DNA of 64,000 bases, taken from the IMG/VR virus record IMGVR_UViG_3300044557_000292, positions 323,388-387,387 of that record; one strand, written 5' to 3'. The first letter of the stretch is position 1; every line of letters starts with the position of its first letter. Below the pieces are notes generated by a model that was given only the letters and a program-made list of their open reading frames with translations, did not search any database and was not told the origin of the DNA. Source of the stretch: a virus. Lineage: Duplodnaviria; Heunggongvirae; Uroviricota; Caudoviricetes. Shown piece by piece: positions 1 through 64,000 of the stretch. The translations under genes were made by a program, and so were the position numbers.

Positions 1-250
1 CAATGATGGACGAGACATCGGTGGGATCAATTCTGCTACTCACGTGCTTACGGCCCTTCTTCAACGACTCTGATGGTAATGAATCTTTATTAGCATTGGC
101 ATGCTTGAGCGTTATGATCTCCTCTGCAGCATCGGGATCTAACATCCCGCCATTGTGAAGACGCCAGTAGCCCCTAACCTTGACCCCATCGCGCTCATAT
201 GGTTCAACCCATGTAGCACCGTCAACAGGGGCAATATTCTCATCATCCAT
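1..250 (-). CDS. hypothetical acidic protein, N-terminal 83 aa only (runs off window start); paralogue of 63378..63995
   Basis: Minus-strand translation from the ATG at 250 gives MDDENIAPVDGATWVEPYERDGVKVRGYWRLHNGG, which shares the motif ATWVEPYER-GV-V-GYWR with the N-terminus of the 63378..63995 ORF. Confidence 0.4.
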   Translation of the reverse strand, partial: MDDENIAPVDGATWVEPYERDGVKVRGYWRLHNGGMLDPDAAEEIITLKHANANKDSLPSESLKKGRKHVSSRIDPTDVSSII

Positions 251-422
251 TCCAGATCACCAACCCGAATCTAATATCATTGCAAGATCTCTTATCAAGA
301 CTTTGTTAATCTATCGTCGAACGGAAGATAGGAGAACAAAGAACATCGCAATAAGAATCGTATTGTGATTAAAGACTTGTCTATTCCATGGGGAAGATGA
401 TCCTAATCATGTGGTCTCATAT

Positions 423-585
423 GGCTGAGATTCAACTATCATCAGAACGCAACAGTCTACTATGCTTCTGGTGATAGTCTGAACGGACATGTGCAGAAAG
501 GCTTCCTTGTGTATAACGTAACTTCCCGAGGGCTAAACCACTGTAGAATCGCGAGATCTCAATGCTTGCAATGCATCAATAATAA
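423..585. repeat. copy 1 of a ~160-bp conserved noncoding element; second copy at 45757..45915, direct orientation, ~80% identity
   Basis: Read-by-eye alignment agattcaactatcatcagaac...ttctgrtgata...tgtataacgtwacttcc...tagaatcrcgagatct; internal 11-bp inverted repeat tatcatcagaa/ttctgGtgata forms a hairpin. Confidence 0.6.
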
Positions 586-588
586 GAC

Positions 589-1446
589 TCAGAACGTGAT
601 CACGATCTTCATCCTGCAGGCCTCATTGAGACGAAGATTGCTTGACAGCCTCTCAACATCTGACAAGACGCCATCAAGACTCCTACTACTACGTCCACCC
701 GATGCTACGCTATCACGATCTGTCGCCACCACCCATTCTGGATGCTTAGCGTCAGTCTTATCGTGAATCCTAGGCTTGATGCCCACCCATGCAAGACTGG
801 CCTTGCTCTCGCCAGTAATTTCGTGATTACCGTTCGTTATGATCTTGGTAGTCCACGCGCTAGCATAGAATCCCCTAACACCGTCCCTACGAAGTCCCCT
901 CCACGACAATGAACCATCACGGATAACCTGGTACAGACCAACACAGACCGCTCTCTGAATGAGCTTACCGTTCTCGTCTGTTCCCTCTGACCATTCAGTA
1001 GTGGCATTGATCCCGCCTGAGTAAAGACCCATTCCGTCAAGTTCCTTCCTATTGGAAGCAATACCCCTCGTATCAGACCACCATTCCGGCTTATGGATGA
1101 TTGATTGTTCTGATGGAGCCCAGATGGGCTCGAAGATGATCGGCTGCTTCGTCTTATCATGCTCTCTCAGCAATTGCTGCAACTTGGATGCGATTCTTGC
1201 ATATGAGGACTTGATCTCACTCCTACCGGGACCAACCCTACGCATGACCTCGTCAAGAGTGGGATTCCTCTGGCTCCCCTCACGGAGGCTCTCCTGGAAC
1301 TCAAGCCATTCCACAGCGGAATCCCTATCAGTCCAATGGTACAGGGGGTGACCATTGCCGTCATGATGATAACGACACGTCTTTGGGTCACGGGCCCGGC
1401 AGGCCTCCAGCCCGCCGTCCCTTATCACCCACGCTACATTCCTCAT
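589..1446 (-). CDS. hypothetical protein with N-terminal Cys motif CRARDPKTCRYHH
   Basis: 285-aa ORF; no recognisable family; motif shared with the 7300..7557 ORF. Confidence 0.5.
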   Translation of the reverse strand: MRNVAWVIRDGGLEACRARDPKTCRYHHDGNGHPLYHWTDRDSAVEWLEFQESLREGSQRNPTLDEVMRRVGPGRSEIKSSYARIASKLQQLLREHDKTKQPIIFEPIWAPSEQSIIHKPEWWSDTRGIASNRKELDGMGLYSGGINATTEWSEGTDENGKLIQRAVCVGLYQVIRDGSLSWRGLRRDGVRGFYASAWTTKIITNGNHEITGESKASLAWVGIKPRIHDKTDAKHPEWVVATDRDSVASGGRSSRSLDGVLSDVERLSSNLRLNEACRMKIVITF

Positions 1447-1576
1447 GCGATGAGGATATCAGATCTAATATCGCGGGATGGTGGCGTCGCGTGAATGGTT
1501 TTACTTATCTTACCATAGTTTCGATCAACGGGGGGGGGTAGATCATGAACATGCTACGAAGTGAGGGGGAGCTGAG

Positions 1577-1732
1577 ATGGTAGAGACTATCGTCGGTATC
1601 GTGGTGCTCGTGATCTTTGGACTCACCCTTAGCCACAGATCATTGAGCCGACTTGTACTCATTGTAGAATCTTACCAGTTCTACCCTCGCCCTGTCCTCT
1701 CCAACCTGACCATTGCTCATCCTGTACTCTAG
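1577..1732 (+). CDS. possible small ORF (51 aa, hydrophobic N-terminus MVETIVGIVVLVIFGLTL)
   Basis: ATG preceded by GAGGGGGAG Shine-Dalgarno 5 nt upstream; below the 60-aa cutoff of the ORF track; overlaps the 3' end of the CCA gene on the opposite strand. Confidence 0.2.
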   Translation: MVETIVGIVVLVIFGLTLSHRSLSRLVLIVESYQFYPRPVLSNLTIAHPVL

Positions 1733-3115
1733 CATGTGATCATAGAGGACACCCAGGACTGGACCAGGCTTGATCCCAAGGATGCTCATCATCTGGTTAC
1801 CGTTCAACTCGGGGCGGATCTTGTCAAGATCCTCCTTGGCCTTGAGCCTGGAGACGTGATCCTCCAGTTGGTCCATGTATCCAATGATGCGGGCCTCACG
1901 ATTCTTATGGAAGGTGGTCACGTCCGCCCTGGTAAGCACCATGAGACGATCATACAGCGGACCCACCTCCTGGAGGAATCTTCGCACACCAGAATCAGAC
2001 CATAAGACCCCGTTGGGATCAGCGTACCCATGTGCCCTCATGTGAAGGGCTACCAGGTCGCTCACATCCCTAATCACGTCATGAGGATACTTCAACGAGG
2101 ATAGCCTCTTCTTCACCATCCCGGCACCAGCAGCCTCGTGGCCATCAAAGGTCACCTTCTTCCTGCCGTTGAACCTCCTGGTGGTAGTCTTGCCCACGTC
2201 ATGGAGCACTGCGGCCAGTCTGAGGACAAGATCGGGGCCTCCATCAGGGAGTCTGTCCTCCATACTGATAGCCCTGTCAAGAACGGTGAGGGAATGCTCG
2301 AAGTTAGCCTTGTGGAGTCCACGGCTACTTCTATCAGCCCTCCTCAATTCTGACAACTCGGGGAGAACGTGATCCATGAGACCCGAATCAGACATCTCCC
2401 GTAGAGCGTTAGATGGGTTGGCTGACAGCATGATCTTGTTCAACTCGTCAGCAACCCTCTCCCTACTGATCTCATCAAGACGTGGGGTCATACTCCTTAT
2501 AGCGTTCATGGTCTCATCTTCAATCTTGAACCCATACTTGCCAACGAATCTGATCGCCCTGAGCATACGGAGTGGATCTTCACCGAAGGAGATCTTTGGG
2601 TCAAGCGGGGTGCGAATGACCCCACGCCTGAGATCTTCACGGCCTCCGTAGGGGTCAACCAGCACAAGATCAGGAAGTCTGATGGCCATCGCGTTGATGG
2701 TCATGTCACGACGCTTGAGATCATCTTCGAGGCTTGAACCCCATTCCACTCGAGGCTTCCTAGATCCACGATTATAGGAATCGGAACGGTAGGTGGTGAC
2801 CTCAACGTCAGCGTCAATATTCCCGGGGAGATGCCTGCGAGCACCAATGGTCCCATACTTACGGCCAACCTCCCAGTAGCCATCTCCCCACGGCATCAGT
2901 ATGCGGGAAGACTCATCTGGTCTAGCATTAGAGGTCATGTCAAGATCTTTTGGAACACGACCAAGAAGAAGATCGCGAACCGGTCCTCCAACAAGAGCCA
3001 GTTCATACCCCCTTGACTGGTATTCCCTTCCAAGACTGATGGATGCGTTGATGAGGGGGATGGCTGCATCTGGAATCATGATGCCACCCAGACCCTTGAC
3101 TGACAGGTTCTTCAT
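1640..3115 (-). CDS. cca: CCA-adding tRNA nucleotidyltransferase / poly(A) polymerase family with HD domain
   Basis: Pol-beta-like head motifs LVGGPVRDLLLGR and RRDMTINAMA, plus C-terminal HD region (LHDVGK, HMRAHG). Start moved to MKNLSVKG (ATG at 3115), which is preceded by GGAAGGAAGG; the tracked ORF extends to 3250. Confidence 0.8.
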   Translation of the reverse strand: MKNLSVKGLGGIMIPDAAIPLINASISLGREYQSRGYELALVGGPVRDLLLGRVPKDLDMTSNARPDESSRILMPWGDGYWEVGRKYGTIGARRHLPGNIDADVEVTTYRSDSYNRGSRKPRVEWGSSLEDDLKRRDMTINAMAIRLPDLVLVDPYGGREDLRRGVIRTPLDPKISFGEDPLRMLRAIRFVGKYGFKIEDETMNAIRSMTPRLDEISRERVADELNKIMLSANPSNALREMSDSGLMDHVLPELSELRRADRSSRGLHKANFEHSLTVLDRAISMEDRLPDGGPDLVLRLAAVLHDVGKTTTRRFNGRKKVTFDGHEAAGAGMVKKRLSSLKYPHDVIRDVSDLVALHMRAHGYADPNGVLWSDSGVRRFLQEVGPLYDRLMVLTRADVTTFHKNREARIIGYMDQLEDHVSRLKAKEDLDKIRPELNGNQMMSILGIKPGPVLGVLYDHMLEYRMSNGQVGEDRARVELVRFYNEYKSAQ

Positions 3116-3265
3116 AATCAGCCTTCCTTCCATTACTGTAGAAGCATTAACGTTAAAATGACAAATGACAATTGAATCATAATATGAAGACCCATAGGAA
3201 ACGCCGCGAGCCATGATGAGAATGGCCCGCGGCGTAGCAATACTCTCCACCAGCTGGATGAGATC

Positions 3266-3790
3266 CTATCGAGCTGACGGTGAGAGTATCAGCGTGACCG
3301 CAGACCCATTATACGTGGGCGGCGTCGAGATTACAAACACGTCTTCAAGCGAAGACACCATGGTCTTCATGCAGTCATACGCGACCTGCTTGTGATCACG
3401 CTCACGTCCACGAAGCTGCACGGTGAGGCGGACTTTATCACCCCTTGATAGGAATCGTACAGCCTGGTTCTTCTTGACCTCAAGATCATGTGATTCTATA
3501 TTCGGGCGGAGACGGATCTCCTTCAACTGCTGTACGCGAGCACTATGCCGCTGACGCTTGGCCTTCTGCTGCTCTTTAAATCTTTCCTCGGACGCATCAC
3601 CCATCTTCACGATGGGAGGATCATGACGAGCATCCATCTCAATGAGGTCAAATCCCGCATCATCGGCCAATCGAAGCGCGACGTCAGTATCAATCACCCC
3701 AGCGCTCTTACCGTTATCGCCTATGAGCATAACCCTGCTCGCGGTGATGTCCCCATTGATCTTCCTACGATTATCAGCGTTCTTACCCAA
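3266..3790 (-). CDS. infC: translation initiation factor IF-3
   Basis: 174 aa; N-domain ASRVMLIGDNGKSAGVIDTDVALRLADDAGFDLIEMDARHDPPIVKMGD and C-domain LKEIRLRPNIESHDLEVKKNQAVRFLSRGDKVRLTVQLRGRE match the bacterial IF-3 architecture; no rpmI/rplT downstream. Confidence 0.85.
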   Translation of the reverse strand: MGKNADNRRKINGDITASRVMLIGDNGKSAGVIDTDVALRLADDAGFDLIEMDARHDPPIVKMGDASEERFKEQQKAKRQRHSARVQQLKEIRLRPNIESHDLEVKKNQAVRFLSRGDKVRLTVQLRGRERDHKQVAYDCMKTMVSSLEDVFVISTPPTYNGSAVTLILSPSAR

Positions 3791-3900
3791 TGACTACTAT
3801 CTTTCTCCACTTACCATGATGACGTGTTCTGTAACGCCATCTACCGGAAACAACATGATGATTATATCAATAGACGGTGATTAGCGCAACAGGCTAACCC

Positions 3901-5091
3901 CTATCTTTCCAGCCTTGCCATTCGATCTTTGAGAACGCCGCCCATCTCGATGATGGCCACCTCAAGGTACACTCTCGTATCATTGTCTAGAGTGGAGTCA
4001 CGTTGGGCTTTCGCGATGATCTTAAAGCACTTGAGTAGGGTCTCAGGTCCAATGGTCACGGACATCTCCACCCTCTTACGAGGATACTCTTTCGTCTCGT
4101 CCTCGGTGAGACTCCCGATGATGATCATCTCCCTAGCGAAGTCAACCAATGATCTTGTAAGCACCCTGACGTCAACCCCGTCGATGATAGCATTAGATAG
4201 GTCAATAAGAGCCTTAACAGAATCCCCGCACGGGCTCTTCCTACCGTTGAGGAATAGATCAGACTCGATGAGGCGGGTCCAGTCCGTCTTATATGAGCCT
4301 GGGGTTGACAGGAGGTGGTCTAGCTCAGACAGGGTCTGACGCGCGGATCCACCCTCGAAGGTAGCCCCAGACTCTTTTATGGCCTTGACGATGAGGTCAG
4401 ACGAGTACACCTTCCTACGCTCGTGGAAATCTTTCCCAGCATCCTCGGTCTCGTACTGCTTCCTCTGCTCTTCTGGAATCTCCTCGTACCCCTCTTGCTT
4501 GAGTATTCTACGGCACAGCGCGTCGAGCGTCTTACGCGGTACGAGCTTGAACGCCCTCTGCTGGACGCGGCTCGTGATGGTCAGGGGTATCTTGTCGATC
4601 TCCGTCGTGCAGAATATGAATATTGACGACATGTTGGGATCTTCGAGTGGGATTAGAAGGGCGTCTAGAGCGTTCTTCGAGAGCCTCTGGATCTCGTCAA
4701 TGATCCATATGGGCTTCCTGATAGCACTCCTACGCTTAGCTTGATCTACTATAGACTTGATGTCATTCACGCCCCCACCCTCGAAGTTGGCAGCGCTCAG
4801 ATAGTGGACACCCATGTTCGTGTTAGCGTCTATAGACTTGCAATTATCACAATGATTACAGGGATTGCCCTCACCGTCAGGGTTCTCACAGTTGATGGCC
4901 TTCGCGAGGATCAACGCTACCGTGGTCTTCCCGCATCCCCTTGGGCCAGAGAAGAGGTACGCTCCGGCTATCCTATCAGTGGATACGCTCTCCCTAAGAT
5001 TATCAACGATCTTATCCTGTCCGACGACCTCCCCCCAAGTCCTTGGACGATACTTCTTGTAGAGCTCCTCATAACCATTCTTCTTAACCAT
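3901..5091 (-). CDS. dnaX: AAA+ clamp-loader ATPase, DnaX (gamma/tau)-like
   Basis: YRPRTWGEVVGQD motif; Walker A GPRGCGKTT; zinc module CENPDGEGNPCNHCDNC; Walker B IWIIDEIQ; sensor TSRVQQ; 396 aa, so a short gamma-like form. Confidence 0.85.
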   Translation of the reverse strand: MVKKNGYEELYKKYRPRTWGEVVGQDKIVDNLRESVSTDRIAGAYLFSGPRGCGKTTVALILAKAINCENPDGEGNPCNHCDNCKSIDANTNMGVHYLSAANFEGGGVNDIKSIVDQAKRRSAIRKPIWIIDEIQRLSKNALDALLIPLEDPNMSSIFIFCTTEIDKIPLTITSRVQQRAFKLVPRKTLDALCRRILKQEGYEEIPEEQRKQYETEDAGKDFHERRKVYSSDLIVKAIKESGATFEGGSARQTLSELDHLLSTPGSYKTDWTRLIESDLFLNGRKSPCGDSVKALIDLSNAIIDGVDVRVLTRSLVDFAREMIIIGSLTEDETKEYPRKRVEMSVTIGPETLLKCFKIIAKAQRDSTLDNDTRVYLEVAIIEMGGVLKDRMARLER

Positions 5092-5146
5092 GGATCATAT
5101 GGTACCAAATAATGGCGAATGAGATCAATAACAGATTATTTTTACT

Positions 5147-6394
5147 CTACAGAAGACCGTCATCGTCGTCATCATCGCCGACGACGCCAAGGTCCATGCC
5201 TGACATTGGCGGCATGCCTGGAACGATCTCGCCATCATCATTGATCTTAACCCCAATCGGAACCTGAATAGAGTCAACATAAGAGAAAGCCTCAGGATCG
5301 CGATTCTTAAGAGCGGTTATCCATGCTACGATGGCCTCTTCCTCCTCCGGAGTGGTCTTACGACTCATACCCCCACTCGCCATCCACTCAGTCCTCATAC
5401 TGACCGTGGCCAATGGCTCCGGATCCGTTCTATGCTCACCGGACTGATCAACGATCACGGTTGAGATCGCTAATGTCATTGGACTAGACCTGATCTTGTA
5501 CATGCCACCACGAACATCATCGATAATCGCGTCCATGAACTTGATTATCATCTTACTCTTACCGTAGAGACGGCCTCCGATTACAGGTCTGGATACGATC
5601 TGCACGCTAATGATCTTCGCCGCCCTAAAGAACTCATCCTTATAGACAGTGCTCCCAATATCCCCAAGCTCACTGACAAGATCCTTGAATGCTGACTCCT
5701 CATCGCTGGTGAGTGTCGTATGCTCGTTACTAGAATCGCCGGCAGCATCAACGTCAAGCCTATTTAGATTGAATACCGACTCCTTCGAATCAGGAGCATT
5801 ACCATCATTGTCATCATGGATGGTAGGCTTGGTAGAATCAGACTGGATCGGGGTAGGGGTGATAGGCTTCATAGTCCCCATCTCGTAGAAGTGAACGCCA
5901 TCCCGGTGGAGAAAATCGAAGAGCGAGTGCGTTGTCGGATCGTTTCCTACGATCTTCCCATGCAGGAATGCGTCGTACACAGATTCTTCATCAGAATACT
6001 TATTCCAGTCTTCCACTTCTATAAGGTTCTGGTGGATCTCATTCTGATCAATATTCCCGTAAATACTGTTAAGAAGATCACATAGTGCCATTGATGCGTC
6101 TGGGGCGGTTCCTATCATCACGCTCTTAATATCAGTATCAGGATCGAGTCTTAGATCTTGCAGGAATGAGGACCTTGCAGACTCAAGAACGTCTGGCCTA
6201 TGATTCTTCATCCACCTATGATCACTCCTGATCACGTTCAACGGGACGCCGATCTTCTCTGATAGGAGCGTCTCGCTCATGCCAGTGCCAATAAGAGTGG
6301 CCACAATGACCCTCCTTGCCGCAATCTGCCCCTCAGTGAGCCTCTTATTATAGTCTCTAGGAGAAGAATCTGTACTCATCTGGCCACCTTCCAT
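5147..6394 (-). CDS. hypothetical protein with N-terminal HTH-like region and C-terminal P-loop (GGRLYGKSK ... TVIVDQSG); poly-Asp tail
   Basis: Walker A-like GxxxxGKS followed by a hhhhD Walker B-like motif; adjacent to the clamp loader, so possibly a replication accessory ATPase (weak). Confidence 0.45.
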   Translation of the reverse strand: MEGGQMSTDSSPRDYNKRLTEGQIAARRVIVATLIGTGMSETLLSEKIGVPLNVIRSDHRWMKNHRPDVLESARSSFLQDLRLDPDTDIKSVMIGTAPDASMALCDLLNSIYGNIDQNEIHQNLIEVEDWNKYSDEESVYDAFLHGKIVGNDPTTHSLFDFLHRDGVHFYEMGTMKPITPTPIQSDSTKPTIHDDNDGNAPDSKESVFNLNRLDVDAAGDSSNEHTTLTSDEESAFKDLVSELGDIGSTVYKDEFFRAAKIISVQIVSRPVIGGRLYGKSKMIIKFMDAIIDDVRGGMYKIRSSPMTLAISTVIVDQSGEHRTDPEPLATVSMRTEWMASGGMSRKTTPEEEEAIVAWITALKNRDPEAFSYVDSIQVPIGVKINDDGEIVPGMPPMSGMDLGVVGDDDDDDGLL

Positions 6395-6421
6395 TGATAA
6401 CGACTCCTACTCTAAAGATAT

Positions 6422-7093
6422 TCAGCGCTTAACCCTGAACGCGTCGATCACAGCACGAGTGACAGCGAGGAATCCGAAGACGGCGAACAATCCCACGATC
6501 GCCTTGAAGATTAGTTCGGGTGCCCCCTTACGATTAGCCTTTACTGGAGTGTACTCTCTTCCGTGAATACCGTCCAGGAACGATCCTACTATATCACGTC
6601 CACGTTTCACGATGCTGATCTTATTCCTGTCCGCGTTGAGGTCAGCTCGAGCAGGCTTTGAACGCCCATCAGATGCGAATTCCTTATGATCATTATTCGC
6701 ATGATCGTCAGTCCTCACATCAGCAGTGTAATCATCCCATCCACGCTTGATTGATGATAAGATTCCACCAATCTTTGCTCTTACATCAGAAGGTTCTGGG
6801 GTTGGCTGGTCATCGTTCCTATCAACGTCAGCGTCATCAACAACTGGCTCTAATAAGACAATACCATCATCAACCTTATCGAAGACTCTCGTATGCGTCT
6901 TACCAGCCGTGTCGTGGATGATGAATGGGTCACCGTGATTCAAGCCCTCAAGCTTATTCTTCCCATCACCATTAACCCAATACGTGTTCAGCCTCGTCAC
7001 GTCATCTGTGAACTCGAACGGGTTCTTCCTAGAACCGCGTGAGTATGTTACCTCAAGCATTCCATCATCTTTACTCATAGAGCAATCCTCCAT
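6422..7093 (-). CDS. hypothetical acidic protein with C-terminal transmembrane anchor
   Basis: 223-aa ORF; C-terminal LIFKAIVGLFAVFGFLAVTRAVI hydrophobic helix. Confidence 0.45.
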   Translation of the reverse strand: MEDCSMSKDDGMLEVTYSRGSRKNPFEFTDDVTRLNTYWVNGDGKNKLEGLNHGDPFIIHDTAGKTHTRVFDKVDDGIVLLEPVVDDADVDRNDDQPTPEPSDVRAKIGGILSSIKRGWDDYTADVRTDDHANNDHKEFASDGRSKPARADLNADRNKISIVKRGRDIVGSFLDGIHGREYTPVKANRKGAPELIFKAIVGLFAVFGFLAVTRAVIDAFRVKR

Positions 7094-7299
7094 ATTCTAC
7101 TTATTTCCATTCCGCATGTTAACAATAATAGTATCACCATAAAGCGTGTAAGACAATCTCAAAACTATTGACTACCGGCCTGAAGCGTATGATCATCTAG
7201 ACGCGCCGTGATAACTCGATGCCAGCATATGATCCCAATGGACCAGAAGATGAGTGCCTGAATCTACTGTTCGTAAAGCGTTGAGCCCATTGTAAGAAA

Positions 7300-7557
7300 T
7301 TAGAGACGACCCATGTATAGATCCATAAGCTTCCTTCCATCCTTCATGGCTGATCGAATCTTATCTGACGTGAGCACGCCACTCGGGGCCTCATTCTTCT
7401 TTAACGACATTCGACTTGAATTGCGAGCATCGGCCTCAAGCTGGGTGACCGCTTCCCTCCTAGAATTGAAATGCGTCGCTCCAACGTGGAATCTACAGTG
7501 CTCTGGATCCGCCGCCCGACACGGGCGGATCATGTTGTTGATAATGACATAGCTCAT
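7300..7557 (-). CDS. small hypothetical protein with Cys motif CRAADPEHCRFH
   Basis: 85-aa ORF sharing the CRAxDPxxCR[YF]H motif with the 589..1446 ORF. Confidence 0.4.
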   Translation of the reverse strand: MSYVIINNMIRPCRAADPEHCRFHVGATHFNSRREAVTQLEADARNSSRMSLKKNEAPSGVLTSDKIRSAMKDGRKLMDLYMGRL

Positions 7558-7618
7558 AGCTTACGTTGCTCCTCGTGTGGTGGACACAATCATGTTTACA
7601 TGATGCATCTAACGCGCT

Positions 7619-7837
7619 GGATGAACCCCCGCAACGCGGGGAATACCTGTCACCTTGAATGCTACTCGAGATCGTAGCACCGCGGGGATGAACCCCGCCT
7701 AGGCGGGGAATACGGGTGAGACTGGAATCGTTGTGATTGCTGGAGGTGGGTTCAACCCCGCAACGCGGGGAATACAGTGGGCTATTGAATGGTAGTGCTC
7801 ACATCTGTTGGGTTCAACCCCGCAACGCGGGGAATAC
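7619..7837 (-). CRISPR. small degenerate CRISPR array (4 repeats, 3 spacers); trailer side of the locus
   Basis: Repeats gatgaacccccgcaacgcggggaatac, gatgaaccccgcctaggcggggaatac and 2x ggttcaaccccgcaacgcggggaatac, with 33-35-nt spacers; the reverse complement GTATTCCCCGCGTTGCGGGGTTGAACC matches the type I-E repeat architecture. Confidence 0.8.
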
Positions 7838-7908
7838 GGCCTGTTCCACGGTCTTGTCAACATCTGTTGACATCATGATAGAGCTCATACTAAACGGTTA
7901 CGAGACGG

Positions 7909-8583
7909 TTACGGAGCGGTGCAATACTCCGTGTCTATGCTCGACAGCAGGGAGGCGTTCCTCGCGGTGAACGTCTTGGACATGGACACGACGCTGGATC
8001 TATTGGATCCACCCGAACGTGATCCGACGCTGACGTTGATCTTAAGATCATCGAAGAACCCGGACACGGTGCCTACAGTGCCACCATAGAAGACCCCGCT
8101 ACCAGCGTCAACGGAGCCACTGGAATCATCCGAGGACGAGACCATAGACGTGAGGATGATCTTACCCTCATCATAGTCCGAGTCCTTCGAGGCGTCCTTG
8201 GATCTACGGATCATCCTCATCGTCCCATTGGAACCATCACCGATGGAACCATCAGGATCCTTCACGACGGTCAGCGCCACACACCTGCCGACAGTGTCGG
8301 CACTTGTGGCGCTAGCGGAATCCGCCGACTCACTGGGAATCGCCATCACCACAGTCTGGTCACCATCAGAATCGGTGGTGATCCTGAACCCAGCCGCGGA
8401 TCTTGCGTCTCTCCCCACCATCTGCATGGCTGTACTCACCTGCGACGTCGCCTGTGATCTTATGGTGGCGGAGTAGTTCGCTCTCATCAGCTGGATGGCG
8501 CTGAGAGAGAAGAACGCCATGAAGATCGCCATCGCCACAAGAAGCTCCACGAGGGACGCACCATGCTCGCCCCTATGGATCAT
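7909..8583 (-). CDS. type IV pilin-like / pseudopilin protein (class III prepilin signal)
   Basis: N-terminus MIHRGEHG|ASLVELLVAMAIFMAFFSLSAIQLMRANYS has Gly at -1, Glu at +5 and a hydrophobic helix typical of prepilin-peptidase substrates. The tracked ORF extends to 8727, but the ATG at 8583 is the likely start. Confidence 0.6.
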   Translation of the reverse strand: MIHRGEHGASLVELLVAMAIFMAFFSLSAIQLMRANYSATIRSQATSQVSTAMQMVGRDARSAAGFRITTDSDGDQTVVMAIPSESADSASATSADTVGRCVALTVVKDPDGSIGDGSNGTMRMIRRSKDASKDSDYDEGKIILTSMVSSSDDSSGSVDAGSGVFYGGTVGTVSGFFDDLKINVSVGSRSGGSNRSSVVSMSKTFTARNASLLSSIDTEYCTAP

Positions 8584-8774
8584 GCCCACACCATTGCCTA
8601 CATGTCTGTCCACATTATTGTCTACACCGGTGTCTGCACCCATTCGAGCATGTCCGAGCGTCCGTCCATACGCATATGTCCTCATCTTAATCTTCATCCT
8701 ATTCCCCCGTGGATCTAGTGGCGTCAACGAGCATCGAAGTCGTATAGTAGCTTATGGTATCACCACGCGAGACG

Positions 8775-10105
8775 GGTTCAACCCCGCAACGCGGGGAATA
8801 CCATCACTGGAGCCATCACTGGAGCAATCACAGTCAGGTTCAACCCCGCAACGCGGGGAATACGCTGCCGCATTACTGACTTCACGACCGTGAACCAGGG
8901 TTCAACCCCGCAACGCGGGGAATACCACACCGTTTGCAGCGAAGCTGCCTACCGAATCTAGGTTCAACCCCGCAACGCGGGGAATACGGAACGCTCTCTC
9001 TTTACTCTCAAGACCCGTCGAAGGGTTCAACCCCGCAACGCGGGGAATACTGATCTTCGTCTTTCCGGACTCAGTTTTGGTCAGAGGTTCAACCCCGCAA
9101 CGCGGGGAATACGCATTGATCGTTCTTATTGCGTTGAGAATGATACAGGTTCAACCCCGCAACGCGGGGAATACTTGAAGCCGGAGCCGGCTCACAGGAA
9201 ACGAAGCCAGGTTCAACCCCGCAACGCGGGGAATACTTGAAGCCGGAGCCGGCTCACAGGAAACGAAGCCAGGTTCAACCCCGCAACGCGGGGAATACAG
9301 ACGGCGGGCTAATCCATGAGCCGGGTAAGCGCAGGTTCAACCCCGCAACGCGGGGAATACCAAGCGCTATAATCTGTATGATGCGAAGCATACTAAGGTT
9401 CAACCCCGCAACGCGGGGAATACGTCTGTCGCACGTTGTTCTGAGATGAAATCTCCAGGGTTCAACCCCGCAACGCGGGGAATACTTTGCGATCTAATTC
9501 GTCCGCTTCGTTTGTAGAAAGGTTCAACCCCGCAACGCGGGGAATACTTGTTTCAATAGGATTGGCTCAGATTCAACTATAAGGTTCAACCCCGCAACGC
9601 GGGGAATACTCGAATCAGAAGAGGAGATTGCTGAGATGGCAGAAGGTTCAACCCCGCAACGCGGGGAATACCTGCACACGAAGCCTGATCCAATACCACG
9701 CGTAGGGGTTCAACCCCGCAACGCGGGGAATACTGATTATTTTTGTCTTTCTGTTTAGTTATAATATAGGTTCAACCCCGCAACGCGGGGAATACCACGC
9801 CTGCGATCTGCCACACGGGCTAGCACTGAGGGTTCAACCCCGCAACGCGGGGAATACCCATTGAATTTCGACTTTCTTCAGATCGAGTCTAGGGTTCAAC
9901 CCCGCAACGCGGGGAATACTTCAGTGCGCTTGGGTACTAGCACAGGACGGTGAGGGTTCAACCCCGCAACGCGGGGAATACAGTTCATGTTCTTCGATGA
10001 TGAGTAGCCGAAGATGGGTTCAACCCCGCAACGCGGGGAATACGTCTAGTTGGTCAACGTTGTTCGTTGCTACTACAAGGTTCAACCCCGCAACGCGGGG
10101 AATAC
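8775..10105 (-). CRISPR. CRISPR array, type I-E-like repeat, 22 repeats and 21 spacers (period 62)
   Basis: Perfect repeats ggttcaaccccgcaacgcggggaatac, equivalent to GTATTCCCCGCGTTGCGGGGTTGAACC on the minus strand, with a stem CCCCGC/GCGGGG like I-E. Spacers are 34-35 nt; two adjacent spacers (9177-9210 and 9239-9272) are identical; degenerate repeats lie at the low-coordinate end, so transcription is from the minus strand. Confidence 0.95.
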
Positions 10106-10218
10106 GCCTAGGAACGTTGAGACCACGTTAACGATGGTCGAGTACCACCACGATTCTCGTTAACGTAGATCAACATTCCGAACCCTCGAAAGAACCTCTA
10201 TTGGAATCATCACAGTTG
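10106..10218 (-). promoter_or_regulatory. putative CRISPR leader
   Basis: Non-coding sequence immediately 5' (on the minus strand) of the first perfect repeat; inferred from the orientation of the I-E-like repeat. Confidence 0.35.
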
Positions 10219-10704
10219 CTAGAAACCGTTATTCTTGGTTGGACCCGCTGCCGCTATCGAGCATCCTCGTTCACGGCGACCCTGATTCCTAGCAGGGGTA
10301 TGACCGTCGCCTCTCGGACGACGGGAGCGAACCGTCTGTAACACGGTGCTCAACCCGAATCTGTTGTTCTTGTGAAGCTTCCCCAGTCCGCGGAGTGCTA
10401 TGATATAGCCCGCAGCGTCATCCTTGTCACCCGTGTACCCGCACGTGTCGCATGTGAAGGAGTGGGTCCTAGGATCCGTGTCTTCGCAACCGGAGTGATC
10501 TTACCCTCCATCACGTACCGCCTTAGCGTGGAGTCCACCACCACAGGATAGTCGGCCGCTTCCTTGGGCCTGCACATTCCGTTCCTCATGTTGTAAATAT
10601 ATTACGGTAGTAACGCCAATGACACGAAAGCAGGTATCTAATGAATACAATATTAAGATATCAAGCATCAGTACAACCACATGATAAGATATCAGGAGGC
10701 ACAT
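10219..10704 (-). pseudogene. decayed TnpB/Cas12-like C-terminal fragment (zinc finger plus RuvC-III motif)
   Basis: Minus-strand frame reads ...RLSCGGGLHAKAVRDGG*DHSGCEDTDPRTHSFTCDTCGYTGDKDDAAGYIIALRGLGKLHK..., matching the TnpB/Cas12 C-terminal pattern CxxCG...D(A/K)DxNAAxNI..RG. It is interrupted by a stop and has no start codon; tracked ORFs 10398..10589 and 10501..10704 are pieces of it. Confidence 0.45.
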
Positions 10705-10740
10705 GTGGGACTCACGTCAGGGTCACGAGCCCGCCGCGTC

Positions 10741-11448
10741 TCAATCCCACATGTACGGGAGAACCTCACCTATCCATGCCCAAACCCTCTTGAATTCAGA
10801 CTCGACGCGCTTCTCGTAAGCTTGATCGCCAACGATGCCCAGCGTACGATCCTCATAGTCTTCAAGGGCGGTGTCGTTAAGGCGCGAGTACCTCCTGAAG
10901 ACCCTGGATGCATAATACAGATCCTGCGTCCAAGCTGCTCCATCAGCACCATACTCCTCAACGGTCTCATTAAGCTTATGATTAAAGTCTTTAGTGGATC
11001 CAATCTTTGACCAATCTATCGACACAATGCTGAACCGGTTCCATGGTGTCTTCAACCACTCTTCATAATCATCATCATGCTTGTTCAGCCAGTACCTGCG
11101 ACCATTATGAATGTTCGCGTCTCCATCATCTTGAATATAGAGGGGAGGATACCCGTGATCGGTTCTAGCCAGTTCAAGCATGAGCCTAGATAGCCTATCA
11201 ATCTCGCGATCACCAAGATCCCAAACATCATAATCGTCATACCCACGACGCGCCCTCTGGAACGTTCTCTTAACCCGGCCAGGAAGCTCACTCGCGTTCC
11301 TGTGAATGAACCCGTACGCTGTCTGCAATGGTGATGGAAGATGATCATACAGGGAATCACCGATATCCTCCAGCCCGTCCCTTAGACCATGATGCTCTTC
11401 ATCTTCATCATAAAGACTAGTTGTTATGTCCTGACCCTCACTACTCAT
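10741..11448 (-). CDS. hypothetical acidic protein
   Basis: 235-aa ORF, no recognisable motifs. Confidence 0.45.
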   Translation of the reverse strand: MSSEGQDITTSLYDEDEEHHGLRDGLEDIGDSLYDHLPSPLQTAYGFIHRNASELPGRVKRTFQRARRGYDDYDVWDLGDREIDRLSRLMLELARTDHGYPPLYIQDDGDANIHNGRRYWLNKHDDDYEEWLKTPWNRFSIVSIDWSKIGSTKDFNHKLNETVEEYGADGAAWTQDLYYASRVFRRYSRLNDTALEDYEDRTLGIVGDQAYEKRVESEFKRVWAWIGEVLPYMWD

Positions 11449-11486
11449 GATGCTAATCTCTCCTTAAAACCGTCCATCGTTAATAC

Positions 11487-13979
11487 CTATTCCCCGATAA
11501 GATCGAGGATAGCGTCAGAATCATCGGGATGGATCACCCTGACATCATCGCCCCCATCCTTGTCCACAGGAATCGTGAGCAGTGACAGCGCCTTGTCAAC
11601 AGTCATTGGCCTTGAGTAGATAGAGTTCTTGGCAATGGTTGCGAACACCGGCTCATTGCCGTCAACACGATTCAACGAGATGTTAGAACCAGCATCCACA
11701 TCAACCCAGGTGACCTCACCAGTAAGCAGGTCAAGAATGAACGGGGTAGAATTCGTGGACTCCCTCGTGAGACTCCACTTCAAAGCCACGTTCTTTGGAT
11801 CGAAGATCTCACCAGTCTGCTGGCCTAGTTCCGTCTTCAACATGACGCCAGCGCAAGCCTCGGGGATCTTGCTGAAGTGCTGCGCTGTGAATGAGTACAC
11901 GGATGGAATCATATACCTAACCTCAAGCGTATCGAGAGCGTATCTGACATTCACGTCAATGAACTCAGCAGCCCCGTCAGGAGCACTCGTAATGTCCCCA
12001 GAGTGGACAATACCTCTGCCCTCTCGAAGGTTCGTGTAAGATACCTGCCTACTATTCTTGAACCCCTCATCAAAGAACACGGTGCTCATGTCAAGATCAA
12101 CTCTGGAACCGTATTCTTGACTGTTAAGATCATGCCAGTGCATGAAGACACGGACAACAGGCTGTTCACCCCATCCTGGAATCTTGAACCTTGAGCCACG
12201 CCCAATGAGCTTCACGCCAGAACTTACCGACCCAACGCCCATGGGTACAACGTACCGTCCATCTGGAGAGGCAGACACGTCGAGGAACGTCTTCACGTTC
12301 TTACGCTTGTCCTTAAGAGCGGACTCGATGCCATTCATGATGAAACGGGCTTCATCAACCGTCACGTCGTTAACAATCGTGTTGTCAATGCTTGACGTCT
12401 TCTGTCCGTGAGGAGTCCTCATGATGACCATACGCTTGTCAAGATCATTGATACCATCTGACAGTCTCGTGTTCAAGAAACCCCAGAGCTGGATGAGGAC
12501 CCGGTTGCTCACATTCCTGGCCACACTATTGAACGCGGTGAGCACGATCCCATGATACTCCTCGGGGAGCTTGCGGAGCAACTCGACGAGACGACGGGCG
12601 AACACGCCAGGCCTACTCTTCAATTGTCCAACGATCTCATTGACGAGACGAGGATGATCGACCCCGTCTGATTCCTCCCGCAGATCACGAATCAAACCGT
12701 CAACGATCCCATCAAGAGATCTCGTGCCACCAGACTGCACCAAAGCCAGCCACGATCGTGCTGAATCCAATTCTGGGCTATGAGGCAGAACATTGCGAAC
12801 AAGCTCCTGGTAGTGAAGAGTAGTCGCAAGGCGCTTCCATTCCTCCTCGTAACGATGGAACTCGTCTGACAACTGGTCCTCATTAGGATTCTTCTTGAGG
12901 ATACGACCAAGCTCGAATAGGATGAGCTTCCTCTTCGACCTGTTTAGCTTGAACTTCACTGGTGCTGATAGGGAGGCGTCACCATCAGAAGACCAGAATG
13001 CGGCCAGTCTGAGCACATCAGTCACGCTATCGAGAAGATCCTCGTCAACATACTTTGAAACCTCGCCATGATTCCACGTCACGCATGGAAGAACAACGTT
13101 TAGATCAGATCCGTCCAACTCTCTGAGCAATGCGTACAGGAAGACGGCGTTCTCGTGGATCTTAGGCCATTCCGTGATGACTCCGACCGTTTCATCAAGG
13201 TGGAGTAGGGAGAACACGCCCCTGATGAACCACTTCTGATCATCAGACCACACCTGTGATGAAGATACCACATTCTTGAGAACATCAAGGACATCGTTCC
13301 TACTGATGATCCTAATAGCTGTCGGCTTTAACCCGTCAATGAGATGAATCCTAGGTGATGGAGTGTAATCATGCATGATGCGGACACCGATCCAATCACC
13401 GAGGTAATGCAGGAAGGCATTCCAGATTAGCTCTTCATCCGATGCTTCCGCCACCTGTTCTGGGAAGTCCGGGTACATTGGACGATAATCGTAAGCCGTT
13501 CCGCGCGATTCCTTAAGCACATCAAGAACAGAAGACAGCGTGCCGGCCGAAACACTGCCCAGGCGCTCGACGAGATCATCATAACCTACACCCGATTGAG
13601 AGCTGCCTGTGATCGCGTAGTTAAGAGATAAAGCATTAGCAATGAATGCAAGAACAGCGTGCGTTGAAGCGCCTTCAAGATCATCAATTGGGTACAGGAA
13701 TATCTCGTTATGATTAACGGTAAGGTACTCGTTCACCGCATTGAGGTTAGCCTTGTCCAGCCCACGCTTAAGTTCATGAATTCCACCATAGTTAACGGTA
13801 CTAGCATTATCGATCTGATTCTGGGGATCATTAATGTTATCATCACGCTTATCCTTAAGCGCTTTCAGACCACTTGCCGTTCCCCCTGTGGCCTTATTGA
13901 GCTCATCCAGGCCATCAAGACTGTCATCAGGACCGTGATCGTGGTTTCCAGTGAACTCATCCTTGCTTGCTACTCTCAT
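11487..13979 (-). CDS. large protein (830 aa) with C-terminal TerD-like domain
   Basis: C-terminal segment SRVDLDMSTVFFDEGFKNSRQVSYTNLREGRGIVHSGDITSAPDGAAEFIDVNVRYALDTLEVRYMIPSVYSF matches the TerD/CABP pattern (LDLDas...fyn.l...g.v.HsGDn.tG..gddE.i.vdL...ivf.v.iy). Confidence 0.55.
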   Translation of the reverse strand: MRVASKDEFTGNHDHGPDDSLDGLDELNKATGGTASGLKALKDKRDDNINDPQNQIDNASTVNYGGIHELKRGLDKANLNAVNEYLTVNHNEIFLYPIDDLEGASTHAVLAFIANALSLNYAITGSSQSGVGYDDLVERLGSVSAGTLSSVLDVLKESRGTAYDYRPMYPDFPEQVAEASDEELIWNAFLHYLGDWIGVRIMHDYTPSPRIHLIDGLKPTAIRIISRNDVLDVLKNVVSSSQVWSDDQKWFIRGVFSLLHLDETVGVITEWPKIHENAVFLYALLRELDGSDLNVVLPCVTWNHGEVSKYVDEDLLDSVTDVLRLAAFWSSDGDASLSAPVKFKLNRSKRKLILFELGRILKKNPNEDQLSDEFHRYEEEWKRLATTLHYQELVRNVLPHSPELDSARSWLALVQSGGTRSLDGIVDGLIRDLREESDGVDHPRLVNEIVGQLKSRPGVFARRLVELLRKLPEEYHGIVLTAFNSVARNVSNRVLIQLWGFLNTRLSDGINDLDKRMVIMRTPHGQKTSSIDNTIVNDVTVDEARFIMNGIESALKDKRKNVKTFLDVSASPDGRYVVPMGVGSVSSGVKLIGRGSRFKIPGWGEQPVVRVFMHWHDLNSQEYGSRVDLDMSTVFFDEGFKNSRQVSYTNLREGRGIVHSGDITSAPDGAAEFIDVNVRYALDTLEVRYMIPSVYSFTAQHFSKIPEACAGVMLKTELGQQTGEIFDPKNVALKWSLTRESTNSTPFILDLLTGEVTWVDVDAGSNISLNRVDGNEPVFATIAKNSIYSRPMTVDKALSLLTIPVDKDGGDDVRVIHPDDSDAILDLIGE

Positions 13980-14065
13980 TCAGTGTCTCCGTTCTGTAAT
14001 CTTGCATATAAAAAGGGTGAACCGTGACAAGCGATCCACCCTAATTACCGTACAAAGCATTGAGT

Positions 14066-14240
14066 GATTGGAAAGCACGCGGGCATGATTTTCATTTACT
14101 ATGAAGTGGATAGAAGAACTCCCACGTATGGCCAATCATTCAATTACATGCGGTAACTCGTTGTGGAAAGCGATGGAGCAATTTTTTAATCAGAAAAGTT
14201 AGAAGAACTCTCCATCATGGCCGCAATTCGTTACATTAAA
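14066..14240. repeat. tandem duplication of an ~88-bp unit in the intergenic region
   Basis: ttggaaagc..tagaagaactcccacgtatggccaatcattcaattacatgcgg followed by tgtggaaagc..tagaagaactctccatcatggccgcaattcgttacatt; lies upstream of the start of the 11487..13979 gene. Confidence 0.5.
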
Positions 14241-14293
14241 TATTATATCACGGTTCTATCATCATGCAACCTAGTGATCAATTCTCTTGATTC

Positions 14294-15556
14294 TTATCGT
14301 ACAGTATCCAGGATCTTTACAGCCCTAGCATTAAAGTCCACGCTTCCAATAAAGTAATCATATGCTCGCTCCCTGAACTGGTCATAATAATCATCGCTTG
14401 ACAAGAGCGCACGGTACTTCTCCGAGAAGTCATCCCACTGGGAGTCATCAGCCCATAGCGAATCATCATCAGTTGACGGCAATGCTAGCATACCGAACTC
14501 GGATAAATCGCGATCAGGCATGAGGGTGCCCCTGTACATGGATGGAACGGCTAGTACGGTGCCATTCTGGATGATTTCCAGTGTGACGTATTCTGGTAAA
14601 AGATTCATTTTTGGATCTAGGAATGACGTGTACATGCCTACGAAAGACTCACTGATGAGGCGTTCTCCCACTTTGGGATCATATAGTCCATAAATCTGGG
14701 CCTTATCCTCCAAGGTGTTGGAGAAATGGATGTCAGTCTTATTCTTCTTATGATACTCGAGGAATGGCTTGAAGACTTTTGGCTTGAGGCTTACCGTGAG
14801 TTTTGATACCGTGCCTATACTAGGCATGAGGCCATTCATACAGAGGTTAATGTCAATATGATGGTTAGCGCATCTCTGCTTGAAATCTAGCCATTGAATC
14901 CATCCCTTCCATGCCGGCGTTCTTCCCTGCCAGTAGAATTGCATTCTATACTTATCTTCCGGGGATCGCCAGTTCTTCCTGCTCTTGTCGAACAGGGTGT
15001 TATGCTGCATGTAATGGACCTTGTTGAGGAATTCCTTACTTTCCGTTCCATTGAGACTAGAATTGATGACCTTAACGATCTCGTCCCCGGTACCGAAGGT
15101 GATGAAGCTATCCAAATGTTTGAAGATACTGTTATCAAGCTTGACTCCAAGCTTCTCTGACTGCGCTATCCTGTGGCCAACATTAATATAGATCAGCTTA
15201 CCGTTATTCTTCTTGTCAAGGATAAGATCTGTCTGCCGTCTTATGGGCTTCATGGCCTCTAGTTTATACGAGTCGTCCCCCTTATTCCAATTCTTAAGGG
15301 TGGGCCAGTTAAGGTTAAAGATCACGGTCATCTCTGCTTGACGGAAATGGAAGTCTTCATCCATGAGGTCAAAGAACGCATCATTACTCCTCGGTTCTTC
15401 CTTCCTCGACATGCCCTTGGAAAACGTGTTCGTGTTCAAATAGACCTTCACGTCATAACCCAGACTCGCGATGATGGACTCAAAGTTCCGTAAAGCGTTG
15501 TCTAGTCCTCCATACGTGTTTCCAATCATGTTGATGATATTGATTCTTATCGCCAA
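14294..15556 (-). CDS. hypothetical protein (K/N-rich, lower GC)
   Basis: 420-aa ORF; local GC is clearly lower than the neighbouring genes. Confidence 0.5.
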   Translation of the reverse strand: MAIRINIINMIGNTYGGLDNALRNFESIIASLGYDVKVYLNTNTFSKGMSRKEEPRSNDAFFDLMDEDFHFRQAEMTVIFNLNWPTLKNWNKGDDSYKLEAMKPIRRQTDLILDKKNNGKLIYINVGHRIAQSEKLGVKLDNSIFKHLDSFITFGTGDEIVKVINSSLNGTESKEFLNKVHYMQHNTLFDKSRKNWRSPEDKYRMQFYWQGRTPAWKGWIQWLDFKQRCANHHIDINLCMNGLMPSIGTVSKLTVSLKPKVFKPFLEYHKKNKTDIHFSNTLEDKAQIYGLYDPKVGERLISESFVGMYTSFLDPKMNLLPEYVTLEIIQNGTVLAVPSMYRGTLMPDRDLSEFGMLALPSTDDDSLWADDSQWDDFSEKYRALLSSDDYYDQFRERAYDYFIGSVDFNARAVKILDTVR

Positions 15557-15669
15557 TGGTAATCTCCTCGCCCGCTGCTTCTGCTTTCCTTAACTTTAAA
15601 TCTTACCATAAGACCTTGAGCGTTTTGTGATATCAAGATCGATTCCCCCCCCCATTACAGTACTCCAGG

Positions 15670-16671
15670 CTACTCATCAAGAATCTTTGAAAAGTCATCC
15701 AGTACAGTGTCAGCGTACTCCGTACCATTCTTGACTCGGTCTATAAGGTCTGTGTTAATCCTATCGTCAAAAGTACTGTTGTCAGGGGATAGGGTTAACG
15801 ATTCGTAATACCTCTTGGTGAGTAGGTACTCTCCCTTAATTGGCTCGTAGGGGACGAGAAGTTCGGCAGCATTGCGGGCGAACCAAGCCCACGAGTTGGG
15901 ATCGCTCCAATTATTCTTCTTCACATCAGTGCTGAAATCCCTCACGTTGGGGAATACCTTCTTAATATTGCCGAATACCCCATCTTCAGGGGATTTTCCT
16001 AGATGCATTCTTTGTAATGATTCCTTGAGTACTGGCTTATTAGCTCCATAATAGAACCTGTTGACCGTGGGTTGAGAAGAGTCAAAGATAGTTTGCCGCC
16101 CCGGATATTCTTCGCCAATACCGGCCATTTCGTCTGGAAGAAAGTATGAGAAGAATGATAACCAGGGGCACGTTGTGAAGACGCTGTCCTTGTGAAGATG
16201 CTTCATGAACTTCTTGTTGATGTAACCCATAGATTCTTTATCGTTAAGCACACTGCGATCAAATGCGCCTATAACCTTCACTGGCCTCATGTCATATACG
16301 GACGCTCGGCTCTTAAGATCATCTTTATTCCAAACATGAGTATCAATGGTGAAGGTGAGCTCATCGTAGGGGAGGCATATCGCGTACGGTTTAGCGTTAT
16401 TGAAAATGTACGTGAGTGTATCTTTAACGTGCCCGAATGAAGCGTAAAGAGCGCTGCCGAACCACGGTAGGATGATGGAATCATAATCACCTATAGGCCA
16501 ATTGCTCACATTACCATCAAGATCTTTTAATTCTACGCTATCAACTCTTCCGGGTATTCTACGCAATCCCTGTAAGAGCGCCTTCTGATCCCCTCTGGTA
16601 GTTGCCGTTCCATGAAAAACGATCAGGGTCTTCCTACTTGAATGATCGTCTTTATTGTTCTTGGTCACCAT
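15670..16671 (-). CDS. hypothetical protein (lower GC)
   Basis: 333-aa ORF; belongs to the same low-GC block as 14294..15556. Confidence 0.5.
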   Translation of the reverse strand: MVTKNNKDDHSSRKTLIVFHGTATTRGDQKALLQGLRRIPGRVDSVELKDLDGNVSNWPIGDYDSIILPWFGSALYASFGHVKDTLTYIFNNAKPYAICLPYDELTFTIDTHVWNKDDLKSRASVYDMRPVKVIGAFDRSVLNDKESMGYINKKFMKHLHKDSVFTTCPWLSFFSYFLPDEMAGIGEEYPGRQTIFDSSQPTVNRFYYGANKPVLKESLQRMHLGKSPEDGVFGNIKKVFPNVRDFSTDVKKNNWSDPNSWAWFARNAAELLVPYEPIKGEYLLTKRYYESLTLSPDNSTFDDRINTDLIDRVKNGTEYADTVLDDFSKILDE

Positions 16672-16815
16672 ATGGCAAGCGCTCCTAATCTACGGGGTAT
16701 CGTTCAATCATTACATTAACCTATGATATAGTACCTTTTACTGATCGATAGGGGATGCAGGCTATGAGGTCCTAGCATTTATAGGTTAAAGTAAAAACAA
16801 CTTAGAATCTTCCCG

Positions 16816-17205
16816 TCAGTCACGGAGTTCTCTTCCATAACCATCACGATGCCATTCAGATCCAGGCGTGCTCGTCAAGATGAAGACGCCCTCGACTATA
16901 CCCCACAGGTTGACCGCTGGGGCTAGTGCGCCGAATGAGAGCAGCGATATGAGCAGTTGGGTCAACGCTCTACTATTCCTCCCCAGATAGAAGTTATGGA
17001 CTCCAAGCGCGCCAAGGAAGATAGCCAGTACTCCCGCAGCAGCTTTAGACTTCAATGGAGGCATATCGTTCCCATCCTGTTGGCCATCAGGACCAATAAT
17101 GGGCTCAGAGTTCAGACCATAACCACTCCGCCCAATTCCATTGATCTTGTCAGCACTAGACGGATCGTCATAATGGACATTCTCATAACCAGTTTCATCA
17201 CCCAT
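16816..17205 (-). CDS. TM2 domain-containing membrane protein
   Basis: KSKAAAGVLAIFLGALGVHNFYLGRNSRALTQLLISLL matches the TM2 domain signature (GxxGxHxFYLG). Confidence 0.6.
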   Translation of the reverse strand: MGDETGYENVHYDDPSSADKINGIGRSGYGLNSEPIIGPDGQQDGNDMPPLKSKAAAGVLAIFLGALGVHNFYLGRNSRALTQLLISLLSFGALAPAVNLWGIVEGVFILTSTPGSEWHRDGYGRELRD

Positions 17206-17367
17206 GTGCTCTTCTCCCGTTCACATCTTGGTTGTATTGTATCCAGTGGAAAGATATCGTTGGAACGACCTACCCATCAGCGTCTTTACGAACGGATACC
17301 TAACCCAGTTCGGTCAATGCGACCGGGTGGGAAATACGGAGCGGTGAATATCGTATGAATAACGACA

Positions 17368-17775
17368 TCAATCACTGTCAAACACGATGGAAACAGAATC
17401 GTCATCATTCACGATAGAATGGAATGACATTCCCTCAGTGCTTACAAGACTGATAGCATCAGGCCACGCTGAATCATCACTAGCACCGTCGAACCATTCC
17501 ATATTCCTCGCGACATGGACCACCCATCTGTCACCGATACTAACCTCACTATCATCAATGATCACCAGGTGGTCATCCACCACGTAGAAGTGATGCTCGT
17601 CGAGTAGGTCTAACAACGGGTAATCAAGATCATCATCACTCCTATCAGCTCTTAACGCTACTAGAGTGTTCAACGTGTCATCATCCGTACACGTCCATAT
17701 CTTACCATTACGAGTCTTTAGATAAGACGGGTTACTAGCCCAGTTCCTCATCCCACTGAATTGCTCGATCTTCAT
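17368..17775 (-). CDS. hypothetical acidic protein
   Basis: 135-aa ORF. Confidence 0.4.
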   Translation of the reverse strand: MKIEQFSGMRNWASNPSYLKTRNGKIWTCTDDDTLNTLVALRADRSDDDLDYPLLDLLDEHHFYVVDDHLVIIDDSEVSIGDRWVVHVARNMEWFDGASDDSAWPDAISLVSTEGMSFHSIVNDDDSVSIVFDSD

Positions 17776-17841
17776 AGCTTGACCACAGTCACGCGAATCA
17801 TCATATGAATAAGATATTCATGGGCTTACTCATAATCATAG

Positions 17842-18462
17842 TTGATTACAGATCACGTCATAAGAATCATGATCATAGGTTGCGGTACCATGAATGCCAT
17901 GAAAACTAGCAATGATCGCCTGGAGGAGGATCGCCCCGGAATGGCGATCATAATCATGAGGGTTCTGTTCGTGATCATTATCTTATCGGTCATAGGTCTT
18001 CCCTTCATCCCAAATGGAGTTGATGGTGATTACACAGTGACCCCCATCAAGAATACCGGAGCGCTGTACTCTACACAGGACACGTCTCTGGGCGGTCCAA
18101 TTCAACCCACCCCATCATGGAAGAAGGTTGATGATCAGACTGTCATCGTGCAGATGCAGACATGGAAGGACTGCACGCCAACGCTTACCACTTCCTCTCA
18201 CGCTAATGAGAATGAGATCCTCACGACGATTAAAGCGGAATATCCAGAATCATCTATACGATCATGTCTAAAGAAGGATGACGTGAAGGAACAGAAGCTC
18301 ACGTGGAGGCAGTGGAAGATCCATAGCAATCATACCGTGAGTACTGAAGATTCCCTGAAAAAGAGAATAGTCCACGTTGTTATGAGGAATGGTCAGAATG
18401 GAGGACTGCACGAGGATACATTCGAGCTCATCGAGTACTCCACGTTCGGGAACAAGAAGTAA
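17842..18462 (+). CDS. hypothetical secreted or membrane protein (plus strand)
   Basis: 206-aa ORF; internal Met followed by hydrophobic MAIIIMRVLFVIIILSVIGLPFI, so a likely signal/TM segment; the true start may be at ~17941. Confidence 0.45.
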   Translation: MITDHVIRIMIIGCGTMNAMKTSNDRLEEDRPGMAIIIMRVLFVIIILSVIGLPFIPNGVDGDYTVTPIKNTGALYSTQDTSLGGPIQPTPSWKKVDDQTVIVQMQTWKDCTPTLTTSSHANENEILTTIKAEYPESSIRSCLKKDDVKEQKLTWRQWKIHSNHTVSTEDSLKKRIVHVVMRNGQNGGLHEDTFELIEYSTFGNKK

Positions 18463-18489
18463 CCGCTATCATCTATCTATTCTTTGACC

Positions 18490-19749
18490 TCAGTACTGCT
18501 CGATGGAAACAGAATCGCTCTTGTGGTCAATTCTAGCAATGCTGAGGAATCCGCCCTTGTCCACCCTCGTCTCCAGATTGAAGATCTTACTGAACTCCCT
18601 TGGGTCATGACGATGTTCGTTACGATGCCCGTGGAATTGTATAACATCGGTATTCGCATCTTCAACGATCTTGTCAATATCAATCTTGTAGTCATGAACC
18701 ATTGGGCTCCCCCCGGTCCCGTACCACCAGGTCGACCCGCTCGTGAAGCCAATGTCATATGACCTGTAACCATCCAGCTCATGGTGCTCAAGCATGGCTG
18801 GATGTACTCCCCCATGAGACGAGAAGTAGTGCTTACCATCATAATAGAATGGGAAGTAGTCAACAAGATGAGTATCAATCAACCGCCCGTACCTCCGGAG
18901 GTTCTCTACTGAACCGTGAACATACTTAGAATCCCTTAGAATCTCCTCAATTGTCTTCCTCGTGGACAAAGAGTACGGCTCCCATACTTTAGATCCATAG
19001 TACTTAAAGTAACTGTCATGATTGCCCTTGATGAATACCCTGTTCGTATCATTGATATGATCAATGATCCAATCAAACATTGGCCCGGCTTCATCTTCAG
19101 GCCCACGATCCATAAGGTCACCACAGAACACGGTGAACTCACGAGGATTAATATTGTCTGCGCCAGATCTTACGAACGTGGAGTAGCAGCCCTGAATATC
19201 CCCAATCACCCTGACGTTCGAGTACTGGGAGAGCTCTGTCTCTTGAATCTTCCCTTGACCGCAGAACTCATCTACCGTCATTGCTGACTCGCTCCTATTG
19301 ACCTGAAATCTCCTCGTATCAGTCCAAGTCTTCTCCACCTCAGCGTCAGTCCAAGGTCTGTTCGCCCTGTGGGAACGCTCAATAACCTCTTCCAGTGATT
19401 GTTCTCCCTGAACGTTGACGAACACGACCTCGTAATTGTACTCATGTGCGAGATTCAGGATAGGATTAATCTTCTTGCGCTTTGAGTTCGTCCAATCAAA
19501 TATGATAGCATCCCCGGAACGCATCCTGCGCTCTATAATCTTGCAGGCGATGTCTAATGCTGTCCGTATGTTCTCGTTCGTAGAGTCACACCCGTAGGCG
19601 ATCTTACCATTATGATAATACGGCCTGTTCGGATCGATGATTCTCAATATGGAGTCAACGGATACGGTCTGGTCCTCCAGATGCTGTCTACGGATCAGGG
19701 TGGTCTTTCCTGACCCGTGCGCTCCCCGTATAATAAATATTTTACTCAT
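18490..19749 (-). CDS. polynucleotide kinase-phosphatase-like protein (P-loop kinase plus calcineurin-like metallophosphoesterase)
   Basis: N-terminal Walker A GAHGSGKTT; C-terminal metallophosphatase motifs GDIQGCY, GDLMDRGPE, GNHD, HGG and FHGHRNEH. Confidence 0.7.
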   Translation of the reverse strand: MSKIFIIRGAHGSGKTTLIRRQHLEDQTVSVDSILRIIDPNRPYYHNGKIAYGCDSTNENIRTALDIACKIIERRMRSGDAIIFDWTNSKRKKINPILNLAHEYNYEVVFVNVQGEQSLEEVIERSHRANRPWTDAEVEKTWTDTRRFQVNRSESAMTVDEFCGQGKIQETELSQYSNVRVIGDIQGCYSTFVRSGADNINPREFTVFCGDLMDRGPEDEAGPMFDWIIDHINDTNRVFIKGNHDSYFKYYGSKVWEPYSLSTRKTIEEILRDSKYVHGSVENLRRYGRLIDTHLVDYFPFYYDGKHYFSSHGGVHPAMLEHHELDGYRSYDIGFTSGSTWWYGTGGSPMVHDYKIDIDKIVEDANTDVIQFHGHRNEHRHDPREFSKIFNLETRVDKGGFLSIARIDHKSDSVSIEQY

Positions 19750-19770
19750 AAGTCAATAGTAACAATAAGG

Positions 19771-19860
19771 GGTGAACACCGCAACGCGGGGAATACTCTT
19801 GAATGATCTCCCGTCACCAAGTTTGAATACAGGTTCAGACCCGCCTACACGGGGTTCACC
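19771..19860. CRISPR. solitary degenerate CRISPR-like unit (2 diverged repeats, 1 spacer-length insert)
   Basis: ggtgaacaccgcaacgcggggaatac, then a 34-nt insert, then ggttcagacccgcctacacggggttcacc; sits exactly between the topA stop (19861) and the PNK start (19749). Confidence 0.6.
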
Positions 19861-20949
19861 CTAACGCTTCCTTGAAACCCTTCCAGATGCGGGCTTCCTC
19901 CTCGCAGGATGATCTTTCTGATAATCATCCCATATTTCCTTAGCCCGATCAGGAGACAGCGCCCTGGGATCTTCCCCATCTGGAAGCGATATGAATACAG
20001 CACGACCACGCGGAGCATTCTTATGACCCAGCCACGCCCCCCTCTTCCCTATTCCAGTGAAGAACCCGTCACCGAGCTGTCGTGGTAGCTTCACCTCTGA
20101 GAACATCTGCTCAGCATCTTGAAGGGTCACCGTGTCCTCAGTGAGACCACCGTCCTTGGGAAGCGTCATGTTCACGGGCTTAGCGCTCTTCACTGGTGAA
20201 CCATCCTTATGGATCCTCACGGCCTGCACGTAAGAGCCATACTTACCATTCCTAGCCGTCACCTGCCATCCAGCATACGGGCCGTCCTTCAGTATCCCCA
20301 GGACACGATTCACGGGCGATTTTGCCTCATCTAGTAGCTTCCTGCACGCGCCCGGCGTGAGGGCGTCTTCATCTGTTAGAACGGAATCATCCAGCTTCAC
20401 GCTCTTCACGTACCCAGAATCATTCTTCTCCCCCGAGGGGTCTTCAAGCCACGCGCCAGACCTGTTCACCCTGACCACGTACCCGCCGTTGAGATGAACC
20501 TCCGACAGCGTGTTGATCTCATTCCAGTCAATATTCCTAGCGAGACCATTCACCCTGCCATCAATGCCGTCAGGAGCCTTCCACACGCCATCAAGGAAGT
20601 CATCCCTTGATAGCGATCCGTCACCGATCTTATCAAGATCTTCCTCCATGGATGCGGTGAACCCGTAGTCAACGTACCCCGGAATCTTATCCTCAAGAAT
20701 CTGGGCGACCTTCATGCCCGTCCATGTCGGCGCCATCGCCCTTCCCTTCTTCTGCACGTACCCGCGCTTCTGATTCACGGTCACGAGGTTAGCATACGTT
20801 GACGGTCTACCAATACCAAGTTCTTCCAACTTGGCCACAAGTTGCGGCTCTGTGAACCTTGCCGGAGGTGTAGTCGTGTGCATGGTCGAGGATGCTGTTG
20901 ACAACTCACATTCCTCCCCAACCTTGAACTCATGCGTATTCCTTGCCAT
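19861..20949 (-). CDS. topA: DNA topoisomerase I, C-terminal portion (downstream of the in-frame TAA)
   Basis: TPPARFTEPQLVAKLEELGIGRPSTYANLVTVNQKRGYV matches the conserved topo IA domain III/IV region. Confidence 0.75.
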   Translation of the reverse strand: MARNTHEFKVGEECELSTASSTMHTTTPPARFTEPQLVAKLEELGIGRPSTYANLVTVNQKRGYVQKKGRAMAPTWTGMKVAQILEDKIPGYVDYGFTASMEEDLDKIGDGSLSRDDFLDGVWKAPDGIDGRVNGLARNIDWNEINTLSEVHLNGGYVVRVNRSGAWLEDPSGEKNDSGYVKSVKLDDSVLTDEDALTPGACRKLLDEAKSPVNRVLGILKDGPYAGWQVTARNGKYGSYVQAVRIHKDGSPVKSAKPVNMTLPKDGGLTEDTVTLQDAEQMFSEVKLPRQLGDGFFTGIGKRGAWLGHKNAPRGRAVFISLPDGEDPRALSPDRAKEIWDDYQKDHPARRKPASGRVSRKR

Positions 20950-20967
20950 AATGACCTCCCTATTCTT

Positions 20968-22389
20968 TTATTCTTCACCGTCATCATACACGGACAGGAA
21001 TCCCCTGTCATCTATCCTCGTACTACTCGTCGTGAACACGGCCTTACCGTCACTAGATGTAATCGTGATCTTTCGCGTGATCCCCCTCGCAGGGTTCATC
21101 TGGCTAGCCACGGTCCTCCTGTACACGAGATCATAGACCTCACCAGCCTTAGCGTCATATGAGGAAGATGCCGTCAGCCCCCTGATCTTCGCTGGATCAT
21201 AGAATATTCCCGTTGATTCCTCTACAACAGGACGGATGCACTCGTGACCCTCCTGAGCATTCTTAGACTTCGACTTGTATATGATCGGCTTTGATGGCAT
21301 CTGTCCACCGTACTGTTTACGGATAATACTCCTCGCCGCCCTCACGGCCTCATCTGCCATCGCTGGGCTGTCCGTCCTTGAGTATGTTTGATACGTGTGC
21401 TCGAAGAGCTGCTGGGCTATACTCATAGCCCTGCTGGCCGTGAGCCCAAGCATGGATCCAACATTCTGCTGGTATGATGACGTGGTGTACGGGGTTGGAG
21501 GATTCCTCTTATAGGGCTTCTCCGTAATGTCAGTGATACTGTACTTTTTTGACTTCAGGTCTTTTAGGATCTTCTTCACATTATCATCACTGAGGGTGAG
21601 CTTATCTGAGGATCCATCCTTCAGCATGCCGTCAGGACCGTAATCAGATCCCGATGCTATTCTACTCCCATCGTACTCCACGAGGCTAGCCGTCAATTCG
21701 GCTTCCGTCCCCCTGTTAAAAACAGCCTCAATGGATCCATATGACGCCTTCACGAAGCCTAGGCGATCCTTCTCCCTGTTCACGACGAGGCGCAGGGTGG
21801 GTGACTGCGCCCTGCCTCCAGACGTCCCAGACCCTACCGTCTTCCAAAGGTATGGGGAGATACTGAACCCGAAGAGACGATCATAGACCTGCCGGGCCTC
21901 TGCCGACTCGGCCTTCCGCACGTCTATACTAGCATATGACTCCAGACCGGCAAGCACTGCCCGCTTCGTGATCTCATGCCAACTCGCCCTGCGGACATCC
22001 ATGCCAGACTTCTTGAGATCTGATTCTAGCGACTGCACGACCTCGTATCCAATGAGCTCTCCCGCCTCGTCCGGATCAGTACTCACATAGAAATGCTTCC
22101 ACCTGCCAGACCTGACCTCAGATCTGATCTCACCCCACTGCTTACGATTCTGAGGGTCATGATCTAGGAGACGCTCATAACGCCCACTCCGCACGTCGAT
22201 CGAGTAATCGCCGTACCGTTCACGCTCTTGACTAGTGCTCTTCTTCGGGTCCTTGAGCTCGAACATGAAACCCTTCGTGGCCATGATCTTCCACCCGCTG
22301 CCAAGGAACCCAGTGATCTCCCTGGCCTTGGTAGGCGACTCAACGATCATGAGGCCGCCGTCACGCTGAATGTCTTCTATGATTGCCAT
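20968..22389 (-). CDS. topA: DNA topoisomerase I, N-terminal portion (TOPRIM plus domain II), ends at an in-frame TAA
   Basis: LMIVESPTKAREITGFLG TOPRIM motif; the stop (TAA at 20968-20970) is in the same frame as the downstream ORF and separated from its ATG by 18 nt. Confidence 0.75.
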   Translation of the reverse strand: MAIIEDIQRDGGLMIVESPTKAREITGFLGSGWKIMATKGFMFELKDPKKSTSQERERYGDYSIDVRSGRYERLLDHDPQNRKQWGEIRSEVRSGRWKHFYVSTDPDEAGELIGYEVVQSLESDLKKSGMDVRRASWHEITKRAVLAGLESYASIDVRKAESAEARQVYDRLFGFSISPYLWKTVGSGTSGGRAQSPTLRLVVNREKDRLGFVKASYGSIEAVFNRGTEAELTASLVEYDGSRIASGSDYGPDGMLKDGSSDKLTLSDDNVKKILKDLKSKKYSITDITEKPYKRNPPTPYTTSSYQQNVGSMLGLTASRAMSIAQQLFEHTYQTYSRTDSPAMADEAVRAARSIIRKQYGGQMPSKPIIYKSKSKNAQEGHECIRPVVEESTGIFYDPAKIRGLTASSSYDAKAGEVYDLVYRRTVASQMNPARGITRKITITSSDGKAVFTTSSTRIDDRGFLSVYDDGEE

Positions 22390-22410
22390 TCAGATCATGG
22401 TACCAAATGC

Positions 22411-23250
22411 CTATCGGGTGGCAATAAGCCCCTTGGAGATGACGTTCCCATCAGCATCCACAAGATCACAGGACATCTGCATAACGTAGGTGAGACCGTG
22501 CTCATGACTAATCCAATCACCGTCAACAATGGAGTCAATACGATCGAAATCAGACTCACTGATGACGCGTGGATCGTCAATACCGTCACCTATCTTGAGG
22601 AATGCGTAAAGATCATCGCGCACGACCTGCAGCCTAAGGTTAGACCAACCATGACGTTTACCATCGGACACGTTCCTGAACTCGAACAGCATAGAATCAT
22701 CGTCTAGAAGATCCTGCACGATGCGCACAAGAGCAGACAACTCTTCATCGCTGGTCTTAGAACCCACACTGATGCGGAACAGGGTCGGGTGATAGTTGAT
22801 CCCCATTCCCTTCCCAACGGTCTGAACGTACTGCGCGCGATCACCACCGTACGCATTGTCCACGATGACCACATCTGTCCTCCTGATGTCAGAATCCTCA
22901 GGGTACGCTTTGACCTTAGCGTCACCGTTCAGAGTGAGGAGGGCCATGTCCACGAACTCCTCAAGGTACTTCCTGAGAATAGAATCACAACTCACGTTAC
23001 TAAACTTGTAGACAGAATATGACCCCGTGTGGATAGCATCATAGAGTGAAGATGCGTTCTTCCGGGAATCCAGCGATTCCTTAATGACGCTGCGTGCTGA
23101 TTCCAATCTGTGCAGGTTATGCTCGTAGTCCTCCTTGAGCGTACTGATAGCATTGTCAAGATTCTTGAGGTCTAGCAGATCCCTCGCATAGCCATTCTTC
23201 ACCTTGTTCTCGGGTGTGGACACCTTGATGACAGCATTGAATTCTTTCAT
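22411..23250 (-). CDS. hypothetical protein
   Basis: 279-aa ORF. Confidence 0.45.
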   Translation of the reverse strand: MKEFNAVIKVSTPENKVKNGYARDLLDLKNLDNAISTLKEDYEHNLHRLESARSVIKESLDSRKNASSLYDAIHTGSYSVYKFSNVSCDSILRKYLEEFVDMALLTLNGDAKVKAYPEDSDIRRTDVVIVDNAYGGDRAQYVQTVGKGMGINYHPTLFRISVGSKTSDEELSALVRIVQDLLDDDSMLFEFRNVSDGKRHGWSNLRLQVVRDDLYAFLKIGDGIDDPRVISESDFDRIDSIVDGDWISHEHGLTYVMQMSCDLVDADGNVISKGLIATR

Positions 23251-23647
23251 ATCATGCTAGCTTTCTACTATTTAAGGCGTTAGTCTTATTAATAACGTAC
23301 AATCCCATTATAACACGAGATGATGACAATCCTGTTGTGAATCAACCATATGACGAGAATACAGCAATCAGATCTTCCCATCATAAGCTACCCGGAGTTC
23401 CCTCCTCCCATCTACTCCAGTCAACCCCTCACGTTGACAGCAAGGAGGAATCCTGTCACATCGTCTTCTGATGACTACAAGACGTTCCGGTCATGATCAC
23501 GTATAAGCTCGTTCATCGCATTAGTACTCGCATGATGGAGTTCTGTCTCATTGCTAGCATCAATATCGGCAGCCCCAAAATCAATGAACAGACACCTCAC
23601 ATCATCAATGGTCACCCTCTTATGATTGACGCTCAGCACAACACCCC

Positions 23648-24892
23648 CTATATGATCTTTTCACCCTTCTCCAACGCTTGCTCAAGCACGCCAGCGCACT
23701 GATAGGAAAGCATCCTGTTACGCATGTGATACATTCTTAAATCATTCTCGTCCATGAACTCGGGATGCTCATCAATATCCCTCTTGATCTCGTTGATGAT
23801 CTCCGACGCGTGATCAATAGGAATCCCACCCACACCCTTGGTTCCCTTAAGAACGCCGGGAATGCCCTTAGACGTGGGCACAAGCGCGATGTACGCTTTC
23901 ACGGAATTGGGGTCATTACGACCTAAGGTCTTTACGATAGCGTCCCTGGATATCTCATCGGAATGAGAGAGGTCATACGTCTTTGACTCCGCGTGCTCGT
24001 CCAGATAATCATAGACCTTGTCCACGTCACCATAATTCTTGTACAGGGTGTCACGGATATCCCTAATCCCCTTCCAATCAGGATCATTCATATGGACTAA
24101 CTGGAGGTATGACTTGTTATGATTCCACGTGGCCCAATGCTCCCGAAGGTAATCATGATCACGTTCGGGAACATAATACTTCGCGTCAATGATCCATGTC
24201 CTCCTCCCATACCTGATCATGCAGTCAACGTCAATGTCATACCTATCATCAGGACTCTTCATCGACCAGAACGACACGACATTTGGGACGCTCAGGATTC
24301 CTGACTCCTGTAGCATCCCGGCTAGGATCCGCTCGCCCTTAGCACCAATAGCACCGCGACCCTCGAACTTGTCGACCATGGCCACACCATACCCCGGAGT
24401 CCCGAAGGTAGAATCCTTGGGGAGCAGCTTGACGGCATCTTCGTACTGCTGCACGCTTACGCCTGGAGCGGGCTGCCTTAGGATCGGGTCATCTGAGAGG
24501 AGTGGATTCGTCTTAAGCTCTTCAGCTACCAGCGGGTCGATAGCATAGAACTTCTGGAATCTCTCCACCGGATCGCCGTACAAGAGCCATACGATGAACA
24601 CGACGCCGACCGCCGGGAGGAATATGATCGCATGGAATGGTATCTCTACGAGTGCAAGAACCCCGTATATGCTAGTAACGATAAGAGCCGGGTATGGATT
24701 GTTTTTACTCACGGGGTCTTCAAGATAGTCTTTGAACTGCTTGGCAGATATCCACGCCACTGCTATGGCGATCGGCCATCTCAACCATGGACTCTTGATG
24801 AATACTCCGATAGCCAGTACAATGGCTGCTATAACCGTGTACTCAGCGATCATCCCAATGGAAGCACCAATACCGTTCTTATTCTTATTCAT
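23648..24892 (-). CDS. membrane-anchored NERD / PD-(D/E)xK nuclease-like protein
   Basis: N-terminal multi-TM region; DIDVDCMIRYGRRTWIIDAKYY resembles the NERD/restriction-endonuclease-like core D...(D/E)xK. Confidence 0.45.
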   Translation of the reverse strand: MNKNKNGIGASIGMIAEYTVIAAIVLAIGVFIKSPWLRWPIAIAVAWISAKQFKDYLEDPVSKNNPYPALIVTSIYGVLALVEIPFHAIIFLPAVGVVFIVWLLYGDPVERFQKFYAIDPLVAEELKTNPLLSDDPILRQPAPGVSVQQYEDAVKLLPKDSTFGTPGYGVAMVDKFEGRGAIGAKGERILAGMLQESGILSVPNVVSFWSMKSPDDRYDIDVDCMIRYGRRTWIIDAKYYVPERDHDYLREHWATWNHNKSYLQLVHMNDPDWKGIRDIRDTLYKNYGDVDKVYDYLDEHAESKTYDLSHSDEISRDAIVKTLGRNDPNSVKAYIALVPTSKGIPGVLKGTKGVGGIPIDHASEIINEIKRDIDEHPEFMDENDLRMYHMRNRMLSYQCAGVLEQALEKGEKII

Positions 24893-25126
24893 ATGATGAA
24901 AATATCATCAAAAATACCCTATGGCAAAAAGATCCTCTATGACCATTCATCTTATCGTCATCTACTGATAACAGCAATTCATATTCTAATAGACATCATG
25001 ATGATAAGAACGTTGAGATCATGCGCTTATAAGACGTGACGGGAAAGATTGACCGCTCTGTAGAAGCTATTCCTCACGAGAATAAGCTATGAGTGAAAAG
25101 GAAGAACATTGAGCTAGATCAGGAAA

Positions 25127-25771
25127 TCATCTGGACGGCAATGAGTCCACGTGATGGTCAACGGTTGAGCCACCTGCCGTCTCGTCAGCACTTGACGTTT
25201 CATCCAGCTCCTCACGATGAGCTAGATCATTAACCACAGCGTCCATATTGATAGGATCATTAGAAGTAGTGCCCCCACTCACCGCCCGAACAATCATCAT
25301 GTTCCTCTTATGGTCATATGAAGACACGATGACCTCCTGATCCCCATCAACAGGATCCTGGCTCACGAAGAACATCCGTTGACTACCAGATCCGAGATCA
25401 ATCATCATTGATCCAATCTCACCGGGATCAACATGATCAGTTGATCTCCCAATGATTCCAATAGAACGCGCTTGTGATTGCTCCTCACCATTAGACGAGT
25501 GCTTGAGCATCCATGACATGATCTTTATCACGATTGCAGACGCGGCCATACCAGATAAGCCAGCAATCCCAACCGTGGTGAAGAACGGGAGCCCCAAGCC
25601 AAGGGTGATGAGACCAGCACCGCCACCAATGCCCATGAACGCGCCAAGAGCACCGGTGAGGAATGACCCACCGCCTGCCATTCCGAAGTCAATACCAATG
25701 TCAGATCCGGCTGCGGACAATAGTAAGAGCAATCCTCCAACAGACGTGATTCCAATCATCCATCCAATCAT
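25127..25771 (-). CDS. Gly-rich integral membrane protein with soluble C-terminal domain (NfeD-like?)
   Basis: 214-aa ORF with 3-4 Gly-rich hydrophobic segments. Confidence 0.4.
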   Translation of the reverse strand: MIGWMIGITSVGGLLLLLSAAGSDIGIDFGMAGGGSFLTGALGAFMGIGGGAGLITLGLGLPFFTTVGIAGLSGMAASAIVIKIMSWMLKHSSNGEEQSQARSIGIIGRSTDHVDPGEIGSMMIDLGSGSQRMFFVSQDPVDGDQEVIVSSYDHKRNMMIVRAVSGGTTSNDPINMDAVVNDLAHREELDETSSADETAGGSTVDHHVDSLPSR

Positions 25772-26649
25772 TGCCTGTCCCCATCCACCTCTTCAACCAT
25801 AGCAACACCGCCAACATGATGCTCAATTGCAGGCAGGTCTATAATAGAGCCATTAATCACATCCCGGCCATGATCGTCTTTAAGACCGGTTATACCGTAC
25901 CTGTTCAAGAACATCTTCACCGTTGGATGGACGTGATCATTCCACGACCACTCGACCATGGAATACTTCCAATCTGGGAGCTTGCTGATGATCTTCGTGG
26001 ACACGGCCTCATCCAACGCATTCTTGACTCCAGGATTAGACTTTGATGTGGCGAAGGCCTCATCAATCTTGCCATCGGAATCTATGCTCATTCGTACCGT
26101 CTTTATCTTCACCACCGTCTGACCAGCGTCTGCCTTGAATAACAGCCCGTTGTCAGACAGCCCGCAGGCGATTGGAACATCATGATCGAATCGTATGGTC
26201 GCCGTGCAGAACACTGGATCCCATGACAATAGATCGGCCTTCACTTCACAGTCCCGATCATTGCCATCATTCTCCACCTCATGAGTCAGACTAGATGAAT
26301 CATTAACCAGATTAGTAGCATCAACGAGGTCTTCCTTATGATCATGCGCGGCGCCCTGAACGCCAGACCCTATGGATTCAAGGATAGACGCTGGATCCAC
26401 ATGATTCTCGCTAGCAATAAGCAGCGTATCCCGTAGTTCTGTTATCGAGTCATCATCAACACCAACAAGACCATTCTTCTGTATCGCCCTCACGCCAGCC
26501 ATCATGATGGCCAGTATGAGATCAGATGGATCAACTGGATCAACATCTATACCTGCTTCCATCAAGACCCTATTCCTGTTCACTCTCTTGATGATTGACC
26601 TCACCTTGCCAATCATGATTGGATCAACGGGATCATGACCATCGATCAT
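25768..26649 (-). CDS. hypothetical acidic protein
   Basis: 293-aa ORF, overlaps its neighbours by 4 nt (operon-like). Confidence 0.45.
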   Translation of the reverse strand: MIDGHDPVDPIMIGKVRSIIKRVNRNRVLMEAGIDVDPVDPSDLILAIMMAGVRAIQKNGLVGVDDDSITELRDTLLIASENHVDPASILESIGSGVQGAAHDHKEDLVDATNLVNDSSSLTHEVENDGNDRDCEVKADLLSWDPVFCTATIRFDHDVPIACGLSDNGLLFKADAGQTVVKIKTVRMSIDSDGKIDEAFATSKSNPGVKNALDEAVSTKIISKLPDWKYSMVEWSWNDHVHPTVKMFLNRYGITGLKDDHGRDVINGSIIDLPAIEHHVGGVAMVEEVDGDRQ

Positions 26650-28100
26650 AACTGCCCCTCCAATCTTGACACGTCGTTAGCAGATGAAAGAATGAAGATC
26701 TTTACGTGACCAGTAATTCGTAGCATAAAACCAGATTTGGATCCAACTCTTACACCATTATCATGAATCAAAGTCTTCACCACGTCTTTAAGAGCGCTAT
26801 TCTTATCTGACGAGATTCCATCCACAACTAGTATGATTGATCCTCCAGTCATACCGTAAGCCACCCAGTAGGGGATGGTCACAGTTCTACCATCACCAGA
26901 CACGATGGGAGCATTATCGTCACCTTGCCTCAGTACATGCAATTCAGCTCCGGAACTATCAGCAATCATGGTGAAAATCGAGTAGTCATGATCGCCGTCA
27001 CGTCCAATGGTCGGGACCATGAACACTGGATCTTCAATGGTCTTATTGTTATCTGGGCTACTAGCATCCTCGTCACGATCCTCAGTAACCGTATGGGGAA
27101 TATCAGACAGTGCCCGATCGTTATCAGTATCATCCTCCATCACTGGACTGTCCTCAGAAGCATTCCCTCCATCTGACAATGGAAGATCATTGAATCCATT
27201 GTACCTCTCAATGAACTTACCAGCCCTCGTGGCAATGTCATCATGATCACCATATGAGGCTATTGCCTGCTCGATGGAATCAGCAAGATGAACTGGATCT
27301 ATTGGACTGTCATTAGAATCATGGCCTAACGTGCCGTGACTGTCATTACCATCTGAATCATTCACGCTATCGTCGACTACAGATGATGAGCACCCAGTCG
27401 TGAATCCCGATGGAGCAGACGACCATACGGTCAACGTTCTCAATGATGGGTCCTTTATAAGGTATCCCTGACTCGTCTTCCCCAGCGTGAAGAATGGGAC
27501 ATTATCCTCATCATCCTCCCCCATTATCAATACGACCACGTCATCGTTAACATCAACGTACCCCCGCACTGTCCCGTAATCTTCCAAGTGAAGACCGCCG
27601 AACGAGGCCTCCACTGGACACCCCTCATATTCTGATACTGGAACAGATCTCACGTCAATTATATCTGGATTGTCTTCATGATCGTTCTTATCATGAGAAT
27701 CTAAACTGCTATAATCGTTCCTAGCAGGATCGGAATACGATCCGGGGGTAGAATCAGGTAACGACCGATCATCATGCTCATCAGAAGCCGCGTCAAGCTC
27801 ATCTGACGTCACCGAGGCTATCACTTCCGCCCACTGCTTGGAGAACATCTTCCTCCTCGCGTCCTCCTCAACGTCGAGACCATCAATAGAATTGATCGTA
27901 TTCCAGAACCTTACCAGGAGCGACCTGTCAACAAGATCATTCGCATCGGGGGCGATTGTTAGACCGTCATACTTGTTGAGAGATGAGGTAAGATCCCCGC
28001 GATTCAGATCAGAAAGAGCTGATTCCTGAATCTTCCTGATCCTCTCTCCCCTGTTATCATCTTCAGACATGTATCCTCCATATGGATCGAGCATTATCAC
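26646..28100 (-). CDS. hypothetical highly acidic protein
   Basis: 484-aa ORF. Confidence 0.45.
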   Translation of the reverse strand: MIMLDPYGGYMSEDDNRGERIRKIQESALSDLNRGDLTSSLNKYDGLTIAPDANDLVDRSLLVRFWNTINSIDGLDVEEDARRKMFSKQWAEVIASVTSDELDAASDEHDDRSLPDSTPGSYSDPARNDYSSLDSHDKNDHEDNPDIIDVRSVPVSEYEGCPVEASFGGLHLEDYGTVRGYVDVNDDVVVLIMGEDDEDNVPFFTLGKTSQGYLIKDPSLRTLTVWSSAPSGFTTGCSSSVVDDSVNDSDGNDSHGTLGHDSNDSPIDPVHLADSIEQAIASYGDHDDIATRAGKFIERYNGFNDLPLSDGGNASEDSPVMEDDTDNDRALSDIPHTVTEDRDEDASSPDNNKTIEDPVFMVPTIGRDGDHDYSIFTMIADSSGAELHVLRQGDDNAPIVSGDGRTVTIPYWVAYGMTGGSIILVVDGISSDKNSALKDVVKTLIHDNGVRVGSKSGFMLRITGHVKIFILSSANDVSRLEGQL

Positions 28101-28323
28101 ATGGTACCAAACCGCGCATCATTCTAACCCCCGCCTCTCCTATATTCATCTTATCTCACCTTATCTCACATTGAACAGATTGATATGAAGATATGAAAAG
28201 AACGGCCGTTAATCATTATGAATGTGATACACAGCTTCTTGTCAATGGATAAGATTATAATGGAATCACAAAACCGGTCATCGACCACGTCTCGACAATG
28301 ATCGGTGCAATGGAGTAAAGAGC

Positions 28324-28773
28324 ATGAGAGGAAGAATTCCAATGGCCGCCAAGACAGTAGATTATGATAAGTTCAATGAAGACATCCATGATGAGTTGCA
28401 ATACGGATCTAATGTTCACAGAGCGTTGAGCATAGATTTGAATGGCCTGAATGGATCGATCGTCATTGCACGAGTACTGACCAGCATGATCAATCAAGAT
28501 GATTCTAACGCGCGAGACGGGCAAGATGAGTCCACGTATTCAGAGGTCATCGGCGTGGTGGGGAGATCAAGGGGAGGGTGCATGGTCATCAAGCCCGGTA
28601 ATGATGAAGATGATCCGCTACCGGAAACCACGCCCAGCATCTTCCGGCCAATACGAATCAGCAATCGGAGTTGCCATGCGAATCAATCCGTACTGCAATC
28701 AGTAAAGAGTCTCATTGCGGTCTATCCTAACCATAAGGGCAAGGTACAGTCAACGATCATATGGTCAATGTAG
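28324..28773 (+). CDS. hypothetical protein (plus strand, in a gap between minus-strand genes)
   Basis: 149-aa ORF occupying an otherwise noncoding 740-bp gap. Confidence 0.4.
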   Translation: MRGRIPMAAKTVDYDKFNEDIHDELQYGSNVHRALSIDLNGLNGSIVIARVLTSMINQDDSNARDGQDESTYSEVIGVVGRSRGGCMVIKPGNDEDDPLPETTPSIFRPIRISNRSCHANQSVLQSVKSLIAVYPNHKGKVQSTIIWSM

Positions 28774-28837
28774 AGATCCATCAGCCAATCCATCTACCAT
28801 CTTCTATTCCACGAAGAACAAGGTCGACGATTGACCG

Positions 28838-30403
28838 CTACCTCATGAATGGGTTCAATCCAAGATCGTGAAGAGGATCGGGATGATCGTCAATAATGCT
28901 TCCAGGCGTGTCTTTTACGCTATTCTGCTTATCAACTGATTCAGGATCACCAGGTTCGCTCGACGCGGAATCGCCAGTACTCTTATCCTGACCACCAGAG
29001 CCAACAACTGATGGCAGTGCCAGGTTGATTGACTCCTCGGATATTCTGAGTATCTTATCCTTCTCATCGTTGAGAGTCTTGAGACCAGATTCGGCCGACT
29101 TCTTGATGATCATGAGGCCAGAGGAGTCAAGATCATTAATGTCTGACTCAGACAGTTGTATGGCAGCTCTGGTAAGCTCTTGAACATGATCATCATGATG
29201 ACTAGACTTGGATAAGTCCTCCAGGTCTAATGAAACCTCGTTAAGCTTATCGAGCCGTTCCCTAACCACTCGCCTCAAATCTAGGAGACTATCATCAACG
29301 GAAGACTCTCGTATATCATCGTCTATAACCCCCGAATCGGTTGAAACGTCATCAAGGGAACCAGTCTCGTACTGATTCGAGATCGTACTGGATATGGTTA
29401 CGGGCTGGTTCATAGGATAAGATCTTGCCGGCAGTCCATGAGCCTGATGCTTCACGTACAAGCTCAGGTACTTCTCGGCCTCATATGGAGGCAGCTTGCA
29501 TCCAGACTTCAACGGGCTGCTAGATTCGAACCATATCATCCGCCCATCTTTTGACACGGAAGTACTCTTGACCGACGGGGCGTATGCCGACCCGTACTTC
29601 CCCCCAATGTACCCGTCAATCACTCTGCGCGCCGCGTCGGCAAGCTCTCTTGGAGTAGCGTTACCGTCATCATACTGCCAGCAGAGCCATCCGGTTGATG
29701 TCTCTAGAATGTAACCGGGCCTCCTCATGGATTCGATCATCTTCAGCCGCTTACGCTCACTCAGCCTATTCCGTATCTTCCCTATACTAACTATGGCCAG
29801 TATGCTTAATCCTAACCACCACGAGATGGAGACTCCCACAATCCAGGCTAGGATCAGAAGACCGAATCCACTCGTATTCGTCTTCTTCCTGATCCTCCTA
29901 TTCTCCCTTGAGATGATCTCATCTTGTGACCACTTGTCCATAAGATCAGAGTTGAACTCTGTAATCTTGTAAGGATCATACGAGGAGAGGTTCTGCATGA
30001 GATCGGGTTCTATAGCGTACTGCGGGTCATATGATATGGCTATGGTCTGACTGTCAGACGAACGCCAGTCTGCCGAAGAGATCTTGTCATTCTCAATGGT
30101 TGAAGCCCATTCCTCGTGACCGGTCTTCCTCATATTGTCAGCAACAGCCTGCAGGATCACGCTCTTATCTGACTTGAGCACATCATACTGGTAACCGTAC
30201 GGTAATTGCAGGTACAATCCCCCCAACCCACCGTCGAGACTCCTTCTGACCGTCCAGCGTATCGAGTGCTTATCGAGCATGGATTGACGATAATCCCAGA
30301 ACGGGTGGAGTCTATCCCCAGTACCGTCAGAATCAATCGTCTTACTAACGAGCTTTGTTCTTGGAAGCAGCCCACTGCCAGTACTCTGCTTTTTGCTAGT
30401 CAT
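28838..30403 (-). CDS. hypothetical membrane protein
   Basis: 521-aa ORF with internal TM pair FGLLILAWIVGVSISWWLGLSILAIVSIG. Confidence 0.45.
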   Translation of the reverse strand: MTSKKQSTGSGLLPRTKLVSKTIDSDGTGDRLHPFWDYRQSMLDKHSIRWTVRRSLDGGLGGLYLQLPYGYQYDVLKSDKSVILQAVADNMRKTGHEEWASTIENDKISSADWRSSDSQTIAISYDPQYAIEPDLMQNLSSYDPYKITEFNSDLMDKWSQDEIISRENRRIRKKTNTSGFGLLILAWIVGVSISWWLGLSILAIVSIGKIRNRLSERKRLKMIESMRRPGYILETSTGWLCWQYDDGNATPRELADAARRVIDGYIGGKYGSAYAPSVKSTSVSKDGRMIWFESSSPLKSGCKLPPYEAEKYLSLYVKHQAHGLPARSYPMNQPVTISSTISNQYETGSLDDVSTDSGVIDDDIRESSVDDSLLDLRRVVRERLDKLNEVSLDLEDLSKSSHHDDHVQELTRAAIQLSESDINDLDSSGLMIIKKSAESGLKTLNDEKDKILRISEESINLALPSVVGSGGQDKSTGDSASSEPGDPESVDKQNSVKDTPGSIIDDHPDPLHDLGLNPFMR

Positions 30404-30449
30404 GAATTCTGCCCTTCATCATTGTCATTCTTACACGATCGTTCTGGTA

Positions 30450-31046
30450 TTAGAAATCAAAGTGAGTCTTCTTCAACGCTGGACTCTTCCCCTGATCTGA
30501 AACCAAACGGAGTCTCCCATTACTCATGTTGATGAGCCCCTTGATCGGTATACTGCTAGTTGTTGGGTACCAGATGACCTTATAGTTACCGCCCTTCAGA
30601 TTATCCACAACAATAGCCTTGCCATCACTGGTGAGCTTGTCCTCCTGGGCTGGGTCATTCAGGAGGATGTTATTGATCTCATACGTGTTCACGATGTCCT
30701 GGAATCTGATCGTGTTAGCACCTATCGGCGGTAGGAGGAATCCAGTGATGATGGTGACCGCCACAAGACCAGCTGTTCCTATGACCCCACTCCTCCACTT
30801 ATCCCTAATCGTCTCTGGATCGGACGTGTTGATCTTATCCATGATTGACCATTTCTCATTAGTGATATTGTCAACCAGTTGAGCTGCGACCTTCCACGTG
30901 GTGATAGCGACAACAGCGATAACGCTGGCAGCAATGAGCGCGATCATGATCATTCGCTTTACACCACCAGTCTCAACGGCCACCGGATAGTCTGCAATAC
31001 TCACCGCCATGATGGTAATGATAGAAGCCATGCTCATTGTATCCAC
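30450..31046 (-). CDS. NfeD-like membrane protein (tentative), downstream of flotillin
   Basis: 3 N-terminal TM helices; C-terminal GGNYKVIWYPTTSSIPIKGLINMSNGRLRLV resembles the NfeD OB-fold pattern G..W.A....I..G..V.V..G..L.V. Confidence 0.4.
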   Translation of the reverse strand: MDTMSMASIITIMAVSIADYPVAVETGGVKRMIMIALIAASVIAVVAITTWKVAAQLVDNITNEKWSIMDKINTSDPETIRDKWRSGVIGTAGLVAVTIITGFLLPPIGANTIRFQDIVNTYEINNILLNDPAQEDKLTSDGKAIVVDNLKGGNYKVIWYPTTSSIPIKGLINMSNGRLRLVSDQGKSPALKKTHFDF

Positions 31047-31159
31047 TCTCCATCCAAAGACAAGAACGCTAATTTAAGTAAGAATAAGATATGAGTAGAT
31101 TGATGCCACAACTCCATAATTACAGGCAATATGCCTTCATAATCACCCACATGCCGTTT

Positions 31160-31267
31160 AGACGTGTTCTAACGTGCCATAGACGCCCCATTAGCATCAG
31201 TACGTGTTTTTTTTACGCAACTAGATAGAGTATGAGGAAGGCGCGTTAGAATTGCTTCCAGCGCGCC
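31160..31267. repeat. third copy of the GC-rich ~100-bp element related to the 53385..53487 / 57897..58010 inverted repeats
   Basis: Shared blocks cc-tagacgc, gtgttttttt, ggcgcgttagaa and tcc-gcgc-cc in the same order. Confidence 0.45.
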
Positions 31268-31297
31268 TTTCAATATTTGCTGATGAGGATTGGAAGA

Positions 31298-32701
31298 TCA
31301 CTCACCAGTATCAGATGCAGTTTCCTTTTCCGTGGCCGTCGTGCCTGCAGGCGTGTCGGCAGTCGCGGCCCCATCAGGATCAGGATTCTGGTGCGCTAGC
31401 TCTCTCAGAGACTTCGCGAGATCAACACCGGTGAGCGTGTTCACCAGTGTTGGCAACTTGGCAGCAAGATCGGTTACGAGACTAGATGTCCGATCCTGCG
31501 CGTCTGTACCAACCGAGGTGATGGTAGCGCCCTCAAGAGGCTTGCTCAGGGATGCGGCAAGCTCAGGCAGCTTCTCGATGATGAGTGACTGCAGGGCAGC
31601 CTGACCATACTTACGATAGGCCTCCGCCTTCTTGTTCATAGCCTCGGCCTCTGCAAGACCCTGTGCCCTCACAGCGTCAGCCTTGGCCTCACCCTGCGCT
31701 CTAATCGCCTCGGCCTCAGCGACAGCTCGCGCCTTCGTTGCGGCAGCCTCAGCATCAGCATTCTGACGGGTGACCTCGGCCTGGGCCTCAGCATCAGTCT
31801 TCCTCTTGTACTTCTCAGCGTCAGCCTTCGTGTTCACGTCAGACTCAAGACGAACCCTCTGCAGCTTGACGTTCTCAGCTTCGGCGAGAGCCTCGGCCTC
31901 AGCAATCTTCTTATTCTGTGCCTGCTGTTCGAGACTCTTCACGGCCTCAGCGTTCACATCAGCCTTACCGATGTCAGCCTTAATGCTTGCCTGTTGTAGA
32001 GCGAGATCCTTCTGACTCAGAGCGATCTCTCGATCAGCGGCGATCTGCGCTTGCTGGGCTTCCTGCTTAGCATTCGCCTCAGCAATCGTGGCGGCCTTCT
32101 TCACAGACGCTTCCTGAGGAGCACCAAGAGCATCAATATAACCAGTCTGGTCATTGATCTCCTGAATCTGGAGCGTATCCAGGGACAGCCCCTGAATGGT
32201 GATAGAGTCAGCGACCTCATCACGGACAGCCTTCGTGAACTCAAGACGATCAGAGAGAAGACTCTCGACCGTCATCCCGCCTACGATAGACCTCATCGAT
32301 CCCTCAATGATTTCCTTCACGTACGGCTCCATGATCTGTTCCTGCCGAGAGAACCTCTGGGCTGCCAGGCGGATGTCCTCATCGGTGTTATTCACCTTGA
32401 AGGTTGTAACGACCTTGAGGTGGATCTTGATCTTCTCCTTAGAGATGGCATCGCATTCAGTACTGATCTGATGCGACTTGAGGGAGATGCTCACCACCCT
32501 GTTGATGAAAGGCCAGACGAATCCTCCACGATTCTGGAGAACCCTGACCGCTCTGTTCCCATTATCATCTTTACCATTTGATCCAGAGATGACGTAGGCC
32601 TCGTTGATGGTCGGCGTCTTATACCGGCTCACCAGGAACCATACTAGCAAGATGACGATCAGTATGATTGCTCCTGCGCCTATAGGGGTCGAATAATCCA
32701 T
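31298..32701 (-). CDS. flotillin-like SPFH/band-7 protein
   Basis: N-terminal TM, SPFH domain, then a long Ala/Glu/Gln/Lys coiled-coil repeat region (AEANAKQEAQQAQIAADRE...). Confidence 0.85.
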   Translation of the reverse strand: MDYSTPIGAGAIILIVILLVWFLVSRYKTPTINEAYVISGSNGKDDNGNRAVRVLQNRGGFVWPFINRVVSISLKSHQISTECDAISKEKIKIHLKVVTTFKVNNTDEDIRLAAQRFSRQEQIMEPYVKEIIEGSMRSIVGGMTVESLLSDRLEFTKAVRDEVADSITIQGLSLDTLQIQEINDQTGYIDALGAPQEASVKKAATIAEANAKQEAQQAQIAADREIALSQKDLALQQASIKADIGKADVNAEAVKSLEQQAQNKKIAEAEALAEAENVKLQRVRLESDVNTKADAEKYKRKTDAEAQAEVTRQNADAEAAATKARAVAEAEAIRAQGEAKADAVRAQGLAEAEAMNKKAEAYRKYGQAALQSLIIEKLPELAASLSKPLEGATITSVGTDAQDRTSSLVTDLAAKLPTLVNTLTGVDLAKSLRELAHQNPDPDGAATADTPAGTTATEKETASDTGE

Positions 32702-32838
32702 TCATATTCCTTTCCGAGAAATTGAGCCCATTGACTATTATGCATAGCACGAACAGGACTAATCGTCACGTTTCAATGCATACGAGATAATATAATACCA
32801 TTATTCCAATCAATATGAAATCAATCAATTCGGTATCG

Positions 32839-33774
32839 TCAAATCTTATCCAGGTTATCCAGGAATATTTGATCATCAAACGGGTCATGATCACTGTTTT
32901 CAAGTTCGGTAACGATCACGTCAATCACGTACTTGTCCTTGGAGGCCTTTCCACCACCGTAGAAGCTTGTATTCTTTATGAAGTTATTGTTATCATCATG
33001 CCATAAGACGCACGTGTCAGTCCCACCGTCTTGCAGTGGCTTCACGGTAGGCCAACAGTTGGGAGCATCGAAGTCGTGCTTCGTGATCACGTTCGACCTC
33101 ACGTCAAAACGAACGATACCAGGGAATAAGAGCCTCTTCTCATTCAAGGCCAGCTTCTCCTTGATGTACGACTTCCTATCAGCGTTGGATCTTCTCCGAT
33201 CCTGCTTCTCGTGTGTCTTCCTGAACATATTCTTGTACCTGGTTAAGATCTTCGACTCTAATCTGTACTGAAGCTTGACACCCCTGAGATCGTCTTCCAC
33301 CGCCCTGATCTTACCGGACAATTCCACATGCTTGTACGCCGATCGGGGAATCGTTCTATTCTCCGTCTTCAATGCTGACAGGCCTGACTTCATCTGACTG
33401 ATCTTATCCTCAAGTGAAGACACGATGCACTTCTGCGCGTCATAATCGTCGAACGCCTTCCTCTCTGTTGGCGTATAGTCAGTTGAGGACAGATTCCACG
33501 AGGAGGGTTCTAGGGCGATGAGACCGAATTCATGCTCTATGGCAGAACCCCATACCTTCTCACCGTATGCTCTCAGCCAGGCGCTCTTCTGCCGTGACGT
33601 GATGTCATTATCACCGGTATTCGACCCCTTGTAATGCTCCCTTGGAATGGTGAACCTCACCCTTAGTACCTTGGGATCATCAGAGTGAGATGAACGCACC
33701 TTGAATCCAGCATCAGTATCGTCTTCGATCACATTACCAGTATCCTGAAATCCATCGGACATGATTAGTACCAC
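32839..33774 (-). CDS. hypothetical protein
   Basis: 311-aa ORF. Confidence 0.45.
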   Translation of the reverse strand: MVLIMSDGFQDTGNVIEDDTDAGFKVRSSHSDDPKVLRVRFTIPREHYKGSNTGDNDITSRQKSAWLRAYGEKVWGSAIEHEFGLIALEPSSWNLSSTDYTPTERKAFDDYDAQKCIVSSLEDKISQMKSGLSALKTENRTIPRSAYKHVELSGKIRAVEDDLRGVKLQYRLESKILTRYKNMFRKTHEKQDRRRSNADRKSYIKEKLALNEKRLLFPGIVRFDVRSNVITKHDFDAPNCWPTVKPLQDGGTDTCVLWHDDNNNFIKNTSFYGGGKASKDKYVIDVIVTELENSDHDPFDDQIFLDNLDKI

Positions 33775-34796
33775 CCATTAGAATTGCTATGCTGAGCTGC
33801 CGCCGAGGGGGAACCATACCTGGACGCAATGTAATTCAGCCCCCAGTCGACCTGCACCCTGTAATCTGATCTGTACGCATCGGTCTGGCACTCACTGTGG
33901 CCAAGGCATTGCGGGATTCCAGACGCTCCGGATGACGCATTGTATGACGACGGATTCCATCCCGACTCACGATTCCACAACCATACGAGAGCACTGAATT
34001 CAGATTCACTCCACCCCCGGCTCAAGACCTTAGAGTGAGCATAAGACTGCGCATCCCCGGCCGGCACAGCAGGAGTCATTGGGGAAGACGCACCTGATGC
34101 CGTTGAAGATGGCATCTCCTTAAGATTAGAGTACGCGGATGAGAGGCCATTCATGGTAGCATTCAGGGCCGATGGATCCAAACTTTTGTTATGAATGAGG
34201 TCATTAGCCGCATTGACGTTAGACGACCATTCAGACCAGCTATCACTCGTGTACTTGTCCTTATCAAGACTCTTGTGATCATTCAAGAATCCCTGCATCT
34301 TGCCTTTTATACCTATGGCCTTGTCTTGGGTCTCCGCCTGGTTCTTCAAATTGGACTTGAGTTGTTCAGAATCCTCTCCGAGAGTCCAAGTGCCATCACC
34401 AGTGTTAGCGTTCTTCTCGGAAAGGTACTCCCTTTGAAAGTCCCTCGACACTCTACTACCAGAAGACAATGAGTAGTGATCTTTAACAACGCGAGATTTG
34501 GGAGGGATCGCCCGGAGCTTTGCATCTGGCGCGCGGAGATGACCCATTATTGACCACATAACGCTTGTGGCTATCATGACTGCGATCATAATGACTGCAA
34601 CAATGATAGCTTTCCTGTTGATATTAATGGGAGCAGCATGCCGCGCTGAACCCGCGCGCTCGTATTCTATTCCACGCCGATTCCTAATAGGATCGTCTCT
34701 CGTGATCGTCTTATCTGGCTTCATATAAAGAATAGATATGTCCGTCGGGCTTGTTCTTCCGGTAATGTTCATGATAAACGGCATCAATACAATCAT
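33765..34796 (-). CDS. membrane-anchored protein with C-terminal SLT-like lytic transglycosylase domain
   Basis: N-terminal TM; C-terminal NRESGWNPSSYNASSGASGIPQ matches the SLT family motif E-S-x-x-N-x-x-A-x-S-x-x-G-A-x-G-L-M-Q. Confidence 0.55.
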   Translation of the reverse strand: MIVLMPFIMNITGRTSPTDISILYMKPDKTITRDDPIRNRRGIEYERAGSARHAAPININRKAIIVAVIMIAVMIATSVMWSIMGHLRAPDAKLRAIPPKSRVVKDHYSLSSGSRVSRDFQREYLSEKNANTGDGTWTLGEDSEQLKSNLKNQAETQDKAIGIKGKMQGFLNDHKSLDKDKYTSDSWSEWSSNVNAANDLIHNKSLDPSALNATMNGLSSAYSNLKEMPSSTASGASSPMTPAVPAGDAQSYAHSKVLSRGWSESEFSALVWLWNRESGWNPSSYNASSGASGIPQCLGHSECQTDAYRSDYRVQVDWGLNYIASRYGSPSAAAQHSNSNGWY

Positions 34797-35203
34797 ATTA
34801 GCAAGGGCAATACTAGCGCAATGAGGGTAGCTCCAGCGACAATGAACGCGACGATCTTAACGGTAAGACGCTCAACCTTGACCTTCCTCGCGGGACGAGG
34901 ACGAGTTGGGTCCTCATGCTGCTCCCTCAGCTTTTCCGCTCTGTCCTTCACCCTACGGCTCATAGCCACGGATATTGAAGATGAGTCTATGGTCGCATGG
35001 CCCTTAGGAGAGGAATCTTCGGAATGGTCATCGCCATTGCTTGGCGGCACGGCATGGGTCTTGTCATCAACGGGATCATTCCCACTACTCATTGCTGAAC
35101 GACGGGCCTCCTCGGCCTTTAGATTCTCAACCCTCCTGCTCTCCTTCTCAAGACGCTTCATGCGTTCTTGCCGCTTCCTCCTTGATGCCGATCTTGACGA
35201 CAT
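34793..35203 (-). CDS. hypothetical basic/coiled-coil protein with C-terminal TM
   Basis: 136-aa ORF. Confidence 0.4.
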   Translation of the reverse strand: MSSRSASRRKRQERMKRLEKESRRVENLKAEEARRSAMSSGNDPVDDKTHAVPPSNGDDHSEDSSPKGHATIDSSSISVAMSRRVKDRAEKLREQHEDPTRPRPARKVKVERLTVKIVAFIVAGATLIALVLPLLI

Positions 35204-35205
35204 GA

Positions 35206-35823
35206 CTATCTTCCTCCTATCTGATTCGGGTATCTGCTTATGGTAGATCTCCCCGCACGCACCTTGTATGATGCAGAGGGACCGTCAACGATTCCAAAGA
35301 GCTTCCATGCTCCAACGGTCTTCAACCATGCTATCATTCTGTCAACATCTTCCTGAGTGGAATCCTCCATGTCAATGATCACGGAAATGTCACCAGTGAA
35401 ATCCTCATTGACGTGATCTTCCCACCCGTTGAATAGTCGAAGGGCGAAGTCCTCATCCATCTCCTCATCGCTGAACATGGTCTCCCTAGTGATAGTGACA
35501 ATGTCCACGTTGACTGGGCTGACCACGGCGGCAGCGCAAATCTCGTCACGAAGATTCCTAATGAAAGCACCGCGACTAGATCTGATCGCGTAAGACATAG
35601 CCCATCTGCCCTCATTATCCAGATTATTGAAGGAATCCTTCCTCGTATAATGCTTCACATTCCTAATATCGACAGACCGCAACTTCCTGTCGACCTTCAC
35701 CACGTCAAGTCCCAGTGATGATACAGCACGATCTTTAAGCCATCCATTCAAGATCGTGCGCGTCCTCATGCCATCGACCACAGATTGAATCTTATCAGAT
35801 TCATCATTTATTATTCTTCTCAT
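35206..35823 (-). CDS. hypothetical protein
   Basis: 205-aa ORF. Confidence 0.45.
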   Translation of the reverse strand: MRRIINDESDKIQSVVDGMRTRTILNGWLKDRAVSSLGLDVVKVDRKLRSVDIRNVKHYTRKDSFNNLDNEGRWAMSYAIRSSRGAFIRNLRDEICAAAVVSPVNVDIVTITRETMFSDEEMDEDFALRLFNGWEDHVNEDFTGDISVIIDMEDSTQEDVDRMIAWLKTVGAWKLFGIVDGPSASYKVRAGRSTISRYPNQIGGR

Positions 35824-35920
35824 TTACAGAACTCCATCCCAATCGTCATCACGAGCAGCGGATGACTAAGACGTTATAACCAAATAGTCATTATAACTTT
35901 ATAATCATGTGAGAATCAGG

Positions 35921-36658
35921 TCATAACAATCGTTCTTCCGTGAGTCTAACGGCATCGAGAACAGCCTCATGGATCGTGTCGTCATCACGGGGGCGCTCGT
36001 CAGAATCAGCCGTGACAATCCCATCAGCTATCTTGGCCACACGGTAAAGCTCTTCGTCATTGATCCTCATCTTATTGATCTCGGCAATGTCATCCTCATG
36101 AATAGAATGAACGGCTTTGACGATCCGGTTGACCTCATCTTCGCCCGGTTCATCATCTTCATCAGTATCATCATTCTCATTGTCCTGCGCGAGTAGAGAC
36201 TCATTGTCCTCATACGGTAGCCATGAGTCTGATCCTATGATGACGGTTTCCACGCCGTCTTCACCCCTCCCGTAGTCTACCGTCACTCCAGTAAGACGAG
36301 ACGTCACGCCAGACGTACGGATAAGACTCTGGACCCTCACGCCCCCAGCGCCAACAAGATGATTATCCCTGAGATCATTGAGAATATTGATGAGGTCATC
36401 AACCGTCATGGGACGGTAGACGTAATGATTGCCAACGTTCACCTTGAGCGTTGGATCATCAGCAGCGTAATCCCTGTAATCACCATTACCAGAGTCTTGG
36501 ATCGCCGGGTCATCTGAATCATCCTCGACGGCCGCCTTCCTCAGCTCGGTTCTCTTCTTATCAAGGCTAGACCACCATCTATCAGCTATCACGTCTCTAT
36601 GCTCAGCCATTCCTACTCCTCCATTAAGATTCATATTCGTCAAATCTTGTAAGCTCAA
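35921..36658 (-). CDS. hypothetical acidic protein
   Basis: 245-aa ORF. Confidence 0.45.
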   Translation of the reverse strand: MSLQDLTNMNLNGGVGMAEHRDVIADRWWSSLDKKRTELRKAAVEDDSDDPAIQDSGNGDYRDYAADDPTLKVNVGNHYVYRPMTVDDLINILNDLRDNHLVGAGGVRVQSLIRTSGVTSRLTGVTVDYGRGEDGVETVIIGSDSWLPYEDNESLLAQDNENDDTDEDDEPGEDEVNRIVKAVHSIHEDDIAEINKMRINDEELYRVAKIADGIVTADSDERPRDDDTIHEAVLDAVRLTEERLL

Positions 36659-36786
36659 AACCCGTCAAACATCGTCAGATTATTAAGATATTGAACGATA
36701 TGGTTAGAACCAATCGATCTTAATATAATCCAATAATTGGGGCCTTATGGGAAGACCCCCATACATGACCCCTGGTCAACGTGAGT

Positions 36787-38097
36787 CTACTTGACTTCCG
36801 AATCCTCAGATCCATCTGACGGCAATGTCCTATCAACCTTACTCGACAGAGTGTTAATGAGATCAGTTCTGGTATCATCGAGGATCTTGGATTCCATGAG
36901 CGTCTTATTCAGAAGATCAAGTTGCTTCTGCATTCTCTCGGTGGCATCATGATTGAACTCTACAGAATTCTTCTCAGCATCCTTGAACGCCTGATGGGCC
37001 GAGATGATCGTGTTCAGGGTGGCTTGCATGTTCTCAACGTTATCATGGAGGCTCTCCTGGATCTTATTCACACTGTCCACAGAGTCCTTAAGATTCACCG
37101 CGTTATCCATGTTAAGATTGACGGCGGCCGCGTCTGCCGTGAGTACAGCCTTACGAGCCGTTTCCTGGACGTAGATTCCATGGGCGAGTTGAACGGCGGA
37201 CTTGAGACGGATGACCGCCGTGTTCTTCGTGCTCTTGACCTGCTCGATCATCTTCCAATGCGTCTTCGCGAGGAGGTCAATAGAAGCAATGTACGTGGTC
37301 TGACCGGCAGCGATGTTGATGAGATCAGATCGTCTGCGTTCTAGGGTGTTCAGTACCTCAGACTCAAGAGCTTCCTTAATCTCGGGATCAGCATTGAACT
37401 TGCCGCTTGATAATTCCGTCCTCAACTGTTCGATGATCTTACCAGCCAAGGACGCTTGTTGCGTGGCGGCCTCAACGCACTTCAACGCCCTGACGCGATC
37501 TTCCTTATATACCGCAATGTCACTCCTGAGCGAGAATTCATACTTGGTGAGCGTCTTCATGCAATCCTCAATGACTGCACCAGCCTTGCGGGTCTTATTG
37601 AAGAAGCTGCGCACTGGGTCATATACCGCTCGAAGGAGCTTGTTCTCCGGGCGATGGAGGATCTTCCTAGCATCAATGTCATTCATCGCGTTAGACATCT
37701 TGGTGAGCGTCTTGCCAATGTTCTTATTGGCTTCAGATCCCCTGCCAAGCTCTCCCATCGATATGTCAAACTGAGACTTGTTACTGATATCTGGGAGGAG
37801 ATCTTTAATAGCATCCTCACCGAAGTTCTCATACTTCTCGTGGAGATCATAGATCTTCGAGAATTTCTGTGAATCTTTAGCGTCATGCGACTTGATGACG
37901 TTGAAGGTATCACCAGAGATAAGACTTGAATCCATGAACTTCTTGTGCCCGGAGACAGCATTAGCAACAGCCTTCTTAGCAGCCTCAACATCATTCCTCG
38001 TATCTGACTCTAACTGCGGGGCTGCCGCGACCCCCGCCGAAATTGATCCATCATCCATACTAACCATTCTCCTTATAGCATCGTTATGATTGGCCAT
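36787..38097 (-). CDS. coiled-coil protein, possibly TelA-like (toxic anion resistance family), tentative
   Basis: 436 aa, all-helical composition; segment YENFGEDAIKDLLPDISNKSQ...MGELGRGSEANKNIG loosely resembles the TelA N-terminal FG...S..S...GE.G pattern. Confidence 0.35.
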   Translation of the reverse strand: MANHNDAIRRMVSMDDGSISAGVAAAPQLESDTRNDVEAAKKAVANAVSGHKKFMDSSLISGDTFNVIKSHDAKDSQKFSKIYDLHEKYENFGEDAIKDLLPDISNKSQFDISMGELGRGSEANKNIGKTLTKMSNAMNDIDARKILHRPENKLLRAVYDPVRSFFNKTRKAGAVIEDCMKTLTKYEFSLRSDIAVYKEDRVRALKCVEAATQQASLAGKIIEQLRTELSSGKFNADPEIKEALESEVLNTLERRRSDLINIAAGQTTYIASIDLLAKTHWKMIEQVKSTKNTAVIRLKSAVQLAHGIYVQETARKAVLTADAAAVNLNMDNAVNLKDSVDSVNKIQESLHDNVENMQATLNTIISAHQAFKDAEKNSVEFNHDATERMQKQLDLLNKTLMESKILDDTRTDLINTLSSKVDRTLPSDGSEDSEVK

Positions 38098-38165
38098 GAA
38101 TACATTATAACAACAGATGACCTAACAATGCAATTCGCAGGACGAGGAGATGATTCTATCATACT

Positions 38166-38801
38166 TCAGAATATCTGCCAGTAATGGATGAGTACAGCGA
38201 CGATAAGCGCAGCGAGAATGACGATGGCAGCGAGTAGCGATTCTAACCCGATCGTGAACTTGTACACCCCTGCATGATGCTCTGACTCCCCCAGAGCCCA
38301 CTGCCTCCACGTTCCGAATGCAAGCAGTACTGTCCCCAGATCCATGGTGAGGCACCACGGGCACATAGCACCAATCACGAATACTGACTGCTGGAGGAGC
38401 CATGTGGAGAAGATGAACGCAATGACCACGCCAATCCTGAACCCCCATTCCACCCATCGCGGGATGCTCACCCCGCTCGCGACCAGCACGCCTATCGTAA
38501 CGAAGACGGAGAACACGATGAGACCAAGGAACGCATTGGGAACTGCCCCGTTACCAGGCCAGTGAATCAGGGTAGACTGCCATGACTCTGCAACCGTTGA
38601 GCATGACAGTTTAGCATTCACGTCGCATGCGAAGATCGTTTTCGGGTTCAACGCCCTCCAATACGCTTCCAGTGATAGCATGAGAGATGCAAGCAGACCA
38701 AGAACTGATCCGATGGTAATTAACACTCCAGACCATATCTGGCTCGATCGTACCCTGAATATCCCGTTAATCATGTCTTCTTCCTGTTCTAGTAGATTCA
38801 A
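38166..38801 (-). CDS. VKOR (vitamin K epoxide reductase) family membrane oxidoreductase
   Basis: Loop Cys pair CDVNAKLSC, TM CxxC (MCPWC), about 5 TM helices. Confidence 0.6.
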   Translation of the reverse strand: MNLLEQEEDMINGIFRVRSSQIWSGVLITIGSVLGLLASLMLSLEAYWRALNPKTIFACDVNAKLSCSTVAESWQSTLIHWPGNGAVPNAFLGLIVFSVFVTIGVLVASGVSIPRWVEWGFRIGVVIAFIFSTWLLQQSVFVIGAMCPWCLTMDLGTVLLAFGTWRQWALGESEHHAGVYKFTIGLESLLAAIVILAALIVAVLIHYWQIF

Positions 38802-38840
38802 TCTTCTTAGTATGGAATGGTATCGTCAGTAGAATCACAC

Positions 38841-39773
38841 TCACTGAACCTGATCGAAGACTGGATCATCATTTAGCGACTGGGATGAATCACCATTCTG
38901 ATTCAAAGTCTCATCGCCAGATCCCATTTCTGAAGGACCGGACTTGCCCCCAATCCCTGATAGCATGCTCGACATGACGCTGGTAACCGTGTTCTGTATT
39001 TGAGCCTGAGCGTATTGCTCGATGGCGTTCTTCTGCGCGTATACGTAGCCGAACGCGCCCAATGATGACAGTGATGTTAGCACAGCCACCAGGCCAAGGA
39101 CGGTGGCCTTCTTCACCTTCGCCATGTCTAGTATTCCAAGGAGCAGACCAATAACCGGGAAGAGAAGGATGATACATCCAGTCACCTCGAGGGATAATTT
39201 AAGATTCTTGGACAACAGGAGCATAGTCACCATGATAAAGAGAATGAACGCTGGTATGCTTACCAGTCCAAGAATAGCTCCAATGATGACACCATCACCA
39301 GGTCTACCTGATGATTGATCAGGGGGATTATTCTTGGAGGTCGTGGCAGATCCGAACCCGACTGGAGTTGCGCCTTTATCCTTCCTGCCGGAATGATTCC
39401 CACCGATGGGTTTAAATGCGTTATGGTCATGCTCTGAGCGTTGATCTTCACTCGTAGATGGTTCTGATTCTAGATGCCTACTAGCATAATCTATCCTGTT
39501 ATCAGAAGCATCAATCTTAGAGGTCGAGGGAACGGTGAATGCGGGCTGTTGTTCATAACGAGCAGCGTCATCCTGGTTGGTTTCCACGGGAGGCTCAATA
39601 CTGATGAGATCGTTCTGATCGAATCCCCCCGTCTGATAATCGTTCTGATTATCGTCTTCACTGAAAGATCCATTAAACGGATTAGTGTTAATACTGCTTC
39701 TCATATCATCAGTATGCTCTCCCATCTGATGATTCCTTTTCGGTAATGCCATAACCATATCCTCCCGGTTCAT
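38841..39773 (-). CDS. hypothetical membrane protein
   Basis: 310-aa ORF with 3-4 C-terminal TM helices. Confidence 0.45.
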   Translation of the reverse strand: MNREDMVMALPKRNHQMGEHTDDMRSSINTNPFNGSFSEDDNQNDYQTGGFDQNDLISIEPPVETNQDDAARYEQQPAFTVPSTSKIDASDNRIDYASRHLESEPSTSEDQRSEHDHNAFKPIGGNHSGRKDKGATPVGFGSATTSKNNPPDQSSGRPGDGVIIGAILGLVSIPAFILFIMVTMLLLSKNLKLSLEVTGCIILLFPVIGLLLGILDMAKVKKATVLGLVAVLTSLSSLGAFGYVYAQKNAIEQYAQAQIQNTVTSVMSSMLSGIGGKSGPSEMGSGDETLNQNGDSSQSLNDDPVFDQVQ

Positions 39774-39891
39774 GAGTAAAAATAATAGACGCCTGATTAC
39801 ACCATTAAGATATGTGCAATCAGGCGTCTACGGTGATGATCCAGGAATTTGATTCTAATGGGGGATAGTGAGGGCCACTATGGGGATTCGA

Positions 39892-40860
39892 TCAGTCCTC
39901 GTAATCATCCTCATCTTCGTAATCATCCTCGTAGTCATCATCATAATTCAAGGAGATGTCCTGCGTTGGATTCCTCGTGACGTTCAGAACCTCGTACTTG
40001 CAGACACGGAGCTTCTGGTACGCGGAGTCTACGGGGACGGAAACCACGTCGCCCGCGCTGAACGCGACGGTGAGGACGTAACCGTTCCCCCAGCTGTTAG
40101 CGTAATCCCACGTGCCAATGTGAAGACCAGGTGCGCATCCATTATTCGGATCATCGGTCACCTTGCTCTTTGGCATGGCGATAATCGACCCGATCTTATT
40201 CGGGATGTACCCATTGACCTCACGGAACTCCTTCTCGCCCTTCTCCTTCACAAGACCAAGACCTGACCTCTTTGAGAAGGGAACGCCGTCCATATCCTGC
40301 ACGCCCTTGTACCCAACGACACGACCATCATCAAGGAGCGTGAACCCATTCGTGCTATCATCCTCGAAGTTAGACTTCAACCATGAGAACAACTGGTCAC
40401 GAACATACTTCGTGTTATTCGAGTAGAGATCGTTCACGAATCTGAGAAGAGCTGTCCAGTTGCGATCAGAACCATCCGGGTCATCGGCCTCCGTGTGGAG
40501 GATGCGGAGGATCTCACGCTCGAGTACCTGGTCGATGGGCTCCCCGTCCATGAAGATCCTCTCGCCGCACCTCGTGAGCCTGTCATTGAGACCAAGAGAT
40601 TCAAGATGACCGGAGATCTTCTCCTCAACGATGGATGCGGCAGCCGTCGCGTTCAAGATGAGGTCGGCAAGATCCTCGGGGCTGCTCCCGTCCTCTATGG
40701 CTGATACGATCCCATCGAATACTGCCGTATCGCTAGATCCCCTCTGGATGCTGAACGTCTTCAGGGTGCCATCATCAAGTCTAATGATGCCATGAAGCTC
40801 GTCGTAATGCCCTTCCAGAACGTTATTGTTACCGCTAAGACTGGTGACTGTAGCCATCAT
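39892..40860 (-). CDS. hypothetical protein with acidic DDYEDDYEDEDDYED tail
   Basis: 322-aa ORF. Confidence 0.45.
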   Translation of the reverse strand: MMATVTSLSGNNNVLEGHYDELHGIIRLDDGTLKTFSIQRGSSDTAVFDGIVSAIEDGSSPEDLADLILNATAAASIVEEKISGHLESLGLNDRLTRCGERIFMDGEPIDQVLEREILRILHTEADDPDGSDRNWTALLRFVNDLYSNNTKYVRDQLFSWLKSNFEDDSTNGFTLLDDGRVVGYKGVQDMDGVPFSKRSGLGLVKEKGEKEFREVNGYIPNKIGSIIAMPKSKVTDDPNNGCAPGLHIGTWDYANSWGNGYVLTVAFSAGDVVSVPVDSAYQKLRVCKYEVLNVTRNPTQDISLNYDDDYEDDYEDEDDYED

Positions 40861-41001
40861 GACTCCTTACCGTTTCCATTAACATCTAATTGATTCCTGT
40901 TACATGTTCTATTATATCCAGTATGACTGGTTAAAGCAATTCAAGATCAATCACGTTACCAGTCATACGGTACCATATCATCCACAAGACGTGATGCGCA
41001 G

Positions 41002-43842
41002 TCACTCTGCCTTGTACCCGAGCTTGTCGACCTCATCCCACGCCTTGTCCTCATACTGCTTGAACCATGACAGGGCCGCGGTCAGAATCGAAGACTCTCC
41101 TCCCTTCTTGACAGCAATCCTCGGAGAGTCATCCCTCCATGAGTAGCTGAAAATCCTAAGGAAGAATACGAGATCAGGGTTAGTACGATCAATGTCGTCA
41201 ATGATCTTAGTCAACTCCCAGTGATAAAGAGCAGTCCTGACAGCACCCCTAATCAACTTGTCCTCGGTATTCTTCCATATCATATCCGCGATTCCGAGAA
41301 TATCGTCAGGCGCACTGGCAATGTTGAAGATCTTCCGCATGAGACTAGCATAATCATCAGACTTGTCCTCGTAGTCGCGATCATCCTCAATTGAGATTAC
41401 CTCATCGATCACGCCCAACGAAGAACCGTACGAGAAGATCCTAGGATCAGACAACGCGTCCACGATAGTATCGCGCCAAGTGTCAGGATGCCCGCAGATC
41501 ACGTCATCCCTGAATTTGGCGGATGATTCAGCGTATGGCACTGATTGAGCTGTCTTCATGGACTTGAAGCGCCTGATTCTACCAGTCACGCTGTCACTGA
41601 TGAAGATCTTGTCATACCCGGTCAAGGGCTCAAGATCAGCAGCCTTGATCTTAGCGATATCAGAGATGACTACGATATCGTGACCGTTGAACACGTCTGG
41701 GTTCTCGACCATTCTCCTGAAGATTCCAATCATCGAGTTGAAGGAATTACTGTAAGAGAAGAAGACGATGCTGCCGCCACGCACGAGATCTTTGAACGTG
41801 ACCTCTTCCACCGCCTTGAGATCATTCCTCCTCAACAGGTTCATGGCCCGCTCCTCCACTCCGAGGCCACCGTTCCCCTCAACAAGAGCAGGGACTCGCG
41901 TCTTCACAACAGCAGGAGTGGTCTTCTTCACCACCGACTTCTTCACGATGAGATCGTCAGCATCAACGACGCCCATCCACTTGACGCCAGCATCAATGGC
42001 CGCATCCCTGAACCCGTCGAAATGACCGTCTGGATATGATCCATTAGCAATGCAGCAGTAAATCTGGCACGCATTGTCATTATCGTCATAATTCTCGCGG
42101 ATCCAATTCCTCAGTCTACCGAACGATTTAGACCCGTCAAAGCCCCCAGTGACGACCAAGGCCTTGACTGCCTTAGCGCGATAATTCCTCGGGATATGAT
42201 GGAACGCGGACTTCATCCAGTCGATCGGAACCTTCAACACGCCCGATGTCAGGTATGATCCACCCTCCTTCCTTACCACAGATGACACCTTCGATAGGTT
42301 AAAAGTAAGGGCCTTGGCACGAAGACGCGCCTCGTAGTCCATATCATCATTCAATACGGAGTTCAGGCTCGATATGGATCCATCAGCGAACTCATACTTG
42401 ACGTAATTGTGATCGTCGTCACTCTTCTCGTTATGGGCTAGTGGAACCCCGTATCCAATCGTAGATGCTATCGACGGCCGCTTCTCGGAAAGATAATACG
42501 GGGTCACGGTGAGATTAAGAACCGTATCAAATGACTCCACGATCTTATCATGATCATGCACGGCGACCTCGTCAGGCCAGATCTCGCGCAGCCTATCAAG
42601 AATAGAGGAGGCGACCTTCTCGTCATCAAGATCAACGATATTTTCAATAATGATTGACCTATCGGAAACGGGAACATTCCCCCATATTCTTGATATTGAC
42701 CTCCCGTCGAGAGGATGACTCTTATTCGAGTTGAGCGGAAGGTCAAGCCCACTATTGACTGCCGCGATAAGACTCTTGAACCTGTCGTTACGCTTGATCT
42801 CATCACGAGACGGAGGGAAGTCGACCACGCCAGGCTGGATCTCCAGGAGGAATCGGGTAGACCCAACAGAATTAAGATTATACTTCCATCCCATGAGCGA
42901 TATTGACACGTAGCGTTCGGCGAAAGATCCATCAGACCAGTACCAGTTAGTATTAATACTAGCCGAGAGCCAACTGGAGAAAGCACTGCCAATGTTCTCA
43001 CTGCCACCATAGACATTACCGCGGTTAACATAAAGCTTACCGTTGATCGGCTTCCCATCGCTGTCCATAGCGACTGGAATGTCTATGAGATGCGTCCACG
43101 CCTTATCAAAGTCCGCGGAAGCAGGTTTACCGTCAATACTCAGCGGAATATCGGGGGTAGCGTATCTCGCGTACTGGCTAATGACGGTATTGAACTTCTC
43201 AACGTCCTCAGGGCGAACTGGAATCTCGACCCGCGTCCCATTAGGCTCGTCCGTGCTGCCATCGAAGATCGTCTCGGCCTCATTCACGTGCTCACCACGA
43301 TTCAGGGTGAGCACGATCTTACGCCCATCCCTCACGGTGGACACCACGCACGTTGTCGTATAGGCGAGCGGGGCCTTAGCGCCAAGACCCTTGCTTCCAG
43401 TAGCGCCCATGTCGTTGATCTTGGTGGAATTACCATAATCGGCGAAGTTCGCGTAGATCTGGCTCCTCGTCATGCCCACGCCGTGATCCTCAACAATGAA
43501 CGTCGGGCTGAATGAGGACGGCGGGTGAATGTCAACGTTGGGGGCATCAACCCCCTCATTCCTCGCGAGGATGGTAGCATCAATAGCGTTAGACACGGTC
43601 TCCCTGATCGATGCTGATATTGGATCTGAGTAGAGGTCAGTGAGCTGTTGAATGATCATCTGCAGGACATCACCGCTGATCGTCATGGTGTGCTTGCTCA
43701 CTGACTCCCCGATGAAGCTCACCGTCTTGTGACCAGTGACGGCCTCATTGCTCTTAGAGAGCGTGGTAAGCTGGCTAGCTTCCTGTTCCATAAGTTGACG
43801 ACTCCCATCTGTTCGTTTCCGGATAGCTCTATCATAACACAA
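41002..43842 (-). CDS. GHKL-superfamily ATPase, Hsp90-like N-terminal domain (946 aa)
   Basis: N-box IRETVSNAIDAT (ExxxNxxDA), G1 IVEDHGVGMT, G2 GATGSKGLGAKA; the flanking sequence QQLTDLYSDPISASIRETVSNAIDA parallels Hsp90 [27 protein letters not shown]. Confidence 0.6.
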   Translation of the reverse strand: MCYDRAIRKRTDGSRQLMEQEASQLTTLSKSNEAVTGHKTVSFIGESVSKHTMTISGDVLQMIIQQLTDLYSDPISASIRETVSNAIDATILARNEGVDAPNVDIHPPSSFSPTFIVEDHGVGMTRSQIYANFADYGNSTKINDMGATGSKGLGAKAPLAYTTTCVVSTVRDGRKIVLTLNRGEHVNEAETIFDGSTDEPNGTRVEIPVRPEDVEKFNTVISQYARYATPDIPLSIDGKPASADFDKAWTHLIDIPVAMDSDGKPINGKLYVNRGNVYGGSENIGSAFSSWLSASINTNWYWSDGSFAERYVSISLMGWKYNLNSVGSTRFLLEIQPGVVDFPPSRDEIKRNDRFKSLIAAVNSGLDLPLNSNKSHPLDGRSISRIWGNVPVSDRSIIIENIVDLDDEKVASSILDRLREIWPDEVAVHDHDKIVESFDTVLNLTVTPYYLSEKRPSIASTIGYGVPLAHNEKSDDDHNYVKYEFADGSISSLNSVLNDDMDYEARLRAKALTFNLSKVSSVVRKEGGSYLTSGVLKVPIDWMKSAFHHIPRNYRAKAVKALVVTGGFDGSKSFGRLRNWIRENYDDNDNACQIYCCIANGSYPDGHFDGFRDAAIDAGVKWMGVVDADDLIVKKSVVKKTTPAVVKTRVPALVEGNGGLGVEERAMNLLRRNDLKAVEEVTFKDLVRGGSIVFFSYSNSFNSMIGIFRRMVENPDVFNGHDIVVISDIAKIKAADLEPLTGYDKIFISDSVTGRIRRFKSMKTAQSVPYAESSAKFRDDVICGHPDTWRDTIVDALSDPRIFSYGSSLGVIDEVISIEDDRDYEDKSDDYASLMRKIFNIASAPDDILGIADMIWKNTEDKLIRGAVRTALYHWELTKIIDDIDRTNPDLVFFLRIFSYSWRDDSPRIAVKKGGESSILTAALSWFKQYEDKAWDEVDKLGYKAE

Positions 43843-44117
43843 GATGATGACAAGGTGAAACAGGCGTTTTAGATCCCCACATGGATGATGACCAGTTCAT
43901 GCCAAGGTACATTCAAGCATAGATGCGAGGTAAGACCCCCAATTATCGTGAATGGTAATCAGAAGGATATCGCTTATATGCTTGACCTCAACAGCGCGTC
44001 ACGCTGAGCGCATGATCGCGTAGTACGCATGGCTTAATCCACTTGGAAGATGAGATCAGCATCACGGGCCTGCCACCAGTAGTCATGAATTCTAGTCATT
44101 CATAGCAACGTGAAGAC

Positions 44118-44215
44118 GATCTTACAATTGTGATCTTACAATTGACAAGACCAGTAAGAATTGATATTTTTAACCTGATAACAATTAACAGTTACCGTAC
44201 AAGGAGAAAGCATTC
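44118..44215 (+). promoter_or_regulatory. candidate promoter with tandem operator-like repeat upstream of the LemA operon
   Basis: Tandem gatcttacaattg x2 (44118-44144) overlapping TTGACA (44142-44147), N17, TATTTT (44165-44170); AAGGAG 9 nt upstream of the ATG at 44216. Confidence 0.35.
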
Positions 44216-44809
44216 ATGTCAAACACATCATCTAGCCCGTTAGGACTCAATAAGAAGTCTTCAATCATCGGATCAATCGTGATTGTGGTCATCGTAGTCA
44301 TCATAGGATTCTTCCTGGCCGCCCAGGGCGCTAAGAACTCTGCCATCAAGCAGGAGAATCTCATTGATCGTGAACAGGCGAACGTTCAGACCATCGTGCA
44401 GAAGCGTGTTGACGCCCTCACCGAGATGATCAACACGGTCAAAGCGTCCTCAAAATTTGAGCAGGACACGCTCACCAAGCTGACCGACGCGCGGAGTAAG
44501 GCCGCCGAGGGCGACATCGAGGGCAGTGCTACCATCTTGAGGGCGACCGCGGAGGCGTACCCCGAGTTGAAGAGCATCGACCTGTACTCGCAGGTGAACC
44601 AGGAGACCGTGACTGTTGAGAATCAATTGTCTAATGAACGTCAGGCGTATAACACGTCTGTCCGTGACTATAAGAATAAGACGCAGACCTTCCCGAACAG
44701 CTCACTATTATCCATAGCCGGGTACACTCCCAAGGACTACAAGCTGTTCACAGCGTCGTCAAGCGCGCAGAGTTATGACCCGTCAACAAGTAATCTTTGG
44801 AATGACTGA
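44216..44809 (+). CDS. lemA: LemA family protein
   Basis: N-terminal TM plus LemA signature (...AYPELKS...QLSNERQAYNTSVRDYKNKTQTFPNS). Confidence 0.8.
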   Translation: MSNTSSSPLGLNKKSSIIGSIVIVVIVVIIGFFLAAQGAKNSAIKQENLIDREQANVQTIVQKRVDALTEMINTVKASSKFEQDTLTKLTDARSKAAEGDIEGSATILRATAEAYPELKSIDLYSQVNQETVTVENQLSNERQAYNTSVRDYKNKTQTFPNSSLLSIAGYTPKDYKLFTASSSAQSYDPSTSNLWND

Positions 44810-44878
44810 TCAAATCCTAAGCAAACATCTACCCGGCCTAATAGGATAACCTTCCTATCAAGAGAAAAGTGAAGCATT

Positions 44879-45694
44879 ATGAGCTCATTCATAGCAAAGC
44901 TCAAGGGAAGAACATTCCTCATCTTATCCGGTATCGTCGTAGCGTGGTTGATACTGACCATCATACTCACCGTTTCCATCAATGCTTGGAAGGATCATGA
45001 TTCCGATGTCAGGAGTAAGATCATATCAGGTCTTACCGTGACCACAACTAAAGATCTTGCGTGGCAGGTGAAGACAGACGCCGGGGAACTCGTCGTTCAG
45101 GGAGAGGTGACCATACCAAAAGATCAGTGCGTTGGGTTCAGCGAGATGGACGGCTCCATCTGCGCGGGGTCGGTAAGGAAGGTCAAGGAGGTCTATACTC
45201 GACACGAGCAAGTGTATGGCTGCGGGACAAGCAAGCATCCTAGGTCCTGCACGAGGGTCTACTGGACTTGGGATTATGCTGGCGAGGATCAGGTGGATGC
45301 ATCAAAGGCCAAAATTCTGGGGATGACCATGCCGTACGGTTATCTTAGACCAGGGTTAAGGGATGTTAGCCCAGCAGCAATTGGAATCCACGGGTGCATG
45401 ACACGATACTGTTACGGTGGGTTCGCTAACCATACGAGGTACTCGTACGAGTACGTGCCATCATCGTACTCAGGGGTAGCATTCCTTGATGCTGAAGCGT
45501 CTGGTCTGGGGAGTTTCACTGGATTTGACGAGGGGGCTACCGCCAACAGTGTGAAGAATGACGCTCTCCACCCGAGCGCCGCCCCGGGCGTAGTGTTCTG
45601 GATCGTTGAGGTACTACTTCTCACTGGGGCTGGCGTCGTAGGGTACTTCATCGTCCGAAGTGACGTTGATGATGGCAATGACGATGGATTCTGA
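44879..45694 (+). CDS. membrane protein co-encoded with LemA
   Basis: 271 aa; N-terminal and C-terminal TM helices; follows lemA with a 70-nt gap. Confidence 0.5.
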   Translation: MSSFIAKLKGRTFLILSGIVVAWLILTIILTVSINAWKDHDSDVRSKIISGLTVTTTKDLAWQVKTDAGELVVQGEVTIPKDQCVGFSEMDGSICAGSVRKVKEVYTRHEQVYGCGTSKHPRSCTRVYWTWDYAGEDQVDASKAKILGMTMPYGYLRPGLRDVSPAAIGIHGCMTRYCYGGFANHTRYSYEYVPSSYSGVAFLDAEASGLGSFTGFDEGATANSVKNDALHPSAAPGVVFWIVEVLLLTGAGVVGYFIVRSDVDDGNDDGF

Positions 45695-45756
45695 CAGCAA
45701 TGATGACAGTCGCCAAATCATCCTAAAGATAGGAATCTGGCGATGACTATAGCCCG

Positions 45757-45915
45757 TCAGATTCAACTATCATCAGAACACAACGATCTACTGTACTTCT
45801 GATGATAATCTTAACGATGATGCTTGGAAAAGCGTCCTCATGTATAACGTTACTTCCTGAGCGCTGAATCGTCATAGAATCACGAGATCTTGAATTCCAT
45901 CGTTGCACTATTCTT
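45757..45915. repeat. copy 2 of the ~160-bp conserved noncoding element (see 423..585)
   Basis: Perfect 11-bp stem tatcatcagaa/ttctgatgata with an 18-nt loop. Confidence 0.6.
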
Positions 45916-46042
45916 CGTCCTAGGAGAACGTGAAGGTTTGGGTCATGACCCTACAAGAACCACGGATCATTTGAATCTTATGATGCCTTGCGTTACTATG
46001 ATTCCTGTTACGAGAGAATGAAAAAGGAAAGCGTGCTACATC

Positions 46043-46636
46043 ATGGAAAAAGCGACATTGAGATCAGACCCCTCGAAGACAGTTAAAGCGCTCATTGCCT
46101 CCGTGGGCAGATCTGTAAGTGGATCTGATAGGGTAAGCCCGCTCATCCTTGTCAGGGATCTCAGTATTCCAGTGACCAGGAGCGTTAAGGTGAATGGGCT
46201 TCATGTAGATGCCGTCGCGTTGTATGATAAAGACGGGGTATTCCAGATTGTGCTCAGGACCGACGTCACAAACGTTGAGGCCGTGATCCTGGTATCGGAC
46301 GCCCTTGGAGTCTATTGCCTGCATGGTCAGAACAAGCCGGGTGAGCACACTGGTCTTTACGGGCTCAAATTTGATGACCAGTCAGCAACCCCAGTCCAGA
46401 AGTGGCTTCGAAGGTTCACGTCAGAGATGGTCATGCCAGAAGACGTCGTGGCAGCACGTTGGGCGGCAGGTGACACTATCATTAAGATGGCCCGCAGGTT
46501 CGGGGTGACCTCGAAGATCATGGAGGATAGGCTCAAAGATCTTGATCTTATGGCTTCTAAGAGCAAGTTCAAGAGGATCGGGAGCGTGATGAGGAATAAG
46601 GACGCGAGGGAATCTACTTGGAATCGAGAATATTAA
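46043..46636 (+). CDS. hypothetical protein (possible C-terminal HTH)
   Basis: 197-aa ORF on the plus strand. Confidence 0.45.
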   Translation: MEKATLRSDPSKTVKALIASVGRSVSGSDRVSPLILVRDLSIPVTRSVKVNGLHVDAVALYDKDGVFQIVLRTDVTNVEAVILVSDALGVYCLHGQNKPGEHTGLYGLKFDDQSATPVQKWLRRFTSEMVMPEDVVAARWAAGDTIIKMARRFGVTSKIMEDRLKDLDLMASKSKFKRIGSVMRNKDARESTWNREY

Positions 46637-46795
46637 GGATTGCTGCTCTGAGAAATTGAGGGGCTCATCATACCTGATCTCGCAAGGATGGAATCCACGG
46701 GCCGCCTTATCCATGGGGCTGTCCTAGTCCTCGCCACGGGAGCCGGGCGTGCTAGCTATCCTCTACCACCTCACCGACCCCCGATAGGAATCGTA

Positions 46796-49024
46796 TCATA
46801 GCTGGCACGATATGCACTCGCTCACATTGTCAACCTCAGTGCCGCCAAGAGCAGCCTGACGCAAGCGCATGTAATAGAGCGTCTTTATCCCGTGTGACCA
46901 TGCGTACACGTAATTCTTCACCACATCCCTCGTGGTGGCCGTGTCAGGATAGAAGAGCGTGAGGCTCATGCCCTGATCAACATACGGTTGCGCGGTAGCA
47001 TACGTGTCGATGATCGCCCTCGGCCCGATCTGGTACGCATCCCCGTACTCATTCACGTTCTCATTCGTGAGACCGTAAGCTGGATAGTACACCCTTCCAG
47101 TCTTACCCTCCTTACGGATCTCGATGGCCGCGGCCACGGGGTGAATGCTAGATGTAGAGCCGTTGATATACGAGATAGAACCCGTAGGTGGAACGGCCTG
47201 CAGGTAAGCGTTGAATATGCCGTCACGCTTGACCTCATCCCTCAACTCCTCCCACTCCCTTACCGTTGGGACGCCCACGTGGTACTCACCGAAAATACGA
47301 GCAATCTTATCCGTCTTGAATGGCTTAGTTCTACTCGTGAACCGCTCGAAGTATGATCCATCAGCATACTCTGATTCTTCGAATCCTTGGAATCTCCCAC
47401 CGCGTTCCACTGCAAGCTCGTGACTGGCCTTGATAGCATGATAAGCAACTGTTCTGAAGTAAGCGTCAACGAAGTCAAGGGCTTCCGGGGATCCGTACTG
47501 GATGCCGTGACTCATGAGGAACCCGTGAAGGTTCATCTCCCCGAGGCCAATCGTATGCCTAGTCTCATTGGCCTTCTTGAGTGACGGAACACTGCCTGCA
47601 TCTGTAAGCTCTGAAACAGCCGTGAGGGACCTGATGGCCGTGTTGATCGTGCCACCAAGATCACCCGACTCGAACGCCTTGGCAATATTCAGTGATCCCA
47701 GGTTGCAGGACACGTCAAGACCGATCTTATCGTATGAAAGATCCTCAGCATACTCTGATGGTTCCTGCGACTGGATTATCTCCGAGCAGAGGTTACTCTG
47801 CGTGATTCGACCCGGTATTGGGTTCTCCCTGTTAGCCGTGTCCTCGAATAGGATGTACGGGTAGCCCGACTCGAACTGGATCTCCGCTATCGTGGTGAAC
47901 AGCTTGCGCACATTCACATGACCCCTGACCACACGGGAGTCATTGGCAAGCTCATCATAATGATCACTCACCCCAATGTCAGCAAGACTCCTCCCATAAT
48001 ACTTCTGCAGCTCGTAGGGGCTGAACAGGGCCATGTCCTTATTCTCCCTCGCCAGCCTGAACGCAACGTCTGGCACAACGATTCCAAGGGATAGTGTCTT
48101 GATACGGATCTTCTCGTCAGCATTCTCCCTCTTCGTGTCGAGGAATCTCAGAATGTCGGGGTGATTCAAGTGAAGATACACGGCACCTGCCCCCTGACGG
48201 GCTCCAAGCTGGTTCGCGTAGGAGAATGAGTCCTCAAGGATCTTCATCACGGGAACCACTCCAGACGACTGATTCTCGATACCCTTGATTGGCGCACCCT
48301 GCTCACGCAGATTACTCAGACCGAGAGCAACACCACCACCCCTCTTTGAGAGTTGGAGCGCAGAGTTAATATTCCTCCCAATGCTTTCCATATTGTCCTC
48401 AGTGCGGAGGAGGTAACAAGACACGTACTCCCCACGGCGAACCTTACCCGCGTTCAGGAATGTTGGTGTTGCTGGTTGATACCTCCCAGTGATTATAGAC
48501 TCAGCGATCTTCAATGCGAAGTCATCATCACCCCGTGCTAGCTTGAGGGCGACGGCCGTCGCCCTCTCCACGAAATCCTCAAGGTACGTCTTACCGTCAC
48601 TAGTCCTCATCGAGTACTGCTGATAGAACTTGTAGACACCCATGAATGACCCGAATGCCGTCCATAGCGAGCGCCCCCTACTATGAATCTCGTCAATGAA
48701 TCCATCATCATACTCATCCACAAGATCACGTTCATAGTAACCGTTATCAACCAGCCAGTGGTATCGTTCATGCTCAGAGCCAAACCTCCTCGTGTTCGGC
48801 TCGACCTCTGATATGAGGTAGGCCTGCTCAGCCTCCCAGTCCCTATCAAATTGGATAGTACGATCATCACCCCATATGTTCAACATCGAGTTCAAAGCAC
48901 GTGGATCTAGCCCTTCCTTAAGATCCTTCCTCGCCCTCTCCCTTAACTCTTCAATAGACACTTCTGACTGATTCCTACTACTCATACCGATCCTATCTCC
49001 TCCTTCAACTGCTTGTTGTCTCAC
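46796..49024 (-). CDS. nrdE: class Ib ribonucleotide reductase alpha subunit
   Basis: 742 aa; motifs [20 protein letters not shown]; C-terminal CISCQL. Confidence 0.9.
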
Positions 49025-49272
49025 CCCGTTCCCTCTGGAACGGTAATAGGTTATCTAACTCTTATTAGCATGATGCTATCATGTGAAGACCCCTCATATC
49101 CATCATGAGGAGCATGATACCCGGCAAGCCGCTCAATGATCAGTAGCTATTAGCTGATCTTCAAACATAAGCATCAATCTAATGTGACTATTGTCACACG
49201 ATTCCTCGATAGTCAAGAGACTCCCCGGACCATCAGATAATGACGAACGGGTTCTAATCCCCAATGAGATCA

Positions 49273-49689
49273 TTAATGATCAATATGAGCGAAGTACGTT
49301 TCTAAGCCTATAGTCACGGCCTCCCTGTCCTCATCTGTCCCCATGAGCTCGAAGCGGTACAGCACTGGAACGTGGAATCGAGCGGAGATCACATCCCCGG
49401 CCTTCGCATAATACTCACCGAAGTTAAGATTGCCAGACGATATGACGCCTCGCATCAACCCCGAATGCTCCTTTAGGAATCTCTTCACCTGAACTGGTAC
49501 CGCGTTCCCGGGAGTCCCTCCACCATATGTTGGCACGATGAGAACATATGGCCTGTCAACGACTGGTTCAGGGTCCGTCTTCCTCAAGGGTATCCTAGCC
49601 ACAGGAATCTTGAACCCGCATGATTCCACGAACCGCTTCGTATTCTCTGAGACTGAAGAGAAGTAGACAATCATTCCATCAACAGCCAT
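49273..49689 (-). CDS. nrdI: NrdI flavodoxin-like protein
   Basis: [15 protein letters not shown]...[10 protein letters not shown]...; immediately upstream of nrdE. Confidence 0.8.
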
Positions 49690-49692
49690 TGG

Positions 49693-50022
49693 TCAGTTCA
49701 CCCCTCTCATTACCATCGGGTGATTGAGTGGAGCGCTGACAAGATGAGGAGCATCTTCCTCACCATCACTGATACCATCAGATAGGCCAACAGCCCTCAT
49801 CGTGCGTGACGATAACGTAAGACCCCTTGCATTCCTACCTTTAGAGTAGGCTTTGAGGACAGCCTTGTACCCACGACTGTAATCATCACAGTAACTAGAC
49901 CTCATTGACTCTGGAAGATCAGTACTCACATCCTCCAATCGCCTGGCCAGCATCCATTCCATTCTAGAACGGATCGTCTTGCATGATATGACCTCACTAC
50001 TAAACCGAATCATAGTGATCAT
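49693..50022 (-). CDS. hypothetical protein (occupies the nrdH position but has no CxxC)
   Basis: 109-aa ORF. Confidence 0.4.
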   Translation of the reverse strand: MITMIRFSSEVISCKTIRSRMEWMLARRLEDVSTDLPESMRSSYCDDYSRGYKAVLKAYSKGRNARGLTLSSRTMRAVGLSDGISDGEEDAPHLVSAPLNHPMVMRGVN

Positions 50023-50066
50023 TCCTCCTTATCTTAATGATTGACGGGCGCGCTTTCATGATACTA

Positions 50067-51038
50067 TTAATCAATCCTCGGATGAATAGCGATAGCATTG
50101 CTTGCAATCGAGCTGAATGATTCCACCGAGGGGTCCTTCCCGACTCGTCTCACATGGTCGTCATCCACCATAAGCTTCACGAACTCGCGGAACTTGACCT
50201 TCGATTGAGCATACTCCTGGATAAGATCACGGTCACTGTTCTTCACGATCATCCTCATCATGATGGCAGGGGCGCCGCTGCCGTCTCCCCCATTGTCCTC
50301 AGCACGGACCTCAACCCAGCACAGTATTGGGTCATCCTGCACGTCATGCCCCCAGACAATCCTCACCATGAGCCTTGCCGACGCCCAATCCTCGAGGAGG
50401 GCGTCATGATCCCTTGACTCCACGCACGCCCACTTCACCTCGAAACTGCTACTGGTCTCCTGCCGTCTACCATCACTATCGTAGTATGACGATATCTCGT
50501 CTGACTTGAAGGCTATAGACGCATGATCGTCCATCCCAATGGTCTCAGCGAGGTCACTCAACCTGACCGCACCCATAATCGTATTCACGTTCATTCTCAT
50601 CGCCCAGACGGCGAGCAGACTGAAAACGGTGAACGCTACAGCCCCGACGGCAATCCACGAACCATCGCCCGTATCTAACCCCACAACGAAGACGCCGCCG
50701 CCCATAACCACCGCTATGATCGAATTCAATACGATACTTATCTTCTTCAACCTCATCATAGCCCTGGACATCTTGTCCGCGTCAGATGGATCAGCCTGCA
50801 CCCATTCACCACGGTACAGCGCATCATCGTCCGATCGTAGCGACGTGCTGACTGGCCTTGATTCCGTCGGCCCCTCCTCATTGCGGGAAGATGGGCTCTG
50901 GACCTCATCAGATTGATCATCATATACCACAGGATCAGGATTAGACTGAAGATGAGGATCGTCGTAGATAGATGAGCCAGTCCCATGGAGCCACATCTTA
51001 CTCCTCCACGTCGGATACGTTCTTATCGTACTTCGCAC
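50067..51038 (-). CDS. hypothetical membrane protein
   Basis: 323 aa; internal double-TM segment. Confidence 0.45.
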   Translation of the reverse strand: MRSTIRTYPTWRSKMWLHGTGSSIYDDPHLQSNPDPVVYDDQSDEVQSPSSRNEEGPTESRPVSTSLRSDDDALYRGEWVQADPSDADKMSRAMMRLKKISIVLNSIIAVVMGGGVFVVGLDTGDGSWIAVGAVAFTVFSLLAVWAMRMNVNTIMGAVRLSDLAETIGMDDHASIAFKSDEISSYYDSDGRRQETSSSFEVKWACVESRDHDALLEDWASARLMVRIVWGHDVQDDPILCWVEVRAEDNGGDGSGAPAIMMRMIVKNSDRDLIQEYAQSKVKFREFVKLMVDDDHVRRVGKDPSVESFSSIASNAIAIHPRID

Positions 51039-51831
51039 CCCTGTGATCGGGTTTTGCCAACGCGACGAGGATCCATAAGATGAAGCTCACGATCGATGAG
51101 ACCCCAGCGAGCAGGAATGCCCCCAGGGCGGCAGCGGGCTGGGAGCCGAGGAAGACCACCTGGTACATACCGTACAGGATCGATGGGACCACGATCATTG
51201 ACAAGAATACTGACGCCACAACCCACCATCCACTCATGTTAGCGTCATGAGCACGACGCGTCCTCAGCCCAAGCTCCTCAACGAACAGGGTCACCGCCAG
51301 TATGGCTAGGATCAGTCTAATGGAAAGGATCAACGGCCCAATGCCGGTCGTTATAACAAGATCATATATTGGCGTGATAACTGCCGTGATGATGACCATG
51401 GTGAGCCACCCGTACCAGTACTCACTCCTACTAGCCCTCCCCTTGAAGGTGCCATGCAGAAGATGCCTCTTCAATGAGGCGCATGCCTCCCCGAAGCCCA
51501 TGCTCGGAGCCGTCGTGACCACGATTGGACCGTCCGCGACGCCATCCACTGGAGTCCTGGGGCCCTCTGACTCTGAGAATGGGCCACGTGTTGAGACGCC
51601 ACGTGGCCTTCCACTTTGATCATGGGCAATCCCGGCTTGGGGCCGCACTGCTGGGCTTGCATTAGATACCGCTACACCAGCGGCAGGGAGACCGTCGGGC
51701 TGGCCTGGTGAGGCCGACTGGACCGGCTTACTCCCCCTCAGCCCTCGTCTCCTGCTAGTTCCATCGTCATCGGGCATTGGGAGACTGTTGTCACTGACCC
51801 CACTCATAAGGAACGGGTTAATCGTATCCAT
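50998..51831 (-). CDS. DUF805-family membrane protein with Pro/Gly-rich N-terminal extension
   Basis: FKGRASRSEYWYGWL plus 4 TM helices and PDHRGAKYD, typical of DUF805 (YhaH-like). Confidence 0.55.
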   Translation of the reverse strand: MDTINPFLMSGVSDNSLPMPDDDGTSRRRGLRGSKPVQSASPGQPDGLPAAGVAVSNASPAVRPQAGIAHDQSGRPRGVSTRGPFSESEGPRTPVDGVADGPIVVTTAPSMGFGEACASLKRHLLHGTFKGRASRSEYWYGWLTMVIITAVITPIYDLVITTGIGPLILSIRLILAILAVTLFVEELGLRTRRAHDANMSGWWVVASVFLSMIVVPSILYGMYQVVFLGSQPAAALGAFLLAGVSSIVSFILWILVALAKPDHRGAKYDKNVSDVEE

Positions 51832-51950
51832 CTTTCTGATCTTCTTCCCTTATTCATCAATCGTAGCATCTTCAACATGAAGATATCAACGAGATGAGGC
51901 TGCTTATATGACGGACGCGGACGGGCTCCCACATACTGAGGGGGATGGGA

Positions 51951-52625
51951 TCAGATCTTATCCAGGATGATCTTAGTGATCTCGCCAACGCTCTTATAGT
52001 CAGTGTTGATAACGAGATCATAATGCTCATACGAGTCAGAGGCCGTCTCGCTAGGATGGCTCCTCATCTCAGGAGTGACCTCAACATGATCGCGTTTCAT
52101 GATCCTCTCCGACTGGATTCCATCACTCACGTTAAGACGGATCGTGAGACCGTTCAGACTCCTCACCATGTCAAGCTCATTAGGGAACCTGGCGTCAGTG
52201 AGATACACGTTAAACCCATTCCTCATCTTATCCAAGATCACGGGACGTATCTTATCCACCCAGTAGTCGGGGTGAACAGCCCTGCGGACTTCCGTTCCCC
52301 ATCTCTGAAGAGCAAACCTAGTGGAATCCGTCCTCGTGCTCACGTTATCCAATCCATGATTCTTCACATCATCATACAGACGGAAGACAACCTCCTGAAT
52401 GACGATGGGATCATACTCAACGCCCACTCCCATGATCGTGTTGATGACAGCCTCATACCTCGTATCAGAGTTCTTTATGGTCTCAATGACACCGTTCACC
52501 TCGTCCCTGAGCGGTGAGGCGAACGACTCATGGAATGACCCTCCCTGAAGACGCTTCACCACTGATTCTGCCACCGTGTCTTTACCAGACCCCATGTGGC
52601 CACTGAATGCTAACAGAACACTCAT
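51951..52625 (-). CDS. deoxynucleoside monophosphate kinase (T4 gp1-like)
   Basis: N-terminal LAFSGHMGSGKDT P-loop characteristic of phage dNMP kinases. Confidence 0.65.
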   Translation of the reverse strand: MSVLLAFSGHMGSGKDTVAESVVKRLQGGSFHESFASPLRDEVNGVIETIKNSDTRYEAVINTIMGVGVEYDPIVIQEVVFRLYDDVKNHGLDNVSTRTDSTRFALQRWGTEVRRAVHPDYWVDKIRPVILDKMRNGFNVYLTDARFPNELDMVRSLNGLTIRLNVSDGIQSERIMKRDHVEVTPEMRSHPSETASDSYEHYDLVINTDYKSVGEITKIILDKI

Positions 52626-52628
52626 AGG

Positions 52629-53177
52629 TCACTCACCTTCTTTCACATCAAATCCAGTTGAACTGGATTCTTCTACTGAACTACCAGTACGCTTCATCGT
52701 CCTAAGACCCGTCCTTCCAGTATTAACCCCATCGCGACCAATTGGAATCAAAGACGGTGATGATCCAACAATAGCACCGGTGATAGTACCAGGAATGCGA
52801 TGAGCATGTCCTAATGATTCCCTCTGACTGCCGATCGGAATGACTGGCTTATGAGCGCTGGGAACGATCCTCCCCCTCCTCGCCCCAGGGGTAGCTGGTC
52901 TGGCCACCCTCGCTCCCGGTCTAATGACCCTGAGGACGGACATGAATGCTTCTTCGACATTGTCATCTATAGGATTATACTCAGACGCGAAGACGAGTCT
53001 CGCGAGTGCTAGCTCGTCTTCGGTGAACTCGACCACGGAATCTCTCACCCCACGATCATGTTGATCCATGAGAACATCGAACTCCATCATGGTCTCATCG
53101 TCGTTTCCAACAGCGTCAGAGTAGATCGCCCTGATCTCTCCTCCGGACTCGTCCATACTACCTCCCATTGTCTCCAC
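52629..53177 (-). CDS. hypothetical acidic protein
   Basis: 182-aa ORF. Confidence 0.45.
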   Translation of the reverse strand: METMGGSMDESGGEIRAIYSDAVGNDDETMMEFDVLMDQHDRGVRDSVVEFTEDELALARLVFASEYNPIDDNVEEAFMSVLRVIRPGARVARPATPGARRGRIVPSAHKPVIPIGSQRESLGHAHRIPGTITGAIVGSSPSLIPIGRDGVNTGRTGLRTMKRTGSSVEESSSTGFDVKEGE

Positions 53178-53384
53178 TCCCTAGTTACGTCGGGATGATC
53201 TGACTGCTAGCACGTCAAGACACCGTCAACGAGGTAATCTCAATGGCAGCATGCTAACAGTATCCTCTCATTAATGGTAATCTTTACCAGCGCGGAATGC
53301 AACTATCACTCAGCGTGAAGCATCTCAAGTGGAATTGGGACTGCGGCCGTGGATTAGCACTGGACAACCCTCCCAGACGCATTC

Positions 53385-53487
53385 CATGCCGCCTTAGACG
53401 CTCGGCCCGTCACGGCATGTGTTTTTTTACTCACCTGGTCCACGGGGCGTTAGAACGCATCCTCCGCGCTCCTAATGCATTGCGCCC
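53385..53487. repeat. left arm of a ~115-bp imperfect inverted repeat (partner 57897..58010)
   Basis: agacgcattccatgccgccttagacgctcggcccgtcacggcatgtgtttttttactcacc...ggcgttagaacgcatcctccgcgctcc; contains the hairpin catgccg/cggcatg followed by a T8 run. Confidence 0.65.
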
Positions 53488-53687
53488 CGGGTTCAAACCC
53501 TCGAAGATCGTGGGTGTCGCAGACCTCCGACGCCACCGTCACAGACCATCACTGGTTACCCCCTATGGCTCGACGCACCCACGGCTCGACGTATTCACAT
53601 GCCACTCGACATGCCACTCATGCCATCACCATCACTGCCCTGCGCCACCATGCCATGCGCTGCAGATCCACGCTGCTTTTGGTATCT

Positions 53688-53758
53688 CCCCCGCAGACCC
53701 TATAATCCTAGGATATGCTTCCCCGTGTTACACGGCCAGCGTTGAAATCTAGCCCTTC
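53688..53758. repeat. promoter/operator-like ~70-bp repeat, copy A
   Basis: ccccgcagaccctataatcctaggatatgcttccccgtgttacacggccagcgttgaaatctag; contains TATAAT, the CCTAGG palindrome and the GTGTWACAC palindrome. Confidence 0.6.
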
Positions 53759-53886
53759 CTGAAAAACACAATCTCCAGTGGTGAGGGCAGCATATTCCTC
53801 ACCACCAGCGACCACCGTCACCCCGGCGCAGGTCATCAACGACATCGCCAGTCACACGACGTATGCCTGGCGCCTAGTCCCCTCGG

Positions 53887-54348
53887 CTACCCATCATATC
53901 TGTTTCCCACCAGAAGATCGGCTGCCATAAGTGGGGAATCGGTGATCTCCAGATTATCCCCGTCACGATCGATCCTGAACTGGTCATATGCGCTTACACC
54001 GTCATCGGTCATCCTGAGCAGCGCGAGCCTAGTCGAAGCTGGGTCGCTAGTATCATGTTCGCGCACAAGCGCGTCGAAATTGATGAGACTTTCGGTATGG
54101 CCGGCGCTGATGGAACCGCCGTTAGCCCACAGGTAAAGAGTGTGACGGGAGACCCCAAGAGCCTTGGCCAGTTGACGCATCGTGAGTCCAGAGCGCTTCT
54201 GGACGTCATGGAGAAGATCGGCGAGAGTACTTATGGCAGATCCCCCGGGGACTGGCGCATCCACGAGACCCACGTACTCCACGTCCTCTCCCGACCGCAC
54301 GCAGTAGTGAGGGTGCCAGCCCTCGCCGTGCTTGCTCTCTCCGTCCAT
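53887..54348 (-). CDS. HTH (XRE-like) DNA-binding protein
   Basis: LTMRQLAKALGVSRHTLYLWANGG helix-turn-helix; start is ~65 nt downstream (on the minus strand) of repeat copy B. Confidence 0.55.
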   Translation of the reverse strand: MDGESKHGEGWHPHYCVRSGEDVEYVGLVDAPVPGGSAISTLADLLHDVQKRSGLTMRQLAKALGVSRHTLYLWANGGSISAGHTESLINFDALVREHDTSDPASTRLALLRMTDDGVSAYDQFRIDRDGDNLEITDSPLMAADLLVGNRYDG

Positions 54349-54410
54349 GATGATCCTCCACTCCCTCGGTCCATCCGATAACGCGGCCTGCGCTCGTGGA
54401 CCAGGGGATC

Positions 54411-54483
54411 TCCCCAGCAGACCCTGTAATTCCTAGGATATGCTTCCCCGTGTTACACGGCCAGCGTTGAAATCTAGCTCTTC
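54411..54483. repeat. promoter/operator-like repeat, copy B
   Basis: tccccagcagaccctgtaattcctaggatatgcttccccgtgttacacggccagcgttgaaatctagctcttcc. Confidence 0.6.
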
Positions 54484-54534
54484 CCCAAAAAGAGCATTAG
54501 AAAGGGCTAAAACCCTTACTGTTATGATCCACAG

Positions 54535-56055
54535 TTACTTCAACCGCGCGTTCTGGAGTCCATAAGCGCGGTTATGATTGGTGCCACGAGCACTGGGCTC
54601 GTCCATCTCGTCAAGCAGCTCACCGACATAAGTCATGTCAACAGCGTCCTCGTGGAACGCCTTCCTCTCATAGACCAGTCTGCTCATGTCAGCATGATCT
54701 AGAACATAATCTAGAGCGGACTCATCTTCAAGATCACGTGGACGAGCATCGTCATCCCCGTGAGTGATCCTGCTCTCAAGTACGTGACGGAGACGCTTCA
54801 CGCGGAGATACCTATCCGACTTCACCTTGGCCATGTACCCGTCACGGCTATAGATCACGACGCCCTCACGATCTGACCCATGAGCACGATTGATAGCATC
54901 AGCTAACTCCTCGCGATTGCTAACGACCTCAGATCTTCTAATGTCCTCATTCCTCCACCCAATTCCATTCATGATCTCATCGTCAGCATCACGATCAATG
55001 CTGAACACTGAATCGTTCCTGACGCAGTGAATGAAGAAGCATTCCGAGTGGTCGTATGGAATGATGTGCCTATCAGAATTATGGTCAATGATCTCGCACG
55101 CGATCGTCACGTCATGATCATAGATAACGTCATGCACCCTCTTGATGAGGGCGGGATCGTTACCGAGCTGGTTCCTGAACGCCTCATCGACCAGAGCAGA
55201 GTAGTCCGTCTGTCCACTCTTCGAGTAGAATCTAAGAGTCCCATCACGACGCGCGCCAATGAGTCCAAGGAACCCGTTCTGCTTCAACTCCACGGTTGCT
55301 GGATACCTGACTCTGTCAAGAACCTTCTCAAGGGTGGTCTCATCATTCTCCCCAATATTGAAGAACTTGTCGAATCCACGCATGACGACTCTTCCAGAAT
55401 GATCTAGGAATAGGCCGCGCGCCTTTGAGGAGTACTCATCCCAATCATGATTGTAGAACGCCCTGCGGGTGAAGTTGCAAGCGTAGACATCATCCTCGCC
55501 CTCGACCTTCTTCACCCTGACATTGCGATTAGCCGCCATCTTAACGAGGAGGTTGCTGTCATTCTTGAGATCATTAACCGTGAACGGTATGGTATCCTCA
55601 AGACGGGAGTACTGTCTGCGAACATACGACTCGGGAACACGATCGTCCTCTGGGCGGGTCTTATTCCTCGCTACGAGATCTTCCAGCGGAACGTCAGTCA
55701 AGTCTTCAATCCTGACGTCAGCATGAGCTCTGGTCGCCAGGTCAACGAGGCCTTTAAGATCGGGTATGGCGATGTTCTGAGCGTCAAAGATCACACTCAC
55801 TCCAGCCTTGAGCAGTCTTGACGCCAGGTCACGAGCGGAATGGACTATGACGTCTTCACCGTTCTTTCCAACACCCTCGTTCCTGGTCTTTAAGAGCTGC
55901 CATCCCTGACGAGATCCTCCCAGCATGGTCCTCATCGAGTCGTATGATACGATGACCGAGCCAGTCTTCCTGGACAACTCGCGGGCTCGCGTGGTCTTAC
56001 CGCTCCCAGGAAGACCCCTCATGATCGTGAGCGTGGTCTTTTCAAACTTCTTCAT
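54535..56055 (-). CDS. P-loop polynucleotide-kinase-like domain fused to a nucleotidyltransferase (RNA/DNA ligase-like) domain
   Basis: N-terminal IMRGLPGSGKTT...SYDSMR (Pnk-like); C-terminal VELKQNGFLGLIG resembles ligase motif I (KxDG with D replaced by N) plus downstream conserved blocks. Confidence 0.5.
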   Translation of the reverse strand: MKKFEKTTLTIMRGLPGSGKTTRARELSRKTGSVIVSYDSMRTMLGGSRQGWQLLKTRNEGVGKNGEDVIVHSARDLASRLLKAGVSVIFDAQNIAIPDLKGLVDLATRAHADVRIEDLTDVPLEDLVARNKTRPEDDRVPESYVRRQYSRLEDTIPFTVNDLKNDSNLLVKMAANRNVRVKKVEGEDDVYACNFTRRAFYNHDWDEYSSKARGLFLDHSGRVVMRGFDKFFNIGENDETTLEKVLDRVRYPATVELKQNGFLGLIGARRDGTLRFYSKSGQTDYSALVDEAFRNQLGNDPALIKRVHDVIYDHDVTIACEIIDHNSDRHIIPYDHSECFFIHCVRNDSVFSIDRDADDEIMNGIGWRNEDIRRSEVVSNREELADAINRAHGSDREGVVIYSRDGYMAKVKSDRYLRVKRLRHVLESRITHGDDDARPRDLEDESALDYVLDHADMSRLVYERKAFHEDAVDMTYVGELLDEMDEPSARGTNHNRAYGLQNARLK

Positions 56056-56134
56056 GATAAAGATCCTTCCTTCATAACAGCATTCATTTGTTTATGATAA
56101 TGACAATAACGTGACTGATTGGGCTTCATTGAGA

Positions 56135-56893
56135 TCACTTGGCGTTGTTCTCATCTTGGTTAAGAATCCTGTCAAGCTCCGCATTCAGACCCCCATACCA
56201 CTCCATCTTGCTCTTATTCCTTGAATCTTCCCTAATCGCCTCACCCTCCTCGGATTCGATGGAGGACTTGATCTTGTCAAGCTCCCTCTCCTTGTACTCA
56301 TCGACCTTACCAGCGTCAACATTGGTTGAGATAGAGCCGTCATCAGAGCGATTCACGTAATGATCGGGAAGAGTGATTCCGTCATACAGCTCTTGCAGTC
56401 GCCTAAGGCCGGGTTCGGGGTTCTTATAATCGACGTTAATGTATTCAAGATCGCTGATCATTGAATCGATGGCATCATCAAGATGCCAGGCTAGTTCAGA
56501 CTTATAATCAGAATACTCCTCGGCTGCATTCCAGTCCACGATCTCCTGGTACTGCATTCTGAGCAGCGGTAGTCTTGCAAGGTAATCGTGCGCAAGGTCA
56601 AGATCCCTCTGCGTCTTAGCCTTCTCAGCAAGAATGTCTTCACGCTCAGAGTTGATATAGGATTCAATCCAATCGTACTCATCACGGCTCTTGAGCTCGT
56701 TCAATCTAAGCTGCTTGGTCTTTATGGAATCCCGCCATTTATTACTAGTGAAGTAGCCTTCTGGTACTTGTCCGTATGGATCGTCTTCATCTCTGATACT
56801 GTAGAACACCCAGAAACTCCTCATGACCTTGTCCGCAAGCCTGCGCGCGTCGTCCCCACCCTTCACGATTCCATAGTTCAATCCAGTAGTCAT
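56135..56893 (-). CDS. hypothetical acidic protein
   Basis: 252-aa ORF. Confidence 0.45.
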   Translation of the reverse strand: MTTGLNYGIVKGGDDARRLADKVMRSFWVFYSIRDEDDPYGQVPEGYFTSNKWRDSIKTKQLRLNELKSRDEYDWIESYINSEREDILAEKAKTQRDLDLAHDYLARLPLLRMQYQEIVDWNAAEEYSDYKSELAWHLDDAIDSMISDLEYINVDYKNPEPGLRRLQELYDGITLPDHYVNRSDDGSISTNVDAGKVDEYKERELDKIKSSIESEEGEAIREDSRNKSKMEWYGGLNAELDRILNQDENNAK

Positions 56894-57017
56894 AGATCAA
56901 TCCTTTCAGCACTAAGAACAAAACCACAGGTCTATGATTCTATGATAACACAAAAAGCGCTATCAGCTCGCCAGACCATAAGATTATGCCAAATCGCATC
57001 TTTTAAGACGATTCCTG

Positions 57018-57090
57018 GGAGGGGCTAGATTTCAACGTTGGCCGTGTAACACGAGGAAGCATATCCTAGGATTATAGGGTCTGCGGGGAA
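57018..57090. repeat. promoter/operator-like repeat, copy C (inverted relative to A and B)
   Basis: ggaggggctagatttcaacgttggccgtgtaacacgaggaagcatatcctaggattatagggtctgcgggga is the reverse complement of copy A with 3 mismatches. Confidence 0.6.
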
Positions 57091-57378
57091 GACGTCATAG
57101 TGCCGTCGGTGGTCTGCAGCACGCGGCTATACCACGAGCGCAAGTGGAATGCAGCGCTCGACAACGCCAGGCCATAGTGATGGGTGGTGCTCAGAGACGA
57201 TGGTGAAGCAAGCCACAGAGGCCCCGGTGATGATGGCGATACCCAGTGGTGATCTATGATGGCTACGCCAAGTGTCTGTGGTCTGCGGGGAAGCTAATGG
57301 TCTGTGCCTACGGCATCGCCGGGCCATATCCTCACCGTTGGAGACCATGATTTTTAGAAAGGGCGTAATAGCAACGCT

Positions 57379-57430
57379 TCTAGTGTAACACAAGGAAGCA
57401 TATCCTAGGAATTACAGGGTCTGCGGGGAT
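57379..57430. repeat. promoter/operator-like repeat, copy D (partial, inverted; B-like variant)
   Basis: ttctagtgtaacacaaggaagcatatcctaggaattacagggtctgcgggga. Confidence 0.55.
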
Positions 57431-57487
57431 GGCCCGCCCTGAGGGATTGTTGCTGAGGGTAGGGATGCCCAAGCAAAGGACCAAGGA

Positions 57488-57775
57488 ATGTACACGGCAA
57501 CAAGCATCGACGGAGCAGTGTCCAACATCAGCGGGAGGATCCGGGAGCACAGAAGGAATTACGACCCGAACCAGGATCAGCTGTTTCCAGGACTGCCCGT
57601 GGAGTTCGATTGCGTCATTGATTTGGGAGACCATGGATGGATTGCCACTCCGCACTATTGGATTGAGGATGACACGGTGAGCATGGACATGACGGGTGAT
57701 GATCGACGGCCCCTATCCGAGCTGGCCGGTCTGCTCAGCGATCACATGGCGTCCGCACGGACGCAGGTGCGCTAA
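57488..57775 (+). CDS. small hypothetical protein (95 aa), plus strand, ~60 nt downstream of repeat copy D
   Basis: AAGGA motif 8 nt upstream of the ATG; sits relative to copy D as the HTH gene sits relative to copy B. Confidence 0.35.
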   Translation: MYTATSIDGAVSNISGRIREHRRNYDPNQDQLFPGLPVEFDCVIDLGDHGWIATPHYWIEDDTVSMDMTGDDRRPLSELAGLLSDHMASARTQVR

Positions 57776-57896
57776 TTCCGGCGAGTCGTCAGCGCGACTC
57801 TCATAATCTGATGGTCGCGGCCGTGATGCCATTCCTCTCATAGGGTTCCACCCATACCGCCCCCTGTACTGGTGGCGAGCACGGTCGGCATCACGA

Positions 57897-58010
57897 GGGG
57901 ACGCAATGCGCTAGGAGCGCGGAGGATGCGTTCTAACGCCCTGTGGGCCCGGTGAGTAAAAAAACACGCGCCGCGCATGGTCGAGCGTCTAAGGCATCAT
58001 GGAATGCGTC
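57897..58010. repeat. right arm of the ~115-bp imperfect inverted repeat (partner 53385..53487)
   Basis: Its reverse complement aligns with 53385..53487 at roughly 85% identity, including the T/A run and the gcgttagaacgcatcctccgcgctcc block. Confidence 0.65.
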
Positions 58011-58089
58011 TGAGGTGCATCTGTGTCATCCTTGAGCAAACAGTCAATGCAGAATCGTATTGATCGATCAGCCGTCATGCTATCGTGAA

Positions 58090-58713
58090 TCAGCGACGAT
58101 TATCGAAGACGCTCATGTATGGGATTGGAGGCTCGATGAAGGGTCTTGAAGACAACTGGACCCTATTACCGAGCTTCTCCAATAACGAGCCTATCTTGTC
58201 CCCAAGCGCTTGAGCCCTAAGACCGGCCTTCAACGTTATCTCATCACCGGAGATCGTCGCTATCTCAATCTGATCGTCAAGGAACTCCCAGACCCCGCCT
58301 CGAATAGCCTGGAGTCTTATGCTCTTGAATGGAATCATACGCAGTGCGATAAGCTTCCTCTCCATTATCTTCAAGCGAGGAGGAAGATTCAAGACCCAGT
58401 TCACATTGTTAACATGATCATCATGGATCAGCATGATCTTCGCCTTGACGATGAGAGAATCGAACTCGTGCGTCTGGTACTGCAGGCTAAAAGCTTCCAG
58501 TGAGAGCGCTATCTGTAGGATCTTGTCGTCCATCCCGTTATGATAAAGCGGGGTTAGAAGCTCGTCATAATCGTGAGCGTTGGCGATCTCGGAATTTGAT
58601 CCTAATCCAGACATGGCTGAATTGGCCACATTGTGCAATAATCTATATCTATTCAGGCTCGATCTATTATCATTATGATGCTGATCTGGAGCCCCAGCAG
58701 GGTGATCACTCAT
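58090..58713 (-). CDS. hypothetical protein
   Basis: Tracked ORF runs to 58860, but the likely start is MSDHPAG (ATG at 58713), 2 nt after the stop of the upstream 69-aa ORF. Confidence 0.45.
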   Translation of the reverse strand: MSDHPAGAPDQHHNDNRSSLNRYRLLHNVANSAMSGLGSNSEIANAHDYDELLTPLYHNGMDDKILQIALSLEAFSLQYQTHEFDSLIVKAKIMLIHDDHVNNVNWVLNLPPRLKIMERKLIALRMIPFKSIRLQAIRGGVWEFLDDQIEIATISGDEITLKAGLRAQALGDKIGSLLEKLGNRVQLSSRPFIEPPIPYMSVFDNRR

Positions 58714-58915
58714 CGTCATCACCCTCATCTGGCAGGGGGTCCTGAGCGTCGTTATCAGGTGTTCCATCGTCATTAATGCCAACCATGATGAGGGCGGGAG
58801 TGATGGGGTAAGCCTCTCGGGTTTTCCAGAACCTCTCCACGTAAGCGTTGTCAGCATCACCGTGGTATTGTGGCTTATAGTATTGATCCTTCATGTTGCT
58901 CCTTTGAAAATTCAT
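58706..58915 (-). CDS. small acidic hypothetical protein (69 aa)
   Basis: Short ORF with a DEGDDDE tail, tightly coupled to the downstream gene. Confidence 0.35.
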   Translation of the reverse strand: MNFQRSNMKDQYYKPQYHGDADNAYVERFWKTREAYPITPALIMVGINDDGTPDNDAQDPLPDEGDDDE

Positions 58916-58986
58916 TTTTCATTGACAGTTCTATTATATAACAGTAACTCCGCAACATACCGTTATAAGATGAAAATCTTTTTATC

Positions 58987-60330
58987 TCATACGATTGCCA
59001 CAACAATATTTGATATGAGGAAGAACAACCCGAACAGTATGATCGGGATGCCAAAGATAAGCTTCATGATTCTCCCCACGCTCTTATTAGCCTGCTTGTC
59101 CCATGCGTCAAGGAATATGGACAAGTTGGGCTCATGACTCTCATGACGTAGTGGACGCGCTGCCCGTAGAACATCATCAGCTGCATTAGACAAGAACTCG
59201 TGCAGCTCCTTATACTCATTCATCATGTTCTTATCATTGACTGTCGTGATGCCCGTCCTCGCGTATGATACGTAAACCTTCGACCCTATGAAGTGAACCA
59301 CACCACGGGCGTGTTCGAATCTTACAATCTCATCAAGCAGTGTTGGCGTTGCGGCCAGAAATCCTAGAGCGTCATCAGCCTCTTCCTCCGGAGTGTAAGC
59401 GTGGTTTTTCCTTGAGTTCGAGAATGCGTCAAGTTTGAGCTCCCTCGCACCTGGTATCTTCATACCATTTGATCCGAACGTGATCATAATATTCGGCACA
59501 GTATACGGCACGTTGAGCTCAGCGATGTTCACTGGCGCGCCACAGACCTCATTGATTCCTATTGGAACGTATCTTCCAGTCGTGTACCTATCATCGGGAC
59601 CGTTATCCCGGTGATGCGTGAGGATCTCTAGCTTCCTGACCTCACTTCCATCCCAACGGTACATTGGCAACGATGATCCATCCTCAGGGAGTCCACGGTC
59701 CCTATACCTGCCCTCATCAATCCTATCATTGATGTCCACGTCTCCATCCCATACCGGGATTGGTGTTCCCTCAAGAATTGCCCTCATGTACGTAGCACCA
59801 CTCTTCGCGTTATAGAAAATGTTCTTCTCGTCATTCAGCATAGATGGACGCCAGAGCGTGAGGTACTGGCGGATGTATGCATCCTCGCCCATATGGCCAT
59901 GAATCCTCCACGTCACTATGGATCTCTTCATGAGCGCGTTCTTCGGATTCACGTACATGTCCGTATCATTATCATCTGTACGCTCTGATGACTGGTAAGA
60001 GTAAGCTTTATTCTCACGAGCCCATGAGCTTATGACCTTATCCTGATCATTTATGACATTAGCAAGCTGCTCTACCGACCTCAGTGTCTCATCAACGGGG
60101 ATAATCTTGAATTCACCACGATCTAAAGCCGTATCAGATCTAGTAGCGCTATTCCTATGCTGACTATGATCTCTGACCACTTGTTCACTACTGCCCAATG
60201 CATCACTTGGAAGTGGGAGGGATCCGCGTCGCGTTGATTCATCTCCTGATGGTTGAGTGAAGAATGATTCCATCCTGTCATGATCTACTGGATCAGAGTG
60301 ATTGACCCCATGCGTTCTCCTGATGGCCAT
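58987..60330 (-). CDS. hypothetical protein with C-terminal TM anchor, co-encoded downstream of the second LemA
   Basis: 447 aa; C-terminal IMKLIFGIPIILFGLFFLISNIVVAIV. Confidence 0.45.
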   Translation of the reverse strand: MAIRRTHGVNHSDPVDHDRMESFFTQPSGDESTRRGSLPLPSDALGSSEQVVRDHSQHRNSATRSDTALDRGEFKIIPVDETLRSVEQLANVINDQDKVISSWARENKAYSYQSSERTDDNDTDMYVNPKNALMKRSIVTWRIHGHMGEDAYIRQYLTLWRPSMLNDEKNIFYNAKSGATYMRAILEGTPIPVWDGDVDINDRIDEGRYRDRGLPEDGSSLPMYRWDGSEVRKLEILTHHRDNGPDDRYTTGRYVPIGINEVCGAPVNIAELNVPYTVPNIMITFGSNGMKIPGARELKLDAFSNSRKNHAYTPEEEADDALGFLAATPTLLDEIVRFEHARGVVHFIGSKVYVSYARTGITTVNDKNMMNEYKELHEFLSNAADDVLRAARPLRHESHEPNLSIFLDAWDKQANKSVGRIMKLIFGIPIILFGLFFLISNIVVAIV

Positions 60331-60878
60331 TAGAAGTGGACCTCCACGTTCTTCCTATCTGACTCCTCGGCCTCGAAGAGCTGCCTGACGCCAATGTGAG
60401 CAGTATTGGCCACAATATTAGACGGTATGGTCTGGACGGCCGTGTTAAGATCGTTAGCGGCTGCATTGTAGAGCCGACGGGATGCTGAGATCTTATCCTC
60501 TGTGTCTGCAAGCTCTTCCTGCAGCTCTGTGAAACTCTCGGATGCCCTTAACTGCGGGTATGATTCTGCCACAGCAAGAAGTCTTCCAATCGCATGATCA
60601 CTCTCGGCAAGTGCTGTGGATTTGTCTTGAAGCGTATCAGCATGGAGGAGTGACGCCCTGGCATCAGTGACAGATTTGAATACGGTGGACTCGTGGGTCG
60701 CGTATCCCCTCACAGACTCGACTAGGTTTGGTATGAGATCAGCTCTCCGCTTGAGCTGGACATCTATTCCTGATTCGGCTTCTGCAGCATTGTTCTTGAG
60801 CACCTGGAGCTTGTTGAAGTAGTGAATGTATCCAATAATGAGAACAGCAATAATGACTAACGCGATTATAATGGCCAT
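60330..60878 (-). CDS. lemA: LemA family protein (second paralogue)
   Basis: N-terminal TM plus LemA signature (...SYPQLRASESFTELQEEL...RRLYNAAANDLNTAVQTIPSN). Confidence 0.8.
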   Translation of the reverse strand: MAIIIALVIIAVLIIGYIHYFNKLQVLKNNAAEAESGIDVQLKRRADLIPNLVESVRGYATHESTVFKSVTDARASLLHADTLQDKSTALAESDHAIGRLLAVAESYPQLRASESFTELQEELADTEDKISASRRLYNAAANDLNTAVQTIPSNIVANTAHIGVRQLFEAEESDRKNVEVHF

Positions 60879-61461
60879 AACGGTAAGATATGCATCTGTC
60901 TATTGATCTGACCGTAAGATTACTCGAAAGATCGATGAGAGCTGCCACAGACGTTACCTAGCCCAGTAATGCAAATTGATGGGGAGATCGGAAACAAACC
61001 AACTCATCGGCGTGCTGCTCGTCTCACCCCCGGTCATGCGTCGTCATGATTGGCATCATTAGCCGGCAATCTCCTGAGCCCCGTTCACCGCCTCTTCCAG
61101 ACGGTAGATCGTAGAGGCCTCCAACTAATGTAAAAATGAACGAACTAATGTAACATAGCACTTCTTATGAACTACGGCGGAAATGAAGCTGTCGCAGCCC
61201 CACTCACTTTTGAATAAGACCGGCAACGATTGCGAGATCACCGCGGGGAAGCTCGCCTATTTGAAGAAGAAGGCGGCCAAGAAAGCTTGCCGAGGAATTG
61301 AACAGGAGGTCCAAGCTCGCTAGCACAGCACTCCATGACCTCGTGGATAAAAACGTCTTGGAATGGCATGACGCCAATAGTCGCGCGACCCGCGGCAGTA
61401 CTACGCGATTAGTCAATGAGAACAGTCCACTCACACCGCACTTCCATGTAAGCATTGTAGT

Positions 61462-61818
61462 CTATAGATCAGGATCGTCCTCTGAATGGTCTTCCCTATG
61501 ATTACCGTCATGGTTGAGGACTCCGGTCATGAGGATGATCTTAACCTTGAGCTTGTATCTTCTTCTTGATGACTCGGGCAGATCGTCCCACGTCTTATTA
61601 GCGTCCTCGTTAGAGTATCCATCACCGATGAGATCCCTAAGGCCAATGCAGAAGAGTTGGAATCCCATGGCCTCAAGAGCGGGCTCATCTGCGTTCAGAT
61701 CGCTAAGATCGAGATCCTCCAGCTGCTTGTCTGTCACCCTCAGGTAATCATAATCGTACTCTACCGGTCGATCGCGTTCACCCACGAGGTGAAGCCTCTT
61801 CACAAGATTGGAAAACAT
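61462..61818 (-). CDS. hypothetical acidic protein
   Basis: 118-aa ORF. Confidence 0.4.
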   Translation of the reverse strand: MFSNLVKRLHLVGERDRPVEYDYDYLRVTDKQLEDLDLSDLNADEPALEAMGFQLFCIGLRDLIGDGYSNEDANKTWDDLPESSRRRYKLKVKIILMTGVLNHDGNHREDHSEDDPDL

Positions 61819-61824
61819 GATGTC

Positions 61825-62178
61825 CTACAAGTCCTCTTCTTTGATTGATTCTGCTTGTCGTATGAGATCTTCTAGATCACGCCTACTGACTGCCCCCGCC
61901 TGCCTGAACACGACCCTACCCTTCTTTAACAATAGTAGTGTTGGAACAGCCCTGATGTCCTCACGCTCTGAGATGTCAGCATTCTTATCAACATCTATCC
62001 TAAGGAAGGTGACGTCAGGATGCTCATCACTGACAGCATCGAAGATCGGTCCGAAGATCAGGCATGGCCTACACCACGTAGCCCAGAAGTCAACGAGGAT
62101 GAGGTCGTTGTTCTCTTCTTGAATGATTTCGTCAAGACTACTTGACGTTACGTCTCGAACGCTCATGAGCACCCCCAA
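61825..62178 (-). CDS. trx: thioredoxin with atypical WCRPC active site
   Basis: LVDFWATWCRPCLIFGPIFD...AVPTLLLLKKG is a thioredoxin fold with the CGPC motif replaced by CRPC. Confidence 0.8.
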   Translation of the reverse strand: MGVLMSVRDVTSSSLDEIIQEENNDLILVDFWATWCRPCLIFGPIFDAVSDEHPDVTFLRIDVDKNADISEREDIRAVPTLLLLKKGRVVFRQAGAVSRRDLEDLIRQAESIKEEDL

Positions 62179-62371
62179 AAAAGAATCTTTATCCTTACTT
62201 AATCGGGATTAGGATATCAGAGATGATTCAAGCCTGCTCGATTCCACGCGACGCTCTCCGGCAAGTCCCCGGGGTGGGTGAGTATCGCGACCCGCGTTAG
62301 GGAGCCGCCGTTAGAATGGGATCGGTTTTAGCATTCCTACTAAGAACTTGTCTATATTAGGATGAGAATCA

Positions 62372-63184
62372 TCATGAGATCAATTGAATATTAACGATAT
62401 CTTCGGGGTGAATCTCCCATATTGTCCCCTGGACGTACCCGTCAAGATGATCCGCATCCACGCGGTCACCCCGCCCAATCACGCATCGCTTGAACGTGGC
62501 CGTTATGTCCTCACTGCTCATATCGTCAACATGATCATAATCATGATCATTGTCTAGTATAGGCCACTTATTCAGAACATTCCCCCACTTATCGAAGTCG
62601 GACAGCAGAATCTTGTCATCGGGAATGCTCAGCGTAATGAGATCCAGGCCATGGATCCACTCGCTGAACTCGTAGAGATCCTTGAGGTGGCGCGGAGACC
62701 AGTCCGTGATCTTGTATGCAGCGCGATCCTCAATAGAGCTTATCTTCCATCTCAACGCGTGGAACCAGTTCCGTGGCTTTAACAATGCTCTCGACGTGTA
62801 CTCGTCATCTGGCCACGTCACGTAAGCCCAGATTGGGACTATTCCATCGTTGTTCTCATGATGATCATGCCTAGACCCATTACCGGGAGTAGGTCGGGGT
62901 ACCCCCGCCTCATCCATCCAGTGCGACATATGATCATATGCGTCTGCGAACATCGTTGAGGAGTCCTCGCGATCTACGAGAATATAGTCTGACCTGCTTC
63001 TCAGGGCGACGTACCGTCCATGCTGTCTGATGGCGTCCTGAACGACCCCGTGCTTCTGAAAGGTGTGAATGATCATAGATCTTATTTTACACGAATCGTT
63101 ATGGAAATGCGTCTTTTCAAGGGGGTAGTCATCTGATTTGGGATCCGAGTTATATTCTGACTTCCTGCGCTTAATGTCTTTCAA
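62372..63184 (-). CDS. hypothetical protein
   Basis: 270-aa ORF. Confidence 0.45.
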   Translation of the reverse strand: MKDIKRRKSEYNSDPKSDDYPLEKTHFHNDSCKIRSMIIHTFQKHGVVQDAIRQHGRYVALRSRSDYILVDREDSSTMFADAYDHMSHWMDEAGVPRPTPGNGSRHDHHENNDGIVPIWAYVTWPDDEYTSRALLKPRNWFHALRWKISSIEDRAAYKITDWSPRHLKDLYEFSEWIHGLDLITLSIPDDKILLSDFDKWGNVLNKWPILDNDHDYDHVDDMSSEDITATFKRCVIGRGDRVDADHLDGYVQGTIWEIHPEDIVNIQLIS

Positions 63185-63377
63185 GCTGTCTATAACGTTG
63201 ACGTGATAGAACTTCTTCCTAAGAGCCGGTTCACTATCAGAGTTAATCTCGTTGTCAAGTTCACTATCGTCAGAGCGATTGAACCCTCATCCTTCCAGGG
63301 AGATCCGTCCTTTACCAGCCAGCATGGAAGGTCTTCCCCCCTTCATGGTGAGATCGGAGTGCTCAGATGAGAACAAG

Positions 63378-63995
63378 CTAATCCTCATTATCATGATTAT
63401 CCTCAAGATGAGGCTCATCATCTTTGACTGGAGTGAGGGTTGACCCGTGCTGCCAATCAAAACTAGGCATGACATACTCATCACTGTCATCATTGTCCGA
63501 GTCATATCCATACGTGTCATCAACATCTTCGTACGCGAACATCTGCTCGAATCCCTCCCCAATGCCGTCTGAGTTCTGACCGGAAATCCACTCTGTTAAT
63601 TGGTGTTCTTCCTCGGGTGTAAGATCCCGATTCGTCTTTACTTCTACGTGACCCGACTGCTCGTCATCGAGGACCCACTTGACCTTATCAATAGGGCCCT
63701 TCAGCTCATCATCAAGATACTGGGTCATGTCATCAGACTGAAAATAGTCATTAGCATCTTCCAAAGCTCCATCTTGAATAGGATCTACAAGATTGAACTT
63801 GGACACGTAATTAGGAAGATTGTCATTCCTCTTGCTCAACGGATTCCTAACTGATTGAGGCGACTGAGATACCTCTCTACTCTCAATCTTTCTTCCATCC
63901 TTACCACGCCAGTACCCTGACACGTTCACGCCGCCACGCTCGTAGGGCTCGACCCAAGTAGCCCCCTCCTCGGGTGGCTCTCCATGATCACTCAT
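63378..63995 (-). CDS. hypothetical acidic protein, paralogue of the partial gene at 1..250
   Basis: N-terminus MSDHGEPPEEGATWVEPYERGGVNVSGYWRGKDG. Confidence 0.45.
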   Translation of the reverse strand: MSDHGEPPEEGATWVEPYERGGVNVSGYWRGKDGRKIESREVSQSPQSVRNPLSKRNDNLPNYVSKFNLVDPIQDGALEDANDYFQSDDMTQYLDDELKGPIDKVKWVLDDEQSGHVEVKTNRDLTPEEEHQLTEWISGQNSDGIGEGFEQMFAYEDVDDTYGYDSDNDDSDEYVMPSFDWQHGSTLTPVKDDEPHLEDNHDNED

Positions 63996-64000
63996 CTTTC

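Follow-up and report, generated by a model that had tools for sequence, protein, structure and literature searches.

A CRISPR-Derived One-Spacer Unit between the Topoisomerase I and Polynucleotide Kinase-Like Genes of a Probable Huge Phage

The Locus and Its Genomic Setting

The window, by which we mean the whole stretch of 64,000 nucleotides (64 kb) analysed here, is probably part of the genome of a huge phage. Its ORFs lie nearly all on the minus strand and for most of them a Pfam family is absent, while those that bear one include IF3, a CCA-adding/poly(A) polymerase-type enzyme, the Pol III gamma/tau clamp loader, class I ribonucleotide reductase together with NrdI, a dNMP kinase, an RNA ligase-kinase fusion, as well as TelA, LemA, and SPFH proteins. 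Phage hallmarks are represented by a rIIA-like protein of 946 aa and by a polynucleotide kinase (PNK)-like gene, both of which match PHROG families. Neither tRNA nor tmRNA genes were found, and an Rfam scan of the whole window, CRISPR array included, returned nothing at gathering score and sub-threshold noise alone in the intergenic gap that is the subject of this report. The genes around this gap are as follows:

18490–19749, minus strand: PNK-like (kinase-phosphatase) gene, downstream of the unit; Pfam AAA_33, PHROG 8238, a polynucleotide kinase PHROG
19861–20949, minus strand: topA-C, the C-terminal half of a split topoisomerase I, upstream of the unit; Pfam Topoisom_bac and Toprim_C_rpt
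20968–22389, upstream ORF: N-terminal half of topoisomerase I; Topoisom_bac positions 2–288 and Toprim

The topA-C ORF covers positions 298–410 of the Topoisom_bac profile, and the same split of topoisomerase I was also found in a related phage (L002, see below). Among the relatives of the PNK-like gene, a Metallophos domain is present and one adjoins a T4-type RNA ligase. Homologues amount to five protein clusters only, two of which are located on JGI contigs (491 kb and 350 kb) made up for the most part of hypothetical genes; a search of IMG/VR for PNK relatives yielded none that could be confirmed, and the GenBank phages searched for related DNA gave no match.

Between the topA-C stop codon and the PNK-like start lies a gap of 111 nt (19750–19860). 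It is occupied by two repeat-like elements around a spacer-like insert, and this unit abuts the stop codon on one side and ends 20 nt short of the PNK start on the other, 9.7 kb away from the end of the phage's CRISPR array at 10105. A preliminary description of this DNA had reported a unit that fills the gap between topA and the PNK gene about 10 kb from the array, with two diverged repeat copies flanking a single spacer-length insert; layout, sequences, and coordinates were all confirmed.

The CRISPR Array of the Phage and Its Class

The array and the parts of it that matter for the comparison with the intergenic unit are the following:

7607–10105, minus strand: main CRISPR array; 24 exact 27-nt cores GGTTCAACCCCGCAACGCGGGGAATAC plus two degenerate trailer-end repeats, period 62
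7619: degenerate trailer-end repeat GGATGAACCCCCGCAACGCGGGGAATAC at the low-coordinate end of the main array
7686: degenerate trailer-end repeat GGATGAACCCCGCCTAGGCGGGGAATAC at the low-coordinate end of the main array
7619–7713, minus strand: trailer-end unit, composed of the 7619 and 7686 variants and a 39-nt spacer; likely paralogue or source of the intergenic unit

An insert of 937 nt splits the array, and the leader is located at its high-coordinate side. Repeats of the type I-E class are about 28–29 nt long and comprise a 5′ flank, a GC-rich stem of 6–7 pairs, a loop of 3–4 nt, and an 8-nt 3′ handle ending in ACC(N), and their arrays are found beside cse1-cse2-cas7-cas5-cas6e. When read on the minus strand, the array repeat (GUAUUCCCCGCGUUGCGGGG followed by UUGAACC(C/U)) has the type I-E layout, and for GUAUUCCCCGCGUUGCGGGGUUGAACC(Y) a GC stem of six pairs is predicted (−11.0 kcal/mol), after which the 8-nt handle follows. 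By these features the main-array repeat qualifies as type I-E. A scan of species-representative genomes for the pattern CCCCGC-N3-5-GCGGGG-NTGAACC furthermore retrieved more than 120 bacterial arrays, mostly of the form GTGTTCCCCGC....GCGGGGATGAACCG with a period of 61, the closest of which resides in a Bacillota MAG (L074) and has a repeat that is 3 edits away. Both the repeat class and the crRNA sense could be tested, because this array is situated directly downstream of, and on the same strand as, a complete I-E operon (cas3-cse1-cse2-cas7-cas5-cas6e-cas1-cas2, with Cas6e assigned to PF08798). Judged by sequence and predicted fold, the array repeat thus belongs to the type I-E class, as the label "I-E-like" in the preliminary description had suggested, and its crRNA sense corresponds to the minus strand of the window, which is also the strand of the genes that flank the intergenic unit.

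Cas genes were detected neither by Pfam nor by PADLOC anywhere in the 64-kb window, the neighbourhood of the array included. The exact array repeat does not occur in any of the viral, metagenome, and genome collections searched (the last holding 185,579 species-representative genomes), and none of the 24 array spacers has a significant protospacer in the window or in the related loci.

The Intergenic Unit

The unit consists of these elements:

19770–19796, minus strand: copy 1, the downstream repeat-like element, GGGTGAACACCGCAACGCGGGGAATAC; in crRNA sense GUAUUCCCCGCGUUGCGGUG followed by UUCACCC
19797–19831, minus strand: spacer-like insert; in crRNA sense (U)GUAUUCAAACUUGGUGACGGGAGAUCAUUCAAGA
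19832–19861, minus strand: copy 2, the upstream (promoter-proximal) repeat-like element; in crRNA sense GGGUGAACCCCGUGUAGGCGGG followed by UCUGAACC(U)
19770–19781 and 19850–19861: outer 12-nt inverted repeat, GGGTGAACACCG and CGGGGTTCACCC, closing a long hairpin over the unit

In crRNA sense, the whole unit accordingly reads GGGUGAACCCCGUGUAGGCGGG and UCUGAACCU, then GUAUUCAAACUUGGUGACGGGAGAUCAUUCAAGA, then GUAUUCCCCGCGUUGCGGUG and UUCACCC. Copy 1 is identical to the 27-nt core at 24 of 27 positions, with three substitutions, and is the sole match with at most 3 mismatches outside the array, where dinucleotide shuffles lead one to expect 0.00; besides it, no other site outside the array lies within 7 edits of the core on either strand. 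Copy 2 (GGTTCAGACCCGCCTACACGGGGTTCACC at 19832–19860), whose first G doubles as the final base of the topA-C stop codon, is highly diverged and stands 8 edits from the core. Since this level is also reached by three unrelated sites in the window, all of them within ORFs (in about 123 kb of strand sequence), copy 2 is unconvincing if taken alone. Its core begins exactly 62 nt after that of copy 1, which is the period of the main array, and the probability of such a register arising by chance was estimated from the match rates at about 3 × 10⁻⁴ (with a tolerance of ±3 nt on each side). The insert between the two copies measures 34 nt plus a variable junction base, just as the array spacers do. 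The preliminary description had called the repeat unit "solitary", a term that does not fit a sequence with a second copy in the 62-nt register of the array.

The divergence of copy 2 is unevenly spread: its handle differs from the canonical 7 nt by a single edit (one inserted C), whereas the hairpin part has accumulated 9 edits in 20 nt. Its orientation is ambiguous, the 7686 variant in reverse complement being 8 edits away and the forward canonical repeat 9 (global), for which recombination through the palindromic core may be the cause.

Relation to the Trailer End of the Array

The variant bases of the unit recur at the degenerate end of the main array. The 5′ variant of copy 1 (on the plus strand, GGGTGAAC) is common to both trailer-end repeats (GGATGAAC) and occurs in 0 of the 24 canonical copies; the GGRTGAAC variant is confined to copy 1 and the two trailer repeats (7619 and 7686), and the CGCCTA loop variant to copy 2 and the 7686 repeat. 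As the two types of variant follow each other in the same order at the intergenic unit and at the trailer end of the array, the former suggests itself as a duplicate of the latter, and most probably the intergenic unit did arise from the terminal (trailer-end) unit of the array, to judge from these shared bases. The copy 1 variant pattern is absent from IMG/VR. What sets the unit apart from the degenerate trailer-end repeats that it resembles is its position, detached from the array by 9.7 kb and placed between two housekeeping-type genes.

Homology between the spacers was also considered and could not be established: the intergenic and the trailer spacer have only the 8-mer CTTGAATG in common (shuffle p = 0.0175), which implies that the duplication is old, that the link is indirect, or that the two units are independent. 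A MITE-like mobile element with GGGTGAAC ends was considered as well and dropped, given that the extended arms are unique to this site and copy 1 is plainly a CRISPR repeat.

Predicted Hairpins and Expression Signals

In copy 1, a G-to-U change creates a C·U mismatch that shortens the predicted stem from six to four pairs, and the predicted hairpin reaches only −4.7 kcal/mol as compared to −11.0 kcal/mol for the canonical repeat. For copy 2, a different stem of five pairs (CCCGU/GCGGG, including a G·U pair) with a 4-nt loop is predicted. The preliminary description had proposed to fold the transcript in order to see whether a Cas6e-type stem is retained; such folding bears out a weakened stem in copy 1, from six pairs to four, and does not bear out its loss, while copy 2 has a different stem, of five pairs.

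The fold of the complete 92-nt unit (−36.7 kcal/mol) falls within the range of canonical repeat-spacer-repeat units (−35.6 ± 4.3 kcal/mol), and its z-scores against shuffled sequences are merely −1.7 and −2.3. The whole-gap hairpin as a special structure was consequently dropped, its energy being equal to that of canonical array units. No intrinsic terminator was called in or beside the gap, and a U tract is missing, the outer stem being followed by CCUUAUUGUUACUAUUGACUU; together with the ordinary fold energy, this speaks against the termination element that the preliminary description had entertained. A scan of the minus strand confined to the sigma-70-like promoter consensus detected none in or just upstream of 19750–19960.

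Distribution among Related Phages

Sequences of the same strain were recovered twice (L006 from JGI 3300044857 and L007 from SRR16378546), with the unit unchanged in both. A closely related sequence (L001 from SRR16379729) shares 98.6 % identity with the phage over 2783 nt; of the gap with the unit it covers 59 nt, in which it shows one substitution where about 0.8 would be expected neutrally. This substitution (GCGGUG to GCGGUA) takes away one more pair that could have formed at the stem base of copy 1, while the predicted four-pair fold and its energy remain unchanged. With four sequences covering the unit, three of them identical, the sample is too small to gauge selection.

Two further relatives (L002 and L003) are 80–86 % identical to the phage in the window and have another sequence at this junction:

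19765–19861, 97 nt: segment swapped in L002 and L003; BLASTN homology to L002 stops at 19862 and resumes at 19764

Homology to both thus breaks at the topA-C stop codon and returns 15 nt before the PNK start. In L002 and L003, the place of the unit is taken by 550 unrelated nt that carry an ORF of 130 aa on the opposite strand, for which there is no Pfam match and no homologue in the window. Farther out, the unit is absent from L004, L008, and L010, and the fetched loci of distant relatives contain neither a repeat-like sequence nor an array; in these phages, PNK directly follows other genes, at 9–41 nt from the upstream gene. Because it is replaced in L002 and L003 and absent from more distant phages, the unit is confined to the strain level plus the 98.6 % identical relative, at a junction where cassettes are exchanged. 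A conserved unit in related phages, for which the preliminary description had recommended a search, was accordingly not found beyond that level.

Search for Targets

A protospacer for the intergenic spacer was found neither in the window nor in 10 related loci. When searched as a pattern with N at every sixth position, the spacer matched nothing in IMG/VR or in the metagenome collection, a weak negative given that the collection does not contain L006. Regulatory RNAs of the CreA, CreR, and Cracr kind require at least 9–10 PAM-proximal base pairs with a cas or toxin promoter. Seed-type partial targets of this sort did not rise above chance in the window, where there is no perfect 10-position seed and 32 weak matches were counted as compared to about 18 in mononucleotide shuffles.

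Comparison with Known Systems

Intergenic CRISPR-repeat-like sequences on phages are known as solitary repeat units (SRUs), from which RNA anti-CRISPRs (Racrs) have been described (Camara-Wilpert et al. 2023, PMC10651486). SRUs and Racrs are defined as matches to known repeats that are not associated with other (partial) repeats, and SRUFinder drops a candidate, or classes it as a mini-array, if the 100 bp beside it contain a partial repeat match; the same study tested a GC mutant of RacrIF1 as a control (PMC10651486). Racrs are moreover often located immediately downstream of their own promoter and expressed as small RNAs; they correspond in subtype to the CRISPR-Cas system of the host, whose Cas6 and Cas7 they bind. 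The present unit has the intergenic position on a phage in common with them and differs in being paired, in the weakened hairpin of its better copy, in the lack of a promoter upstream, and in its occurrence on a phage with its own array of the same repeat.

A closer likeness exists to virus-borne mini-arrays, which hold a single spacer of normal length between two repeats, lie on viral genomes at a distance from cas genes, and lack a leader (Faure et al. 2019, ref. 4 in PMC10651486; Medvedeva et al. 2019, PMC6858448). The intergenic unit has this layout, that is, two repeats and one spacer of canonical length in a viral genome and without adjacent cas genes, and I-E mini-arrays in which a 32-nt spacer separates a good repeat from a degenerate one also occur on the IMG/VR contigs L132 and L135–L138. 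In contrast to the published examples, which usually match related viruses and have at least one intact repeat, both repeats are degenerate here and no related or competing virus matching the spacer was found in the collections searched; in this phage there is, in addition, a long array built of the same repeat at a distance of 9.7 kb.

The third group to be compared is formed by CreA and CreR of hosts and Cracr of phages, which likewise are built as ψR-ψS-ψR with degenerate repeats and of which I-E examples exist (PMC10120712; bioRxiv 10.1101/2024.10.29.618823). Their defining property is that they pair partially, on the PAM-proximal side, with a cas or toxin promoter, and related loci conserve them (PMC10120712; bioRxiv 10.1101/2024.10.29.618823). 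The unit described here lacks such conservation in the related loci, and its spacer is of full length (34–35 nt) as opposed to the 21–24 nt of the CracrIE array. Summed up, the unit is real and CRISPR-derived, it is not an SRU, and it is of a kind already described in phages rather than a new class.

A Proposed Decaying Mini-Array and Its Alternatives

The reading that we favour, though only a little beyond an even chance, is that of a one-spacer mini-array which stems from the phage's own I-E-class array and has little or no present function. The two parts of this statement deserve separate weights: derivation from the phage's own array is very probable in view of the shared variants and register, whereas the lack of appreciable function is what the evidence on balance, and by a modest measure, points to. 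The decayed mini-array, which the preliminary description had listed as an alternative, is hence the best fit. The trailer-end unit would have been duplicated into the variable topA-C/PNK junction as a by-product of repeat recombination and would now be decaying. As it has no promoter or leader of its own and is oriented in crRNA sense on the strand of the flanking genes, it would presumably be co-transcribed within the topA–PNK message. Both repeats have drifted: in the downstream one the Cas6e-type stem is shorter by a third, and what is left of the upstream one is a generic GC stem of five pairs with a near-canonical 5′ handle. At most a Cas6e supplied by the host or encoded elsewhere in the phage might cut the unit inefficiently to give one crRNA-like RNA. 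Decay is favoured because of the weak stems, the strain-only distribution, the stem-base substitution in the closest relative, and the lack of a target, promoter, or leader, where the target negatives, which cover the window, the related loci, IMG/VR, and the metagenome collection, weigh little. Several observations count against it. The spacers give a weak signal of duplication; the exact spacer length and the register have been kept; and the parts that would persist in a mature crRNA (the handle of copy 2 and the hairpin half of copy 1) show 2 edits in 27 nt, whereas the parts destined for removal show 11 in 27 (Fisher p = 0.009, in a post hoc test with non-independent edits and an asymmetry that is partly inherited from the trailer variants), a pattern expected under selection on one guide.

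This pattern leads to the possibility, which we hold as a tentative one on the strength of such sequence features, of a functional single-guide mini-array. Cas6e would cut the topA–PNK transcript at both hairpins and free one crRNA-like RNA, consisting of the handle UCUGAACCU, a 34-nt guide, and a 3′ hairpin, that would be loaded by host Cascade and might either be directed against a competing phage, as with virus-borne mini-arrays, or, by partial pairing, silence the promoter of a host cas or toxin gene in the manner of Cracr and CreA. The ψR-ψS-ψR layout in exact array register, the better preservation of the mature-crRNA parts (2/27 against 11/27 edits), and the stem-loop of copy 2 directly 5′ of a near-canonical handle all agree with it, and the array of 24 spacers implies that the phage uses I-E-type crRNAs, yet without a cas gene in the window. 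Degenerate repeats are no obstacle either, since regulatory mini-arrays normally have them, and experiments have demonstrated phage Cracr arrays directed against I-E systems (bioRxiv 10.1101/2024.10.29.618823; PMC10120712). On the other hand, no protospacer turned up in the sequences searched and no seed-type partial match above chance in the window, the unit is not conserved in the 80–86 % identical relatives, the 3′ hairpin is weakened and has suffered a further stem-base substitution in the closest relative, the handle contains a 1-nt insertion, and the ψS of described I-E Cracr measures 21–24 nt instead of full length. For a guide or regulatory RNA of low efficiency we reckon with about one chance in four, and consider it rather unlikely that a working guide sits within this housekeeping operon, with its precursor supplied by read-through of topA–PNK, excised by host Cas6e with handle and 3′ hairpin selectively kept as the remainder of both repeats decayed, redirecting host Cascade to a target in the host or in a rival phage, and uncoupling the two messages by the same cut. 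A purely structural role, in which the long hairpin or a Cas6e site would terminate, stabilise, or uncouple the topA and PNK messages and the CRISPR origin would be incidental, is improbable: the outer 12-nt inverted repeat does close the whole unit into one hairpin, and the unit reaches from the topA-C stop codon to within 20 nt of the PNK start, but the hairpin is followed by no U tract and no terminator was called, its fold energy is that of ordinary array units with z-scores of −1.7 and −2.3 only, and relatives do without it, be it with a 550-nt insert as in L002 or with PNK within 9–41 nt of the upstream gene.

Also to be weighed is the repeat mimic put forward in the preliminary description, a Racr-like RNA anti-CRISPR whose hairpins would bind host Cas6e and Cas7, give rise to aberrant complexes, and thereby lower host I-E immunity. 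From the sequence, we deem it quite improbable. Racrs are widespread and include type I representatives (PMC10651486), and the unit is indeed an intergenic repeat-like sequence on a phage without adjacent cas genes; it fails the SRU definition, however, by its second copy 62 nt away, the hairpin of its better copy is weakened by a mismatch in the stem on which Racr activity reportedly depends, a sigma-70-like consensus scan found no promoter immediately upstream, and the unit is not conserved. Sequestration of Cas6e and Cas7 would presumably also disable the phage's own array, whose 24 spacers, in a window without cas genes, should depend on the very Cas6e/Cascade that a Racr would poison. In the Racr study, the GC mutant of RacrIF1 reportedly lost its activity. 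As stated at the outset by the preliminary description, the mimic would be refuted if the diverged stems no longer formed a Cas6e-like hairpin and the unit was not conserved in related genomes; this is largely what was found, in that conservation does not extend beyond the strain level, while the stems are weakened and not abolished. A chance resemblance without any CRISPR origin, finally, might be argued from copy 2, which at 8 edits is within the range of chance and has three peers in the window. It is effectively refuted by copy 1, identical at 24 of 27 positions where chance leads one to expect 0.00, and runs counter to the exact 62-nt register and to the rare variants shared with the trailer repeats.

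Implications

If the unit is a decaying duplicate, as the favoured mini-array reading has it, it would provide a small illustration of how standalone mini-arrays may be born by repeat recombination of a trailer unit, and copied trailer units of this kind would constitute raw material for regulatory or anti-defence RNAs. Should it be processed instead, it would add a huge phage to the phage crRNA-like RNAs that hijack the type I-E Cascade of the host, with an unusual position inside an operon; and if the working guide were true, it would represent a natural CRISPR guide and processing site built into an mRNA.

CRISPR array and viral mini-arrays

The type I-E-like CRISPR array (7607-10105) is divided at 7838-8773 by a 937-nt insert, which is bordered by two perfect repeats and separates four trailer-side repeats from 22 leader-side ones. 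Within the insert lies an ORF whose product weakly matches the prokaryotic N-terminal methylation (pilin-like) motif (E = 2.6e-4, under the Pfam cut-off):

7909-8727, minus strand: 272-aa ORF inside the 937-nt insert

The neighbouring spacers at 9175-9208 and 9237-9270 have the same sequence (GGCTTCGTTTCCTGTGAGCCGGCTCCGGCTTCAA in crRNA sense), one repeat-spacer unit having been duplicated in tandem. The period of the array is 62, rising to 63 at two places, whereas it is mostly 61 in the bacterial I-E arrays found with a generalised repeat pattern (L011-L130); in the nearest of these, from a Bacillota MAG (L074), the period switches between 61 and 62.

Type I-E mini-arrays were also observed on unrelated viral contigs from IMG/VR (L132, L135, L136, L137, and L138), where a spacer of roughly 32 nt lies between an intact repeat with a TTGAACC handle and a second, degenerate one (GTGTTCCCTGCGTCAGCGGGGAT...). 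That this second repeat is near-identical between different contigs suggests a common family of phage mini-arrays.

Dispersed repeats and RNA-repair-type genes

Two RNA-repair-type genes are present in the window:

18490-19749: kinase-phosphatase (PNK-like)
54535-56055: kinase fused to a T4 Rnl1-type RNA ligase

In a distant relative (L010), an Rnl1-type ligase is directly followed by the PNK homologue. The RNA ligase-kinase gene of the window, together with its neighbours, is bracketed by a roughly 61-nt intergenic element (TCCTAGGATATGCTTCC.CGTGTTACACGGCCA.CGTTGAAATCTAGCC...) that is present in four copies:

53706-53766 and 54431-54491: first orientation
57010-57071 and 57349-57410: inverted

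Furthermore, a 132-nt direct repeat occurs at 428-559 and 45759-45890 (78% identity, 45 kb between the copies). The array spacer at 9548-9581 shows a weak match of 17/18 nt at 422-439, across the edge of the first copy, and an exact 14-nt match at 45757-45770 (E = 0.01).

Translation-related genes

Translation-related genes such as the following are a trait of huge phages; tRNA genes were not found in the window.

1640-3250: CCA-adding/poly(A) polymerase-type enzyme with HD domain
3266-3790: IF3

Split topoisomerase I and the topA/PNK junction

Topoisomerase I is encoded by two consecutive ORFs (19861-22389) separated by 18 nt:

473-aa ORF: Toprim and Topoisom_bac, profile positions 2-288
362-aa ORF: profile positions 298-410 and C-terminal repeat

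This is probably a genuine two-subunit enzyme and not a sequencing error, because the same split is kept in a relative of 80-86% identity (L002, 82-2573). At the equivalent topA/PNK junction (L002, 2570-3152), this relative carries an acidic 130-aa ORF on the opposite strand, with neither a Pfam family nor a homologue within the window, and an AT-rich 190-nt spacer. The topA/PNK junction is therefore a hot spot of cassette exchange.

Follow-up and report, generated by a model that had tools for sequence, protein, structure and literature searches.

Gene layout and domain content of the topA locus

The locus was examined within a 64-kb window (the whole stretch of DNA analysed, from a genome of about 420 kb), whose rIIA/rIIB-like genes mark it as phage DNA. 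On the minus strand of the window, a 473-aa open reading frame, topA-N (20968..22389, read from 22389 down to its TAA stop at 20968..20970), is followed by an 18-nt intergenic spacer, AAGAATAGGGAGGTCATT (20950..20967), and then by a 362-aa open reading frame, topA-C (19861..20949), which begins with ATG (20949..20947) and ends with TAG. Read from 20967 to 20950, the spacer makes up six sense codons in a frame shared with both ORFs, and the ATG of topA-C is in frame with topA-N. The first-pass annotation had described exactly this layout, in which an in-frame TAA, six sense codons and an ATG separate two halves of a topoisomerase I gene.

A Shine-Dalgarno sequence, AGGGAGG (20955..20961, minus strand), precedes the topA-C ATG by 5 nt. 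Across the window, GGAGG or AGGAG 5-mers are found at 18% of crude ORF starts vs 2.6% of random positions, and the C-half starts of five related loci (L001-L005) are likewise preceded by Shine-Dalgarno-like motifs. No terminator-like sites were found in a scan of 19600-22700, and the matches returned by a promoter scan were at chance level (5 vs 2.9 +/- 1.6 expected). The 49 long ORFs of the window end in TGA (24), TAG (14) or TAA (11). A search for a suppressor tRNA, one of the checks proposed beforehand, came back empty, with no tRNA gene of any kind within the 64 kb.

Pfam analysis reveals the two ORFs as complementary parts of one complete bacterial-type topoisomerase I. The topA-N product gives a Toprim match (E 3.7e-10) and covers positions 2-288 of the 411-position Topoisom_bac profile (E 3.5e-60), and the topA-C product covers positions 298-410 of the same profile (E 3.8e-31) and adds a Toprim_C_rpt match (E 2.4e-10). 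The D1-D4 toroid core, represented by the Topoisom_bac profile, is complete across both halves, in an order collinear with unsplit relatives and with PDB chains. The enzyme has no missing part: together the halves come to 835 aa, against 790-822 aa in unsplit relatives. In comparisons with proteins of known structure, topA-N aligns to residues 22-474 of M. tuberculosis TopI (5d5h, E 7.5e-72) and topA-C to residues 494-793 of M. smegmatis TopI (6pcm, E 1.3e-38).

In addition to the TOPRIM domain, topA-N encodes the initial portions of domains IV and II, a complete domain III that holds the catalytic tyrosine, and the greater part of domain II's second segment. Its TOPRIM domain (residues 13-133, 21991..22353, minus strand; PF01751) carries the acidic motifs IVESPTKA (22324-22347) and STDPDEAGE (22057-22083), both aligned to 5d5h, and with them the conserved Glu and DxD acidic cluster expected of bacterial TopA. 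The catalytic tyrosine Y336 (codon 21382..21384) lies in QTYSRTDS, which aligns with YMRTDS of TopA structures and pairs with ITYMRTDS of M. tuberculosis TopI, in keeping with the pattern Y-x-R-T-D-S. For its part, topA-C encodes domain II's final beta-strand, the second portion of domain IV, C-terminal domains of mycobacterial type and a basic tail. The C-terminal part of the Topoisom_bac core (residues 6-119, 20593..20934, minus strand) includes TTPPARFTE (20848-20874) and GIGRPSTYA (20791-20817), both drawn from invariant alignment columns, and the catalytic and structural motifs are invariant across 31 C halves. Further along lie a Toprim_C_rpt repeat (residues 227-286, 20092..20271; PF13368) and the basic C-terminal tail RRKPASGRVSRKR (19864..19902). 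Near its start, EFKVGEECELS (residues 7-17, 20899..20931) matches the beginning of beta-strand 491-503 in a structural model of the unsplit relative P0012 and is a candidate docking strand. The Pfam domains, the TOPRIM and tyrosine motifs and the invariant C-half motifs bear out the earlier statement that both halves retain conserved motifs. The domain assignment given with it was partly wrong, because domain III, which had been placed in the second half, sits with its catalytic tyrosine in topA-N.

The cut falls in a variable acidic loop that follows a conserved GF(L/M)xxY strand and leads into the next beta-strand. This loop belongs to the second segment of domain II and lies ~30 residues ahead of the start of domain IV at PPARF; we take the domain II/IV boundary of E. 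coli TopA to lie near residue 472. Across the split forms, N halves stop 4-8 residues past the conserved GFxxY and C halves begin 3-20 residues ahead of the next strand. In an AF2 model of P0012 (mean pLDDT 89.8; TM-scores of 0.75-0.83 against mycobacterial TopI), the sole segment with pLDDT below 50 is residues 475-478, in the loop between a short helix (466-470) and strand 491-503. The cut position, falling in the only disordered loop of this model, is predicted to be structurally permissive. An 'LP' motif in the linker, kept by most unsplit forms (for example P0012, P0015 and P0241, not P0242) and lost in split forms, is ancestral.

Split and unsplit forms among relatives

To our knowledge, every bacterial TopA characterised so far is a single polypeptide chain; in the window and nine related loci, two ORFs were found instead. 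These ten split loci (the window, L001-L005, L007, L169, L170 and L172) all hold N and C halves 1:1 and in the same order. Orthologue comparison, which had been recommended as a check, proved informative: all close relatives with readable DNA are cut within the one loop, with stops, frames and spacings that vary. An independent contig from another JGI sample (L172) matches the window at 98.85% nucleotide identity over 2515 nt, ungapped, with 29 mismatches and an identical junction of TAA, 18 nt and ATG, and the exact topA-N protein occurs on 5 contigs, among them one of 419 kb. Elsewhere the halves overlap by 1 to 17 nt, as a TGATG (L001), as an ATGA (L003), or by 17 nt (L002) and 14 nt (L004), or they are separated by gaps of 134 nt (L005) and 122 nt (L007) that contain stops. 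The topA-N stop codon of split forms may be TAA, TGA or TAG. Only in the window, one of seven adjacent junctions, is the frame offset 0, the others being +1 or +2; the shared frame, which the first-pass annotation had stressed, is incidental. At two loci other genes lie between the halves, namely a 1425-aa Big_2/SpaA gene in L169 and, in L170, a phrog_2400 ORF (function unassigned) together with a Dam methylase. A further candidate, L008, considered as a split at another position, was rejected as an unsplit gene carrying a 1-nt deletion.

Of the N-half clusters, the nearest 14 span 100% to 49% identity, and 13 of them are 456-498 aa long with a common end point. Of the C-half clusters, the best 30 span 98% to 38% identity; 29 are stand-alone proteins of 334-408 aa, and the thirtieth (P0128) is an unsplit fragment. 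An exhaustive search of 50%-identity representatives gave 12 clade-level clusters, 6 split and 5 unsplit. The split form is specific to the window's clade: a control set of 160 further topA loci, taken from metagenomes and IMG/VR, contains 153 single ORFs and 7 that are truncated by the contig end. Purifying selection on both halves is indicated by the dN/dS values between split lineages, 0.07-0.10 (N halves) and 0.075-0.19 (C halves). Comparison of the window with L172 gives 19 synonymous and 8 non-synonymous differences.

The unsplit relatives P0012-P0024 are collinear with both halves in the alignment, and trees built from N halves only and from C halves only give matching split/unsplit sister groups. 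In the tree, the window clade nests among bacterial TopA-type sequences, and its split and unsplit forms are interleaved; the state has therefore changed several times. Since certain of the unsplit relatives have split forms as their sisters, the split is evidently unneeded for function. A blastn search of the locus against GenBank phages gave no match, and a tblastn search of the C half gave only distant core matches in 16 records, so that deposited phage genomes hold no member of the clade. Close relatives were absent from the IMG/VR scans as well, which supplied the unsplit control set only, and a metagenome scan with the C-half alignment was dominated by ordinary bacterial topA, missed the clade and served for control use only.

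Alternative explanations and the favoured reading

The split in the window combines complementary parts of the type IA core, two separate genes and evolutionary conservation. With a probability of roughly 0.88, we consider topA-N and topA-C to be real, separately translated genes of a huge phage that jointly encode a heterodimeric type IA (TopA-type) topoisomerase. A genuinely split two-subunit enzyme was among the options raised in the first-pass annotation, and the conserved cut and the selection on both halves argue for it. Assembly and activity of the heterodimer would follow from homology and from the single-chain model of a relative.

The other three options raised at that stage are contradicted. 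A lone in-frame stop with intact flanks has the look of a fresh nonsense mutation, one that would leave topA a decaying pseudogene. The cut, however, is conserved from 100% to ~38% identity and shared, with varied junctions, by lineages down to ~38-50% identity; dN/dS stays at 0.07-0.19 across both halves, topA-C has its own Shine-Dalgarno sequence and ATG, and its motifs do not vary among the C halves compared, all of which makes a recent nonsense mutation extremely improbable. A sequencing or assembly error that put the TAA into a really uninterrupted gene was an a priori possibility alone, and it is practically negligible given an unchanged junction in a contig of other origin that differs at 29 positions, an identical N-half product on 5 contigs and relatives split within the same loop. 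Programmed readthrough, suppression or recoding, with an 842-residue polypeptide as the main product, would suit the window itself, where both ORFs share a frame and no further stop interrupts the six sense codons. It is nonetheless very improbable: an in-frame stop-free spacer is expected in ~25% of cases by chance (an estimate, not a computed value), and such spacing is seen at just one of seven adjacent junctions, the others being shifted by +1 or +2, overlapping, or interrupted by stop-containing gaps of 122-134 nt, with intervening genes in two relatives. Moreover, TAA is the terminator of 11 of the 49 long window ORFs, the window lacks tRNA genes, and the optimal Shine-Dalgarno sequence and ATG allow independent initiation. 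Low-level readthrough of the in-frame TAA may nevertheless occur.

Two further readings accept that there are two genes. The products may no longer cooperate, for example if topA-N nicked or cleaved DNA by itself and topA-C bound ssDNA independently, as could be argued from the genes that separate the halves in L169 and L170 and from the ability of TopA C-terminal domains alone to bind ssDNA (PMC7192597). We regard this as improbable, because the halves remain paired 1:1 and ordered in 10 of 10 split loci, topA-C keeps the invariant domain IV motifs TPPxRFTE and IGRPST, for which we see no obvious role outside the toroid, topA-N by itself is without part of domains II and IV, and the N-only and C-only trees agree on sister groups, as co-evolving partners should. 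Phage genes in pieces sometimes use devices that rejoin the products, the ribosomal bypass of T4 gene 60 being an example (bioRxiv 10.1101/2022.08.31.505936), and a split intein (protein trans-splicing) or bypass could in principle do so here. This carries next to no weight and was rejected because extra sequence is absent at the junction; in addition, the two halves add up to the length of unsplit relatives, Pfam gives topoisomerase domains only, and the junction sequences are unconserved. An origin through a homing endonuclease is likewise unsupported, the window spacer being 18 nt long with no HNH, GIY-YIG or LAGLIDADG gene between the pieces, and the ORFs that separate the halves in L169 and L170 yielded no endonuclease domain.

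Under the favoured two-gene, heterodimeric reading, topA-N would supply the entire catalytic apparatus, that is, the TOPRIM acidic residues and Tyr336 of domain III, and topA-C would contribute one domain II strand, the remainder of domain IV, the DNA-binding C-terminal repeats and the basic tail. One transcript would give both chains by independent or coupled initiation, and the chains would join non-covalently; by adding its N-terminal strand to the domain II sheet, topA-C would complete that sheet and close the toroid. The assembled enzyme would then behave much like an ordinary topoisomerase I, relaxing negative supercoils via single-strand passage, and the in-frame TAA of this genome would be a coincidence of spacing. 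A bolder proposal, speculative and in our estimate unlikely, is that the disordered domain II loop of TopA serves as a site of repeated breakage and rejoining, with several independent splits and at least one re-fusion (P0242) in this huge-phage lineage, and that phages may exploit the non-covalent seam. If true, this would mean more than a neutral rearrangement that a permissive loop happens to tolerate: topoisomerase activity during infection could, for example, be controlled through the amount of C subunit supplied, or the ring could open at a second place.

Known split topoisomerases and implications

A literature search yielded archaeal precedents and no split topoisomerase IA in phages. 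Topoisomerase III of Nanoarchaeum equitans (NeqTop3) is described, in a passage of PMC4200833 that cites Lee et al. 2013, as a split-gene heterodimer active in relaxation, and, like the enzyme predicted here, it is a type IA topoisomerase whose two polypeptides come from separate genes. NeqTop3 belongs to the archaeal Topo III subfamily, whereas the window protein is of bacterial TopA type with Toprim_C_rpt domains (31-33% identity to mycobacterial TopI vs 18-23% to Topo III structures); unlike NeqTop3, the window genes are adjacent and reside in a phage, and the split state varies within the clade. The split reverse gyrases of Methanopyrus kandleri and N. equitans are also natural two-subunit enzymes with a type IA module, the M. 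kandleri RgyA/RgyB pair being cut off the helicase/topoisomerase domain boundary (PMC8185306). They differ in having a helicase module, which the window enzyme is without, in coming from hyperthermophilic archaea and in their cut positions. Common descent with these archaeal splits appears very unlikely, because the window clade nests among bacterial TopA-type sequences.

The best match in sequence and fold is mycobacterial TopI (5D5H, 6PCM), with which the window enzyme shares the D1-D4 core, Topo_C_Rpt domains and a basic tail; there the protein is a single polypeptide, at an identity of only ~31-38%, and the loop that is cut in the window enzyme is unbroken. Unsplit topA genes of huge-phage contigs (P0012, P0015, P0017-P0024, P0241 and P0242) belong to the same clade at 41-56% identity and consist of one ORF of 790-914 aa collinear with both halves. 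Among phages, genes in pieces have been reviewed for T4-like genomes (PMC2988022). The T4 topoisomerase II, gp39/gp60/gp52, is likewise a phage topoisomerase in separately translated subunits, but it is type IIA, and a mobile endonuclease gene together with translational bypass is associated with its split. In the present case no endonuclease domain turned up in the intervening ORFs, and most junctions span only a few nucleotides.

Type IA topoisomerases act by opening and closing of a protein ring, and how the arches and hinges of domain II transmit this motion is debated. A natural, selected TopA whose second domain II segment is predicted to contain a non-covalent joint offers a test system for the role of covalent continuity there, and its cut site can guide the design of TopA versions that are split or assemble conditionally. 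For annotation, topA-N/topA-C pairs in huge phages should not be called pseudogenes or frameshift errors, and the interleaving of split and fused forms provides a clean case of a gene that has been split and fused repeatedly where the structure has a permissive loop. Overall, the two-gene topA is a bacterial-type counterpart of the few archaeal split topoisomerases known, and the predicted heterodimeric form would extend this architecture beyond archaeal Topo III and reverse gyrase to bacterial-type topoisomerase I.

Layout of the two reading frames and position of the cut

The topoisomerase I locus on the minus strand consists of a 473-aa ORF (topA-N, 22389..20968) ending in TAA at 20970..20968, an 18-nt spacer (AAG AAT AGG GAG GTC ATT), and a 362-aa ORF (topA-C, ATG at 20949, end at 19861) in the same reading frame, exactly as the first-pass annotation described it. 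Pfam assigns Toprim and Topoisom_bac profile positions 2-288 of 411 to topA-N, and Topoisom_bac positions 298-410 of 411 plus one Toprim_C_rpt to topA-C; because these shares are complementary, the two ORFs between them account for the whole of one bacterial-type topoisomerase I. Domain III, previously assigned to the second half, in fact lies in the first, together with the catalytic Y336 (QTYSRTDS).

In comparisons with solved TopI structures, the N half aligns to residues 22-474 of M. tuberculosis TopI, ending right after GFLKAY, and the counterpart of C-half residue 11 is residue 498. C-half R31 pairs with residue 476 of the E. coli TopA chain 1mw8, which places the PPARF motif at about residues 473-477, where we take domain IV to resume in the 67-kDa E. 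coli structure. The cut precedes PPARF by about 30 residues and lies within the second domain II segment. When split, unsplit, and bacterial sequences are aligned, nine of nine cuts fall in one acidic loop of variable length. The AlphaFold2 model of the unsplit relative P0012 (mean pLDDT 89.8; TM-scores of 0.75-0.83 against mycobacterial TopI) contains a single segment with pLDDT below 50, residues 475-478, located in the loop leading from helix 466-470 (after strand 453-464) to strand 491-503. Given this sole low-confidence segment and the variable length, the gene is cut at the protein's one disordered, insertion-tolerant loop, and the C subunit would start with a beta-strand completing domain II.

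The sequence AGGGAGG (20961..20955, minus strand) stands 5 nt ahead of the topA-C ATG, while Shine-Dalgarno (SD)-type 5-mers occur at 2.6% of random window positions. SD-like motifs also precede the C-half start in relatives, often within the final N-half codons (e.g., GGT AGG AGG GAC TGA TG in locus L001). No terminator-like site was found in the scanned region 19600-22700. A sigma-70-like match (ATGACA-17-TATGAT, 10/12; 20983-21011, minus strand) is embedded in the 3' end of topA-N, with the topA-C start about 35 nt downstream; such matches occur at chance level regionally, and this one may be without meaning.

Conservation of the split and competing readings

The stop codon between the halves is real. 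The exact N-half protein is present on five contigs, the longest of 419,707 bp, and locus L172, from a different JGI sample, matches the window at 98.85% identity over 2515 nt (29 mismatches, no gaps) with an identical TAA + 18 nt + ATG junction, so that a sequencing or assembly error at the TAA is very improbable. The suggestion of a very recent nonsense mutation fails as well, since relatives down to 38-49% identity share the cut point. Of the N-half clusters, the 14 nearest span 100% to 49% identity, and 13 of these encode proteins of 456-498 aa that end within two residues of one point; the 14th, P0016, is shortened by a frameshift. The C halves give a like picture: of the 30 best clusters, at 98% to 38% identity, 29 consist of stand-alone proteins 334-408 aa in length that begin a few residues ahead of the same conserved strand; the remaining one, P0128, is an unsplit fragment ending at a contig end. 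An exhaustive search covering 1.84 billion representatives returned 12 clade-level clusters (6 split, 5 unsplit, and 1 fragment), below which there was a steep drop in score to ordinary bacterial TopA. Comparisons between split lineages give dN/dS values of 0.07-0.10 for the N half and 0.075-0.19 for the C half, window and L172 topA differ by 19 synonymous and 8 non-synonymous changes, and the C-half core motifs TPPxRFTE, IGRPST, and QxRGY are invariant in 31 sequences. Judged from these comparisons, topA-N and topA-C are both maintained, and a pseudogene is scarcely credible given the shared cut and the purifying-range dN/dS in both halves.

Readthrough or recoding, also proposed by the first-pass annotation, would draw on the in-frame arrangement, which is found nowhere but in the window lineage. 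Nine related split loci were read as DNA; L172 has the window's junction and eight are built otherwise, all cut in the same loop. The halves overlap by 1 nt (TGATG, L001), 4 nt (ATGA, L003), 17 nt (L002), or 14 nt (L004), are separated by gaps of 134 nt (L005) or 122 nt (L007), or enclose unrelated genes: a 1425-aa Big_2/SpaA surface-type gene in L169 (11738-16015), and a phrog_2400 ORF with a D12-class Dam methylase in L170 (3515-4956). The split site evidently acts as a place where genes can insert; no endonuclease turned up among those in L169 and L170. N halves end in TAA, TGA, or TAG, and the frame offset between halves is 0 in the window lineage only and +1 or +2 elsewhere. These differences exclude readthrough, bypass, and trans-splicing as a general mechanism and make the window's in-frame spacing a coincidence; readthrough of its TAA is accordingly highly unlikely, with relatives' junctions out of frame or gene-interrupted. 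A search for suppressor tRNAs found no tRNA gene in the 64-kb window, where all three stop codons end ORFs (24 TGA, 14 TAG, and 11 TAA).

A real, conserved two-gene topoisomerase I is therefore our preferred reading, with a probability of roughly 0.88. This bears out the option of a genuinely split two-subunit enzyme as far as the conserved two-gene state is concerned, whereas heterodimer assembly and activity of topA-N with topA-C are inferred. Another 160 topA loci, taken from metagenomes and IMG/VR, comprise 153 single ORFs and 7 cases truncated by a contig end, which makes the split specific to the window's clade.

Evolution of split and unsplit forms

In neighbour-joining trees (concatenated, N-only, and C-only), the phage sequences form a single clade inside bacterial-type TopA with split and unsplit forms interleaved. 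Unsplit P0012 groups with split L169/L005 (support of 99%, 84%, and 100%, respectively), unsplit P0018 with split L007 (P0014/P0131; 100%, 99.5%, and 96.5%), and, in both single-half trees but with weaker support, unsplit P0021 with split P0013/P0244. Bacteria and most unsplit members (e.g., P0012, P0015, and P0241) keep an ancestral LP motif in the linker, whereas split members lack it, a pattern that favours several independent fissions; the number and direction of events, fusions included, are provisional. The unsplit 836-aa P0242, a relative of the group B split forms, has at about residues 430-480 a group-B-type N tail (EPGWTKIY...) followed, after a linker without LP, by a C head that is also group-B-type (…GH-ATIKDLKKG versus M-ALKDLK in split forms), and so has the look of a split gene that fused again secondarily. 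The disordered loop is rich in Glu, Asp, and Gly, whose codons (GAG GAG, GGA GGA) readily become SD-like, and reinitiation at an ATG close by could rescue a stop or frameshift there; disorder and SD-like codons together are a plausible reason for recurrent splitting.

Locus L008 (product P0016, 55% identity) carries, at about 4140-4160, a topA that is not cut at the canonical loop and instead has a 1-nt deletion within a strongly conserved motif, KNAQEGHEAIRP (AAGAACGCCC-GGAGGGGCACGAG), which leaves ORFs of 431 and 477 aa. Four contigs carry this product, so that the deletion reflects a genuine frameshift or pseudogene, or else a systematic error.

Phage setting and known split enzymes

An adjacent pair of rIIA-like (41002-43842, minus strand; phrog_612, E 8.5e-45, GHKL ATPase fold) and rIIB-like (39892-40860, minus strand; phrog_609, E 9.4e-30) genes, a T4-type hallmark, identifies the window as phage DNA. 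The window also encodes a virion structural protein, a transglycosylase, an alpha-glucosyltransferase-like protein, a clamp-loader subunit, and a class Ib-type RNR large subunit (RNR_N domain), and the majority of its ORFs have no Pfam family. The relatives' contigs of 0.2-0.7 Mb point to a huge-phage lineage, for which searches of GenBank phages and IMG/VR found no close relatives. An RNA-repair toolkit (18490-19749, 54535-56055, and 1640-3250, all minus strand) comprises a P-loop kinase (AAA_33) protein immediately downstream of topA-C, its C-terminal part metallophosphatase-like by eye with no Pfam hit, a kinase-Rnl1 RNA ligase fusion, and a CCA-adding/poly(A) polymerase with an HD domain. 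Genes for a Band_7/flotillin-like and a TelA-like protein lie at 31298-32701 and 36787-38097 (both minus strand), and homologues adjoin topA in the related contigs L001 (Band_7) and L002 (TelA), a recurrence suggesting that synteny is conserved in the phage group.

N. equitans Topo III is described as a heterodimer encoded by a split gene (PMC4200833), and two subunits also make up the reverse gyrases of N. equitans and M. kandleri (PMC8185306). In phages, topoisomerase II is the classical multi-subunit case (PMC2988022), and a jumbo-phage survey lists two-subunit type II and type IB enzymes and no split type IA (PMC7824862). Our incomplete coverage of the literature yielded no account of a bacterial-type TopA that is split, in phages or elsewhere. 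The phage pair would work like ordinary TopA, yet lacks the family's single-chain feature; it resembles the archaeal split type IA enzymes in principle but is very unlikely to share their descent. Split type IA enzymes are already documented in archaea, and here the split concerns the bacterial TopA type, in a phage.

Follow-up and report, generated by a model that had tools for sequence, protein, structure and literature searches.

Two classes of repeats in a probable patchwork accessory island of a large T4-like phage

We read a 4.6-kb block in the 64-kb window (the whole stretch of DNA that was analyzed) as a patchwork accessory, or moron, island of a large T4-like phage, in which two classes of repeats delimit gene cassettes and mediate modular shuffling; we put the probability of this reading at about 0.6. 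It is built on the repeats themselves, their conservation, insertions and deletions of cassettes that break within repeats, one repeat that is a chimera, and concerted evolution among repeat copies. The window looks like part of a T4-like jumbo phage, with rIIA/rIIB, RNR and dNMP kinase, and encodes also a topoisomerase, a CCA-adding enzyme, a clamp-loader-like protein and many ORFans. The host is probably Bifidobacterium, a Gram-positive actinobacterium. The comparison set consists of seven related metagenome contigs drawn from few samples (L003-L007, L013 and L015). All seven carry the repeats, and their gene content differs. Features of the block, plus one related element outside it, are listed in Table 1. 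The initial annotation described the whole block as GC-richer. This holds for its two arms, at 58% against a genome average of 50%, and not for the interior, where the kinase-ligase gene is at 52%, the 252-aa gene at 48%, and the region upstream of the latter at 39%.

Table 1. Coordinates of genes, repeats and predicted signals in the window
Feature	Position	Strand	Remarks
Diverged third flank-element copy	31158..31266	+	Between SPFH/flotillin gene and 198-aa gene
IR_L, left flank-element copy	53374..53488	+	Homology to other copies spans 53329 to ~53555
Repeat A	53652..53786 (core 53679-53766)	+	TATAAT-CCTAGG-GTGTTACAC on plus strand
Predicted HTH-gene terminator	53768..53812	-	12-bp stem, then UGUGUUUUU; adjoins distal end of repeat A
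Xre-type HTH regulator, 153 aa	53887..54348	-	GGAGGA Shine-Dalgarno
Repeat B	54403..54491	+	TGTAATTCCTAGG variant; between kinase-ligase stop codon and HTH start codon
Weak hairpin	54502..54517	-	AAGGGUUUUAGCCCUU, then U-rich tract; downstream of kinase-ligase gene
Kinase-ligase fusion, 506 aa	54535..56055	-	Polynucleotide-kinase-like P-loop (AAA_33) plus T4 Rnl1-family RNA ligase
252-aa ORFan	56135..56893	-	Upstream of kinase-ligase gene
Phage-type extended -10 motif	56937..56950	-	TGTTATCATAGAAT; upstream of 252-aa gene
Repeat C	57012..57127	-	TATAAT variant; reads on minus strand
Repeat D	57323..57436	-	Most diverged copy, 75-78% to other copies
95-aa ORF	57488..57775	+	No assigned function; conserved in L003 with different start codon
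IR_R, right flank-element copy	57898..58012	-	~80 nt after 256-aa gene

The outer inverted repeats reported earlier are real, with 115 nt at 87% complementarity (blastn E=1.6e-29). Each had been said to carry a hairpin and a T8 run; the hairpins are present, and the run is T7 in both copies. On the plus strand, IR_L reads as a hairpin, the T7 run, and an invariant block ACTCACC...GCGTTAGAACGCATCCTCCGCG. Its stem is 7 bp and its loop 21 nt. On the minus strand, just past the 256-aa gene, the terminator scan calls IR_R an intrinsic terminator; it recognized a canonical stem plus T-run in this copy and this reading only. In the direction of the genes only one of the three flank-element copies has a U-tract, which counts against the island reading. 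A profile built from the element recovered the related third copy, also noticed before (nhmmer E=1.3e-7); because this copy lies between unrelated genes 22 kb away, the flank element belongs more generally to the intergenic DNA of the genome. Homology among copies continues for 45 nt outside the 115-nt core and for about 70 nt inside it. In L007 a 30-nt block of the element is invariant, while flanking coding DNA there is just 76-83% identical. This first class of repeat is an element of 115-160 bp with two hairpins, giving a canonical intrinsic terminator (stem plus T7) in one reading and a GC-rich hairpin in the opposite one. Given this two-way hairpin anatomy, it would most likely insulate the island from transcription in both directions.

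The four inner repeats map as first described, A and B direct, C and D inverted relative to them, each of about 85-110 bp with CCTAGG and GTGTTACAC. The GTGTTACAC palindrome occurs exactly four times in 64 kb, always inside an inner repeat, against a chance expectation of 0.27. Within the window the inner repeat is restricted to the island locus with four copies, and the flank element has three; so low a copy number (3+4 in 64 kb) counts against the island reading. In L007 some 40 inner-repeat positions stay invariant despite the divergence of flanking coding DNA given above; like the 30-nt block of the flank element, they point to selection on the repeats. The CCTAGG-centred palindrome of L007 is a perfect ATATCCTAGGATAT. 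As a candidate operator this palindrome is at least as good as GTGTWACAC. The proposed pairing of variants, A with C (TATAA-TCCTAGG) and B with D (TGTAATTCCTAGG), stands in the window and is reshuffled in the close relative L003, which has TATAA in D, C and B and TGTAAT in A. Repeats B and D do lie upstream of the HTH and 95-aa genes as claimed, ending 57 and 59 nt before the respective start codons. From the TAGGAA of B and D to the start codon is 77-81 nt, and both starts have a Shine-Dalgarno sequence. Repeat B presents both palindromes, CCTAGG-centred and GTGTTACAC, upstream of the HTH start, and a shared operator for the HTH protein in the repeats is plausible.

Promoter prediction had been proposed as a check. 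A sigma-70 scan flags the TATAAT of A and C (10/12 matches), in the opposite direction only, in which A and B would be antisense to the HTH and kinase-ligase genes. On the minus strand repeat A reads T-run...GTGTAACAC...TAGGAT. The -10-like TATAAT or TAGGAT comes without a convincing -35, good -35 elements being absent from both reading directions of the inner repeats. Whichever way they are read, half of the copies are not obviously followed by a gene. The direction of the putative promoters is ambiguous, which counts against the island reading. This second class of repeat, about 85-110 bp long, would combine promoter and operator in one module. It carries two palindromes, one ATATCCTAGGATAT-like and the other GTGTTACAC, and would most likely fire from B toward the HTH gene and from D toward the 95-aa ORF, and possibly in both directions. 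The Xre-type protein of the island itself would probably control it.

The cargo is as initially described, an HTH gene, a kinase joined to a ligase, and two ORFans. The HTH protein matches HTH_31, HTH_3 and HTH_23; outside its own phage lineage its closest relatives are Bifidobacterium tibiigranuli proteins at 62-65% identity, and pN/pS for the gene against relatives is 0.28-0.38. The hairpin of its predicted terminator has a dG of -30.8 kcal/mol (z -2.4). The kinase-ligase protein matches PF13671 (E=9e-20) and PF09511 (E=7e-29), as well as phrog_8238 and phrog_505; the domain search found no phosphatase domain in its 506 residues. Homologues in Bifidobacterium and elsewhere have a Metallophos gene upstream, a place taken in the window by the 252-aa ORFan, whose product has only six relatives among 1.8 billion representative proteins and gave no match in family searches. 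The 252-aa gene is apparently co-transcribed with the kinase-ligase gene. The TGTTATCATAGAAT motif stands ahead of this pair; it also precedes rIIA (40906) and a 447-aa gene (58928), and is kept in L007. All three sites are intergenic and on the strand of the gene. The operon, putatively a cargo for RNA repair like that by T4 Pnk and Rnl1, has its own predicted phage-type extended -10 promoter. The 95-aa ORF is likely, not proven, to be coding, with a pN/pS of 0.52 from 11 changes.

Relatives differ from the window by parts of the block. The genome of L003 has an extra 1.56-kb cassette, a gene for a Sie-like (superinfection-exclusion-like) membrane protein, with flank-element copies in direct orientation on its two sides. 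At that place the window has a single copy, IR_R. IR_R agrees with L003 copy a at all of about 20 diagnostic sites up to CGCGCTCC and with copy b from TAGCGCATTGCG onward, and is therefore a chimera whose outer side corresponds to copy a and whose inner side corresponds to copy b. Its single junction is compatible with homologous or site-specific recombination and cannot separate them, a further point against the island reading. L015 has neither repeat D nor the 95-aa ORF, the replaced stretch there breaking off at the flank element on one side and at repeat C on the other; a second replacement in L015 takes up two-thirds of the kinase-ligase gene. That gene, intact in the window, is split into 147 and 343 aa in L003-L006. 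In L007 and L013 the order flank element, repeat, kinase-ligase and inverted repeat is kept, with different neighboring genes, and one more distant related contig is without the 252-aa, 95-aa and HTH genes. Presence/absence polymorphism bounded by repeats therefore does exist (L003, L015), as had been anticipated. The 4.6-kb block as a unit, for which the same check had been suggested, is never present or absent whole in the seven contigs; only sub-cassettes vary, individually. No relative free of the whole island was found among these relatives from few samples, an observation that counts against the island reading.

Paralogous repeats within a genome are 92-95% alike and orthologous copies 84-92%, in surroundings where genes are 96-98% identical. 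Because copies within a genome resemble each other as much as orthologous copies do, or more so, the comparison indicates gene conversion among them, that is, concerted evolution. We propose that the cassettes of the island are the Xre regulator, the kinase-RNA ligase and the ORFans, and that the repeats between them would serve as recombination points. Their length and similarity would let homologous recombination and gene conversion act among the repeats to insert, delete and swap cassettes, as in the PeSL elements compared below. Shuffling alone leaves over the mirror-image arrangement of the repeats, which counts against the island reading.

Integrons have an IntI integrase, core sites of the form RYYYAAC...GTTRRRY, and crossover at G/TT. 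An integron cassette with attC was considered and rejected: no integrase was found among the scanned ORFs, and GTTAGAA and TTCTAAC are near-misses to the core sites. The crossover was not at the attC-like core, because one of the sites diagnostic of copy a is located 3' of GTTAGAAC.

Other explanations of the block were weighed. That its symmetry is a functionless relic, left by inverted duplication of host-derived DNA around a captured kinase-ligase operon, would suit the GC content of the arms, the affinity of the HTH gene to Bifidobacterium genes, and spacers that resemble degenerating versions of a single ancestral sequence. We consider it improbable, since 30-40 positions persist unchanged in L007 beside the diverged coding DNA, and the elements coincide with the borders of genes, adjoin terminator hairpins, and keep a fixed spacing to start codons. 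Slightly more doubtful is that the conserved elements act as RNA, either as a noncoding RNA gene composed of inner repeat, spacer and flank element, or as a short RNA from the conserved 55 nt. The unit of repeat, spacer and flank element does recur, from A to IR_L in the window, on both sides in L015, and in L007, where an upstream repeat is followed by a hairpin with T7 about 45 nt past the conserved block. On its A-run strand the flank element can fold into a long helix, which is strand-specific because G-U pairs are needed. However, none of 26 pairs on that strand shows compensatory change, the other strand has weak covariation only, folding z-scores are mixed, and no Rfam match appears even at E<=1. 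Further, GTGTTACAC is kept as sequence, with no covariation of the bases that would extend its hairpin, spacer conservation is poor, at a mean identity of 42%, and copies occur in both orientations relative to genes.

The regulatory or mobile cassette proposed initially survives as non-random, locus-confined repeats placed like regulatory elements; mobility as one unit does not. Long inverted repeats around a block with GC-deviant arms, and the related end sequence elsewhere in the genome, would fit a non-autonomous transposon (MITE-like or composite) that ends in 115-bp inverted repeats and is moved by a transposase encoded elsewhere. Yet the supposed ends are not sharp, because copy homology passes both of them by the distances given above. 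The flanks gacaaccctc and aggtgcatct contain no target-site duplication, no transposase or recombinase appears among about 40 ORFs scanned in the 64-kb window, and the seven contigs offer no empty or filled whole site. Moreover, the two flank-element copies of L003 are direct rather than inverted, and an exact match to the end sequence is absent from IMG/VR, JGI metagenomes and GTDB genomes. These findings make such an element very improbable. The least probable alternative is a phase-variable switch in which the outer pair, or A and B against C and D, invert the kinase-ligase segment. Such a switch is favored by nested inverted repeats, 75-115 nt long and 87-95% identical, whose inverted copies evidently interact through gene conversion, but the orientation is the same in all seven related contigs and no invertase or recombinase domain was found among the scanned ORFs. 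Inversion also would not turn the operon between B and C on or off, because it carries its own predicted promoter.

The reading of the block as a patchwork island can be set beside several known systems. T4 Pnk and Rnl1 form a tRNA repair pathway, a counter-defense against anticodon nucleases such as PrrC. By sequence prediction the island cargo has the corresponding P-loop polynucleotide-kinase-like and Rnl1-family ligase domains. In contrast to T4, the two predicted activities are fused in one polypeptide that lacks the phosphatase domain; the healing activities (3'-phosphatase and 2',3'-cyclic phosphodiesterase) were found neither in it nor in its upstream neighbor, and the island gene is broken in close relatives. 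As with Xre/Aca-type autoregulators or controller proteins, whose operators lie on strong phage promoters, a conserved palindromic element overlapping the -10/-35 area stands ahead of the small HTH gene, so that an HTH domain is joined to palindromic candidate sites at its own predicted promoter, and the same element is repeated before other island genes. Unlike those systems, half of the island copies have no obvious downstream gene, and the operator is only a candidate. Phage morons are accessory genes that bring their own promoter and terminator and so form self-contained units. The island resembles them in having GC-deviant genes between phage genes, bracketed by promoter-like and terminator-like elements, and in the Sie-like membrane protein encoded by the neighboring cassette of L003; it differs in that the bracketing elements are repeated and conserved and that several cassettes are chained.

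The closest counterparts are the promoter-early stem-loop (PeSL) elements, which T4-type phages carry as mobile regulatory cassettes (Arbiol et al. 2010, PMC2839356; Comeau et al. 2014, PMC4122927). PeSLs combine a sigma-70-like promoter and a stem-loop terminator in one intergenic motif of ~100 bp, with about 50 copies per genome (PMC2839356, PMC4122927), and show the same chimeric-repeat signature (PMC2839356, including its Fig. 3; PMC4122927). Excised mini-circles are a further PeSL trait. In both systems, conserved intergenic repeats of ~100 bp with terminator-like and promoter-like parts occupy a variable region of a large T4-like phage and flank non-essential or ORFan genes; here these are ORFans, the Xre gene, the Sie-like gene of L003, and the kinase-ligase gene, dispensable in that it is broken in L003 and L015. 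In both, indels between close relatives break in repeats and leave one chimeric repeat. Where a PeSL is composite, the island has T-run stems in the flank element and beside A and B and the -10-like sequence in the inner repeat, as two distinct repeat classes 150-350 bp apart. The island repeats are also unrelated to PeSLs in sequence, GC-rich, few in number, and mirror-image rather than head-to-tail, with a dedicated Xre regulator inside and probably a Gram-positive actinobacterial host. The comparison is one of sequences, the promoter and terminator activities of the island being putative. It is conceivable, if rather unlikely, that the two repeat classes constitute a regulatory cassette system so far undescribed, self-insulated and proper to actinobacterial jumbo phages, made of two-way insulators and symmetric promoter-operators under a resident Xre protein. 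Such a system would control an RNA-repair counter-defense operon and offer portable landing pads for new genes, and would be a functional analogue of PeSLs, independently arisen, with a built-in repressor.

Seven related metagenome contigs (L003-L007, L013 and L015), obtained by exact-protein look-ups, all carry the repeats of the module, in the same orientation throughout and with differing content. In contig L003, which shares 96-98% identity with the window, a further 1.56 kb lies between two flank elements in direct orientation; the flank element is the repeat that bounds the 4.6-kb block of the window as the inverted pair IR_L and IR_R. A membrane protein whose matches are superinfection-exclusion-like is encoded in the added segment. 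Where L003 has two copies, the window has IR_R alone, which agrees with the outer one at about 20 diagnostic sites as far as CGCGCTCC and, starting from TAGCGCATTGCG, with the inner one; such a switch is the mark left by a crossover within the repeat. L015 lacks repeat D, one of the four inner repeats A-D, together with the 95-aa ORF, a joint gain or loss; about 150 nt separate its flank element from repeat C, and 770 nt of unrelated GC-rich sequence (L015 1714-2483) stand in for two-thirds of its kinase-ligase gene. The same gene is split into 147 and 343 aa in L003-L006, and five of the seven contigs have it in broken form. L007 and L013, 76-83% identical to the window, show the order 256-aa homologue, flank element, 350 nt, one repeat, kinase-ligase, inverted repeat and a different 70-aa ORF, with no 252-aa, 95-aa or HTH gene within view. 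The indels in L003 and L015 bear out the expectation that polymorphism would be bounded by the repeats. Because content differs in this way among relatives, the 4.6-kb block is not one unit; it is a chain of independently varying cassettes with breakpoints at the repeats.

Searched by blastn, the module had no match among INPHARED phages, and in PLSDB plasmids its ligase gene alone was matched, at 68%, on a B. longum plasmid. Exact-pattern scans for the repeat cores in IMG/VR, JGI metagenomes and GTDB genomes found nothing real, two IMG/VR matches being due to chance. Neither the kinase-ligase nor the 256-aa protein led to a related locus in IMG/VR, and the window's own kinase-ligase protein is not on record. 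INPHARED, IMG/VR, the JGI contig collection and GTDB genomes yielded no relative.

Features of the module, with recurrent motifs and the extra gene of contig L003 (window positions unless stated)
Feature	Position	Strand	Description
IR_L / IR_R	53374-53488 / 57898-58012	inverted	flank element, 115 nt, 87% complementary, blastn E=1.6e-29
Repeat A	53652-53786	+	TATAAT/TGTAAT-CCTAGG-GTGTTACAC
Repeat B	54403-54491	+	TATAAT/TGTAAT-CCTAGG-GTGTTACAC
Repeat C	57012-57127	-	TATAAT/TGTAAT-CCTAGG-GTGTTACAC, read on minus strand
Repeat D	57323-57436	-	TATAAT/TGTAAT-CCTAGG-GTGTTACAC, read on minus strand
HTH gene	53887-54348	-	Xre-type; strong Shine-Dalgarno
Kinase-ligase	54535-56055	-	AAA_33 polynucleotide-kinase-like domain fused to T4 Rnl1-family RNA ligase domain
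252-aa ORFan	56135-56893	-	in place of homologues' metallophosphatase gene
95-aa ORF	57488-57775	+	also kept in L003, where the start codon differs
Motif TGTTATAAT / TATAATAGAAC	23307, 38104, 40906, 56937, 58928	-	extended -10-like
Octamer CGCAGACC	53518, 53692, 57078, 57280, 57418		copies in module
Sie-like membrane protein gene	L003 1984-2724	-	in 1.56-kb segment

The outer inverted repeat bracketing the block and the direct (A, B) and inverted (C, D) arrangement of the inner repeats, both described in the initial annotation, were recovered as such. So was a third, diverged flank-element copy, placed at 31158-31266 (E=1.3e-7) by a profile search that found no further copies in the window. 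The run described as T8 is T7 in both copies of the inverted repeat. The block had also been called GC-richer, which holds for its arms (IR_L to B and C to IR_R, 58% against 50% for the window) and not uniformly for the interior, where the kinase-ligase gene has 52%, the 252-aa gene 48% and the region upstream of the latter 39%. All four occurrences of the palindrome GTGTTACAC in 64 kb, against 0.27 expected, fall inside inner repeats. The octamer CGCAGACC occurs seven times in the window against 2.1 expected, five of them inside the module; some of these copies lie within spacers, which suggests that the spacers are decayed copies of a single ancestral unit. A 132-nt direct repeat of 78% identity (428-559 and 45759-45890, 45 kb apart), seen also in L015, may be a further intergenic repeat class.

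Inverted ends around the block had suggested MITE-like mobility, that is, movement of the whole block by transposition. This is unlikely: no target-site duplication flanks the block, the repeat ends are fuzzy, no transposase was found in the window ORFs scanned, whole-unit polymorphism is absent among the relatives, and the two flank-element copies in L003 are direct. The same ends had raised the idea of an invertible segment acting as a switch, which is likewise improbable given the single orientation in seven of seven contigs, the lack of any invertase found and a promoter motif inside the operon. An integron-like reading was rejected, as no integrase was found and the crossover lies away from the GTT core.

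Orthologous inner repeats are 84-92% alike, though the surrounding genes are 96-98% identical, and paralogous inner repeats in one genome equal or exceed this likeness (A-B 92% in the window, D-B 95% in L003). The TATAA/TGTAAT variants are distributed differently over the repeats in the window and in L003. Paralogue likeness and reshuffled variants together indicate gene conversion among copies, inverted ones included. Within the flank element, a 30-nt block (GCGTTAGAACGCATCCTCCGCG and neighbouring bases) is invariant out to the distant L007, as is the inner-repeat stretch TCCTAGGATATGCTT.C...TGTTACAC..CAGCGTTG..AT...GCCCTT. The TATAAT side is not kept in L007 (TTATAT/CTATAT), whose CCTAGG region forms a perfect 14-bp palindrome, ATATCCTAGGATAT. 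Beside this conservation, the possibility that the repeats are a functionless relic of an inverted duplication is a minor one. Function of the repeats at the RNA level is also a minor possibility: consensus folding gave weak covariation on one strand of the flank element and no compensatory changes on its A-run strand, and Rfam had no match to the whole window at gathering thresholds or to the module at E<=1. Neither tRNA nor tmRNA was found in the window.

The flank element is probably a two-way boundary, a terminator/insulator acting at the DNA or transcription level. In one direction it reads as a stem plus T7, and a terminator scan identifies IR_R on the minus strand as a stem and T-run terminator directly 3' of the 256-aa gene (58090-58860). 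In the other, which is the gene direction at IR_L and the third copy, a GC-rich hairpin comes first, without a U-tract; in IR_L, the stem is 7 bp and the loop large. Conservation exceeds a terminator's needs, so protein binding is possible. Three further candidates were rejected: a mini-ORF (MRSNA...) inside the element, whose Shine-Dalgarno directly abuts the ATG and whose peptide is not conserved; an sRNA ending at the IR_L T-run, for which no credible promoter was found upstream; and GCGTTAGAACGC as a genome-wide operator, which shows no enrichment outside the three elements.

The regulatory reading of the repeats is supported. Read toward the HTH gene (B) or the 95-aa ORF (D), the inner repeat has its conserved block on the upstream side of a TAnnnT hexamer (TAGGAT, TAGGAA in B/D), with GTGTAACAC at about -35 to -27. 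In this direction its distal end is a T-run, located after a hairpin that would terminate the gene before it; this hairpin is strong for the HTH gene, ahead of A, and weak for the kinase-ligase gene, ahead of B. B and D are located 77-81 nt before start codons that both have a Shine-Dalgarno. Read oppositely, the TATAAT of A and C scores 10/12 in a sigma-70 scan, and the order flank-element terminator, spacer, TATAAT agrees with gene direction in L015 and L007. A good -35 was found in neither direction of the inner repeats. We favour, at about even odds, that B fires toward the HTH gene and D toward the 95-aa ORF, with bidirectional firing as the next likeliest, less probable reading. Repeat C would not be needed by the 252-aa/kinase-ligase operon, which has a promoter-type motif of its own, TGTTATCATAGAAT at 56937-56950 (minus strand), kept in L007. 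This motif belongs to the family TGTTATMAT / TATMATAGAAY; both forms are commoner than in shuffled sequence, and every gene-strand match lies a short way 5' of a phage gene, rIIA and the 447-aa gene among them. The extended -10-like motif TGTTATAAT / TATAATAGAAC, which recurs closely before phage genes in intergenic DNA that is AT-rich, probably represents a promoter consensus of this phage.

The HTH protein is 62-65% identical to Bifidobacterium tibiigranuli proteins and the kinase-ligase 48-53% identical to Bifidobacterium proteins, similarities from which the host is probably a Bifidobacterium. No GTGTWACAC or repeat-like sequence occurs upstream of the B. tibiigranuli HTH homologue. Against relatives, pN/pS is 0.28-0.38 for the HTH gene; for the 95-aa ORF it is 0.52, from 11 changes. 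The 95-aa ORF had no matches, and its AlphaFold2 single-sequence model (pLDDT 54) was too poor for fold search. Its interpretation as a paralogue of the HTH N-terminus, through inverted duplication of promoter and gene start, was dropped (BLASTP E=0.42, not significant); DNA homology ends about 30 nt after CCTAGG. The 252-aa protein has no family match and only six distant relatives among 1.8 billion representative proteins. Immediately upstream of kinase-ligase homologues, in Bifidobacterium chromosomes and another phage-like contig, stands a metallophosphatase gene, the two forming the healing-and-sealing gene set of RNA repair. The cargo points to RNA-repair counter-defence in this phage group.

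Nearly all window genes lie on the minus strand. They encode rIIA-like and rIIB-like proteins, class I ribonucleotide reductase, dNMP kinase, CCA-adding enzyme, a clamp-loader-like ATPase, a glucosyltransferase and many ORFans, the profile of a large T4-like phage. Topoisomerase I occupies two adjacent ORFs (Toprim and N-terminal part 20968-22389, C-terminal part 19861-20949), a split gene or frameshift. At 31298-38801 and 60330-60878 there is a cluster of genes of membrane and stress types that a phage does not usually carry (SPFH/flotillin, TelA, VKOR, LemA, DUF805). A CRISPR-like array at 7607-10105 has about 25 repeats of 28 nt, GGTTCAACCCCGCAACGCGGGGAATAC, with a 62-nt period; on the minus strand the repeat resembles type I-E repeats, and no cas genes occur among the window ORFs scanned. 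The array includes an adjacent identical spacer pair (9175-9298) and is broken at 7838-8761 by an ORF (7909-8727, minus strand) with a pilin-like N-terminal methylation motif. A lone degenerate repeat at 19757-19796 immediately precedes a second AAA_33 kinase-like gene (18490-19749, minus strand) and could be a solitary unit like those some phages carry.

If confirmed, the locus would extend repeat-mediated modular shuffling, so far documented for the promoter-early stem-loops (PeSLs) of T4-type phages of Gram-negative hosts, to an uncultivated large phage probably infecting Bifidobacterium, with elements unrelated to PeSLs and differently built. It would also provide a compact promoter/operator and regulator pair, and a terminator/insulator, as candidate parts for bifidobacterial genetics. 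Current understanding is not overturned. In the hyperplastic regions of T4-type phages, PeSLs are conserved motifs that combine terminator and promoter; recombination between them removes, adds or exchanges ORFans, and a chimeric motif remains (PMC2839356, PMC4122927). They are the closest known system: the present locus works alike and has two of their defining features. Unlike the PeSLs, it carries a resident Xre regulator and is laid out as a mirror image; its repeats differ in sequence, form two separate classes and are low in copy number. Shared workings and these differences together make the locus akin to PeSLs, yet outside the PeSL family.
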